Assembly: GCA_046316025.1 (NCBI GenBank)
Contig: JBKCXU010000149.1
Coordinates: 1 to 33,406 of the forward strand
Reading direction: 5' to 3'
Length of the DNA stretch: 33,406 bases
DNA from: Betaproteobacteria bacterium
GTDB taxonomy: Bacteria; Pseudomonadota; Gammaproteobacteria; Burkholderiales; Burkholderiaceae_F
The notes under the pieces are model-generated. The model saw only the letters and a list, made by a program, of their open reading frames with translations. It made no database searches and was not told the origin of the DNA. A program made the position numbers and the translations under genes. Positions 1 through 33,406 of this stretch are shown here, in pieces (positions within the stretch are counted from its first letter, which is position 1; each line of letters begins with the position of its first letter).

Positions 1-16
1 GTTCCAGGGGCCCGGC

Positions 17-141
17 CGCTGATGGGTTACTGCTCGCCCCCACCCCAGACCTCCCCCGCTTCGCTGGGGAGGGAGTTTTCCCCCTCCCCTGCGAAGCGGG
101 GGAGGGCTGGGGTGGGGGCGAGCAGTACCCCATCAGCGGCC
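17..141. repeat. ~125-bp near-perfect palindromic (hairpin) REP/MITE-like element. Arms 36-76 and 82-121 have core ...CCCCTCCCCTGCGAAGCGGGGGAGGGCTGGGGTGGGGGCG. Outer flanks are also inverted (ccgctgatgggttactgctcg / cgagcagtaccccatcagcgg). It begins at the ubiB stop codon.
   Basis: Read directly: left arm reverse-complements the right arm. The same 40-nt right arm recurs at 25408-25448. Confidence 0.8.
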
Positions 142-1716
142 GGGCAACTTGAACCCGAAAAACGCCCACGCCGCCATGATCGCCAGCGCCGCCACAGCGG
201 TGATGCCGATCAGCAGCAGCCGGTTGCGCCGCTCGGTCTCGGTGCGCAGGCGGCGCAGCTCCAGCATCGTTTGCGCGTGCCGCGCCGGCGCGGTTTCCAG
301 CACCTGATGCACCAGCCGCGGCAACTGCGGCAGCAGCGCCGCCCATTGCGCGCCTTCGCGCTTGACGCGATCTTCCAAGCCTTTGAAGCCGGCCTGCTCG
401 TCCATCCAGCGTTCGAGAAACGGCTTGGCCGTCTTCCACAAGTCGAGATCGGGGTCGAGCTGGCGGCCGAGGCCTTCGATGTTGAGCAGCGTCTTTTGCA
501 GCAGCACCAGTTGCGGCTGCACCTCGACGTTGAAGCGCCGGCTGGCCGCAAAGAGGCGCAGCAACACCTGCGCGAACGAAATGTCCTTCAACGGCCGGTC
601 GAAGATCGGCTCGCACACGACGCGGATCTCCGCCTCCAGCCGATCGACCGGCGTGCCGGCCGGCACCCAGCCGGACTCGACGTGCAATTGCGCCACGCGC
701 TTGTAGTCGCGGCGGAAGAACGCGATGAAGTTCTGCGTCAGGTAGTTCTTGTCGTCGTCGGTCAGCGTGCCGACGATGCCGAAGTCCAGCGCGATCCAGC
801 GGCCAAAGTCCGCCGGCCGCGCCGGATCGATGCCGACGAAGATGTTGCCCGGGTGCATGTCGGCGTGGAAAAACCCGTCGCGCAGCGACTGCGTGAAGAA
901 GATCTCCACCGCGTCGGCCGACAGCCGCTTGATGTCGATGCCGGCGGCGCGGATCGCCTCGATCTGGCTCACCGGCACGCCGTACATGCGCTCCATCACG
1001 ATCACGTTGTCGGCGCAGGTGTCCCAGAACATCTCGGGGATGCGCAACTGCCTGGACTGCGCAAAGTTGCGTCGCAGCTGCGAGGCATTGGCGGCCTCGC
1101 GCATCAGATCGAGCTCGTCGTGCAGATAGCGGTCGAACTCGGCCACCACCTCGCGCGGGCGCAGGCGGCGGCCGTCGCGCCACAGCCGCTCGATCAGCGC
1201 GGCGGCGGTTTCCATCAGCGCGAGGTCGCGCTCCACCGCGGCCAGCATGCCGGGCCGCAGCACCTTGACTGCGACCTCGCGCCCGGCGTGCGGGCCGCTT
1301 TTGAGCGTCGCAAAGTGCACCTGCGCGATCGAGGCACTCGCCACCGGCTCGCGCTCGAAGCTGGCAAACACTTCGTCGATCTTGCGGCCCAGGCCGCGCT
1401 CGATCTCGGCGATCGCCACGTCGGGGTCGAACGGCGGCACGCGGTCTTGCAGCTTGGCGAGTTCGTCGGCGATGTCGGCCGGAATCACGTCGCGCCGGGT
1501 GGACAGCAGCTGGCCGAACTTGACGAAGAGCGGCCCCAGATCCACCAGCGCGCGGCGCAGCCGCTCACCGCGCGGCGCCTGCGTCTCGCGGCCGAAGGCA
1601 AAGAAGCCCAGCAGCCGCTGCAAGCCGCGGCTGCGCAGGCTGGAGACGGCCAATTCGTCGAGGCCGAAACGGTGTGCCGTTCGCAGGATGCGGGCCAGCC
1701 GCAGCAGGCGCGTCAC
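133..1716 (-). CDS. ubiB: Ubiquinone biosynthesis protein UbiB (ABC1/AarF atypical kinase family)
   Basis: 527-aa ORF. N-terminus [25 protein letters not shown]1 kinase-like motifs ([20 protein letters not shown]). C-terminal TM helix. ATGA overlap with the upstream ubiJ stop. Confidence 0.9.
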
Positions 1717-2327
1717 GGTCGTTCCGCTTGCTCGATGCGCTCGAGGCGCTTTTCCAGCCGCGCCACGTCGTCGCGCAGCGCGGTCACCGCGCGGCCGAAC
1801 TCTTCCACGTCCGCGCGGGCGGCGAGCAGCGGGTTCTCGGCAACGAAGTAATCGGCGGTGGTCTGCGCCAGCCGCTCGCCGCCCACCCGCACCTGCGTCA
1901 GCACCGCGCGCACGGCGTCGACGATGCGCACCGCGGCGGCGTCGCCGACGAAGCGCGACAACTCTTCTTCGGCGTCCGGCTTGAGGTTGGTCAGCACGAA
2001 GGCGAGCGCCTGCGCGAACTCCGCGTCGCCCGCCAGCCGCACCTTGCGCATCGCCGCGCCGGGGTCGAGCAGCATCGCGGGCAGGCTGTCCATGGCCACT
2101 GCAACGCTCACGTCCGGCTCGCCCTGCGCGGCGGCGAGCATGCCGCCGTCGGCCACGGCGAGCGCCACCGCAAACGGCCCGGCGCCGATGCGCGCGCTGC
2201 GTCCGGCAAAGGGCGCGAGCTTTTCGCGCGCCCAGGGCTCACGCGCGAGCAGGTGGTTTAGCACCGCCAGCGCCGCCTCGGTGGCCAGGCGGTCGAGCGG
2301 CAAAACGGGAGGCGAGTCGTGATTCAC
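1713..2327 (-). CDS. ubiJ: Ubiquinone biosynthesis accessory factor UbiJ (SCP2 domain). GTG start chosen inside a longer ORF.
   Basis: Translation [44 protein letters not shown]... matches the UbiJ/YigP N-terminal pattern. Stop overlaps the ubiB ATG. The N-terminal 110 aa of the longer ORF are W/R-rich junk. Confidence 0.7.
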
Positions 2328-2436
2328 GCGGCGGCCCCGCGCGCGTGCGGCGCGCGAGCGCGCGATTGTCGCAAAAACATCCGAGCCAGCTTGAGAGCCG
2401 CGCGAGCGACGACGCCACGCGGCATACCCACCGAAA

Positions 2437-2856
2437 TCAAGGGTTCGCTCGTCGCCGTCGAGCCGCCCATACGAAGACCGCGCCTGTCGCCGCTCCCATA
2501 CAGATCGCAACCACAACCGCGCCGAGCGGCGGAAGCCCGTAACTGCGCTCCAAAACAGCCACCGCCACGCCCGACGCTGGTGCGCCCACGATGAGAGAGA
2601 GGCTCGCCCAAGACGACTCGACACCCTGCGGTCGCCGTGCATGCAAGGCGCGCACACCGGCAGCGAGCATCAGGAACAGCACATGCAGCGCCATCGTGAG
2701 CAGACCCACCGTCAGCAGCCACTGGCCGGGGTACAGCGCAATATCCGCGCCCAGCGCGGGCGCGATGAAGCTCGCCCAGAAACCGGCCAACCCCCCTCCG
2801 ACGGCGCCTGCCGCACCAAAAGGCGCCGGGGCCGCGTGGCTACGATTGGCCCCCAT
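2437..2856 (-). CDS. Small hypothetical membrane protein (3-4 predicted TM helices)
   Basis: 139-aa ORF with long hydrophobic stretches (GLAGFWASFIAPALGADIALYPGQWLLTVGLLTMALHVLFLMLAAGV; LGAVVVAICMGAATGAVFVWAA). High GC3. Fills an otherwise 540-nt gap between the Tim44-like gene and ubiJ. No obvious SD. Confidence 0.45.
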   Translation of the reverse strand: MGANRSHAAPAPFGAAGAVGGGLAGFWASFIAPALGADIALYPGQWLLTVGLLTMALHVLFLMLAAGVRALHARRPQGVESSWASLSLIVGAPASGVAVAVLERSYGLPPLGAVVVAICMGAATGAVFVWAARRRRANP

Positions 2857-2869
2857 TCAACGAAAGTCG

Positions 2870-3838
2870 TCAGCCGAGCTGCTGAATCCCCGCCAGCAAC
2901 CAGCCGCCGCTGCCGTCGGTGGGCTTGCTGAGGTTCCACACCTCGTCGAAGCGCTCTTCTTCGCCGTTGCGTTTCATCACGCCCGTGAAGCGCACGCTGG
3001 CCACGTGCTCGCGGGTGCCGGTGTCGATGCCGAGCAGGGTGGCGTCGAGCGATGCGACTTCGCTCGCGCCGCCGTCGCGCGGCTGCGCGCGCAGCTCGTG
3101 CGTGAGGGCGATGAAGAGCTCGTGCGTGGTGAAGTCGGCCAACGCGTTGAGGTCGCCGCGATCCCAGGCGTCTTGCAGCTTGCCGAAATAGCCGCGCGCG
3201 TGACCGAGGAAGCCTTCGACGTCGAAGCCGGCCGGGATCGACAGCGCCGCCGGTGCGACCGACGCACCGCGGACGAACTCATCCATGGCCGAGCCCGGGC
3301 GCGCCGCCTGTGCAGGCTCGAGCGCCGCGCGTTGCAGCGGCTGCGGCGCGGGCTGCGCTTCGTAGCCGACCGGCTCGTCGCGGGTGGCGATGCGGCCGGG
3401 GTTGCCGTGGCTGTAGGCCGGCGCCGGCTGCGCACCGCGCATCCGCGCAAAGACCACGCGCAGCACGATCATGAGAACGATGCCGATCAGCAGCGCCATC
3501 AGCAGCATGGCGAATCCTTCGCCGAAGCCGAGCCAGGAGGCCAGCGCGGCAAGGCCCAGGCCGGCGGCCAGGCCCATCAGCGCGCCACGCCAGGGGCTCG
3601 CTGCCTTGGCGGCGGCCCCCGCCGCGGCGGGCGCGGCAGCCGCGGGCTGCGGCGCCGTTTGCGGTGCGGTCTGTTGCGGCGACTGCTGCGGGGCCTGCGG
3701 CGGCTGCGCCTGGCGTTGCGCCGGCGCGGACTGCTTGCCAAGGCTCTTGCCCCCGCCCAGGCGGCGCTGGGCGTCGGCATCCATGGCCAGGGTGGCGGCA
3801 AATATGCCGATCACGATCATTGCGATCCACTTGCTCAT
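2870..3838 (-). CDS. Tim44-like domain protein of the ubi cluster. Start trimmed to MSKWIAMIVIG (signal/TM), followed by a Q/P/A-rich linker.
   Basis: C-terminal ...GYFGKLQDAWDRGDLNALADFTTHELF...FDEVWNLSKPTDGSGGWLLAGIQQLG is Tim44-like. GGAG RBS sits 8 nt upstream of the ATG at 3838. Confidence 0.75.
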   Translation of the reverse strand: MSKWIAMIVIGIFAATLAMDADAQRRLGGGKSLGKQSAPAQRQAQPPQAPQQSPQQTAPQTAPQPAAAAPAAAGAAAKAASPWRGALMGLAAGLGLAALASWLGFGEGFAMLLMALLIGIVLMIVLRVVFARMRGAQPAPAYSHGNPGRIATRDEPVGYEAQPAPQPLQRAALEPAQAARPGSAMDEFVRGASVAPAALSIPAGFDVEGFLGHARGYFGKLQDAWDRGDLNALADFTTHELFIALTHELRAQPRDGGASEVASLDATLLGIDTGTREHVASVRFTGVMKRNGEEERFDEVWNLSKPTDGSGGWLLAGIQQLG

Positions 3839-3896
3839 CGTTGCTCCCGGTAACGGGTCCGTCAATCGCGCCGCAGCGGGAACGAGGGACCAGCGG

Positions 3897-4661
3897 TCAG
3901 ACTTTGTGCCCCACATGCAGCGCACATACGCCCGCGGTGAGGTTGAACCATTCAACGCGCGCCAGGCCGGCTTGCTCCATCATCGCCGCGAGTTCTTGCT
4001 GCGGCGGATGCATGCGGATCGACTCGGCCAGATAGCGGTAACTGTCTGCGTCGCCCGCAATGCGACTGCCCAGCCACGGCAGCACGTTGAACGAGTACGC
4101 ATCGTAGAGGGGAGCGAGCGGCGACCATATCCGGGAAAACTCCAGAACCAGCAGGCGCCCGCCCGGCCGCAAGACGCGCCGCATCTCGGCCAGCGCGGCG
4201 TCCTTGTTCGTCATGTTGCGCAGGCCGAAGGCGACGGTCGCGACATCGAAGGTGTCGTCGGGAAAAGGCAAGAACTCCGCGTCGCACTGCGCCACCGGCA
4301 GCAGCTGGCCGGCGTCGACCATGCGGTCGCGGCCCACGGCGAGCATCGAGCCGTTGATGTCGGTGAGCCACACCTGCCCGCTCGGCCCGGCCTGGCGAGC
4401 AAAGCTGAGCGCCAGGTCGCCGGTGCCGCCGGCGATATCGAGCACGCGCATGCCCAGGCGCACGCGCGCCTGCCGCAGCGTGAACGCCTTCCACAGCCGA
4501 TGCAGGCCGGCCGACATCACGTCGTTCATCAGGTCGTACTTGCGCGCGACGGAGTCGAACACGCCGGCGACGTGGCGGGCTTTTTCGCCCGCGGCCACCT
4601 GCTGGTAGCCGAAGTGGGTGGTGGCGGCGTCGTCCGCCGCGGGGGTCTTGTCGTCGTTCAT
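3897..4661 (-). CDS. ubiE: Ubiquinone/menaquinone C-methyltransferase UbiE
   Basis: 254 aa. SAM motif [12 protein letters not shown]. Conserved UbiE N-terminus FGYQQV...[18 protein letters not shown]. Confidence 0.92.
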
Positions 4662-4696
4662 GGCGCGGCACTATAGCGACGCGCCCGCGCCGCCGC

Positions 4697-5113
4697 TCAA
4701 TGGCCGCAGGCGGGCGTCGGCGCGGCGAAGACCGCGTTGCGCGCATCGCCGGGGTCGCGGCTGGCGCCGGCAGCCTCCATTTGCGCGAGGTACTCGACCC
4801 ACAGGCGGTCCTGCTCGCAGCCAAGCTCGTACAGGTACTTCCACGAGTAGATGCCGGAGTTGTGCCCGTCGGAAAACGTCGGTTGCACCGCGTAGTAGCC
4901 GACCGGCTCCAGCTGGGTGATGCTCACCTCGCGCTTGCCGACCTGCAAGACCTCCTGCCCCGGCCCGTGGCCGCGCACCTCGGCCGAGGGCGAGTACACG
5001 CGCAGGAACTCGAAGGGCAGGCGAAAGCGCCGCCCGTCGTCGAAGGCGATCTCGAGCACGCGCGAGGCGGCGTGCAGGACGATTTCGGTGGGCTGGGGGC
5101 GGTCCGCCGGCAT
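4697..5113 (-). CDS. DUF971 family protein (gamma-butyrobetaine hydroxylase-like N-terminal domain). Start at MPADRPQPTEI inside a longer spurious ORF.
   Basis: LEIAFDDGRRFRLPFEFLRVYSPSAEVRGHG...YAVQPTFSDGHNSGIYSWKYLYELG is characteristic of DUF971. Confidence 0.7.
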   Translation of the reverse strand: MPADRPQPTEIVLHAASRVLEIAFDDGRRFRLPFEFLRVYSPSAEVRGHGPGQEVLQVGKREVSITQLEPVGYYAVQPTFSDGHNSGIYSWKYLYELGCEQDRLWVEYLAQMEAAGASRDPGDARNAVFAAPTPACGH

Positions 5114-5139
5114 GGGGCGACGATAGCGCGGCGCGCCGG

Positions 5140-5628
5140 CTAGCGGCCCCAGCAGCGGTCGAACAAGGCGCCGTTCGTCGTATGGCCAGCGCACCCGGTG
5201 CCCGCGACAGCGGCGTCGACCAGGCAGCGCGCACCGGACTGGTCGATTCGGAACGCGCCGCACTCGTCGTTGGCTTGCGGACCGGCCGGCGTTGCGGTGA
5301 GCGTGTAAGTCGCCGCGGTCAAGTTGCCCAGCGCAATGTTGTAGCGCACGGTGCCGGCCTCCGGCGCGCGCGCAAACGCGGCCGGGAGGGTGATCGCCGT
5401 GGCGGCTTGGTTCTGGTCGAAGCGCCGCGAGCGCGACTGGTTGTTTTCGACCCATTGGGCCGCCAGCGAAAGCGCTGTTCTGGCGTCCTTGCGCGCACTG
5501 CGGGCGACGGCCTCGGAGTAGTTGGGGATGGCAATCGCTGCCAAGATAGCCAGGATCGCCACCACCACCATCAATTCGACCAGCGTGATGCCCTCGCGCC
5601 GACGGTGCCAACGAGTTCGATGAGTCAT
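5140..5628 (-). CDS. pilE: Type IV pilin-like protein (PilE-type minor pilin)
   Basis: Prepilin N-terminus ...RRREG|ITLVELMVVVAILAILAAIAIPNY (N-methyl/F-T-L-x-E motif, hydrophobic helix). It is the last gene of the fimU-pilVWXY1E operon. Confidence 0.8.
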   Translation of the reverse strand: MTHRTRWHRRREGITLVELMVVVAILAILAAIAIPNYSEAVARSARKDARTALSLAAQWVENNQSRSRRFDQNQAATAITLPAAFARAPEAGTVRYNIALGNLTAATYTLTATPAGPQANDECGAFRIDQSGARCLVDAAVAGTGCAGHTTNGALFDRCWGR

Positions 5629-5640
5629 CGCCGCTCCCCT

Positions 5641-8600
5641 TTACTCCCTCGGCAGTTCACGCCAGACGCGCAGCGTTTGCGAGTCACCACCGAACCCAAC
5701 TGTTCCCGTGACACCACTACGGATACCTGACCCCACGCCGGCAGAGGACGCGTTCAACAAGTGCGGGCTCAGCGTCTCGAGCATCTTCTCCAGTCCGTCC
5801 CGCCTAAGTACGCGGGTTGACTGTGAACAGTCGTCACCAGTGCAGGGGCCGCGGCTGCCTACCGGGGTGCCGAGCAACGCCTGATTCCCGACCGTCGCCT
5901 CCTGCAAGGAAAACGCCACGCACTGCTTGTTGCGGTCGGCGAAAGCGGCGCGGCTAAAGCTGCCGACGAGGTCGAGCCGATACGCAAAGGAGCGTCCGCC
6001 GCCGGCGCAGGGGTCGCCGCCGGCAACCGGCTCGAAGGTCGAGAAGTTGACGAACCCGGCGTCTTCAACCGGGGGGACGAGAACCCGCTCACCGGTGGTC
6101 TCCGTGCCGACGATCAGGTCGAAGTAGAAGCCGAGGTCGGTGGTGAAGTCGATCGACCCCTGGCCGCTCAAGACGCGACCCACGCGGGCTTCGTCCGCGG
6201 CAGTGCACTGGCCGTCGGTATCGGCAGTACGACCGTCGCTGCCGAGCGTCAGCTGGCGCAGGGCCGAGCGCGCGACCTCTGCCGGCGAGGCCGGGGTCTT
6301 CTCCCACAGCACGTAGATCGACTGAACCGAGAGGTCGTCGCGATCCAGCCGCTCGAAGAACTTGCCGGTGCCGAAGGCGATGTAGCGGCCGCCAAACGGA
6401 TGCTCCATCACCCGCGGCGCCGCGGTGATCGGCTGGCGCGGCGCCGTCGTTGTCGACCCGTAGCGCGCTTCGAAGAGCTTGGTGCCGGTCACGGCGGCAA
6501 GTTCGGTGGCCGATGTGGCCGCCGACAAGTCGAACTTCCACAGCCGACCCAGCCGGTCGCCGGCGTAGATCGCAACGATGTTGCGGTTGCTGTCGTAGAC
6601 GGGCGTGACGCCGCCCAGACCGTTGGGCCGCTTCAGCGGATCGGTGTCGGCCGGGTTGCTGCCGCCGGCGTCGTCCGTCGCGAGCGAGAGCACGCCACCC
6701 GTGGACAGATTGATCGCCAACAAGCGCGCTTTGTCGTTCTCGCTCTCGTAGCCGTTGCCGACGAAGTAGTACCAGTTGCCGTCCTTGGCGCTGCCGATCA
6801 CGCCGGGCTGCAGGATATGGCCGATATCGTCGTGATCCGCACCGGTCAGATCCCACAGTACCTTCTGCGCGCTCATCGATGTCGGATCCGTCACGTCGAG
6901 CGCAAAGACTGAGCCGCCCAGCCGTGCGCTGCCCGCCGACCATGTACCGCCGACGCCAGTCGTGCCAACCACGACCGTACGCCACGCGTCGTTCAGGTAA
7001 ACGTCGCCCTCGGCGCTGGGGCCGTCGACAAAGAAACGGTGGTCGTATTCGGGGCGGCTCAGCAAGTTCAATTGCCCGTAAACGGCGCGCGGCACGTAAC
7101 CGAAGAGCTCCTTGCCGTCGGCCGCGTCGAAGGCGTGGAAGATGCCGCCATTGGCGCCGACGTAGATCGCGGCGCGACGCGTGCTCCGCTTTGAAGTCAC
7201 ATACGTGGGATAACTTGACGCGGCCGAGGCCGCCGCCGCCGGTGCACGCGCCGAGCTGTAGAAGAAATCCCGCGCGCGCGAGTACAGCGGCTGCGAGTTG
7301 ACGATATCCGCCAGCAGCGACAGGCGACGGCGATATACGCCGTTGGTCTGGCCGATCTCCTTGGATTGGTCGCCGCGCAGGTAGTCGAGCACATCTTGAC
7401 TGCCGATCTGATCGGCTTGCTCGTCCGTGAGATCGTCGACATCGGCAAAAGCGACCCCCCCAGCCACGTCGTCGGTGGAAGTGAGCAAAGTGCGCTGGGT
7501 GTAGACGGGGAAGTTGGCGCGCCACAGCGGCTCCGGCGCCGCCGTGCCGGCGGTAGCCGCGGTAAACAGCGCCGGCGCATCGAAAGCCTCCAGCTGGCCA
7601 GACCACCGCCTGCTGATGAAGCTGGCCTGGAAGATGCGGTCGCCGGTCGTCACTCGGGTCGACGTGCTGACCAAGCCGGTGCCGCTGCCCTCCTGTTCGG
7701 CGATGACCCCCAACACGGCCGCCACTTCGCGCGCCAGCGCGGCAACGTCGGTTGCCGAAAGGAAGTCGCCGCGCGACGCAAGGGCAGCGCGCAGCACGTC
7801 GTTGCGCCGGCCGCAGCCGCTGGCCGGCTCCGTGCCGCCGAAGGCCAGGCACGCCGCGTCGTTGTCGGTGACGACGGTCTGCGCCGTGTTCACCGGCGGC
7901 CAACTGATCGAGCTGCGCGCGGCTGCGGCGGAGCGCGTCGCTGCGGTGTCGCGCGAGGCGGAGATCCCGTAGCCGACGACATACGTCGTGAGGCTCTGCC
8001 AGAACGCCTCGTTACGCCGCTCTGCCGGCTCGTCGATCGGGCCGATATTGTTCAACAAGTCGGGGCGCAGGTCGCGGCTCCACCAGAACAGGGTGGCATC
8101 CGACAGGGTGCCGGTGGGCGAGCCAGACACCTGCGAAATGTGCACTTCGGCGGCGGGTTCATAGGTGTACTCGCGCCCGGCGACCGAGCCGCCCCCAGCG
8201 TGAGTCGGTCCATCAACGCTGATGGCAGTCGTCGGCAGGTAACCCTGGGTCGTCACGAAATCGTTGGGCAAGCCCGCGCTGGTGCGCGACTCGATGCGGG
8301 GCTGCTGCGGCGGGGTGACGGCCGGCACCTTGGTCCATTCGCCATCGCTGATGATGATCGCGTAGTTACGCCGACACGAGATATGGTCGTCCGACTCTTC
8401 GGTGGTCTGCCAGGCTGCAGCCGTGGTCGCCCGGTCGTCGATCCACGGCCCGCGGTTGTCGGTCCGCGCGAGGTAACGGCCAATGGCGTCCACCGCTTCC
8501 CGGGTCGGCGTCGCGCCCACGCCACGCACGCTGAAGAGCCAGTCGAACACTTCCTGCCGCGCGTTGCTGGAGCCCGGCGCTGGCGCCGGTAAGGTCTGCG

Positions 8601-17352: not shown

Positions 17353-17645
17353 TTTGTAGTTCTCCAAAGAGCGAGTGAAAGAACGGAAGTGGGCGTGGCC
17401 TCCCGGCCAGCACGCGGCACCGCCGCGTGGCGCACCGAGGAGTACCGCCTGCGCCGCGCAGCACGCCACGCGCTGGCCCACGGGCCAGCGGCGGTGTGCC
17501 GGTTGAGCGGAAGACGGTTCGTCGGCGCGCGCCGGTGGGGCGCAAGCGCGATGGGCGGTGCCGGGGCCGTTGCGCGGCGCGCTCGTCTGCGCCGCTCGCC
17601 AGTCCCGGCCGAGGCCGGCCCGGTTTGAAGCAAACCCTTTACAGG

Positions 17646-17719
17646 GGTATCCCGCGGGAGTCGAACCCGCGACCGACGGTTTATGAGACCGTTGCTCTAC
17701 CCGACTGAGCTAGGGATGG
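17646..17719 (-). tRNA. tRNA(CAT) Met or Ile2-type. It has a classic D-arm (GCTC AGTCGGGTA GAGC), anticodon loop CTCATAA and T-arm GCGGG TTCGACT CCCGC. The top two acceptor pairs are mismatched, and its 5' end overlaps the CCA of the upstream tRNA-like element by 3 nt.
   Basis: Manual fold of the reverse complement. No CCA encoded. Acceptor is 5' CCATCCC / 3' GGGATAC (5 bp plus 2 terminal mismatches). Confidence 0.5.
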
Positions 17720-17795
17720 TGTCGAAACGGGGAATCGAACCCCGAGGTACGCCGCGGCGAGCCGCGACGCGCGTTTGCCATTTCGCCATTTCGAC
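17718..17795 (-). ncRNA. Anticodon-less tRNA-like element (tRNA pseudogene or Y-RNA-like tRNA mimic). It has a perfect 7-bp acceptor (GTCGAAA/TTTCGAC), discriminator A, encoded CCA, a canonical T-arm CGGGG TTCGATT CCCCG and a type-II-like D-arm GCG AAATGGCAAA CGC. The anticodon arm is replaced by an 8-bp stem with tetraloop (CGTCGCGG CTCG CCGCGGCG).
   Basis: Manual fold. No 5+7+5 anticodon arm is possible. The variable region is too short for a class II tRNA. Confidence 0.5.
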
Positions 17796-18055
17796 ACTAT
17801 TCGCCGGCGCCTTGCCGCGGTACGCGTGCGTCCGACGTACGGGACGGGAGCACGCGCCAGGCCGCACGCGATGCGGACCCGCTGACGACAGCTTGCCGGG
17901 CGAATGGGGGAGGCCGGCGCGCACGGCGCGCGCCGGCCGAACAAAGTCCCTGCAGCTCGCGCTCGCGCGCGACCGGACCGCTGCCGCCTGCACTTGCGCG
18001 CGGCGCAGACGACCCGGGCCGCGCCGTCCGGTGGCGTTGCGCAGCCCGTGGGAGG

Positions 18056-18078
18056 AAAAAGTGCCGGTTGCGTCCGGC
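18056..18078 (-). terminator. Putative rho-independent terminator (GCCGG ACGCAA CCGGC AC TTTTT) about 240 nt downstream of the HNH gene
   Basis: 5-bp GC stem plus T5 on the minus strand. Short stem, so moderate confidence. Confidence 0.4.
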
Positions 18079-18319
18079 GTATCCGATGCACAAACTTTCG
18101 GTGATCGATACCGCTTGCGGCGCGCCGGGGGTTCACGACCACGCACGCTATCTGCGTGCTGTGGCGTCCGGCGCGACGGCTGGGAGGCTGTGAATAAATC
18201 TACTGCGCGGCCCAATCTCACCCCTGCGGTGCTCGCCGTACCCCTCTGTACGGGTGCGCTCCTCGGGGCGAGCTTGGGCCGCTCGCTACGATTTCTTCAC
18301 AGCCTCTGAGTTGCGTGGG

Positions 18320-18883
18320 TCAGTGCAGCCGCAGCCGCGAGTGCTTCGGCAGCCGCGCCGCCAGGTACTCGTACTGATCGGCGAGCACCTTGCGGTTGGC
18401 GAGCAAAAACGCCTCGTTGCGGCAGGGCAGGTACGGCGCCCAGATCGGCAGCATGCGCGCCTCTTCCGGCGTGCGCGCGCCCTTGCGGGCGTTGCAGGCG
18501 CGGCAGGCGGCGAGCAGGTTCATGTACGAGTAGGCACCGCCGCGGCTGGCCGGGACGACGTGATCGACCGTCAGCTGCGACTCGGCAAACCGCTGCGCGC
18601 AGTAGGCACAGGTGAAACGGTCGCGCGCGAAGATCAAGCACCGCTCGACCGCCGGCGTGCGGAATTCCTGCGCACACCATGCGCCGCCGGCGAGCGCGAT
18701 CACGGGCGCAACCTCTAGCGTCGAGATGCGGCCCGTGACCGCGTTACGGCCACCGCGCAGCGTGACGACCGGCGCGCCGATCTCCCACAGCACCAGCCCC
18801 TTGGCGCCGTAGATCGCGGCGTCTTGCACGGAAATCCACCGATGCGCCACGCCGGCGGAGTCGAGTTGCAGTACGGCAACCAT
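18320..18883 (-). CDS. HNH endonuclease (188 aa). Start trimmed to MVAVLQLDSAG with strong SD (GAAAGGAGG).
   Basis: HNH motif CAYCAQRF...LTVDHVVPASRGGAYSYMNLLAACRACNARKG. Confidence 0.8.
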   Translation of the reverse strand: MVAVLQLDSAGVAHRWISVQDAAIYGAKGLVLWEIGAPVVTLRGGRNAVTGRISTLEVAPVIALAGGAWCAQEFRTPAVERCLIFARDRFTCAYCAQRFAESQLTVDHVVPASRGGAYSYMNLLAACRACNARKGARTPEEARMLPIWAPYLPCRNEAFLLANRKVLADQYEYLAARLPKHSRLRLH

Positions 18884-19091
18884 GCCGACCTCCTTTCGCT
18901 GGATGCCGGCAACGGGCGCCTGCCGGCGTGGCGGGTTTGGGCGGGGGCGCGGCGGCGGTCTGCGCGACGACAGGGCCAGGCACCAGCGTTGTGCTTCGAG
19001 ACTTCGCGGCGACCTGCACCTGTTAGCGCGCCCCGTGGGTGCTGCGTACCGAGCTCGCTGCACCCGTTGCCCTCAGCCGGCGCTGCGCGCC

Positions 19092-19155
19092 ACCCTCTCC
19101 TGCTTATGCGGGCGAGGGTCTTTTGCCCCCCTCGCCCGCATAAGCGGGAGAGGGG
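19092..19155. repeat. ~64-bp palindromic REP-like element (arms CCCTCTCCTGCTTATGCGGGCGAGGG / CCCTCGCCCGCATAAGCGGGAGAGGG, loop TCTTTTGCCC) between HNH and tRNA-Gln/rtcB
   Basis: Arms are reverse complements. Core resembles the other copies (CCCCTC.CC.GC.TAAGCGGGAGAGGGG vs CCCCTCCCCTGCGAAGCGGGGGAGGG). Confidence 0.7.
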
Positions 19156-19200
19156 CCGGGGTTGAGGGCGTGGGGCGTTGGCTCGCGTTGCGGCTGGCGT

Positions 19201-19277
19201 TGGCAGCGGACCCCGGACTCGCACCGGGTAGGGCCTGCTTCAGAGGCAGGTGCCGCGACGGCTTTGGCTTGTCCGCA
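19201..19277 (-). tRNA. tRNA-Gln(CTG)-like. Anticodon arm CCTGC CTCTGAA GCAGG. T-arm CCCGG TGCGAGT CCGGG (G55). CCA encoded. Terminal T1.T72 mismatch. It lies 25 nt downstream of rtcB.
   Basis: Manual fold of the reverse complement. Confidence 0.5.
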
Positions 19278-19302
19278 ATGAACGTGGACCGAGCCGGACG
19301 GC

Positions 19303-20511
19303 TCAGCCCTTGATGCACAGCACCTGTTTGAGCCGGTGCACGACCTCGACCAGATCGGCCTGCGCGGCCATCACGGCGTCGATGTCCTTGTAGGCGCCGG
19401 GGATCTCGTCGAGCACTCCGGCATCCTTGCGGCATTCGACCCCGTCGGTCTGCGCGCGCAGGTCGGCCAGCGAATAGGCACGCTTGGCGGCACCGCGGCT
19501 CATCCGCCGGCCGGCACCGTGCGAGCAGGAGCAGTACGACTCCGCATTGCCCTTGCCGCGCACGATGTAGGAGCGCGCGCCCATGCTGCCGGGGATGATG
19601 CCGAGCTCGCCGGCGCGCGCCGACACCGCACCCTTGCGGGTGATCCACAGCTTCTGGCCGAAGTGTTCTTCGACCGAGCTGTAGTTGTGGTGGCAGTTGA
19701 CCGCGCTGGCGGCAACACCGATCTCGCGCCCGAACTGCGCGCGCAGCGCCTTGAGCACCGCGTGCAGCATTGAGTCGCGGTTCAGCGCCGCGTAGTCCTG
19801 CGCCCAGCGCAAGCCCTCGACGTATTCGTCGAACGGCGCGCTGCCCTCGTCGAGCCAGGCCAGGTCGCGGTCGGGCAGATGGCGCTCCAGCCGCTGTGCC
19901 TCGCGCTGCGCCAGATCGATCGCGGTCTCGCCGATCGTCTTGCCGACGTTGCGCGAACCCGAGTGCAGCATGATCCAGACGCGCTCGGACTCGTCCAGGC
20001 ACAGCTCGATGAAGTGATTGCCGCCGCCCAGGGTGCCGAGCTGCTTCCACACCCGCGCGTGGTCGAACTTGCCGACCCGATCCATGATCCGCAGCCGGCC
20101 GTAGCGCTGGTGCAGCTCGGCGCCGCGCCGCTTGAGCGCGCTGCCAAAGAGCCCGTCGCGGTGCGTGCCGACCGGCCGGTCGTGGGCGGCAAAGCCCACC
20201 GGCACCAGCGACTCGATGGCCGCGCGGATCGCGGCGAGCGAGTCCGGCAGTTCGTCGGCCGTGAGCGCCGTGCGCACCGCGCACATGCCGCAGCCGATGT
20301 CCACGCCCACCGCGGCGGGGATGATCGCGCTGCGGGTCGGGATCACCGAGCCGACGGTGGCGCCCTTGCCCAGATGTACGTCCGGCATGATCGCCACGTG
20401 GCCGGCCACCACCGGCAGCGCCGCCAGGTTGGCGATCTGCGCTACGGCGTCCGGCTCGACCTCCACGCCTTGCGTCCAGGCACGGACGTTCTTCATTGCG
20501 TTGAGGTTCAT
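19303..20511 (-). CDS. rtcB: RNA-splicing ligase RtcB (3'-phosphate/5'-OH RNA ligase)
   Basis: 402 aa. Conserved RtcB motifs (GGGNHFIELCLDE, MLHSGSRNVGK, CSCSHGAGRRMSR). GGAG RBS. Starts 72 nt after tRNA-Ser, the last gene of the array. Confidence 0.92.
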   Translation of the reverse strand: MNLNAMKNVRAWTQGVEVEPDAVAQIANLAALPVVAGHVAIMPDVHLGKGATVGSVIPTRSAIIPAAVGVDIGCGMCAVRTALTADELPDSLAAIRAAIESLVPVGFAAHDRPVGTHRDGLFGSALKRRGAELHQRYGRLRIMDRVGKFDHARVWKQLGTLGGGNHFIELCLDESERVWIMLHSGSRNVGKTIGETAIDLAQREAQRLERHLPDRDLAWLDEGSAPFDEYVEGLRWAQDYAALNRDSMLHAVLKALRAQFGREIGVAASAVNCHHNYSSVEEHFGQKLWITRKGAVSARAGELGIIPGSMGARSYIVRGKGNAESYCSCSHGAGRRMSRGAAKRAYSLADLRAQTDGVECRKDAGVLDEIPGAYKDIDAVMAAQADLVEVVHRLKQVLCIKG

Positions 20512-20582
20512 GGTTGGGCTCCGATACGGTTGATGGTACGGCGGGTGCGCGAAGCGCCCGCATCCGGCACTTTTCCTGTCAG

Positions 20583-20676
20583 TGGTGGAAGCGGCCGGTC
20601 CCGACCCGGCATGCCGGCGACAATCGCCGACTCTCGCTTAGCAGGCGAGCGGTTTTGCCAATTCACCCACGCTTCC
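20583..20676 (-). tRNA. tRNA-Ser(GCT), class II, 94 nt. T-loop GTCGGGA (G54/G58). CCA encoded.
   Basis: Acceptor GGAAGCG/CGCTTCC. D-arm GGT GAATTGGCAAA ACC. Anticodon arm CTCGC CTGCTAA GCGAG. Long variable hairpin. Confidence 0.7.
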
Positions 20677-20682
20677 GAATGG

Positions 20683-20758
20683 TGGTCAGGGTGGCTGGCT
20701 CCGCCCCAGCCGCCTCCTGCTCCCAAGGCAGGCGCTCTACTCAATGAGCTACACCCTG
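20683..20758 (-). tRNA. tRNA-Pro(TGG). T-loop GGCGGAG (G54/G58). CCA encoded.
   Basis: Acceptor CAGGGTG/CACCCTG. D-arm GCTC ATTGAGTA GAGC. Anticodon arm CCTGC CTTGGGA GCAGG. Confidence 0.65.
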
Positions 20759-20826
20759 ATGCAAGCTCGCCGTCGGAAAGGGGTGTCCCGAGCGCGTTGA
20801 CGGGCGGCACGCAGTGGCCGACTCGA

Positions 20827-20903
20827 TGGGGTGATCGACCGGTTTCGATCCGGTACCCGCGGGGTCACAGTCCGCGATGCAGAGCCACTACACCACGATC
20901 ACC
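20827..20903 (-). tRNA. tRNA-His(GTG) with G-1 and C73-CCA. T-loop ATCGAAA (A54). Unusual D-arm (5-bp TGTAG/CTGCA with 5-nt loop). One C.C mismatch in the anticodon stem.
   Basis: G + GTGATCG...CGATCAC C CCA. Anticodon loop ACTGTGA. Confidence 0.55.
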
Positions 20904-20924
20904 ACAAAACGGTGCGAAAACAAT

Positions 20925-21013
20925 TGGTGCCCTCGGCGCGAGTCGAACGCGCACTGGCCGCACGGGCCTCCTCGTTCTGAGCGAGGTGGGTTTGCCGATT
21001 CCCCTACGAGGGC
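20925..21013 (-). tRNA. tRNA-Leu(CAG), class II, 89 nt. Canonical T-loop TTCGACT. CCA encoded.
   Basis: Acceptor GCCCTCG/CGAGGGC. Anticodon arm CCTCG CTCAGAA CGAGG. Variable GGCC CGTGC GGCC. Confidence 0.8.
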
Positions 21014-21059
21014 TTGAAGTTGAGCGGGGCCGCTTTGCTGGATTGCGACCTCGCGCGGG

Positions 21060-21146
21060 TGGTGCCGGCGGAGGGCCACGATCCCCCACGGCCTTGCGGC
21101 CGCCAGGCTCTCGACCTGGTGCGTCTGCCAATTCCGCCACGCCGGC
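21060..21146 (-). tRNA. tRNA-Leu(GAG), class II, 87 nt. T-loop ATCGTGG (A54/U58). C33 in the anticodon loop TCGAGAG. CCA encoded.
   Basis: Acceptor GCCGGCG/CGCCGGC. D-arm GCG GAATTGGCAGA CGC. Variable GGCC GCAA GGCC. Confidence 0.6.
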
Positions 21147-21152
21147 AATGAA

Positions 21153-21238
21153 TGGACTCGGAGGCCGGACTCGCACCGGCGCGGACTCTCGTCGGCCGGG
21201 TTGCAACCGGCTGCATTCGCCTGCTCTGCCACTCCGAG
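21153..21238 (-). tRNA. tRNA-Cys(GCA)-like, 86 nt, with an unusually long 14-nt variable region. T-loop TGCGAGT (G55). CCA encoded.
   Basis: Acceptor CTCGGAG/CTCCGAG. Anticodon arm GCCGG TTGCAAC CCGGC. Confidence 0.55.
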
Positions 21239-21242
21239 ATGT

Positions 21243-21314
21243 TGGTTGCGGTCGCCGGCGCTGCCCCGGTCCCCGAGCACATGAAGCTCGTGTGCACTGC
21301 TACACCACCCCGCG
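21243..21314 (-). tRNA. tRNA-Met(CAT)-like with initiator-type 5' acceptor CGCGGGG (C1.A72), but 2 further acceptor mismatches and an aberrant T-arm (CCGG GGCAGCG CCGG). CCA encoded. Possibly degenerate.
   Basis: Anticodon arm CGAGC TTCATGT GCTCG is perfect. The rest is irregular. Confidence 0.4.
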
Positions 21315-21321
21315 ATAGAAC

Positions 21322-21397
21322 TGGTCCCTTCGGCAGGTACCGACCCTGCGACACCCCGGCCTTCAACCGGGTGCTCTACCCACTGAGCTACGAAGGG
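21322..21397 (-). tRNA. tRNA-Phe(GAA). T-loop GTCGGTA (G54/G58). Otherwise textbook (D-arm GCTC AGTGGGTA GAGC). CCA encoded.
   Basis: Acceptor CCCTTCG/CGAAGGG. Anticodon arm CCCGG TTGAAGG CCGGG. Confidence 0.75.
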
Positions 21398-21402
21398 GGA
21401 AC

Positions 21403-21477
21403 TGGAGCTTCGCCCCGAACGTGCGCCGGGCTGTCGTCCTTACGAGGGCCGCGCGTCGCTGTCTACGCCGGCGAAGC
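21403..21477 (-). tRNA. tRNA-Thr(CGT)-like. Good acceptor and D-arm. Anticodon stem has 1 mismatch. T-loop CGCACGT is non-canonical. CCA encoded.
   Basis: Acceptor GCTTCGC/GCGAAGC. D-arm GCGT AGACAGCG ACGC. Loop CTCGTAA. Confidence 0.4.
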
Positions 21478-21505
21478 GAATGGGCGCCGCCGCGCGACCA
21501 ACGGG

Positions 21506-21577
21506 CACACCGTGCGGGTATCGATCCCGCCTGCGCAGGTTGAAAGCCTGCTGACCTCACCTGAAGTCGAACGGTGC
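21506..21577 (-). tRNA. tRNA-Glu(TTC). T-loop ATCGATA (A54/U58). No CCA encoded. G1.U72.
   Basis: Anticodon arm GCAGG CTTTCAA CCTGC is perfect. T-stem GCGGG/CCCGC. Confidence 0.55.
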
Positions 21578-21587
21578 GTGTTGCTGT

Positions 21588-21661
21588 CTGCGGCCGCTGG
21601 ACTCGAACCAGCCTGTTCCTTCTTAACAGGGAGGCGTCGTCGCCCGGACGACTCGACCGCA
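21588..21661 (-). tRNA. tRNA-Asn(GTT). Canonical T-loop TTCGAGT. No CCA encoded. One mismatch in the anticodon stem.
   Basis: Acceptor TGCGGTC/GGCCGCA (one G.U). Loop CTGTTAA. Confidence 0.55.
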
Positions 21662-21667
21662 ACATGC

Positions 21668-21743
21668 TGGACCCTCCGCGAGGAATCGAACCTCGATCTC
21701 GACGTTCGTAGCGTCGTGTCCTTGTCCGTTGAACGACGGAGAG
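21668..21743 (-). tRNA. tRNA-Arg(ACG). Canonical T-loop TTCGATT. CCA encoded.
   Basis: Acceptor CTCTCCG/CGGAGGG (one G.U). Anticodon arm CGACG CTACGAA CGTCG is perfect. Confidence 0.75.
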
Positions 21744-21748
21744 AGATT

Positions 21749-21823
21749 TGGCGCCGCTTGCGGGTGCCGACCCCGCGGCCTTCCGCTGGACAGGCGGGTG
21801 CTCTGCCGTTGAGCTAAAGCGGC
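21749..21823 (-). tRNA. tRNA-Asp(GTC). T-loop GTCGGCA (G54/G58). CCA encoded.
   Basis: Acceptor GCCGCTT/AAGCGGC. D-arm GCTC AACGGCA GAGC. Loop CTGTCCA. Confidence 0.65.
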
Positions 21824-21870
21824 GTGGCGCAGAGAGTGCCCTTTGCCAGTTCCGGCATCTCTCCTTGAGC

Positions 21871-21946
21871 TGGTTGGCCGCCTGGGGCTCGAACCCAGAT
21901 CTGCCGGATCAAGAGTCCGGTTCCCTGCCACTCGGGAGCGCGGCCA
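21871..21946 (-). tRNA. tRNA-Lys(CTT). Canonical T-loop TTCGAGC. G8 and G14 instead of U8/A14. CCA encoded.
   Basis: Acceptor TGGCCGC/GCGGCCA is perfect. Anticodon arm CCGGA CTCTTGA TCCGG. Confidence 0.65.
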
Positions 21947-21952
21947 GCGCAT

Positions 21953-22024
21953 TGGAGGACCGACCGAGTAACGCTCTCGGCGTGCGGTGCTTGCAAGGCA
22001 CGGCTGCACCCTTGTGCTCGGCCC
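21953..22024 (-). tRNA. tRNA-Ala(TGC)-like, short (72 nt). 4-bp D-stem with 4-nt loop. T-loop AGCGTTA (A54/U58). CCA encoded.
   Basis: Acceptor GGGCCGA/TCGGTCC. Anticodon GTGC CTTGCAA GCAC. Confidence 0.4.
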
Positions 22025-22030
22025 GTGTTC

Positions 22031-22120
22031 TGGTGCGTCAGGCTGGGCATGATCCAGCAGCGGCCCCGGTGGGCTCCTGCTTTACAGGCAGGCGGGTTCA
22101 GCCAGCTTCCCTACTGACGC
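22031..22120 (-). tRNA. tRNA-Tyr(GTA), class II, 90 nt. T-loop ATCATGC (A54/U58). CCA encoded.
   Basis: Acceptor GCGTCAG/CTGACGC. Anticodon arm CCTGC CTGTAAA GCAGG. Variable GCCC ACCG GGGC. Confidence 0.65.
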
Positions 22121-22161
22121 GTGCCATGCGCCAACGCACGGCCCGGCCATGCGCTGGCGAA

Positions 22162-22237
22162 TGGTGCGGGCGCCCGGGAACGATCCGAGGCCTCGACGTT
22201 GGCAACGTCGCGTGCTGCCGATTGACACCACGCCCGC
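22162..22237 (-). tRNA. tRNA-Gly(GCC), first gene of the array. T-loop ATCGTTC (A54/U58). CCA encoded.
   Basis: Acceptor GCGGGCG/CGCCCGC. Anticodon arm CGACG TTGCCAA CGTCG is perfect. Confidence 0.7.
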
Positions 22238-22388
22238 ATTGGCCGGGCGGCGGCGCGGCACGGCGAGGCAAACCACAACCTCGCCGCCCGCGGTGCTCCG
22301 CCGCCCGGCCCGTTGGCAATCCAAGTTGTTAAAGAGCTCCCGCCCGTTGGCGGGGTGCGCCCGTTGGCGCGTACGGCAAAGACCACTG

Positions 22389-22430
22389 CAAAAACAAAAA
22401 GCCCGGAGGACCATGAACGTCGCTCCGGGC
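22389..22430 (-). terminator. Rho-independent terminator (GCCCGGAG-14 nt loop-CTCCGGGC followed by TTTTTGTTTTT on the minus strand)
   Basis: Read directly. It separates the CII-like gene region from the tRNA array. Confidence 0.6.
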
Positions 22431-22662
22431 TTGGGTGCCTGTTGGCCGAGGGTCGGCTAGGTGCCGGTCCCTCCGCCCGGATCGACGGTGCGCGGATCGC
22501 TATTGACCCACTGCCCGCGCGACAACGCCGGCTCATGGCCGAGCGCCGGCGCCGCGCCCCGGGGGCAGCGTGTCGCGATCGATAGCGATAAATAGCGGGT
22601 CATGGTCGAAAGAGTTGCAGTGCTCTGTGCGGTGCGCGCCGGCACTCCGGCGAACGAGAAAG

Positions 22663-22682
22663 AATGCTAAAGCAGTTTAGCG
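22663..22682. promoter_or_regulatory. Palindromic operator-like site AATGCTAAAGCAGTTTAGCG (GCTAAA-N4-TTTAGC), copy 1, just downstream of the CII-like ORF
   Basis: 18/20 identical to 23169-23188. Perfect 6-4-6 inverted repeat. Confidence 0.45.
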
Positions 22683-22688
22683 CCGAGG

Positions 22689-23162
22689 TCAACGCACGCG
22701 CCGCAGCGCTGTTGCGCGGGCGCCACCCCGCGTCGTGGCCGGCGGGCGCGCGGCGGGCGCCGACTTGAGCAGCTCCGCGTGCAGCGCGTCCAGCAGCCGC
22801 TCCTTGGCGAGCTGCTTGTTGATGCGGAACAGCGTGAGGAACAACTGCACCGCGTTGCGTTCTTCGTCGTCGCCGTACGGCACCGCCGGCGGCAGCACCT
22901 TGACCGGCAGCCGCTCGGCGTCGCTCGCGTCGAGGCTGCCCTGCGGCATCCGGCACTTGCTTTCGATCTGGCGCGCCAGCTTCTCGCCAATGTGGCGGTG
23001 CTTGGACTTGAGCTGGCTCCAGTGCGCCGGGTTGACGTCGATCAGCCGCGCGAAGCTCGTCTCCGCGGTCCGCGCCCGCTCGTCGCCCTCCGCGCGCCAG
23101 CGGCGCACGAAGTGATCGCGCAGCAGCAGCGCGTTTTGCAGGCGGATGTCGGCGAGGTCCAT
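22689..23162 (-). CDS. Phage CII-like / Cro-CI-type HTH transcriptional regulator (157 aa)
   Basis: ARLIDVNPAHWSQLKSKHRHIGEKLARQIE resembles the CII-type HTH (lambda CII GVDKSQISRWKRDWIPKF). Weak family assignment. Confidence 0.4.
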   Translation of the reverse strand: MDLADIRLQNALLLRDHFVRRWRAEGDERARTAETSFARLIDVNPAHWSQLKSKHRHIGEKLARQIESKCRMPQGSLDASDAERLPVKVLPPAVPYGDDEERNAVQLFLTLFRINKQLAKERLLDALHAELLKSAPAARPPATTRGGARATALRRVR

Positions 23163-23168
23163 CTCGCA

Positions 23169-23188
23169 ATGCTAAAGCGGTTTACGGG
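23169..23188. promoter_or_regulatory. Operator-like site copy 2 (AATGCTAAAGCGGTTTACGG), 7 nt upstream of the CII-like start codon
   Basis: Direct repeat of 22663-22682. Imperfect palindrome GCTAAA-N4-TTTACG. Confidence 0.45.
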
Positions 23189-23306
23189 GGCGTGCCGGCG
23201 GCGCGGCGTGATCTCAGTGACACGGCGCGGCAGCTTGTACTTGTTGCCTTTGCGGCGGTGCGACTCCGGGCCAGCGTTCCTCCCTCACCCCAACGCCTCT
23301 CCCGGG

Positions 23307-23330
23307 GGGAGAGGGGCTTTACAGAGCTGG
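23307..23330. repeat. Short GC palindrome GCCTCTCCC-GGG-GGGAGAGGGGC just past the hipA remnant, same flavour as the repeat family
   Basis: Read directly. Confidence 0.4.
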
Positions 23331-23364
23331 CCGGCGCAACCCGGGTGCCGCACGGCAAATCGAA

Positions 23365-24694
23365 TCACCCCATCTGCGCCCGCAGCGATGGGCTGGCCAC
23401 GTCTTCGATCTGCCGAAAGGCTGCCGCGGCCTGGCGTGCCAAATCCTCCGACACGCCCAGGCGTCGAACCGCGCGCGCCATTGCCCCACGACCGCCCAGA
23501 TCGAGCTCACGATCCCTAACGCCTCGCGCCGCGATAAGCCAAACGCCTGGCAGCGCGTCAGCGCGTTGTCGATCGTCGCCGCGCGGCCGTCGGTGCCGAC
23601 ACCGAGGTGCAATGTGCGCTCGTAACTCGCGCTCGGCCGGGGGACGACGTCGTACAACGGGCTCAGCCGCCAGCCCCCGAGGTGCGTGTCGAAGACGAAG
23701 CCGTGGTTGCGCAGATGGTCGTCGTCGTTGCTGACGAGCACGTTGAACACCATCCGCGAGAACAACTCGCGCAAGTCGGCGCGGATCGCGCTGCGGTGGC
23801 AGTAGCGCTCGATCGCGCGCGCCAGGTCGGCGTAGCTGCGGGCGATCGACTCCGACTCATCGCAGCCGACCAGCGTCAAGCCGCTGACGAAGCCGAGCCG
23901 TTTCTCCACCCGGCCCGGTGCGCGCGCGGTGGCGCCAATCTCCGCCCAGGCCACGGCCTCGCCCCTGGCCGCCCAGTAGCGATCGAAGCGCCGCACCAGC
24001 AGCACGCGGCGCACGCCCACATCCTTGATGCCCACCTGCGGGACGGTGAGCCCGCACTCGCGCGCCAGCCGCAAGGTGGCCCACTCCAGGTCGGTCACGC
24101 TGTAACGCTGTAGCGATCCGTGCGGGAGGGAAACTTGGCCACCCAGCCCACGCCGGCATCGTCCACCACGGCGGCCTTGGGCCTTGCGCCGCCCAGCGAC
24201 ACCCCGGCCCCCAACAGTGCCGCCAGTTCCTCCGGCACCGGTCGCCCGGCCTCGACGGCCTCTGCCGCATCGAGCAGGCCTTGCAGTTGCAGGACGGCTC
24301 CGGCGACGCTGTGCGGCGGGGCGTCCAGCGTTGCGCGGATGTCCAACGCCCCCACGCGGTTGCTGCCCGCTGCGAGCAGGTAGGTCGACTCCGGCAAACC
24401 GTTTGCCTCGGCCTTCACGCGGGCTTCGATCACGCGGCGGCCCCAGGCATCGGGCGCGGCATCGCGAATGCCGCCAAACAGCGTCAACCCCGGCTGCGGA
24501 AAAACGTAGCTCTCCGCGCCCGGCAGCGCGAGGCTCACCGGGTCCACCGCCAGCGCATCGGGCCGTTGCCGACACTTGCTGCCCTACGCAAACGAAGACG
24601 CCGACAGCGTGGTGCCGGCTTCGGTCGGCTCCAGCAATCCCGCCGGCACCCAATCGCCGTCGAGGTGGGCAAAGACCGCGAGCTTCGTGGCCAT
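23365..24694 (-). pseudogene. hipA: hipA (HipA-family Ser/Thr kinase toxin) pseudogene with three independent lesions
   Basis: N-terminus MATKLAVFAHLDGDWVPAGLLEPTEAG...SSFA is stopped by TAG at 24584-24586 where the conserved Tyr is expected. A perfect 8-bp tandem duplication ACGCTGTA ACGCTGTA at 24097-24112 shifts the frame between the HipA N-domain (…GWVAKFPSRTDRYSVT) and HipA_C (…FNVLVSNDDDHLRNHGFVF…). A -1 shift in a G-run near 23456-23458 is needed to recover the native C-terminus FDAWGVSEDLARQAAAAFRQIEDVA. Confidence 0.8.
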
Positions 24695-25035
24695 CAAAAG
24701 TCCAGTTCCTGGCGCTCGGCCGCGGTCAGTCCGCGCACGCGCCGGCCGCGCTCGCGCTGCGTCAGCGCCGCCAGCGACGGCTCGTCTTCCGCGAGCAAAG
24801 CCTTCAACTCCACGCCCGCGGCAAGCGCCTCCAGGTAGCGCAGCACCCGCCCCAGCGCCACACCGGGATCGCCGCTTTCCAGCCGGTACGCCGTGTTGCG
24901 CGAGATGCCCGCACGCAACGCCGCCTCGCTCTGCTTGAGCCGGCGCGCATGACGCAGCCGCGCCAACAGCGCCCCAATGCGCTTGGCCTCGGCGAGGCGG
25001 CTCTGCGGGACGACCGCGGACTGATCGACTTTCAT
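24694..25035 (-). CDS. hipB: HipB-like HTH_XRE antitoxin, apparently intact. Stop overlaps the hipA ATG (TGATG).
   Basis: MKVDQSAVVPQSRLAEAKRIGALLARLRHARRLKQSEAALRAGISRNTAYRLESGD is an XRE HTH. Direct repeats GATCGAC-N6-GATCGAC and further TGATCGAT motifs lie across and upstream of the start at 25020-25090. Confidence 0.75.
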   Translation of the reverse strand: MKVDQSAVVPQSRLAEAKRIGALLARLRHARRLKQSEAALRAGISRNTAYRLESGDPGVALGRVLRYLEALAAGVELKALLAEDEPSLAALTQRERGRRVRGLTAAERQELDF

Positions 25036-25134
25036 GATCGACAAAAAATGCTTTAACGATTTAATGATCGATTATTGATCCATTGATTTCGCGACTATCC
25101 ACGACCAGCGCCGGTCGGTGATTGGCCCTACTGG

Positions 25135-26778
25135 CTAGTCTTGCGCCGGCCTTTGCGCGGCCAGATCGGCGGCAATCAGCCGGAACTGCTCCAGCGCCGC
25201 CTCCAGGTCTTCGACGATCTCTTGCGCGATCGCCTCGGGCGGGGGCAGGTTGTCGCTGTCGGCGAGGCTCGCATCCTTGAGCCAGAAGATGTCGAGGCTC
25301 GCCTTGTCGCGGGCGATGAGTTCGTCGTAGCTGTAGGCGCGCCAGCGGCCGTTTGCGCCGCGCTCGCCCCCACCCCCACCCTCCCCCGCAGGCGGGGGAG
25401 GGAGTAACCCCCTCCCCTGCGAAGCGGGGGAGGGCTGGGGTGGGGGCGTGGGTCCTCCATCCCGGTGAGGCTCATGGTCAGCGTTCGGGCGGTGCCCCGC
25501 TTCGTCAAACCAAGTCGCCCTGCGCTCGTGCCGGTTGGCCGGGTTGTACAGCCGCACAAACTCGTCCAGGTCCGCCCGCTTGAGCGGGTTGGTCTTCAGC
25601 GTGTAGTGCTTGTTGGTGCGCAGGTCGTAGATCCACAGTTGACGCGTGCTGGGCGTGTCCGACGCCGGCCGCTTGTCGAAGAACAGCACGTTCGCCTTGA
25701 CCCCTTGCGCGTAGAACAGGCCCGTCGGCAGCCGTAGCAGCGTATGCACGTCGCACTCGTGCAGCAGCTTGCGGCGGATGGTCTCACCGGCGCCGCCTTC
25801 GAAGAGCACGTTGTCCGGCACCACCACCGCTGCGCGGCCGTGGGTCTTGAGCAGCGTCTTGATGTGCTGCACGAAGTTCAGTTGCTTGTTGCTGGTGGTG
25901 GCCCAGAAGTCGTCGCGCTCGACGATGTCTTTCTCGGTCGTCGTGCGGCCGTCTTCGCCGACGATCATCGTGCTGGACTTCTTGCCGAACGGCGGATTGG
26001 CCAAAACAACATCAAATCGTTCGCCAGGGTCGGCCGCCAGCGCATCGGCCACGCGCACCGGCACGTTCTTGTCCGAGCCGATGCCGTGCAGCAGCAGGTT
26101 CATCGCGCACACGCGCGCGGTGGCTTGCACCAGCTCCCAGCCGCGAAATGCGCTCTCCTTGAGGTGGCGCTTCTCTTCGCGGGTGAGGTTGGGGTTGTGC
26201 TGCGCGATGGTGTTGTGCGCGGTGAAGAGAAAGCCGCCGGTGCCGCAGGCCGGGTCGCACACCGTCTCGCCGGGGCGGGGGGCGATGCAATCGACCATCG
26301 CCTGGATCAGCGCGCGCGGCGTGAAGTACTGGCCGGCGCCGGACTTGATGTCCTGCGCGTTGCGCTCCAACAGGCCTTCGTAGGCATCGCCTTTGACGTC
26401 GGTGCCCAGCGCCGACCAGTCTTCGGCGTCGATCAGATCGACGATCACCCGCCGCAGCTTGGCCGGGTCCTGAAACTTGTTCTGCGCCTTGGCGAAGATC
26501 AGCCCCAGCGTGCCGGCGCGCTTGCCCAGCTCTTCCAGCGTGTGGCGGTAGTGGTCGAACAGATCATCGCCGTCCTTGGCCAGCAGCGCAGGCCAGGCGT
26601 AGGCCGCGGGCACGGGGCTCGGCTGGTTGTGCGGCGGGCGGCTGCGCTCGTCGGCCATCTTGAGGAACAGCAGGTAGGTGAGCTGCTCGACATAGTCGCC
26701 ATAGCTCATCCCGTCGTCGCGCAGGACGTTGCAGTAGTTCCAGAGCTTTTGGACGAGGGTGGCAGCGTTCATCGTCAC
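25135..26778 (-). CDS. hsdM: Type I restriction-modification N6-adenine DNA methyltransferase HsdM, with an in-frame ~45-aa insertion derived from the palindromic repeat element
   Basis: 547 aa. HsdM_N plus the NPPFG catalytic motif. The segment GHRPNADHEPHRDGGPTPPPQPSPASQGRGLLPPPPAGEGGGGGERGA sits between the conserved ...TWFDE and NGRWRAYSYDELIARDKASLDIFWLKD. Confidence 0.88.
   Translation of the reverse strand: MTMNAATLVQKLWNYCNVLRDDGMSYGDYVEQLTYLLFLKMADERSRPPHNQPSPVPAAYAWPALLAKDGDDLFDHYRHTLEELGKRAGTLGLIFAKAQNKFQDPAKLRRVIVDLIDAEDWSALGTDVKGDAYEGLLERNAQDIKSGAGQYFTPRALIQAMVDCIAPRPGETVCDPACGTGGFLFTAHNTIAQHNPNLTREEKRHLKESAFRGWELVQATARVCAMNLLLHGIGSDKNVPVRVADALAADPGERFDVVLANPPFGKKSSTMIVGEDGRTTTEKDIVERDDFWATTSNKQLNFVQHIKTLLKTHGRAAVVVPDNVLFEGGAGETIRRKLLHECDVHTLLRLPTGLFYAQGVKANVLFFDKRPASDTPSTRQLWIYDLRTNKHYTLKTNPLKRADLDEFVRLYNPANRHERRATWFDEAGHRPNADHEPHRDGGPTPPPQPSPASQGRGLLPPPPAGEGGGGGERGANGRWRAYSYDELIARDKASLDIFWLKDASLADSDNLPPPEAIAQEIVEDLEAALEQFRLIAADLAAQRPAQD
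25364..25448. repeat. Copy of the CCCCTCCCC...GGGGAGGG palindromic repeat inserted in-frame within hsdM. Right arm 25408-25448 is identical over 40 nt to 82-121.
   Basis: Read directly. Confidence 0.8.
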
Positions 26779-28232
26779 GCCCAGTAGGGGATGTACTCGG
26801 CGAACTTCCTTCCACTGCCCATGTCCTTGCGCCTGATCCGGCCGGCCTCTACCGCGTCACTGATGAGGTTGGTGATCTGGTTACGGGTCTTGTCATGAAG
26901 GTGAAATCGCCGACGTAGCGTCGTATTCGTCAGGGTCTTGCTCGACAGATACTGCAGCACGGCGTGCTGGTAGCACGCCTCGATCCGCTCGGATGTAGAC
27001 ATATCGGCGAACTTGCGCGGCGCGCCGATGGTCACGCGGAAGGCGTTGTCCTGCGGCGCCAGCACGAGGGGCGGCAGTCCGAACAACTCGATCGCCGTCA
27101 CGACTTTCTGGAAGCCGGTGCCGCGTTCCTCGCAGATCCGGAAGCGCCGGAACGACGAGGCCAGTTTCTCGTTGCGCGACTCCGGCGTCGTGCCGATCAG
27201 CCGGTCGGGCTTCTTGCCCGGCAGCAATGCTCCCGGACTGGTGATCTCGATGCGGTCGTCGTAGATCTCGACCATCGGGCCGGCACCGCCGACCGAAAAG
27301 TCCTGGTGGATCAGCGCGTTCGCAATCAGCTCGCGCAATGCAATCTCGGGGTACATCGCCACCTCGGTCCGCAGCGCCTGCTGGATGACCTCGGAATGCG
27401 GCAGCACACGCTTCAGGTGCCCGATCAGGCCTTCGAAGCCAACCGCGTAGCCGCGCTGGCCCGCAAGCTCGTCGACGGTGTTGACCTTGTTCGTGCCGCG
27501 GTAGCGGATCACCCGGATACGCTTCCGGTCCAGCGACGGGAACTCATCCAGCTTCTTCGCCGCAGCGACCGCCCCGAAGTTCGTGATGTAGAAACCGCGT
27601 CCCTCGGCCACCGCGAGGCCCTCGGCGAGAAGCCAGGCTTCCAGGTTGTCGTCGCCTTCTGGCAGCGGGCGTTGCAGCAAGGCTGCGATGGCCTCCAGAT
27701 CCAGCAGACGCACGACCTCCGACAGGTCGATGAGCGGCGATGCGCGCAGTTCTTCCCAGCGCGGCGACGCGCTGTTGAGCATCAAGGCACCGACCTCCTG
27801 CCGCGACGCCTTGCGCGTCGTGCCGCCGGAGCGAATCCAGGCCTCTTCGATACCTTTGCCGCGCCGATGCACCGGCTTCACCGCCTGCTCGGGCACCCGG
27901 ACGAGCAGCACCGAGACCCCCCGATACTCCACCGCCGCATGGTCGATGGCCACAGGGGGATCGACGGCGTCGCGGCCCAGGTTGGCCAGGGTGTTCGCTA
28001 CCCCGGCAATGTCCTGAGCATCGATGCCCAGCGGCATGCCGTCGTCGTTGACGCCGAAGACCAGCGTGCCACCGTTGGGATGGTTGGCAAACGCCATCAG
28101 GTGCTCGGCCAGCCGTTCCTTTCTGTCCGAGAGCCGGGCCTTCCAGTCGATCTCGTTGGCCTCGTGCGGCAGCGGGCTCAGGCTCTCCTCCAGAGCCTGC
28201 ATCGCCGCCTTCACCCAGTGCTTCGTGGCCAT
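26775..28232 (-). CDS. COG2865-type protein (AlbA_2/Schlafen-like N-domain plus HATPase_c_4, C-terminal winged helix). These are commonly embedded in type I R-M loci. ATGA overlap with hsdM.
   Basis: 485 aa. Domain recognition from the translation is moderate. C-terminus ...NLISDAVEAGRIRRKDMGSGRKFAEYIPYWA. Confidence 0.65.
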   Translation of the reverse strand: MATKHWVKAAMQALEESLSPLPHEANEIDWKARLSDRKERLAEHLMAFANHPNGGTLVFGVNDDGMPLGIDAQDIAGVANTLANLGRDAVDPPVAIDHAAVEYRGVSVLLVRVPEQAVKPVHRRGKGIEEAWIRSGGTTRKASRQEVGALMLNSASPRWEELRASPLIDLSEVVRLLDLEAIAALLQRPLPEGDDNLEAWLLAEGLAVAEGRGFYITNFGAVAAAKKLDEFPSLDRKRIRVIRYRGTNKVNTVDELAGQRGYAVGFEGLIGHLKRVLPHSEVIQQALRTEVAMYPEIALRELIANALIHQDFSVGGAGPMVEIYDDRIEITSPGALLPGKKPDRLIGTTPESRNEKLASSFRRFRICEERGTGFQKVVTAIELFGLPPLVLAPQDNAFRVTIGAPRKFADMSTSERIEACYQHAVLQYLSSKTLTNTTLRRRFHLHDKTRNQITNLISDAVEAGRIRRKDMGSGRKFAEYIPYWA

Positions 28233-28394
28233 TTGATAACAAGTCGTTGATTTAAGAAGGAGTTTCAGGCTTTTCCGGATTCAGATGTGATGCGGCCTTC
28301 CGCTCGACATCGCCGCCCCAACCGCCGGCAGACTCTCCGCGTGTGATGCCAAGCCATTGACTTGAAAGGCTCGATTGTCGCCGTCCGGTTTCGG

Positions 28395-28545
28395 ATGTGA
28401 AAGGCCGGTAAAGATCAGCCCCAGCGCGCCGTCGCGCTTGCCCAGCTCTTCGAGCGTGTGGCGGTAGCGGTCGAACAGCGCATCGTCGTCGCGCAGGACG
28501 TTGCAGTAGCTCCAAGGCTGTTGGAACGAGGGTGGAGGTGTTCAC
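28395..28545 (-). pseudogene. Truncated, diverged 5' fragment of a second hsdM (hsdM'). It aligns to hsdM codons ~1-75 but has a 1-nt insertion and a ~135-bp internal deletion at TCG microhomology.
   Basis: Nucleotide alignment to 26480-26775 (…gtcgaacagCGCATCGTCGTCGCGCAGGACGTTGCAGTAG… versus hsdM …gtcgaacagATCATCGccgtcc…cccgTCGTCGCGCAGGACGTTGCAGTAG…). Confidence 0.7.
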
Positions 28546-28795
28546 GGCGCGGGCGAGGCTGGGTGCTTGCAGGGATGGAGCGGAACGAGAGGTTGTTAGC
28601 GCACACTTGCGTGGAACGCATTGCCCATTGAAGCCGCCCACCAGCCCTGGCCGCGCGCAGCCACGGAGCGCGGCCATTGGTAGAAGGCGCCCACCCGCTT
28701 TGTTAGCCGTCGTCTTCCGATAACACCACTAACAAAGCCAAGCTCTTGTTGTGTAAAAGCTTTTACTCGTTCCATTGATTGTTTGGGCGGTCGAT

Positions 28796-29161
28796 TCATT
28801 GTTTTTCTTGCTCGATCAGAACCCAAAGCGGCGCCTGCCGCGTTCCCGCGTTGCGGATCGCCTTGCCCGACAGGGAAGAAATCAGGTTGTGCACTTTGCC
28901 CAACTTCTGCGCCGGCGTCAGCACCTCCGGCAGCTTGTCGAGCAGCAGCCGGTCGATGTCGCCGCGCGAGACCGGGCCGTGCGTGCGCACCAACTCGACG
29001 ATCATGTCCCGGTAGTAGCGGCTGTCGAAGCCGCGGTTGCGGATGTGCTGCGCTTTCTGCCCCGTGGCGGCCGCCACCGGGCCGGCCACCAGCAGATTGG
29101 GGTAGCGCCCCTCCACCAACCCCGCCGCGCGCAGCCGCTTGGCGCCCGCGGCTCGGGGCAC
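28796..29161 (-). pseudogene. C-terminal fragment (121 aa) of a second, paralogous COG2865-family gene. It is a 5'-truncated remnant.
   Basis: ...KLGKVHNLISSLSGKAIRNAGTRQAPLWVL aligns with the C-terminal winged helix of the full copy (…TNLISDAVEAGRIRRKDMGSGRKFAEYIPY). Confidence 0.55.
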
Positions 29162-29188
29162 CCCCCGTCAAGTCGCCCACGGCCAAGC

Positions 29189-29641
29189 CTACGGTACCCG
29201 CATCCCGGTCTGCGGGTTCAACAACTCCAACGCAAGCGTGTCGCGCAGCGGAAGAAACGCTGCCAAGTCCGTGGACATGACGGTCAAGCCCGCCACCCGC
29301 GCAGTCGCTGCAATCCATAGGTCGTTGTGATCGTGCTGTATCGCGAGGCCCTTCGCCTTGGCGTGCGACTTGAGCCGAGCCCACTCCTCGTGAATCTCGC
29401 GTCGCCCAATGGGCAGGACGACGTGTTCGTCGATCACCTCGTCCAGGAGCTTCCGCCGCCTTTCTCCCCAGCTCTGCGAAAAAGCCAGCAACTCTGCGAC
29501 CGAAACCTCGCACAGAGCCGGCCGGAACGGGGAACTCCTCAATCCGAACTGTCGGTCGATGGCTTCCGCTTGCGCGCTGCCTTCGCGCGTCGCGAACAAG
29601 ACCACGTTGGTGTCGAGCAGGTACGGCAGCGGCGCGCTCAT
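29189..29641 (-). CDS. vapC: PIN-domain ribonuclease toxin (VapC-like)
   Basis: 150 aa. YLLDTNVVLFA...ELLAFS...NDLWIAATARVAGLTVMSTD acidic PIN quartet pattern. Confidence 0.8.
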   Translation of the reverse strand: MSAPLPYLLDTNVVLFATREGSAQAEAIDRQFGLRSSPFRPALCEVSVAELLAFSQSWGERRRKLLDEVIDEHVVLPIGRREIHEEWARLKSHAKAKGLAIQHDHNDLWIAATARVAGLTVMSTDLAAFLPLRDTLALELLNPQTGMRVP

Positions 29642-29647
29642 TCGGCG

Positions 29648-30604
29648 TCAACTCATTGCTTCGACAGCCGCCAGGAACTCTTCGTCGGTTTCCTCGGCCG
29701 GAATACGGCCAAGGATCTTCTCGTAGGCCGACCGCTCGCCGATCTTCAGCCGCAGCAAGCGACTCGTATCGGTCGCCACAATCGCAGCGGGAACGCGCCT
29801 GAAGTACGCATCGCCCTTGGCCGCTGCGGCAATTGCCGAAGCATCCACGCGCAGCAGCGAACCAGAGGGCCTGAATACCGCCTTCCCCTCAATCACCACT
29901 TCGCGATTGAAAAGATCCCTGAGCGTCTCGATCGACCCTTCCCCCTCCCACAGCGCGATGACAACCGCGCCGGGTTCGACGGCGATCTTCATCAAACCTT
30001 GACTCGCCCCCAACACATCCAAGCGGCCGACGATCCGCACTCGCTGAACTGGCGGGATCGCGGCGGATAACTCCGAAGCCGCCTGCGTCACCATCCGATC
30101 CAGAAATGCGGGAACGTCGACGCCCTGCTCGACGAGGGCAATACGATCCAAGTGGCGCGGGGCGACGAACAGCTTGCGATACCGGCTGAATCTCTTCAGC
30201 AATCCCGTATCGAAGCGCGAGCTGTCGCCGCGGCGCGCGGCCACGTCGCGCAGCGACGCGGCAAGCAGATCGAACGCGGTTTGGTCTGCCCGCGGGCCGT
30301 CCTCCCAGAGAGGTCGCTGCCGGAACGCGTCGGGCGCCGCGTCGCCGAGCGTCGGCAACTCGAAGTGCAACAGGGTGGTGTTATCGCCGGTCGCGCTATG
30401 GCCGAGGAAGCGCGTATCAGCTGCGGCTTGCAACTGAGCGGGCACTCGCCCGCGAGCCCGGCTGGAATGCAGAAAGCCCATGCGCACGCTGTCGAGCATG
30501 GTGTCGCGCAGTCCGGTCAGGATCGGCCCGATCAACTCGGGTCTGGGCCGCGGCCCGAGGCCCTCGCGCGCTTCGAGGCGAAAGCTACGTTCGACAGTAT
30601 TCAC
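29648..30604 (-). CDS. Hypothetical protein (318 aa, no recognisable domain). Translationally coupled on both sides: GTG start overlaps the hsdS stop (GTGA), and its stop is 6 nt before the vapC ATG. Acidic C-terminus.
   Basis: Long high-GC3 ORF in frame. Start assigned to GTG VNTVERSF... The upstream part of the ORF overlaps hsdS out of frame. Confidence 0.5.
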   Translation of the reverse strand: MNTVERSFRLEAREGLGPRPRPELIGPILTGLRDTMLDSVRMGFLHSSRARGRVPAQLQAAADTRFLGHSATGDNTTLLHFELPTLGDAAPDAFRQRPLWEDGPRADQTAFDLLAASLRDVAARRGDSSRFDTGLLKRFSRYRKLFVAPRHLDRIALVEQGVDVPAFLDRMVTQAASELSAAIPPVQRVRIVGRLDVLGASQGLMKIAVEPGAVVIALWEGEGSIETLRDLFNREVVIEGKAVFRPSGSLLRVDASAIAAAAKGDAYFRRVPAAIVATDTSRLLRLKIGERSAYEKILGRIPAEETDEEFLAAVEAMS

Positions 30605-31935
30605 AGCACGTCTCCCGTCCTGCGTGCGTAGGAGCCGAAGTCTAGCGAGCGCGCTGTACCGGTAAAGGCTTGCGCCAATACCGCCTGCCGCAGCGCCTGC
30701 GCGCGTTGCAGGTTCGCATCGACCTCGGCCTCGACCTCGCGGACGATGGACAGGCGGCGGTCCAATTCGGCGACGATGCGGCGCTGCTCGGCGAGCGGCG
30801 GAAGCGGCAGGACGAGCTTGCGGCACGTCGACACTTGCACGTTGTGTTGCCCGGCCGTCGCCTTGGTCGTTCTCTCGATACGGCGCTGGAGCGGCGGCGC
30901 CATGAGCCAGTACGCGAGCAGGCGATTCAAGATGCGCGGCCCCGTGCGGAAAGTGACGATGGCCTGATTGATGTTCCACTCCGGAAAGGCGTCCGGGACG
31001 ACCGACACCTTCCCAAGCGGCGGGCCGACGATGTTCGTCAGCACATCCCCAGGCAGACACCGCGAACGGGCAAGAGGGCCGGCATGAACCGCGCGGCGGA
31101 TGAACGTGGGCTTCACGCTGAAATCCAGAGCACCATCGAAGCCGAGGTTGTAGACCTTGATGAACGGCACCTCGCCCGAACCGCTCGTCATCTCGTCGGC
31201 CTTCGGTGTGGAGCCGCTGGCAACGACTTCGCAGACTTCGGCCATGGCTGCCCACGACCACCCGGCCGGCAAATCGACGGCAGGCGCGAGGTCGGGGTGA
31301 TCGCCCTCGGGCGGCGGCAGCGTTGACCCAAGAAGCTCCCCGCGGACAGCGGCCGAGAGGATGGCAGCTCTCTGACGCGCAAGGTTGGCCTTGACGCGCT
31401 TGAGGTTGACGACGGCCTCGTCGAGGCGGGAGAACTGCTTTTCGATTTCGGCGACGATGCGGCGCTGCTCGTCGAGTTCAACGAGTGGAATCTCGAAGTC
31501 GAGTAGCGCGTTCGTCTCGATAGACGCAACGGTCGTACCGTGCTTCGAGCATTCTTTGAGAATGCGACGGCTGGCTCCCCGCAGCGCATGCGCAACGTAC
31601 TTCGGCAGGACACCTGGCCGCGGAGTCAGCGCCTTGAGGTCTTGGTTGATCGTGACCGGGGTCTTCGTCACTGCGACGGGGAGCGTGTGCGACAGGATAC
31701 CGCTTCGCGTGACGAGGAGCACCGATCCCTCGGGGACCATCGAAACACGACCTTGCTTCACCGCCACCTCGGACACTTGGTCTTCGGACGAAGTGATCTC
31801 GTCGACCTTCATGTCCTTTGGCGACACCCACGGAACGGTCCCAGCGGTCCAGTAGGCAGCGTTGGCCTTGGATGGGGTGTTACCACCGCTCCATACCCCG
31901 AGGTCACGAAGGGCAACCATCGCCGCGCCGCTCAC
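30601..31935 (-). CDS. hsdS: Type I R-M specificity subunit HsdS (two target-recognition domains). ATGA overlap with the hsdR stop.
   Basis: 444 aa. Conserved central and C-terminal repeats LVELDEQRRIVAEIE / LPLPPLAEQRRIVAELDRRLS. Ends ...LRQAVLAQAFTG... Confidence 0.85.
   Translation of the reverse strand: MSGAAMVALRDLGVWSGGNTPSKANAAYWTAGTVPWVSPKDMKVDEITSSEDQVSEVAVKQGRVSMVPEGSVLLVTRSGILSHTLPVAVTKTPVTINQDLKALTPRPGVLPKYVAHALRGASRRILKECSKHGTTVASIETNALLDFEIPLVELDEQRRIVAEIEKQFSRLDEAVVNLKRVKANLARQRAAILSAAVRGELLGSTLPPPEGDHPDLAPAVDLPAGWSWAAMAEVCEVVASGSTPKADEMTSGSGEVPFIKVYNLGFDGALDFSVKPTFIRRAVHAGPLARSRCLPGDVLTNIVGPPLGKVSVVPDAFPEWNINQAIVTFRTGPRILNRLLAYWLMAPPLQRRIERTTKATAGQHNVQVSTCRKLVLPLPPLAEQRRIVAELDRRLSIVREVEAEVDANLQRAQALRQAVLAQAFTGTARSLDFGSYARRTGDVL

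Positions 31936-33406: not shown

Follow-up and report, generated by a model that had tools for sequence, protein, structure and literature searches.

Repeats of probable BoxC/PIT triplex-motif type in intergenic DNA and type I R-M genes of an uncultured betaproteobacterium

The 33,406-nt MAG contig analysed here, the whole of which is referred to as the window, carries GC-rich palindromes between genes and inside hsdM and hsdR of a type I R-M operon. What kind of repeat is this, and how can it reside in genes whose reading frames stay open? A sequence-only reading of the same DNA had proposed a dispersed palindromic family with REP/MITE-like behaviour and tolerated in-frame insertion. The family is real, as seen from the excess of its core octamer, from 41 nt of identity between two copies and from the presence of copies at non-homologous loci. 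Tolerated insertion held up as well, but a third block of the unit had been overlooked, and with this block the class becomes, in all probability, that of the BoxC/PIT/TM repeats.

Architecture of the repeat unit

The octamer CCCTCCCC occurs 11 times in the window against 1.3 expected, a number reached in none of the shuffles, and every copy (11/11) is confined to positions 66-106, 25379-25434 or 32149-32208. At the sites that were read directly, the commonest form of the 39-nt repeat unit is CGCCCCCACCCCAGCCCTCCCCCGCTTCGCAGGGGAGGG; a single-unit oligonucleotide has the sequence CCCTCCCCTGCGAAGCGGGGGAGGGCTGGGGTGGGGG. The first two blocks of the unit are a pyrimidine arm, CCCTCCCCC, and, across a loop, the complementary purine arm GGGGGAGGG. 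The third block, GGGTGGGGG, follows after a 3-nt loop and mirrors the purine arm, with a T standing opposite the A of that arm. The G-rich strand reads CCCTCCCC(C) - loop - GGGGGAGGG - CTG - GGGTGGGGG. On one strand, such a unit could fold into a hairpin with the third strand laid in its groove. Two inverted units, facing each other across a 7-8-nt spacer, make up the doublets of 84-86 nt found at 35-121 and 25365-25448.

This arrangement follows the three-block rule of the BoxC / PIT / intrastrand triplex motif (TM): a homopyrimidine arm, a 3-10-nt loop, a Watson-Crick homopurine arm, 1-5 nt, and a mirror block in which G stands opposite G, and A or T opposite A. A triplex-motif scan returned triads with 0 mismatches at 82-118 (+) and, within hsdM, at 25410-25446 (+) and 25367-25402 (-), and triads with 1 mismatch at 23315 (-) and 32169 (-). 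A relaxed three-block pattern matched three times in the window and not at all in 100 shuffles.

The E. coli BoxC repeat was rediscovered as a "potential intrastrand triplex" (PIT) element and named TMECO, with the consensus CCCTCNCCC N3-6 GGGNGAGGG N3 GGGNGAGGG (Holder et al. 2015, PMC4666352). This literal consensus had 0 matches in the window, because the arm and the third block both differ in the window units: position 6 of the third block GGGTGGGGG is G and not A, which compensates the asymmetric arm. The literal form is present in 7 of the loci fetched from public genomes, including another hsdM allele (L122). A full-text literature search with the literal repeat sequences of the window returned no match.

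As single-stranded DNA, the doublets fold much better than shuffled sequences in a Watson-Crick hairpin model, on which all fold energies and z values given here are based: z = -13.1 for the doublet at 35-121 (-56.2 kcal/mol), -7.9 for that in hsdM (-46 kcal/mol) and -9.8 for a doublet of a second family described below.

Because the three-block rule is followed exactly, and because it covaries across arm types (see below), we file the window units as a BoxC/PIT/TM variant. Judged by their sequence, the window hairpins are thus likely to be copies of this motif in variant form, mostly arranged as inverted doublets. Since the third block is a mirror block, they would belong to the BoxC / PIT / triplex-motif family and not to the classical REPs or MITEs. 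The 33 kb contain three doublets, two of this family and one of the second, and three single units, one of which is decayed.

Copies in the window

The doublet of the 39-nt unit at 35..121 lies in the spacer downstream of ubiB. One of its units is a perfect triplex motif (82-118, +; CCCTCCCC tgcgaagc GGGGGAGGG ctg GGGTGGGGG); the partner unit at 35-73 (-), on the other side of the spacer at 74-81, carries 2 substitutions. The ubiB stop codon occupies 133-135, and the element starts 11 nt past it. The arms 1-73 and 82-154 are 92% complementary, and a palindrome spanning 17-141 and starting at the ubiB stop codon had been described from the letters. The doublet within it stands; the outer part is a feature of the contig end, where positions 1..34, outside the repeat, form an inverted near-copy of the ubiB 3' end (121-154).

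This distinction comes from the contig of a sister MAG (JBKCUY010000257.1; 43,253 nt), which is 99.7-99.9% identical to the window over the common parts. There, the ubiB doublet runs straight into a TPMT-family methyltransferase gene, while in the window it is followed by the 34-nt inverted near-copy, after which the contig stops. Because the sister contig reads on into the methyltransferase gene without the sequence of 1-34, only 35-121 is counted as repeat. Positions 1-34 are probably an uncorroborated fold-back or chimeric contig end, and represent either an artefact or a strain-specific rearrangement. The sister doublet has perfect arms and a spacer that is flipped relative to the window. 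Altogether 11 mismatches separate the two contigs, of which 7 fall in the doublet, 5 of those resulting from the flipped spacer. Relatives of the ubiB locus (L132-L134) share the element no further than its first 14 nt, after which the downstream sequence is different.

A second doublet family is represented at 19093..19175, between two - strand ORFs, with the arms CCCTCGCCCGCATAAGCGGGAGAGGG. The hairpin previously placed at 19092-19155 was confirmed here, with 96% complementarity between its arms (19093-19118 and 19129-19154); after the right unit comes gcc GGGGTTGAGGG, a third block that is imperfect. The copy reported at 23307-23330 proved to be part of a full single unit (23281..23330, -), which reads CCCTCTCCC ccc GGGAGAGGc gtt GGGGTGAGGG and lies directly after the stop codon of a hipA-like gene. 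The supposed half-copy at 15181-15209 is indeed a related unit (15175..15210, +; 81% complementary to 23281-23316), but it is decayed and its hairpin folds no better than shuffled sequences (z = +0.85).

A hairpin at 16149..16186, between SPFH and RlaP genes, had also been counted in the family. We rejected it as a member: it is an unrelated 12-bp GC-rich hairpin that has neither homopurine/homopyrimidine arms nor a third block, and it was absent from the triplex-motif scan. A scan with a terminator consensus provided nothing to suggest that the hairpins at 16149 or 23307 act as terminators.

The hsdM gene (25135..26778, -) encodes a type I methyltransferase subunit of 547 aa, counted from a GTG, with Pfam matches to N6_Mtase and HsdM_N; in the sister MAG the product is annotated with 545 aa. 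Inside the gene lies an 84-nt inverted doublet (25365..25448), the 28 codons of which read PPPQPSPASQGRGLLPPPPAGEGGGGG in frame. Positions 25408-25448 are 100% identical to 80-120 over 41 nt, bearing out the 40 nt of identity to the ubiB-end copy that had been noticed before. Next to the doublet is an outer arm (25449..25483) with the consensus GT-GGAtGCCCCAAC..GGTGAGG.TCATGG, a pattern found once in the window and in none of the shuffles. In hsdM this arm is one-sided, and it is translated within the HsdM linker.

Apart from the linker, HsdM is well conserved in the homologue alignment. From the catalytic domain to the GRWR segment, the linker spans 53 aa here; among the best 120 homologues it measures 6 aa in 52 and 13 aa in 24, and P/S/G-rich linkers of 14-26 aa occur in 10 of the 86 of these that could be parsed. 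The doublet contributes 28 of the extra residues and the adjacent outer arm ≈11. An insert of about 45 aa had been estimated: the P/G-rich linker is there, but its length is better given as 53 aa, where most homologues have 6 or 13 aa, and the exact boundaries of the insertion are uncertain because linkers vary in all lineages. In the closest solved structure, PDB 2okc_A, 7 residues stand in place of the 58 of the query. An AlphaFold2 model of HsdM, made from a 19-sequence alignment, had a mean pLDDT of 39 and was too poor to place the insert.

The hsdM insertion is identical in the sister MAG. The nearest hsdM allele (P0001, L121) carries a decayed single unit at the same linker site, and part of the linker described here may be an older decayed unit in common with that allele. 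A further allele (P0010, L122) has an intact E. coli-type unit at this site, and another (P0004, L124) has none.

The 3' part of hsdR (31932..33401, -) matches Pfam EcoEI_R_C, with the match split into two stretches. The insertion, at 32133..32262 (-), consists of a single triplex motif that has been expanded into tandem units. The motif itself (32138-32169, -) reads CCCTCCCC ttcaa GGGGAGGG ccg GGGACGGG; its third block contains one mismatch. The tandem array (32146-32262, -) comprises three 39-nt (13-aa) units, two of them identical and one 72% identical; the 2 x 13 aa of the earlier count become 3 x 13 aa, or ≈40 aa over insertion-free alleles. Most HsdR homologues read AW[ML]AQQQAAGKGFTDEQ and have no insert, whereas 45 residues extend from AQQ to FTDEQ here. 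The array is a tandem duplication that followed the insertion, because the 39-nt repeat unit takes in sequence copied from the upstream flank of the gene itself. The statement that the insertions keep the frame was correct for both genes.

In the sister contig, hsdR is full-length (998 aa) and contains three triplex-motif insertions, one of which is that in the window, where its sequence is identical. Another, 1.7 kb upstream in the gene (L131 8010-8043), is a perfect copy nearly identical to the unit of the window, and the third consists of one unit of the hsdM/ubiB type (L131 7463-7505). The operon has been hit once in hsdM and three times in hsdR, at length-variable linker or loop positions, and the in-gene copies are read as P/G/S-rich peptide. 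Other repeat-like inserts occupy the same C-terminal site in 8 of 45 HsdR homologues, and in one of them (P0134) the insert DNA is textbook TMECO. Independent TM insertions at the same HsdM and HsdR sites in other lineages were confirmed in the DNA (L121, L122, L123). Comparison of filled and empty hsdR sites revealed local replacement and no duplication.

As the majority of hsdM and hsdR alleles are insertion-free, the copies described here are, from this comparison of alleles, true lineage-specific insertions. It is extremely unlikely that the P/G-rich segments are instead artefacts of assembly, or low-complexity linkers of ancient origin in HsdM and HsdR. The linker positions do vary in length in all lineages, and positions 1-34 do resemble an assembly artefact, but insertion-free alleles dominate, and both inserts are present in two MAG assemblies that are independent of each other. 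Furthermore, the 41-nt identity with the copy downstream of ubiB and the 84-nt identity with other assemblies (see below) would be impossible to reach by convergence at the protein level.

Copies in public genomes

The motif recurs well beyond the other copies in the contig. The 84-nt doublet of the hsdM type is also found in a Burkholderiales MAG (L107), in the intergenic DNA between ABC-transporter ATPase and permease genes, and at six differently flanked loci of one metagenome (L125-L130). The doublet is multi-copy and sits at non-homologous loci. L107, which BLASTN with low-complexity filtering missed, was read directly; two repeat families stand side by side at this locus. In an alignment of eight doublet copies, the element proved to include, at some loci, a further ≈30 nt as an outer arm. 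The outer arms are inverted repeats and are incomplete at several loci.

A one-genome-per-species scan with the 20-mer GGGGAGGGCTGGGGTGGGGG found it in at least 119 stretches of public genomes. The records are labelled Proteobacteria, Chloroflexota, Planctomycetota, Bacteroidota, Actinomycetota, Deinococcota, Spirochaetota, Elusimicrobiota, Armatimonadota and others, a breadth of phyla that may be inflated by MAG binning errors. A complementary pyrimidine arm stood 2-12 nt upstream in 106 of the 122 evaluable matches listed (87%), with loops that vary.

Covariation was judged in the loci fetched from public genomes, at positions beyond the 20-mer by which they had been selected. Hairpins with the arm CCTTCCCCC had the third block GGATGGGGG, as given by the mirror model, in 16 of 17 cases, compared to 1/17 for a direct-repeat model. 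The arm CCTCCCCCC goes with the third block GG[AT]GGGGGG, the arm CCCTCTCCC with GGGTGAGGG, and the arm CCCTCCCCC with GGGTGGGGG. Four arm types are each accompanied by the third block that the triplex (mirror) rule predicts.

The same data bear on the alternative that a G-quadruplex or an RNA hairpin, and not a DNA triplex, is the relevant structure, which we consider very improbable. The G-rich strand, GGGGGAGGGCTGGGGTGGGGG, is a canonical quadruplex motif with four G-runs and loops of 1-2 nt, and the CD spectra of a triplex and a parallel quadruplex are similar, according to Holder et al. (PMC4666352). The pyrimidine arm is dispensable for a quadruplex, but it accompanies 87% of the matches listed; nor does a quadruplex predict that the T or A of the third block should track its position in the arm. 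NMR of the TMECO oligonucleotide gave 18 imino signals, which fits a triplex and not a quadruplex, and TMECO/PIT elements have neither promoter nor terminator activity (PMC4666352). An Rfam search at the gathering threshold returned tRNAs only and no curated RNA family matching the repeats; at an E-value threshold, the matches were to generic long hairpins (miRNA precursors), far under their cut-offs.

Genes other than hsdM and hsdR contain units as well. By an open-frame and GC3 heuristic, a coding-like open frame spans 26 of the 103 20-mer matches listed in GC-rich loci, many of these 26 being near frame ends. When ten of the frame-spanned matches were checked against Pfam, domains flanked or enclosed the unit in five, namely in DNA polymerase I, UvrA, a C39-ABC exporter, dihydrolipoamide acyltransferase (E2) and E1-beta, the last two being pyruvate dehydrogenase subunits. 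In a sixth, a PMT_2 glycosyltransferase, one domain ends just upstream of the unit. The unit is located in a linker in most of the Pfam-checked genes. The E1-beta pyruvate dehydrogenase subunit with the TM carries a lipoyl domain.

The recurrence of the insertions at particular sites could be taken to mean that they are functionally retained, either as flexible linkers that tune how the type I enzyme assembles, or as contingency loci that expand and contract through the hairpins and so vary R-M activity. Four insertions have accumulated in two genes of one operon, the same sites have been hit in other lineages (8/45 HsdR and 10/86 parsed HsdM homologues), and the recent 39-nt tandem duplication is in frame. 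We nevertheless regard retention for function as quite unlikely: unrelated genes and intergenic DNA also contain these elements, a gene cannot be turned on or off by steps of 39 nt, most homologues work without an insert, and purifying selection at all other sites would in any case give rise to recurrence at the same sites.

Related repeats and the behaviour of units within genes

Other sources on the BoxC and PIT elements are Bachellier et al., from the 1990s, and Hoyne et al. (2000, 2002). TMECO is present in 3610 copies in 262 proteobacterial genomes; E. coli K-12 has 23 copies, all intergenic, with five inverted pairs (PMC4666352). CD and NMR demonstrated its triplex in vitro; in vivo, DMS footprinting of E. 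coli was negative and no triplex was detected (PMC4666352). The BoxC units of E. coli are not linked to mobile elements and are associated with deletions and rearrangements (PMC4666352).

The window units resemble these elements in having three blocks, with a loop of ≈3 nt before a mirror G/T block, and 9-nt GC-rich stems. In both cases inverted pairs are frequent, the copies are multiple and dispersed without a linked transposase, and there is local rearrangement. There are also clear differences. The arms and third blocks are CCCTCCCCC / GGGTGGGGG here and CCCTC[T/G]CCC / GGGTGAGGG in TMECO, the host is an uncultured betaproteobacterium, one subfamily has extra outer arms of ≈30 nt, and copies lie inside coding sequences, in contrast to the all-intergenic distribution in E. 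coli K-12. The triplex data (CD and NMR) pertain to the E. coli sequences.

A precedent for the colonization of genes is provided by the Rickettsia palindromic elements (RPE; Ogata et al. 2000), which are found in frame in many unrelated protein-coding genes (PMC10969869). As in our case, these palindromic repeats are translated as extra segments that the fold tolerates, and insertion-free orthologues exist. RPEs are ≈150 bp long, encode a conserved peptide and are limited to Rickettsia, whereas the units here are ≈38 nt (84 nt for doublets), extremely GC-rich and give low-complexity P/G/S linkers; the sequences are unrelated. By analogy, RPE colonization of genes would be the closest known behaviour, and BoxC/PIT/TMECO the closest known family.

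Bacterial MITEs (Correia, ERIC, Nezha and others) are small, non-autonomous elements with long hairpins that occasionally form in-frame fusions with genes. The window repeats are likewise small, can fold into long hairpins and are sometimes in frame with genes, but they differ in that neither IS-matching terminal inverted repeats nor a target-site duplication could be detected. Such a duplication was seen neither in the flanks of the eight aligned copies nor between filled and empty hsdR sites, and no clean empty-site junction was found in the aligned doublet copies or in the hsdR comparison.

The likeness to the REP, BIME and REPIN elements is closer in outline. These, too, are short GC-rich imperfect palindromes, often arranged as inverted doublets and in mosaics with other families, and leave no target-site duplication. 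The window units differ from them by the mirror block, which is absent in REPs, and by the occurrence of the same unit in many phyla. If the doublets were REPINs, that is, inverted REP pairs mobilised in trans by an IS200/IS605-like RAYT, the third block would be a guide or cleavage region for the transposase and not a triplex strand. The inverted doublet does move as a unit with a conserved spacer, the lack of a target-site duplication is as expected for single-strand "peel and paste" elements, and the 5' tail beside the hairpin resembles IS200/IS605 ends. On the other hand, the called genes and Pfam matches of the 43-kb sister contig include no transposase, Y1 (RAYT) or other. Most REP superfamilies are marked by GTAG or CGTC tags (PMC3733652); no such tag was present in or beside the window units and the doublet copies that were read. 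A transposase guide does not predict the mirror covariation of the third block, near-identical units occur in many phyla while REPIN-RAYT pairs are largely vertical, and the lack of association with mobile elements noted above for the E. coli BoxC units points the same way. We therefore consider a REPIN origin unlikely.

The reading that we prefer, and hold with good confidence, is that these are small, non-coding, structure-prone BoxC/PIT/TM repeats that ride as in-frame passengers in permissive linkers and are unstable through their hairpin- or triplex-forming DNA. The in-gene copies would be neutral or nearly so. The 84-nt doublet is free of stop codons in 5/6 frames and the 86-nt doublet in 6/6; since nearly all frames are open, the main barriers to residence in a gene are length modulo three and local structural tolerance. 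In genes that survive an insertion, lengths divisible by three would persist, and flexible linkers alone would tolerate the copies. Persistence only in permissive linkers would therefore lead to repeated insertions being seen at the same sites. Hairpin- or triplex-forming DNA may in turn provoke replication slippage or recombination, of which the 39-nt tandem array in hsdR, the flipped spacer and the breakpoint downstream of ubiB could be the products.

A stronger reading would have the TM units as active, pan-bacterial, structure-defined mobile DNA that seeds P/G linkers, with type I R-M genes as preferred or especially tolerant targets, in view of the four copies in one operon and the repeated use of the same sites by other lineages. 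A conserved process specific for DNA structure would then maintain the three-block mirror rule. We consider this rather improbable; if true, new protein linkers and R-M variability would quite generally arise from these units.

For passenger repeats of the BoxC/PIT/TM class, there are practical consequences. The elements break MAG assemblies and yield fold-back contig ends, they inflate annotations of "low-complexity linkers", and in GC-rich genomes they can mislead gene callers and homology-based domain boundaries. The repeat class has been described already, and this is therefore not a new kind of element. What goes beyond the literature found is, first, that one triplex rule, with compensating changes in three blocks, extends over units labelled as coming from about ten phyla; second, that the units are found repeatedly in frame within flexible protein linkers, and are not confined to intergenic DNA; and third, that a single type I R-M operon has taken up four units, one of which has expanded in tandem.

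Spacer orientation and a breakpoint at the ubiB doublet

The two inverted 39-nt units of the ubiB doublet are separated by an 8-nt spacer, which lies in opposite orientations in the window (74–81) and in the matching locus of the sister contig (L001, 11636–11643); the two MAGs are 99.9% identical. Recombination between the two arms, which are inverted relative to each other, would flip the spacer in this way. Alternatively, the two orientations may exist side by side in the population.

In the ubiB loci of three relatives (L132–L134), the element is cut short after its first 14 nt (CGCCCCCACCCC..), which lie ≈12–26 nt past the ubiB stop codon. Beyond this remnant the downstream sequence differs, and in at least L132 so does the start of the downstream gene. 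In these relatives, a synteny breakpoint lies inside the repeat.

The restriction-modification operon and its surroundings

In the sister contig, the type I restriction-modification operon begins right after dnaA-dnaN-gyrB (L131, 1529–6945, just past window position 33406), and the island thus adjoins the chromosomal replication origin region. Extra genes are present between hsdS and hsdM (26775–30600, minus strand). According to Pfam, these encode a protein with SLFN/AlbA_2 and HATPase_c_4 domains (26775–28232) and a PIN-domain protein (29189–29641); proteins of 318 and 121 amino acids, encoded on the same strand within this interval, had no Pfam match. These additional genes probably represent defence or toxin cargo carried within the operon. 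A segment at 28411–28530, upstream of the AlbA_2 gene, matches the 5' part of hsdM (26495–26753) at ≈90% identity, apart from an internal deletion. The fragment resembles a scar left when insertion or recombination brought the extra genes into the operon.

Fourteen tRNA genes are packed into 1.65 kb at 20583–22237 (minus strand), representing 13 amino acids, with tRNA-Leu present twice; tRNA-Met and tRNA-Ala genes lie 3 kb away (17644–17795, minus strand). The neighbours of the array are genes for the RNA-repair-associated nucleotidyltransferase RlaP, an SPFH protein and a HipA-like kinase, together with the PIN-domain gene of the restriction-modification operon, a setting that looks like a defence or toxin neighbourhood.

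Elsewhere in the window, a PilY1-like ORF (5641–11517, minus strand) encodes 1958 amino acids, or 1928 according to the sister-contig annotation, and contains direct repeats with a 54-nt period (9434–10152).

Further hairpins and possible other repeat families at shared sites

In L107, a Burkholderiales MAG locus with the same 84-nt doublet as in hsdM, here between ABC-transporter ATPase and permease genes, the intergenic spacer that holds the doublet also contains two more hairpins right beside it (5283–5345), whose arms are of a different type (CCCTCTCCC ggt GGGAGAGGG and CCTCTCCCTCAGGGAGAG). The arrangement is a BIME-like mosaic of repeat families.

A protein-level comparison of HsdR homologues showed other inserts at the C-terminal insertion site: RESGDP, RGSGNPE or GESRDP in P0138, P0143 and P0151. 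Judged from the protein, these resemble translated copies of another GC-rich hairpin repeat family. If so, the HsdR site would be receptive to several repeat families.

Follow-up and report, generated by a model that had tools for sequence, protein, structure and literature searches.

The window analysed here, the whole stretch of 33,406 nucleotides of contig JBKCXU010000149.1 from a Betaproteobacteria bacterium (assembly GCA_046316025.1), carries an island of genes for RtcB, HNH, Band-7 and RlaP proteins and an array of tRNA genes, in the middle of which lie two tRNA-like modules, A and B, arranged in tandem. The features of this island are the following, listed from the highest coordinates down.

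20583..22237, minus strand: array of 14 tRNA genes upstream of RtcB (ARAGORN, Rfam)
19303..20511, minus strand: RtcB RNA ligase (Pfam PF01139, E 3.6e-126)
18320..19063, minus strand: HNH endonuclease gene (Pfam HNH_5/HNH)
18053-18078: terminator-like hairpin and U-run after the HNH gene (terminator scan)
17817..17886, minus strand: domain U, a conserved structured domain upstream of the pair (alignments, covariation)
17717..17795, minus strand: module A, tRNA-like RNA without an anticodon loop (sequence, Rfam tRNA, ARAGORN, 30 homologous modules)
17750..17769, minus strand: hairpin in place of the module A anticodon arm, CGUCGCGG-CUCG-CCGCGGCG (sequence, RNAfold; kept in homologues)
17646..17719, minus strand: module B, Band-7-associated tRNA-like module with a CUCAUAA ('CAT') loop (Rfam tRNA, model R1, pair counts, loop statistics)
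17635..17647, minus strand: P3, small hairpin directly 3' of module B, CCCCUGUAAAGGG (loci aligned by eye, folding energy)
16210..17352, minus strand: Band-7/SPFH (stomatin-/slipin-type) gene, 380 aa (Pfam Band_7; PDB stomatin matches over residues 184-356; start codon confirmed)
15255..16142, minus strand: RlaP nucleotidyltransferase, RNA-ligase-associated Pol-beta family (Pfam PF10127, E 1.7e-88; PHROG nucleotidyltransferase)

The first-pass annotation took the HNH gene as the reference neighbour of the modules. The linkage is instead to the downstream Band-7/RlaP operon. Among 169 related loci, 147 have at least 450 nt of upstream sequence, and in 130 of these a B-type tRNA-like element was found within 800 nt upstream of the Band-7 gene, the complete A-B tandem being present in 74. 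The start of the Band-7 gene lies 294 nt downstream of the pair in the window, and in related loci the modules are always on the same strand as this gene and 250-450 nt upstream of its start. A protein 100% identical to that of the window is annotated 'slipin family protein' in a Betaproteobacteria MAG; no recognisable RNA-binding domain was found among its Pfam and PDB matches, and its AlphaFold model (mean pLDDT 55.9) was too poor for a fold search. Where flanks are well covered (77 loci), RtcB is present in 44 and RlaP in 27. RtcB lies downstream in most related loci; in the window it is upstream, with the HNH gene in between. The earlier description of an RtcB locus without Ro holds, since RtcB is matched by Pfam and no TROVE (Ro/Rsr) domain was found among the 20 ORFs, chosen by codon-position GC, that were compared with Pfam, a scan that leaves outside a few ORFs at 28.2-31.9 kb. 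A phage origin of the island, first suggested by the tRNA array and PHROG matches, was dropped because just one viral contig encodes this Band-7 protein; a search of phage DNA returned only short matches of about 78 bases which, where annotated, fall mostly on tRNA-Arg genes.

Module A reads, 5' to 3' on the minus strand, GTCGAAA-TG-GCG-AAATGGCAAA-CGC-G-CGTCGCGG-CTCG-CCGCGGCG-TACCT-CGGGG-TTCGATT-CCCCG-TTTCGAC-A-CCA. It had been correctly located, at 17718-17795 and 78 nt, and its boundary moves by a single base, to 17717, for a length of 79 nt. The sequence bears out the acceptor stem, whose seven pairs are all Watson-Crick, followed by the discriminator A73 and an encoded CCA, as well as the canonical T-arm. 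The D-arm (3-bp stem, 10-nt loop), initially described as Leu/Ser-type, is of the Leu type and resembles that of tRNA-Leu(gag) in the array. The anticodon arm is indeed missing, its position being occupied by an 8-bp stem (one G-U pair) with a CUCG tetraloop, a reading on which the sequence, RNAfold (which recovers the acceptor stem and this hairpin) and the Rfam tRNA alignment (10 nt where a 7-nt anticodon loop is expected) agree. Tested as a canonical tRNA, module A has a proper acceptor end, 7/7 pairs then ACCA, and lacks a 7-nt loop on a 5-bp stem. The length of the variable stretch after the hairpin, previously given as 8 nt, depends on the parse and was counted here as 4-5 nt. On the Rfam tRNA model module A reaches 42.9 bits (E 1e-7; gathering score 29), far above chance, and ARAGORN calls it 'tRNA-Ala ggc' only by forcing a non-canonical loop. 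RNAfold gives weak z-scores when only the sequence of the window is considered (-1.7 to -2.0); the case rests on comparative evidence.

Module B overlaps module A by three bases, as first noted, the CCA of A being the first three bases of B. It scores 54.6 bits on the Rfam tRNA model, which flags pairs 1-72 and 2-71 as non-standard and so confirms that the top two acceptor pairs are mismatched; 5 of 7 acceptor pairs form, and there is no CCA. On R1, a model of module B, it reaches 87.8 bits, while array tRNAs reach at most 65. Model R2, the equivalent for module A, cannot separate A modules from real tRNAs, and no census was made with it.

Comparison with related loci shows that both folds are conserved. 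The acceptor/T-arm pairing of module A, a check proposed in the first-pass annotation, is kept in 30 homologues, the acceptor stem being 95.7% paired with covariation at 7/7 pairs and the T stem 99.3% paired. Over the whole module 90.5% of cells are paired and 17 of 21 pairs show changes on both sides, with a covariation score of 0.640 against 0.177 in shuffles, a value reached by none of 500 shuffles and approached by no slid register (at most 0.155). For module B the corresponding figures are 89.9% of cells paired, changes on both sides in 15 of 21 pairs and a score of 0.469 against 0.156 in shuffles; across homologues, pairing amounts to 99-100% in its D, anticodon and T stems. Its acceptor stem holds at the inner four pairs only, the outer pairs being unpaired in 22-28 of 37 homologues, and measures 4.9 bp on average in A-B loci, where NCCA follows just 2 of 68 B modules. 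Both strands of the acceptor and T stems of module A have changed in L081, the nearest sequenced relative that differs in sequence (Band-7 82% identical), in which the replacing hairpin ends in a GAAU tetraloop. Across relatives module B is the more conserved of the two.

These data bear on the simplest dismissal of the pair, namely that it consists of decayed tRNA pseudogenes at the edge of a mobile tRNA array. The array does lie 2.8 kb upstream, and the D-arm of module A is like that of its tRNA-Leu. However, many genomes, e.g. those of Pseudomonas and Burkholderia, have the pair beside Band-7 and lack a nearby array, the hairpin in place of the anticodon arm persists in different sequences, and compensatory changes occur in every stem, which contradicts the decay that had been named at the outset as a possible refutation. 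An origin by decay is thus extremely improbable, and the evidence supports the conclusion that module A is a genuine, conserved, anticodon-less tRNA mimic.

What is not conserved is the sequence of the loops. In module A (n=30) the loop is a tetraloop in 17 homologues and 7 nt long in just 6. In module B (n=121) 29 loops are not 7 nt long, many having 4-6 nt, 25 different triplets occur, and only 64 are canonical 7-nt loops (Y-U-NNN-R-N) like the CUCAUAA of the window; orthologous loops include GAT, CGT and AAG triplets and UUCG and GAAA tetraloops, and that of L081 is a non-canonical CACCGAA. An anticodon conserved among orthologues, as would be seen in a canonical tRNA, is therefore found in neither module. 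That the loops are free to vary argues against decoding and also against a role as substrate of anticodon nucleases. It also bears on the original picture of the locus, in which an odd tRNA-like leader or decoy preceded a genuine tRNA-Met(CAT) gene. The score of module B on the tRNA model, its canonical loop and the finding by ARAGORN that the array of 14 tRNAs contains no Met tRNA are all in keeping with this picture. Nevertheless, the two outer acceptor pairs are mismatched and CCA is missing, whereas the array tRNAs examined encode it, the truncated acceptor stem is a trait of the family rather than an accident of the window, and the loops of orthologues vary as described. A genuine tRNA-Met is consequently very unlikely. 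With an acceptor stem of only 4-5 bp and no CCA, the 'tRNA-Met' is a mimic as well, and the label 'tRNA(CAT)' fits the loop of module B and probably not its nature. Decoding of codons by either module is not likely, although some members of the family could still be charged or decode, given the canonical CUCAUAA loop of module B in the window and one sub-clade in which module A looks like a normal tRNA(CAT) with ACCA.

Module A is also the more variable in its architecture. Its body is heterogeneous across loci, half being minis without a D-arm, which is hard to square with one precise protein-binding surface. A terminal CCA is present in 27 of 70 unique A sequences, with 6 further ones off by one base. 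In other types of locus there is just one tRNA-like element, which has ACCA and an acceptor stem of 6 bp. Best kept across all these architectures is the acceptor/T-arm minihelix, often with NCCA. In enterobacterial Band-7 loci, no YrlA or tRNA match was found beside the Band-7 gene at Rfam gathering scores.

The conserved structure extends on both sides of the pair, forming a longer leader that is absent from the first-pass annotation. Upstream, domain U consists of a CAGCGGG motif, a hairpin P1 (17860-17879) and a long hairpin P2 (17817-17860) closed by CYGG-YGC...GCR-UR-CCG. P2 is 93% paired, with covariation at 7 of 10 pairs and a score of 0.411 against 0.185 in shuffles, and 57 of the 67 unique A-B loci carry the motifs of domain U; no Rfam family matches this domain or the longer leader. 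Downstream, loci aligned by eye show a hairpin with different stem sequences at the position of P3, and the 34 nt after module B fold better than shuffles (-7.2 versus -4.5 kcal/mol on average). In relatives a GCAGUACCC motif is conserved as well, and a helix P0 may close the structure, in which the bases before P1 would pair with a conserved CCC-G... segment after P3. The two strands are complementary and covary in four loci (L017, L029, L018 and L031), but over 42 loci the duplex energies are no better than those of shuffles (median z about 0).

Such an arrangement would suit a cis-acting leader, in which the modules, domain U and the downstream hairpins are a 5' UTR whose folding, or processing by RNase P or RNase Z, controls stability, termination or translation of the Band-7-RlaP mRNA, without acting as a free RNA. 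The constant strand and distance relative to Band-7 and the structure on both sides of the pair are consistent with this, as are Sigma-54-like promoters found upstream of the entire block in Burkholderia-type loci. In 24 of 124 loci (3 of 124 in shuffles), moreover, the ribosome-binding site is immediately preceded by a hairpin and U-run resembling a terminator. The terminator-like element is, however, missing in about 80% of loci and so is not a family feature, the hairpin at the same site in the window (17396-17409, GGGA-capped) is without a clear U-run, there is no obvious pairing of the leader with the ribosome-binding site, and tRNA-like folds with encoded CCA are more typical of released RNAs. 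A purely cis-acting leader is therefore improbable, even if such a role is compatible with the explanation preferred below and the two are not exclusive.

The pair is not new in kind. Burroughs and Aravind (2016) predicted a tRNA-resembling non-coding RNA, b7a-tRNA, next to Band-7 and RtcB, which is described as not validated (10.1101/312249). By that description alone, the pair in the window fits the 'Band-7-associated tRNA' of RtcB systems, a kind of RNA already predicted and uncharacterised there. The resemblance to tRNA is borne out by the scores of the two modules and by the covariation of the cloverleaf pairs, a Band-7/SPFH gene adjoins them, and the neighbourhood is one of RtcB repair, the window having the tRNA-like RNA, Band-7 and RtcB plus RlaP. 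No Rfam model exists for this family. That the pair is a conserved functional tRNA-like RNA of the b7a-tRNA class is very probable.

The closest analogue is YrlA (RF02553), the partner of Ro/Rsr encoded in rsr-yrlBA-rtcBA operons. Each mimics a tRNA within an RtcB repair operon, retains the conserved elbow formed by the T- and D-arms and has no usable anticodon loop; the role proposed for YrlA is that of a cofactor or competitive inhibitor, not of a decoder. Its tRNA-like domain is not cut by the anticodon nuclease and was put forward as a competitive inhibitor (PMC7790460). A dimeric tRNA transcript is the proposed ancestor of YrlA, its T-arm coming from the first tRNA and its D-arm from the second, and the same order is found at the A-B junction. 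However, YrlA consists of one circularly permuted domain, in which the acceptor loop is closed and a stem binds Ro, whereas the window has two cloverleaf-like modules in ordinary order, with CCA and an acceptor stem that is open. The 15 nt that separate the T-arm of A from the D-arm of B do not form a hairpin. Homology was rejected, as the match, at 24.5 bits against a gathering score of 69, covers only the T-arm of A and the D-arm of B; the likeness to YrlA pointed out initially is apt as an analogy. Eukaryotes also have tRNA-like RNAs, mascRNA and MEN-beta, which RNase P and RNase Z free from a longer transcript and to which CCA is added. The acceptor stem and T-arm on a reduced body with no decoding role are shared with mascRNA, which the mini A modules without a D-arm resemble, but its origin is unrelated, and in the window CCA is encoded and the element is tandem. 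On the mascRNA-menRNA model (RF01684) the window scores 20.8 bits and L045, with such a mini module, 31.4 bits, both below the gathering score of 42.5.

As for the gene content, the island resembles the long tRNA arrays (L-arrays) with HNH and rtcB, the TrcR regulon of Anabaena, with which it shares an HTH regulator, a tRNA array, RtcB, HNH and a slipin gene (PMC8421152, PMC10272220). In that organism slipin expression is regulated together with that of rtcB, an HNH gene and the array of tRNAs (PMC10272220), this set of genes is co-induced under translational stress, and the L-arrays include tRNA genes with undetected products that were classed as pseudogenes (PMC8421152, PMC10272220). In contrast to the window, no tRNA-like pair is reported before the slipin gene in these papers, and the A-B pair also occurs in many loci devoid of an array.

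Taken together, these observations are best explained by a tandem of tRNA-shaped, non-decoding modules, belonging to the conserved non-coding leader, or to a non-coding RNA, directly upstream of the stomatin-type Band-7 gene of a Band-7-RlaP-RtcB island and acting as a tRNA mimic, a reading to which we give a probability of roughly 0.6. Module A retains the 'top half' of a tRNA, with its 7-bp acceptor stem, T-arm and NCCA end, and module B the elbow and body, with D-arm, anticodon stem and T-arm on a 4-5-bp acceptor stem lacking CCA. The anticodon loops are dispensable and often swapped for stable tetraloops. The folds with their conservation and covariation, the link to Band-7, the freely varying loops and the conserved structure around the pair are observed, and its transcription, processing, protein partners and function are inferred: most probably it would be transcribed together with the Band-7 mRNA or immediately before it, might be trimmed by tRNA-processing enzymes and would yield a tRNA mimic that anticodon nucleases are unable to cut. 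By analogy with YrlA and Ro, it would then serve as an RNA cofactor or platform of Band-7, RlaP and RtcB, or as a competitive ligand for tRNA-binding nucleases. The cofactor or platform mechanism is put forward tentatively, at slightly less than even odds; counting against it are a Band-7 protein with no recognisable RNA-binding domain and the presence of CCA in only about half of the A modules.

A different use of the same acceptor end, first raised in the earlier annotation, is that of a sacrificial decoy or sensor for toxins acting on the acceptor/CCA end or T-arm, or of a dedicated substrate of RlaP, damage to the CCA end of module A being the signal or the sink. The preservation of the minihelix in all architectures would fit, and the activity predicted for RlaP is to put back nucleotides that RNA ends have lost (PMC7824862). 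Nevertheless, CCA is missing from about half of the A modules, no identifiable toxin gene was found among the Pfam-scanned genes of the island, and RlaP is present in a minority of the well-flanked loci (27/77), which makes a decoy or sensor about as improbable as the purely cis-acting leader. The tRNA-mimic reading also has a more ambitious version, in which the pair is the middle of a larger, undescribed multi-domain RNA, made of U (P1 and P2), A, B and P3, joined in relatives by the GCAGUACCC motif and the possible helix P0, that is the RNA subunit of a stomatin-cage RNA-repair ribonucleoprotein and a living example of the 'dimeric tRNA transcript' ancestor of YrlA. Such an RNA would measure at least about 250 nt in the window, and its two modules would act as halves that divide the labour between them, A ending in CCA and B having a truncated acceptor stem. 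This version is unlikely, if less so than the cis-acting leader or the decoy.

RtcB repair operons are widespread and have non-enzymatic partners, namely Ro with Y RNA or Band-7 with tRNA-like RNA. The Band-7-associated RNA now gains a concrete anatomy, that of a two-module tandem with complementary features and extra conserved domains, and cultured Pseudomonas and Burkholderia, in which experiments can readily be done, have the pair as well, among them the loci of Pseudomonas citronellolis, P. peli and Burkholderia contaminans. There is also a practical side to this, as tRNA finders take these modules for tRNAs and assign them almost arbitrary anticodons, 'Stop' and undetermined among them, and such calls can mislead tRNA inventories and claims of suppressor tRNAs.

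Module A, a tRNA-like RNA of 79 nt (window 17717-17795, minus strand), reads GUCGAAA-UG-GCG-AAAUGGCAAA-CGC-G-CGUCGCGG-CUCG-CCGCGGCG-UACCU-CGGGG-UUCGAUU-CCCCG-UUUCGAC-A-CCA. The first-pass annotation, which saw an anticodon-less tRNA mimic fused to a tRNA(CAT), was right in every feature it gave for this module: an acceptor stem with all seven pairs Watson-Crick, A73 with the CCA encoded behind it, a canonical T-arm, a D-arm of class-II style similar to the one in the array tRNA-Leu(gag) and, at the position of the anticodon arm, an 8-bp stem closed by a CUCG tetraloop. The sole correction is its 3' coordinate, which was one base out. As it also stated, the CCA of A forms the first three bases of module B, the adjoining tRNA-like 'CAT' element. 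ARAGORN finds module A only via a forced non-canonical loop, while the Rfam tRNA model scores it at 42.9 bits (E 1e-7) and fits 10 nt where the 7-nt loop would be. This score comes from a search restricted to 700 bases; a search of the whole window at the gathering threshold had failed to report module A, as well as five array tRNAs that ARAGORN finds (20925-21238, 21503-21662). Speed filters matter at this high G+C (67.6% for the window).

Pfam and PHROG scans, together with ARAGORN, gave the following order from upstream to downstream.

Gene order around the A-B tandem
Most upstream, minus strand: type I restriction-modification genes (HsdR C-terminal part, 31932-33401; HsdM, 25135-26778) and a Schlafen/AlbA_2 plus HATPase_c_4 protein (26775-28232)
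22689-23162, minus strand: HTH regulator, upstream of the tRNA array
22237-20583, minus strand: 14-gene tRNA array (ARAGORN), upstream of RtcB
20511-19303, minus strand: RtcB
19063-18320, minus strand: HNH endonuclease
18078-18053, minus strand: terminator-like hairpin after the HNH gene
17795-17646, minus strand: A-B tandem, between this hairpin and the Band-7 gene
17352-16210, minus strand: Band-7/SPFH protein of 380 aa, start codon checked
16142-15255, minus strand: RlaP nucleotidyltransferase
Downstream of RlaP, minus strand: type IV pilus and ubiquinone genes

Of the window genes chosen by codon-position GC, nearly all are encoded on the minus strand. The window is a bacterial chromosome island and not a phage, and only one of the IMG/VR viral contigs encodes a relative of its Band-7 protein. 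The restriction-modification and Schlafen genes adjoining the RNA-repair island suggest that a defence or conflict island was inserted next to the type IV pilus genes. The Band-7 protein, 100% identical to a 'slipin family protein' of a Betaproteobacteria MAG, has a stomatin-like Band-7 domain whose matching PDB entries hold at least 16 chains each. Its N-terminal ~180 residues (1-180), for which neither Pfam nor PDB sequences gave a match, are a candidate RNA-binding part. A small beta-rich unit is predicted with moderate confidence for the first ~50 residues, in a model that is as a whole too poor for use (mean pLDDT 55.9).

A Band-7-associated tRNA-like ncRNA (b7a-tRNA) was predicted by Burroughs and Aravind (2016), as summarised in bioRxiv 10.1101/312249. 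All the testable features in that summary are found in the window, i.e. a tRNA-like RNA that adjoins Band-7 in an RtcB neighbourhood with RlaP. The pair is thus not new in kind and, going by the summary, belongs to a known, experimentally untouched kind. A survey covered 169 loci encoding Band-7 protein relatives with 46-97% identity (80 from species-representative genomes, nine from close metagenomic relatives and 80 from JGI metagenomes). In most of them, ARAGORN places one or two 'tRNAs' at a distance of 250-450 nt upstream of the Band-7 gene and gives them scattered, often impossible anticodons ('???' for anticodons of 2 or 4 nt, 'Stop tta', Ser, Leu, Thr, Ile, Met and others). Of the 147 loci with enough upstream sequence, 130 have a B-type element in the 800 nt preceding Band-7. 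It is directly preceded by a second T-arm module in 74 loci, as in the window, while in 25 loci, mostly gammaproteobacterial, a small T-arm element follows the tRNA-like element instead, and 31 have a single module by strict pattern. In the gammaproteobacterial arrangement (L047, L054, L056, L065, L073, L074, L078, L079, L150-L155), a tRNA-like module that has an acceptor stem of 6-7 bp and often an ACCA end is followed, upstream of Band-7, by a small ~60-nt element containing a T-arm; loci with one detected module often display a 6-bp acceptor stem and ACCAG. Where flanking sequence suffices, RtcB is found in 44/77 loci, RlaP in 27/77 and HNH in 17/77, which points to Band-7, not HNH, as the stable partner.

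Among 70 unique A modules, the acceptor stem is invariably 5-7 bp long (7 bp in 35) and the T-arm is fully paired in nearly all. Half are cloverleaf-sized (35, with D-arm and hairpin) and half are minis of 49-61 nt without a D-arm (35). Pairing in 30 cloverleaf-sized modules amounts to 95.7% for the acceptor stem, all seven pairs of which covary, and to 99.3% for the T stem; the covariation score is 0.640, versus 0.177 for shuffled alignments (0/500 reach 0.640) and at most 0.155 for slid registers. The hairpin at the anticodon position ends in a tetraloop in 17/30 and in a 7-nt loop in only 6/30. L081, the nearest relative with a different sequence (Band-7 82% identical), has fully compensated acceptor (CUCGAUC/GAUCGAG) and T stems and a GAAU tetraloop; other loops are GCAA (L089) and AUGA (L050). 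Module A is hence conserved as an anticodon-less module, and the possibility that these are pseudogenes can practically be dismissed. NCCA ends 27 of the 70 modules and lies one base off in six more; that the RNA acts through this CCA end as a decoy, sensor or RlaP substrate seems doubtful. The mini A of one locus (L045:5615-5664; acceptor stem, small GCAA hairpin, T-arm and ACCA, without D-arm) weakly resembles the mascRNA/menRNA family (31.4 bits, below the threshold of 42.5). In one sub-clade (L002, L098-L102, L106, L135), A resembles a normal tRNA(CAT) with ACCA, so real tRNAs are the probable origin of the family, and individual members may have kept more of the character of a tRNA.

Module B, taken for a tRNA(CAT) at first pass, scores 54.6 bits on the Rfam tRNA model with its first two acceptor pairs non-standard; a covariance model can read it just as well as beginning immediately behind the CCA, its acceptor stem then having 4 bp. 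Pairing of the D, anticodon and T stems reaches 99-100% in a set of 37 diverse B modules, where 5/5 anticodon-stem pairs covary, while in the acceptor stem the inner four pairs alone hold, the outer two being unpaired in 22 and 28 modules. The covariation score of this set is 0.469, versus 0.156 shuffled and at most 0.117 for slid registers. In A-B loci, the B acceptor averages 4.9 pairs and NCCA occurs in only 2/68. Of 121 unique modules, 92 have a 7-nt loop and 29 a loop of 4-6 or 8 nt, with UUCG, GAAA, GCAA and GCGA tetraloops frequent in Pseudomonas and Burkholderia. Only 64 of the 121 have a canonical Y-U-NNN-R-N loop, with 25 different triplets (GAT 16, CAT 8, TGT 5, CGT 4 and others), and B of L081 has a non-canonical CACCGAA loop. 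A module-B model scores the window B at 87.8 bits versus at most 65 for array tRNAs. Since B loops are unconstrained across loci, the CAT of the window is one state of such a loop and no evidence for a tRNA-Met; that B is a genuine tRNA-Met is thus very improbable. Module B is also a mimic. The original observation is confirmed and its interpretation supported in part.

The tandem lies within a longer conserved structured leader, whose U domain, upstream of A, is common to 57 of 67 unique A-B loci and almost none of the other locus types. The parts of this domain are a CA(G/A)CGG motif, a hairpin (P1) and a second, long one (P2) that is closed by CYGG-UGC...GCA-UG-CCG.

Elements flanking the tandem
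17817-17886, minus strand: U domain, motif here CAGCGGG, with many compensatory changes (elsewhere L017:5504-5598; L045 about 5490-5600; L094:2467-2556)
17635-17647, minus strand: small hairpin P3 directly after B, stem sequence varying between loci

P2 is 93% paired and 7/10 of its pairs covary (score 0.411 versus 0.185 shuffled, 0/500 reaching 0.411, and at most 0.174 for slid registers). P3 is followed by a GCAGUACCC-GCCGG motif conserved in most clades. Complementary, covarying bases before P1 and after this motif, present in several loci (GCCAACGGG/CCCGUUGGC in L017, GCCGACGGG/CCCGUCGGC in L029), are a lead to a possible long-range helix enclosing U, A, B and P3, for which a shuffle test over 42 loci was not significant. 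Conservation continues in further blocks over the ~300 nt from B to the Band-7 start (window 17352-17647, minus strand; equivalents in L001-L135), where the window has a GGCC-GGGA-GGCC hairpin at 17396-17409. No Rfam family matches the leader in the window or five other loci. Only 24/124 loci have a terminator-like element ahead of the ribosome-binding site. A purely cis-acting leader is an unlikely explanation for the pair. Sigma-54-like promoters (TGGCACG-N4-TCGCU) upstream of the whole block in Burkholderia-type loci fit RtcR-controlled rtc operons, the type of P. aeruginosa PA4582-rtcB-PA4584-rtcA (PMC8619066).

Window array and HTH regulator resemble the cyanobacterial L-array/HNH/rtcB/slipin regulon under TrcR. 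The slipin gene of Anabaena is co-regulated with rtcB, HNH and a tRNA array (PMC10272220; PMC8421152), which supports a common function for them during translational or RNA-damage stress. Arrays adjoin the Band-7/RtcB module in many related loci (L002, L005, L007, L009, L045, L047, L078). CCA is encoded in all five array tRNAs whose sequences were examined. The 86-nt 'Cys (gca)' (21153-21238, minus strand) combines a D-arm like those of class II with a long variable arm and an unusual T-loop, UGCGAGU; this is atypical for tRNA-Cys, and the RNA could be Ser- or Leu-derived or of 'allo' type with a Cys anticodon.

The results on the pair are solely structural and comparative. The unconstrained loops argue against decoding and also against the modules as anticodon-nuclease substrates, since tetraloops cannot be cleaved in the manner of anticodon loops. 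The retained parts are the acceptor/T-arm minihelix of A, often with CCA, and the D/T elbow and anticodon stem of B. This combination favours, with a probability of about 0.45, a nuclease-resistant tRNA-shaped RNA that may assist the Band-7/RlaP/RtcB system as its cofactor or platform, or may compete for tRNA-binding nucleases, in parallel with proposals for YrlA with Ro (PMC7790460). The pair is not itself a YrlA (24.5 bits versus a gathering score of 69, the match covering the A T-arm and then 15 nt on the B D-arm), and there is no Ro gene among the window ORFs scanned. The order from A T-arm to B D-arm is the one invoked in the model of YrlA origin from a dimeric tRNA transcript, which makes the A-B dimer an interesting comparator. 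With its anatomy worked out, this link to the dimeric-tRNA model of Y RNA origin and a larger unannotated structured leader, the system is a good experimental target, and it is of practical relevance since the modules are misannotated as tRNAs with arbitrary anticodons.

Follow-up and report, generated by a model that had tools for sequence, protein, structure and literature searches.

A long tRNA gene array with dense, covarying elbow substitutions in an RtcB-linked module of a Burkholderiales chromosome

The window, a 33,406-nucleotide stretch of DNA, carries 17 minus-strand genes at 20583-22237, comprising 16 tRNA genes and one initiator-like tRNA(CAU) gene. The cluster belongs to the long, horizontally transferred tRNA arrays (L-arrays) that have been described before; what is new is a dense, covarying recoding of the tRNA elbow in 71% of the genes. 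On a reading given about even confidence, these are the spare tRNAs of an L-array, kept by selection within a tRNA-repair module, and their elbows may have been recoded to escape T-loop readers. The host of the array is an uncultured MAG.

The preliminary description had placed a 17-gene minus-strand array within about 1.65 kb, and both ARAGORN and folding bear this out, with one member being the initiator-like gene. ARAGORN called 14 of the tRNAs; Ala(UGC) was recovered only after the threshold was relaxed, and Thr(CGU) and the CAU gene were added through manual and comparative folding (Table 1). The 16 spacers between the placed genes measure 41, 6, 6, 47, 5, 5, 7, 25, 5, 8, 4, 6, 46, 22, 68 and 6 nt, and the short spacing reported between many genes holds at 10 of the 16 junctions (4-8 nt). 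The anticodons cover 15 amino acids, with duplication only for Leu. An Infernal search with Rfam RF00005, named earlier as a check, upholds the calls in part: 11 of the 17 genes score above the gathering score (34.5-56.2 bits), Glu and Asn give weak matches, and the Leu-GAG, Ala, Thr and CAU genes were not reported. By bacterial tRNA standards the array scores are low, with four genes unscored. Encoded CCA is found in most genes, as had been stated, but is absent from Asn and Glu. The accompanying claim of perfect acceptor and anticodon stems does not hold for every gene: the CAU gene is mismatched at C1xA72 (5' CGCGGGG, 3' GCAACCA) and twice more in its lower acceptor stem, the Thr anticodon stem has one mismatch, and Ala is mismatched at 27-43.

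Table 1. Genes of the array and features of the surrounding module, in window coordinates
Feature	Coordinates	Strand	Basis and remarks
tRNA-Gly(GCC)	22162..22237	-	ARAGORN, Rfam 45.1 bits; T-loop ATCGTTC (A54/U58)
tRNA-Tyr(GUA), long variable arm	22031..22120	-	ARAGORN, Rfam 49.3 bits; T-loop ATCATGC (A54/U58)
tRNA-Ala(UGC)	21953..22024	-	relaxed ARAGORN; T-loop AGCGTTA (A54/G55/U58)
tRNA-Lys(CUU)	21871..21946	-	ARAGORN, Rfam 34.5 bits; canonical T-loop TTCGAGC
tRNA-Asp(GUC)	21749..21823	-	ARAGORN, Rfam 50.5 bits; T-loop GTCGGCA (G54/G58); C37
tRNA-Arg(ACG)	21668..21743	-	ARAGORN, Rfam 47.9 bits; canonical T-loop TTCGATT
tRNA-Asn(GUU)	21586..21662	-	ARAGORN; canonical T-loop TTCGAGT; without encoded CCA
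tRNA-Glu(UUC)	21503..21578	-	ARAGORN; T-loop ATCGATA (A54/A58); 3' end GCCC, not CCA
tRNA-Thr(CGU)	21403..21477	-	manual fold; T-loop CGCACGT (C54, G55); AG in D-loop
tRNA-Phe(GAA)	21322..21397	-	ARAGORN, Rfam 53.9 bits; T-loop GTCGGTA (G54/G58)
initiator-like tRNA(CAU)	21243..21313	-	folding, comparison; T-loop GGCAGCG (G54/G55/G58)
tRNA-Cys(GCA), long variable arm	21153..21238	-	ARAGORN, Rfam 45.8 bits; T-loop TGCGAGT (G55)
tRNA-Leu(GAG)	21060..21146	-	ARAGORN; T-loop ATCGTGG (A54/U58); C33
tRNA-Leu(CAG)	20925..21013	-	ARAGORN, Rfam 56.2 bits; canonical T-loop TTCGACT
tRNA-His(GUG)	20827..20903	-	ARAGORN, Rfam 41.8 bits; T-loop ATCGAAA (A54/A58/A60)
tRNA-Pro(UGG)	20683..20758	-	ARAGORN, Rfam 49.6 bits; T-loop GGCGGAG (G54/G55/G58)
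tRNA-Ser(GCU)	20583..20676	-	ARAGORN, Rfam 46.7 bits; T-loop GTCGGGA (G54/G58)
RtcB RNA ligase	19303..20511	-	Pfam PF01139, E=3.6e-126
HNH endonuclease, 187 aa	18320..18883	-	Pfam HNH_5/HNH; gene call in L001
tandem tRNA-like units	17644..17795	-	ARAGORN; alignment of 9 loci
SPFH/Band-7 (slipin-like) protein	16210..17352	-	Pfam PF01145
RlaP, RNA-ligase-associated Pol-beta nucleotidyltransferase	15255..16073	-	Pfam PF10127, E=1.7e-88
putative HTH transcriptional regulator, 157 aa	22689..23162	-	PHROG transcriptional regulator, E=4e-8
leader region	22400..22700	-	predicted promoter, small ORF, terminator

The U54/A58 combination of the T-loop is retained in 5 of the 17 genes. T-loop calls agree with the earlier assignment of A54/U58 to Gly, Tyr, Leu-GAG and Ala, of G54/G58 to Asp, Phe, Ser, Pro and the CAU gene (then called Met-like), and of A54/A58 to His; Glu, however, had been misassigned to the A54/U58 group, and its loop is A54/A58 like that of His. 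Thr has C54. The T-loop of His (A54/A58/A60) is of the eukaryotic-initiator type. States other than U54/A58 occupy 12 of the 17 genes, compared with 34 of 203 other bacterial array tRNAs (Fisher p=5e-6), 7 of 152 tRNAs in viral RtcB-linked arrays and 1 of 68 non-array tRNAs of the fetched loci, and the frequency of variants is therefore not due to chance. Elbow recoding amounts to about 5-20% in other arrays, as against 71% of genes here.

The main comparison is with the syntenic array L084, whose RtcB gene is 82% related and with which the window is collinear by blastn. Across 16 orthologous tRNAs with 272 stem pairs, 193 pairs are unchanged, 63 doubly compensated, 7 changed on one side and 9 broken; as read from these alignments, the cloverleaf stems are kept through compensatory substitutions. 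Six tRNAs differ from L084 at 54 and 58 simultaneously (U/A to A/U or G/G), and Phe, among the double changes, goes from C/A to G/G. In 220 unique array tRNAs the 54/58 combination is U/A in 177, A/U in 16, A/A in 13, G/G in 9, C/A in 3, and G/A and U/C in one each, with U58 exclusively accompanied by A54 (Fisher 8e-17) and G58 exclusively by G54 (Fisher 4e-15). A set of 150 T-arms contains 118 with U/A, 13 with A/U and 19 with other combinations, and no one-sided standard pairs. U60 occurs in 0 of the 42 A/U, G/G, A/A, C/A and G/A loops, in contrast to 132 of the 177 U/A loops, and the single U54/C58 loop retains it. The D-loop changes together with positions 55 and 56 of the T-loop: G55 is found with an AG-type (A18) D-loop and A56 with U19. 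In the predicted fold, the elbow is thus kept by covariation of tertiary partners, with U.A, A.U, G.G, A.A or C.A at 54/58, a shift from G.U to A.G at 18/55 and from G-C to U-A at 19/56, and loss of U60 tied to the non-U.A states.

At least 15 independent 54/58 switches are found across related arrays, and the 220 array tRNAs carry almost only U/A, A/U, G/G, A/A and C/A. The His and Pro loops are constant across clades while their stems vary, and T-loops are identical among 99%-related assemblies from independent samples. The excess of 63 compensatory over 9 broken pairs, together with 54/58 covariation, argues for structural selection and against pseudogene decay. The original proposal, that coordinated swapping at 54/58 marks selected functional variants, is borne out by the compensation, the covariation and the stability of the loops across clades; on sequence evidence, the array genes look like functional tRNAs whose elbow is unusual, rather than like copies in decay.

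Orthologues of the variant genes differ in how their loops are written. The T-loop is TTCGAnT in Gly (L084, L169, L171), of TTCAA type in Tyr, TTCGATY in Glu, CTCGATA or TTCGATA in Phe, TTCGAGT or TTCGATC in Ser, and TTCGAAT in Asp, with ATCGTTG in L172. Leu-GAG is U/A at 54/58 in L084, A/U in L166 and A/A in L169; its C33, an oddity reported at the outset, is retained in all three, and the G8/G14 of Lys, noted at the same time and accompanied by G37, is likewise kept in distant orthologues (L084, L166, L134, L141). The His loop also occurs in L084, L166, L169 and L171 with stems changed in compensatory fashion, and L084, L166 and L169 have exactly the Pro loop of the window, with three compensatory anticodon-stem pairs. 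The Thr acceptor (GCTTCGC/GCGAAGC vs GCTGCGC/GCGCAGC in L084) is compensatory. Ala has an atypical D-arm (GCAC-AAGG-GTGC, with the 8-9 linker missing), and its L084 orthologue has an identical T-loop and compensatory acceptor and T-stem changes. In Cys, the G55 loop lies alongside a D-loop with ...CAGG..., and orthologues combine the T-loop TGAGAGT (A56) with a CATT or CATC D-loop, read as a change from G-C to U-A at 19-56. Identity elements are kept in the gene sequences: G3:U70 in Ala, an encoded G-1 opposite C73 in His, and U73 in Cys. The anticodon stem of the CAU gene is fully compensatory relative to L084, where the anticodon reads CAC; L164, L166 and L169 share the CAU of the window. 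That this gene acts as a tRNA is uncertain.

The array belongs to a module of conserved order (HTH regulator, leader, array, RtcB ligase, HNH endonuclease, tRNA-like RNA, SPFH protein, RlaP), which is retained in differing chromosomal contexts among related loci. The Burkholderiales chromosome that carries it here has it inserted in a defence island with HipBA, type I R-M and a PIN toxin. The 3'-phosphate RNA ligase RtcB is encoded next to the array in all related loci, and in the window its gene follows the last tRNA after 70 nt. Relatives of the HNH endonuclease (tblastn) lie beside tRNA arrays in Methylibium, Variovorax, Polaromonas, Nostoc and Mycobacterium plasmids, and L-arrays are flanked by such relatives in three phyla; the 187-aa length is the public-assembly call, and the longest ORF extends to 19063. 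Relatives of the module are carried by the Methylibium petroleiphilum PM1 plasmid and by Variovorax plasmids. The tRNA-like pair has a conserved position between the HNH and SPFH genes. Its second unit lacks CCA, has a variable “anticodon” and scores 54.6 bits as an Rfam tRNA, and the pair matches YrlA weakly (24.5 bits vs a gathering score of 69). The SPFH gene is conserved in L164, L166, L169, L171 and L172, and an HTH homologue (ORF of 151-157 aa) occupies the same position upstream of the array in L084, L164, L166, L169 and L172. The leader contains a sigma70-like promoter (22692-22664), a 48-codon ORF (22603-22457) with the C-terminus ...DPGGGTGT, and an intrinsic terminator (~22430-22400), a layout conserved in 9 loci including L168, where rtcB is present and the array absent. 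The window yielded no T-loop nuclease, the module encodes no modification enzyme, and IMG/VR holds no close relative (best RtcB identity 61%).

In Anabaena the array, rtcB, HNH and slipin/SPFH genes are co-regulated and induced upon impaired translation (PMC8421152, PMC10272220). Because this homologous regulon behaves in this way, array and rtcB are probably co-expressed here upon damage to translation or the tRNA pool, with a leader-peptide attenuator as the likely route of control. The array would then supply replacement tRNAs while RtcB and RlaP, the latter known to repair damaged tRNA ends (PMC12776372), mend cut ones. It is reasonable to predict that the variants lack m5U54 and present an altered face to T-loop readers and nucleases. 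The least certain step is that spare tRNAs may gain by hiding the canonical T54-Psi55-C56...A58 face from T-loop-specific enzymes, and chiefly from toxins that cleave this loop; among the latter, the Burkholderia tRNase CdiA-CT(E479) cuts between the conserved T and Psi residues (PMC9086364). As 5 of the 17 tRNAs are still canonical, the set is not uniformly “protected”. Recoding for escape would, if true, do at the elbow what escape mutations in the anticodon loop do for phage tRNAs.

Neutral compensatory drift is a substantial, though less probable, alternative. Here the tRNAs are functional, but elbow pairs wander like stem pairs without specific benefit, the demand on bases being relaxed to any combination of the same geometry because array tRNAs are redundant and rarely expressed. 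Changes on both sides of 54/58 (6 of 16 tRNAs, window vs L084) are not significantly more frequent than in stem pairs (63 of 272; Fisher p=0.23), so that 54/58 evolves like any base pair, as drift predicts. The window lineage is a long branch, with RtcB about 18% diverged from every other clade, and on this account would have gathered most of the changes; viral arrays and unrelated L-arrays show the same variants sporadically (~5-20%). A54/A58 also alternates with A54/U58 in the same tRNAs (Leu-GAG, Gly-UCC, Pro-CGG), as expected of stepwise drift. However, changes on the window branch all leave U/A or C/A, with 0 reversals, and established variant loops (His, Pro-UGG, Ala, Thr-GGU) are long-lived. 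Positions 56 and 57 and the 53-61 pair are still strongly conserved, indicating that relaxation is not general, and the enrichment in the window over other arrays is significant.

The remaining explanations are improbable to differing degrees. Variant elbows might avoid or alter modification (TrmA m5U54, TruB Psi55, TrmH Gm18) or elbow-reading quality control or processing, yielding a distinct tRNA pool of, for example, different stability or turnover, unrelated to nuclease escape. The altered positions 54, 55, 58 and 18 do bear conserved elbow modifications (PMC7912444), and G55 with A18, like A54 or G54, would remove TruB and TrmA substrates; yet five genes are canonical and the module brings no modification enzyme of its own, which leaves this account unlikely. 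Slightly less credible still is a mainly non-decoding role, in which the transcripts would soak up tRNA-targeting toxins as decoys or sponges, or would serve the RtcB/RlaP system or its regulator as ligands or substrates. A decoy role has been suggested for Anabaena array tRNAs (PMC8421152), the module also holds non-decoding tRNA-like RNAs, and the CAU acceptor stem is poor, but the breadth of anticodons, duplicated for Leu alone, and the conservation of identity elements and anticodon loops across clades point elsewhere, and a decoy should keep the toxin-recognised canonical face that is lost here. A dead array of randomly eroding pseudogenes is very improbable: low or missing Rfam scores, the two genes without CCA and one defective acceptor stem would suit it, but it is contradicted by the compensated stems, the strict covariation at 54/58, 60, 18/55 and 19/56, and the T-loops shared by independently sampled assemblies.

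Among known systems, the array recalls L-arrays (PMC8421152; Tran et al. 2016, PMC4758250), in which many same-strand tRNA genes are separated by very short, non-periodic spacers. Their HNH and rtcB neighbourhood and their induction by translational stress have been described (PMC8421152), and here too rtcB lies nearby, as does an HNH gene of the same family (tblastn matches to Nostoc and Mycobacterium array HNH genes). The patchy distribution and differing insertion sites are also shared, and indicate horizontal transfer. With 17 genes, the array stays below the minimum of 20 used by Tran et al., and non-canonical elbows reach 71%, compared with 1 of 25 in the Anabaena array and 1 of 30 in one Mycobacterium array; T-loop variation is not mentioned in the L-array literature searched. 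In Anabaena, 23 of 26 array tRNAs are aminoacylated (PMC8421152), and the TrcR regulon of strain PCC 7120 comprises rtcB, HNH, slipin and trn (PMC10272220). Here this set of functions is physically clustered, in a different phylum, behind one regulator and leader; the regulator is a predicted HTH protein, whereas TrcR is an RHH protein, a leader-ORF/terminator attenuator probably takes part in control as a further difference from Anabaena, and the T-loops of the Anabaena tRNAs are almost all canonical.

RtcB repair operons (rtcBA with RtcR; rsr-yrlBA-rtcBA with the Y RNA-like YrlA; RtcB-RlaP) likewise unite RtcB, RlaP and a tRNA-like noncoding RNA in one locus, but here RtcA, RtcR and Ro/Rsr are absent, the tRNA-like RNA consists of two units in tandem and stays far short of the YrlA gathering score, and a complete tRNA array lies between leader and rtcB. 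His and Glu reproduce the A54/A58/A60 pattern of eukaryotic initiator tRNA. The G54/G58 loops match purine-purine replacements in E. coli: in work by Zagryadskaya et al. in 2003, G54-G58 and G54-A58 were reportedly selected in vivo as functional substitutes for U54-A58 in suppressor tRNAs. In contrast to eukaryotic initiators and laboratory-selected suppressors, the variants here are natural bacterial elongator tRNAs, and no description of A54/U58 or of A18/G55 was found in the literature searched. Phage tRNAs evade anticodon nucleases through anticodon-loop changes (van den Berg et al. 2023, PMC10264068), and related cases of escape from tRNA-targeting defences are PARIS with T5 tRNA-Lys (PMC11464382) and a retron with T5 tRNA-Tyr (PMC11555353). 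Like those escape tRNAs, the array tRNAs are spare tRNAs of a mobile element, associated with RNA repair enzymes, that deviate at nuclease-recognised sites while retaining decoding; here, however, the element is chromosomal, its resistance role is a candidate one, and the deviations lie in the elbow (T-loop and D-loop), not in the anticodon loop alone.

The array comprises 17 tRNA genes within 1655 bp of a single strand. ARAGORN places 14 of them, and two further calls coincide with a tandem tRNA-like RNA farther downstream; the three gaps between the array calls are likewise occupied by tRNA genes, for alanine, threonine, and an initiator-like tRNA(CAU). With all 17 genes placed, the spacers measure 41, 6, 6, 47, 5, 5, 7, 25, 5, 8, 4, 6, 46, 22, 68, and 6 nt (range 4-68 nt, with 10 of 16 at 8 nt or less), a non-periodic arrangement that lacks a repeated unit. 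This pattern argues that the three additional units are real array members, and it fits the packed array with short spacers of the preliminary description. Against the Infernal model RF00005, a check proposed there, 11 of the 17 genes score at or above the Rfam gathering score of 29 bits (range 34.5-56.2 bits), whereas Glu and Asn match solely the related tRNA-Sec model, below its threshold, and four genes are unreported. For bacterial tRNAs such scores are low, a consequence of the unusual loops.

T-loops were taken from structural parses plus direct sequence reading. The canonical U54/A58 combination is found in five of the 17 genes (Lys, Arg, Asn, Leu-CAG, and Cys, the last also with G55), A/U in four (Gly, Tyr, Leu-GAG, and Ala), G/G in five (Asp, Phe, Ser, Pro, and CAU), and A/A in two (His and Glu); Thr has C54. 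All T-loops listed earlier read as given, but the Glu loop, ATCGATA, is A54/A58 like that of His and not A54/U58 as had been assigned. The Asn and Glu genes lack an encoded CCA. The CAU gene begins with CGCGGGG and ends with GCAACCA, ends like those of the E. coli initiator tRNA; a C1xA72 mismatch results, two further mismatches lie in the lower acceptor stem, and the function of this gene is therefore uncertain. Asp has C37 where its orthologues have U37 or G37, and Lys(CUU) has G37; the atypical anticodon loops of these two tRNAs and of Leu-GAG resemble anticodon-loop deviations reported for phage tRNAs.

Features of the window and of related rtcB/tRNA-array loci from other assemblies (L-numbers)
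Feature	Locus	Coordinates	Strand	Remarks
Island module	window	23162 down to 15255	minus	regulator, leader, array, RtcB, HNH, tRNA-like RNA, SPFH, RlaP
Putative regulator, 157-aa ORF	window	upstream end of island (23162)	minus	matches phage transcriptional regulators
Leader	window	22400-22700	minus	also in L166, L169, L171, L172, L004, L168
Leader	L084	2418-2800		
Leader ORF	window	22603-22457	minus	48 codons
Intrinsic terminator	window	about 22430-22400	minus	40-60 nt past leader ORF across loci
Three direct copies of GCCAACGGGC	window	22308-22368	minus	between leader terminator and first tRNA
tRNA array	window	20583-22237	minus	17 genes
tRNA-Ala(UGC)	window	21953-22024	minus	ARAGORN at relaxed threshold
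tRNA-Lys(CUU)	window	21871-21946	minus	G37
tRNA-Asp	window	21749-21823	minus	C37
tRNA-Thr(CGU)	window	21403-21477	minus	cloverleaf fold once correct acceptor strands chosen
tRNA(CAU)	window	21243-21313	minus	fold with correct acceptor strands
tRNA-Leu-GAG	window	21060-21146	minus	C33
HNH endonuclease, SPFH/Band-7 protein, RlaP	window	3' part of module	minus	protein family matches (HNH: Pfam)
Tandem tRNA-like RNA (two fused units)	window	17644-17795	minus	downstream of HNH, upstream of SPFH gene
Tandem tRNA-like RNA	L004	8471-8616		
Tandem tRNA-like RNA	L005	8786-8933		
Tandem tRNA-like RNA	L081	2706-2849		
Tandem tRNA-like RNA	L169	8512-8657		
Tandem tRNA-like RNA	L053	4233-4375		
Defence/toxin cluster	window	23319-25044 and 25135-33401		adjoins array
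HipA-like kinase and HTH protein	window	within 23319-25044		beyond regulator
hsdM (type I R-M)	window	25135-26778		
SLFN_AlbA_2/HATPase_c_4 protein	window	26775-28232		embedded in type I R-M
Unannotated ORFs	window	28252-28677, 28796-29161, 29648-31261		
PIN/VapC-like toxin	window	29189-29641		
hsdR (type I R-M)	window	31932-33401		
70-codon ORF	L084	5600-5812		
70-codon ORF	L166	5599-5811		
70-codon ORF	L169	5597-5809		
Short tRNA-Leu genes	L005	7010-7168		
Short tRNA-Leu genes	L081	70-148		
Short tRNA-Leu genes	L166	4324-4402		
Short tRNA-Leu genes	L169	4207-4369		
Short tRNA-Leu genes	L171	3746-3824		
Array in cultured carrier	L173	243-248 kb		Methylibium petroleiphilum PM1 plasmid RPME01
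Array in cultured carrier	L174			Variovorax sp. RA8 plasmid 3

Comparison with L084, a syntenic array, covers 272 pairs of the acceptor, anticodon, and T stems in 16 well-defined orthologous tRNAs. The pairs are identical in 193 cases, changed on both sides with pairing kept in 63, changed on one side in 7, and unpaired in at least one sequence in 9, some of which are parsing artefacts. Some identity elements survive as well: Ala retains G3:U70 though pairs 6-67 and 7-66 have been exchanged, His retains an encoded G-1 opposite C73, Cys retains U73, and by sequence reading G73 is present in Asp and A73 in Leu, Tyr, Pro, and Phe. A73 in Gly, U73 in Arg, and A73 in Ser are atypical by E. coli identity rules. 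C33 of Leu-GAG is found in every clade and G8/G14 of Lys in five arrays; covariation of positions 8 and 14 across all arrays is confounded by variable D-stem length and is clean for Lys G8/G14 only. These odd features are inherited, not random. Pseudogene erosion is ruled out by the compensatory stem changes, the surviving identity elements, and the inherited oddities. Selection maintains the cloverleaf of the array tRNAs and the geometry of their elbow (the T-loop/D-loop contacts), and these tRNAs almost certainly are selected, structurally intact molecules. The excess of double changes over unpaired positions upholds the main inference of the preliminary description, that these are functional variant tRNAs and not decaying ones.

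Six tRNAs differ between the window and L084 at positions 54 and 58 together. Gly, Tyr, and Leu-GAG are U/A in L084 and A/U in the window, Asp and Ser are U/A and G/G, and Phe is C/A and G/G; Glu differs at position 54 only. Outgroup arrays carry U/A (C/A for Phe), which is therefore ancestral, and the window clade holds the derived states. The T-loops of the window are found unchanged in L164 and L165, whose RtcB is 98.5% identical to that of the window. At least 15 independent 54/58 switches are found across related arrays. Leu-GAG, Gly-UCC, and Pro-CGG are each U/A, A/A, or A/U depending on the lineage, and the occurrence of the same tRNA in three states suggests that A/A is a step on the way from U/A to A/U.

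Among 220 unique array tRNAs, the 54/58 states are UA in 177, AU in 16, AA in 13, GG in 9, CA in 3, and GA and UC in one each. U58 occurs solely with A54 (Fisher 8e-17) and G58 solely with G54 (Fisher 4e-15), as expected from the earlier claim that the pair is swapped or replaced in a coordinated way. A formal count over 150 T-arms gives 118 UA, 13 AU, no one-sided standard pairs, and 19 other combinations, and T-stem pairs covary as expected in the same alignment. Since ARAGORN scoring should favour single departures from the consensus, the dominance of double changes is probably no artefact of detection. Other elbow positions are linked to these changes. U60 is present in 132 of the 177 U/A loops and in none of the 42 AU, GG, AA, CA, and GA loops, while the lone U54/C58 loop has U60. 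In tRNAs with G55, AG replaces the D-loop G18G19 in 18 of 22 and the remaining four read AGG; those with U55 have the D-loop GG in 258 of 264. U occupies the G19 position in Cys tRNAs with A56, whereas G occupies it in the window Cys, which has C56. Apart from these changes, positions 56 and 57 are conserved, as is the 53-61 pair (C56 in 216 of 220 array tRNAs, R57 in 220 of 220, and G53-C61 in 145 of 150). From the linked changes at 54/58, 60, 18/55, and 19/56, the contacts that form the L-shape appear to be preserved in different letters.

The window array is an extreme case. Non-U/A loops make up 12 of its 17 tRNAs and roughly 45% of those in clade-B relatives, compared with 5 of 27 in Methylibium PM1, 1 of 23 in Variovorax, 1 of 30 in M. 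intracellulare, 1 of 25 in the Anabaena trn operon (a G55/A18 type), 7 of 152 in viral RtcB-linked arrays, and 1 of 68 non-array tRNAs of the fetched loci. The enrichment in the window is significant against other bacterial arrays (p=5e-6). Elbow variation is thus a general feature of mobile tRNA arrays but a rare one, and the window shows it in extreme form. G54-G58 and G54-A58 were reportedly recovered as functional by Zagryadskaya et al. in 2003, in an in vivo selection in E. coli. Textbooks treat U54, U55, C56, and A58 as invariant in cytoplasmic elongator tRNAs, and A54/A58/A60 is the eukaryotic initiator pattern (review, PMC7912444). No description of natural bacterial A54/U58 or A18/G55 tRNAs was found in the searchable literature, and the L-array papers (on long, horizontally transferred tRNA gene arrays) describe no T-loop variation. 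As far as could be found, dense, rule-bound elbow recoding is undescribed; it is also experimentally tractable. Related HNH-linked arrays of 23-27 tRNAs occur in cultured isolates, with a few A54/A58, A54/U58, and C54/A58 loops, and these arrays also enclose HD-domain, AlkB, or RNA ligase genes. The cultured carriers are possible experimental systems.

The window is bacterial chromosome of ~68% GC, in which ubiB, ubiJ-like, ubiE, and type IV pilus genes are followed by the island. The leader between regulator and array spans ~450 nt, and RtcB starts 70 nt past the last tRNA. The same array is present in independent ENA, Logan, and JGI assemblies. Relatives of the RtcB were gathered from genomes, metagenomes, and assemblies, and the nearest named ones belong to Burkholderiales MAGs. 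Collinear arrays of up to ~27 genes accompany RtcB proteins of ~82% (L084, L166/L167, L169/L170) and ~79-80% (L171, L172) relatedness. The module adjoins pil genes in the window and L164, IclR/glmS in L166, Prok-E2/JAB in L169, a tRNA-synthetase-like gene in L171, and LigD in L172. Conservation at different chromosomal sites is as expected for a mobile unit and is consistent with horizontal acquisition; the unit, conserved and mobile, joins a spare set of tRNAs to an RNA ligase and end-repair enzymes. By tblastn, its HNH protein is related to array-flanking HNH genes on plasmids of Methylibium, Variovorax, Polaromonas, Nostoc/Anabaena, and Mycobacterium; exact-protein lookup found no record of the 247-aa ORF, the public gene call being a 187-aa form. 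A prophage or phage fragment was rejected on the chromosomal flanks (ubiB/ubiE, type IV pilus) and on blastn against phage genomes, which matches rtcB only, at 64-69% identity. An IMG/VR scan found no RtcB relative above 61%, and plasmid near-matches were absent apart from rtcB.

Several side features accompany these loci. A cluster of defence and toxin genes adjoins the window array. Clade-B arrays contain a conserved 70-codon ORF between tRNA genes near the rtcB-proximal end; the window array lacks this ORF. In related arrays, several tRNA-Leu genes measure only 76-79 nt and are devoid of the long variable arm, which is unusual for bacterial tRNA-Leu, and they share a distinctive D-loop, GGGAATCnGGCATACC.

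Nine of nine related loci have a conserved leader, positioned after the regulator gene and ahead of the array; L168, which lacks the array, has this leader directly upstream of rtcB. Its promoter is sigma70-like (TTGACM-N17-TAKCAT) with an internal palindrome, GCTAAA...TTTAGC. The leader ORF varies from 48 to 83 codons across loci and is conserved only at a C-terminal (D/N)PGG(G/A) motif. The 5' strand of the terminator (CCCGGAUC) is complementary to the codons for DPGG (GAUCCGGG), so the motif may be conserved as RNA: it would form an anti-terminator, masked by a ribosome reaching the end of the ORF. The leader is thus hypothesized to be a classical leader-peptide attenuator sensing slowed translation, a candidate role read from sequence features; both strands of the proposed anti-terminator are invariant across related loci. 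The copies of GCCAACGGGC, three in number and exact, are limited to the window clade (window and L164) and are not found in L084, L166, L169, L171, or L172.

The tandem tRNA-like RNA has a second unit in which the D and T arms do not vary, the acceptor stem is short, and CCA is missing; the "anticodon" loop of this unit is variable and sits on a compensating stem. It looks like a structural tRNA mimic, not a decoder. It resembles Y-RNA-like tRNA mimics, but scores 24.5 bits with the YrlA model RF02553, against a gathering score of 69, and the window contains no TROVE/Ro (Rsr) gene, the partner by which a YrlA would be recognized. Several Burkholderia genomes (L024, L028, L030, L044, L059, and L066) have single tRNA-like elements ~1.5 kb upstream of rtcB.

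Why the elbow has been recoded is open to two main readings. Adaptive escape from elbow-reading factors is a tentative one, slightly favoured by analogy over drift. A Burkholderia T-loop tRNase, CdiA-CT(E479), has its cleavage site between the conserved T and Psi (PMC9086364), and escape through sequence change is established for phage tRNA anticodon loops (PMC10264068). Recoding would remove the canonical face read by T-loop-specific factors, with U54.A58/U60, G18.Psi55, and G19-C56 replaced by the same-geometry A.U, G.G, or A.A, by A18.G55, and by U19-A56; the agents evaded would be CdiA-CT(E479)-type tRNases or, alternatively, modification-dependent effectors. Neutral compensatory drift, the main rival and only slightly less probable, would attribute the paired changes to the same process that exchanges stem pairs. 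It is favoured by the long branch of the window lineage and by the rate of double change, which at 54/58 (6 of 16) is not significantly higher than in stem pairs (63 of 272; p=0.23). A less likely, more comprehensive form of the escape reading would have RtcB-linked L-arrays encode elbow-recoded tRNAs that translate, are invisible to T-loop toxins or modification effectors, and are triggered through an attenuator by stalled translation.

Other explanations were rejected. T-loop variation does not appear to shield array DNA from the module's own HNH endonuclease, since the canonical sequence is retained in five array genes and presumably in every host tRNA gene. Pressure on GC content is not the cause, as A/U swaps leave it unchanged. 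Bacterial Schlafen and VapC proteins are tRNases. The Schlafen-like protein of the adjoining cluster was dismissed as the relevant nuclease because the characterised bacterial Schlafen cleaves the anticodon arm, not the T-loop (PMC13056530).

Together with its relatives, the array offers a natural series: elbow nucleotides change in step with their partners in the D-loop, while the remainder of the tRNA is under clear purifying selection. The series provides natural rules for tolerated elbows (UA, AU, GG, AA, and CA at 54/58, with linked position 60, A18/G55, and U19/A56) and ties elbow recoding to a tRNA-repair and stress module. If the escape reading is true, it adds to the tRNA arms race a new layer, different from escape at the anticodon loop, and is a natural demonstration that "invariant" elbow nucleotides are replaceable. 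If the changes are neutral they are still informative, in that factors other than folding would then dictate which bases occupy the "invariant" elbow positions. The hypothesis that elbow-recoded tRNAs resist T-loop-reading nucleases or modification enzymes is testable, as culturable carriers of related arrays exist.

The element is of a known kind, an L-array within an RtcB repair neighbourhood. L-arrays are long, horizontally spread, accompanied by an adjacent HNH endonuclease, and often rtcB-linked (PMC8421152), and the window module matches this class in its array, HNH endonuclease, and rtcB linkage. By the definition of Tran et al. 2016 (at least 20 tRNA genes, at least two per kb), the window array falls short in gene number, with 17, at a density of ~10 per kb; as the syntenic L084 and L169 arrays hold about 25-27 genes, it is a reduced member. 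RlaP extends damaged 3' ends of RNA by adding nucleotides and contributes to restoring tRNA that has been repaired (PMC12776372). Of the 26 array tRNAs in Anabaena, 23 are aminoacylated and occur in polysomes (PMC8421152). From this homology and the leader, the module probably works as a stress-induced unit of tRNA supply and repair, in which impaired translation would lead to expression of the module and the tRNA pool would be replenished and repaired. The TrcR regulon of Anabaena comprises the array, rtcB, an HNH endonuclease, a slipin (SPFH) protein, and acetyltransferases (PMC10272220), the gene set that is physically clustered in the window.
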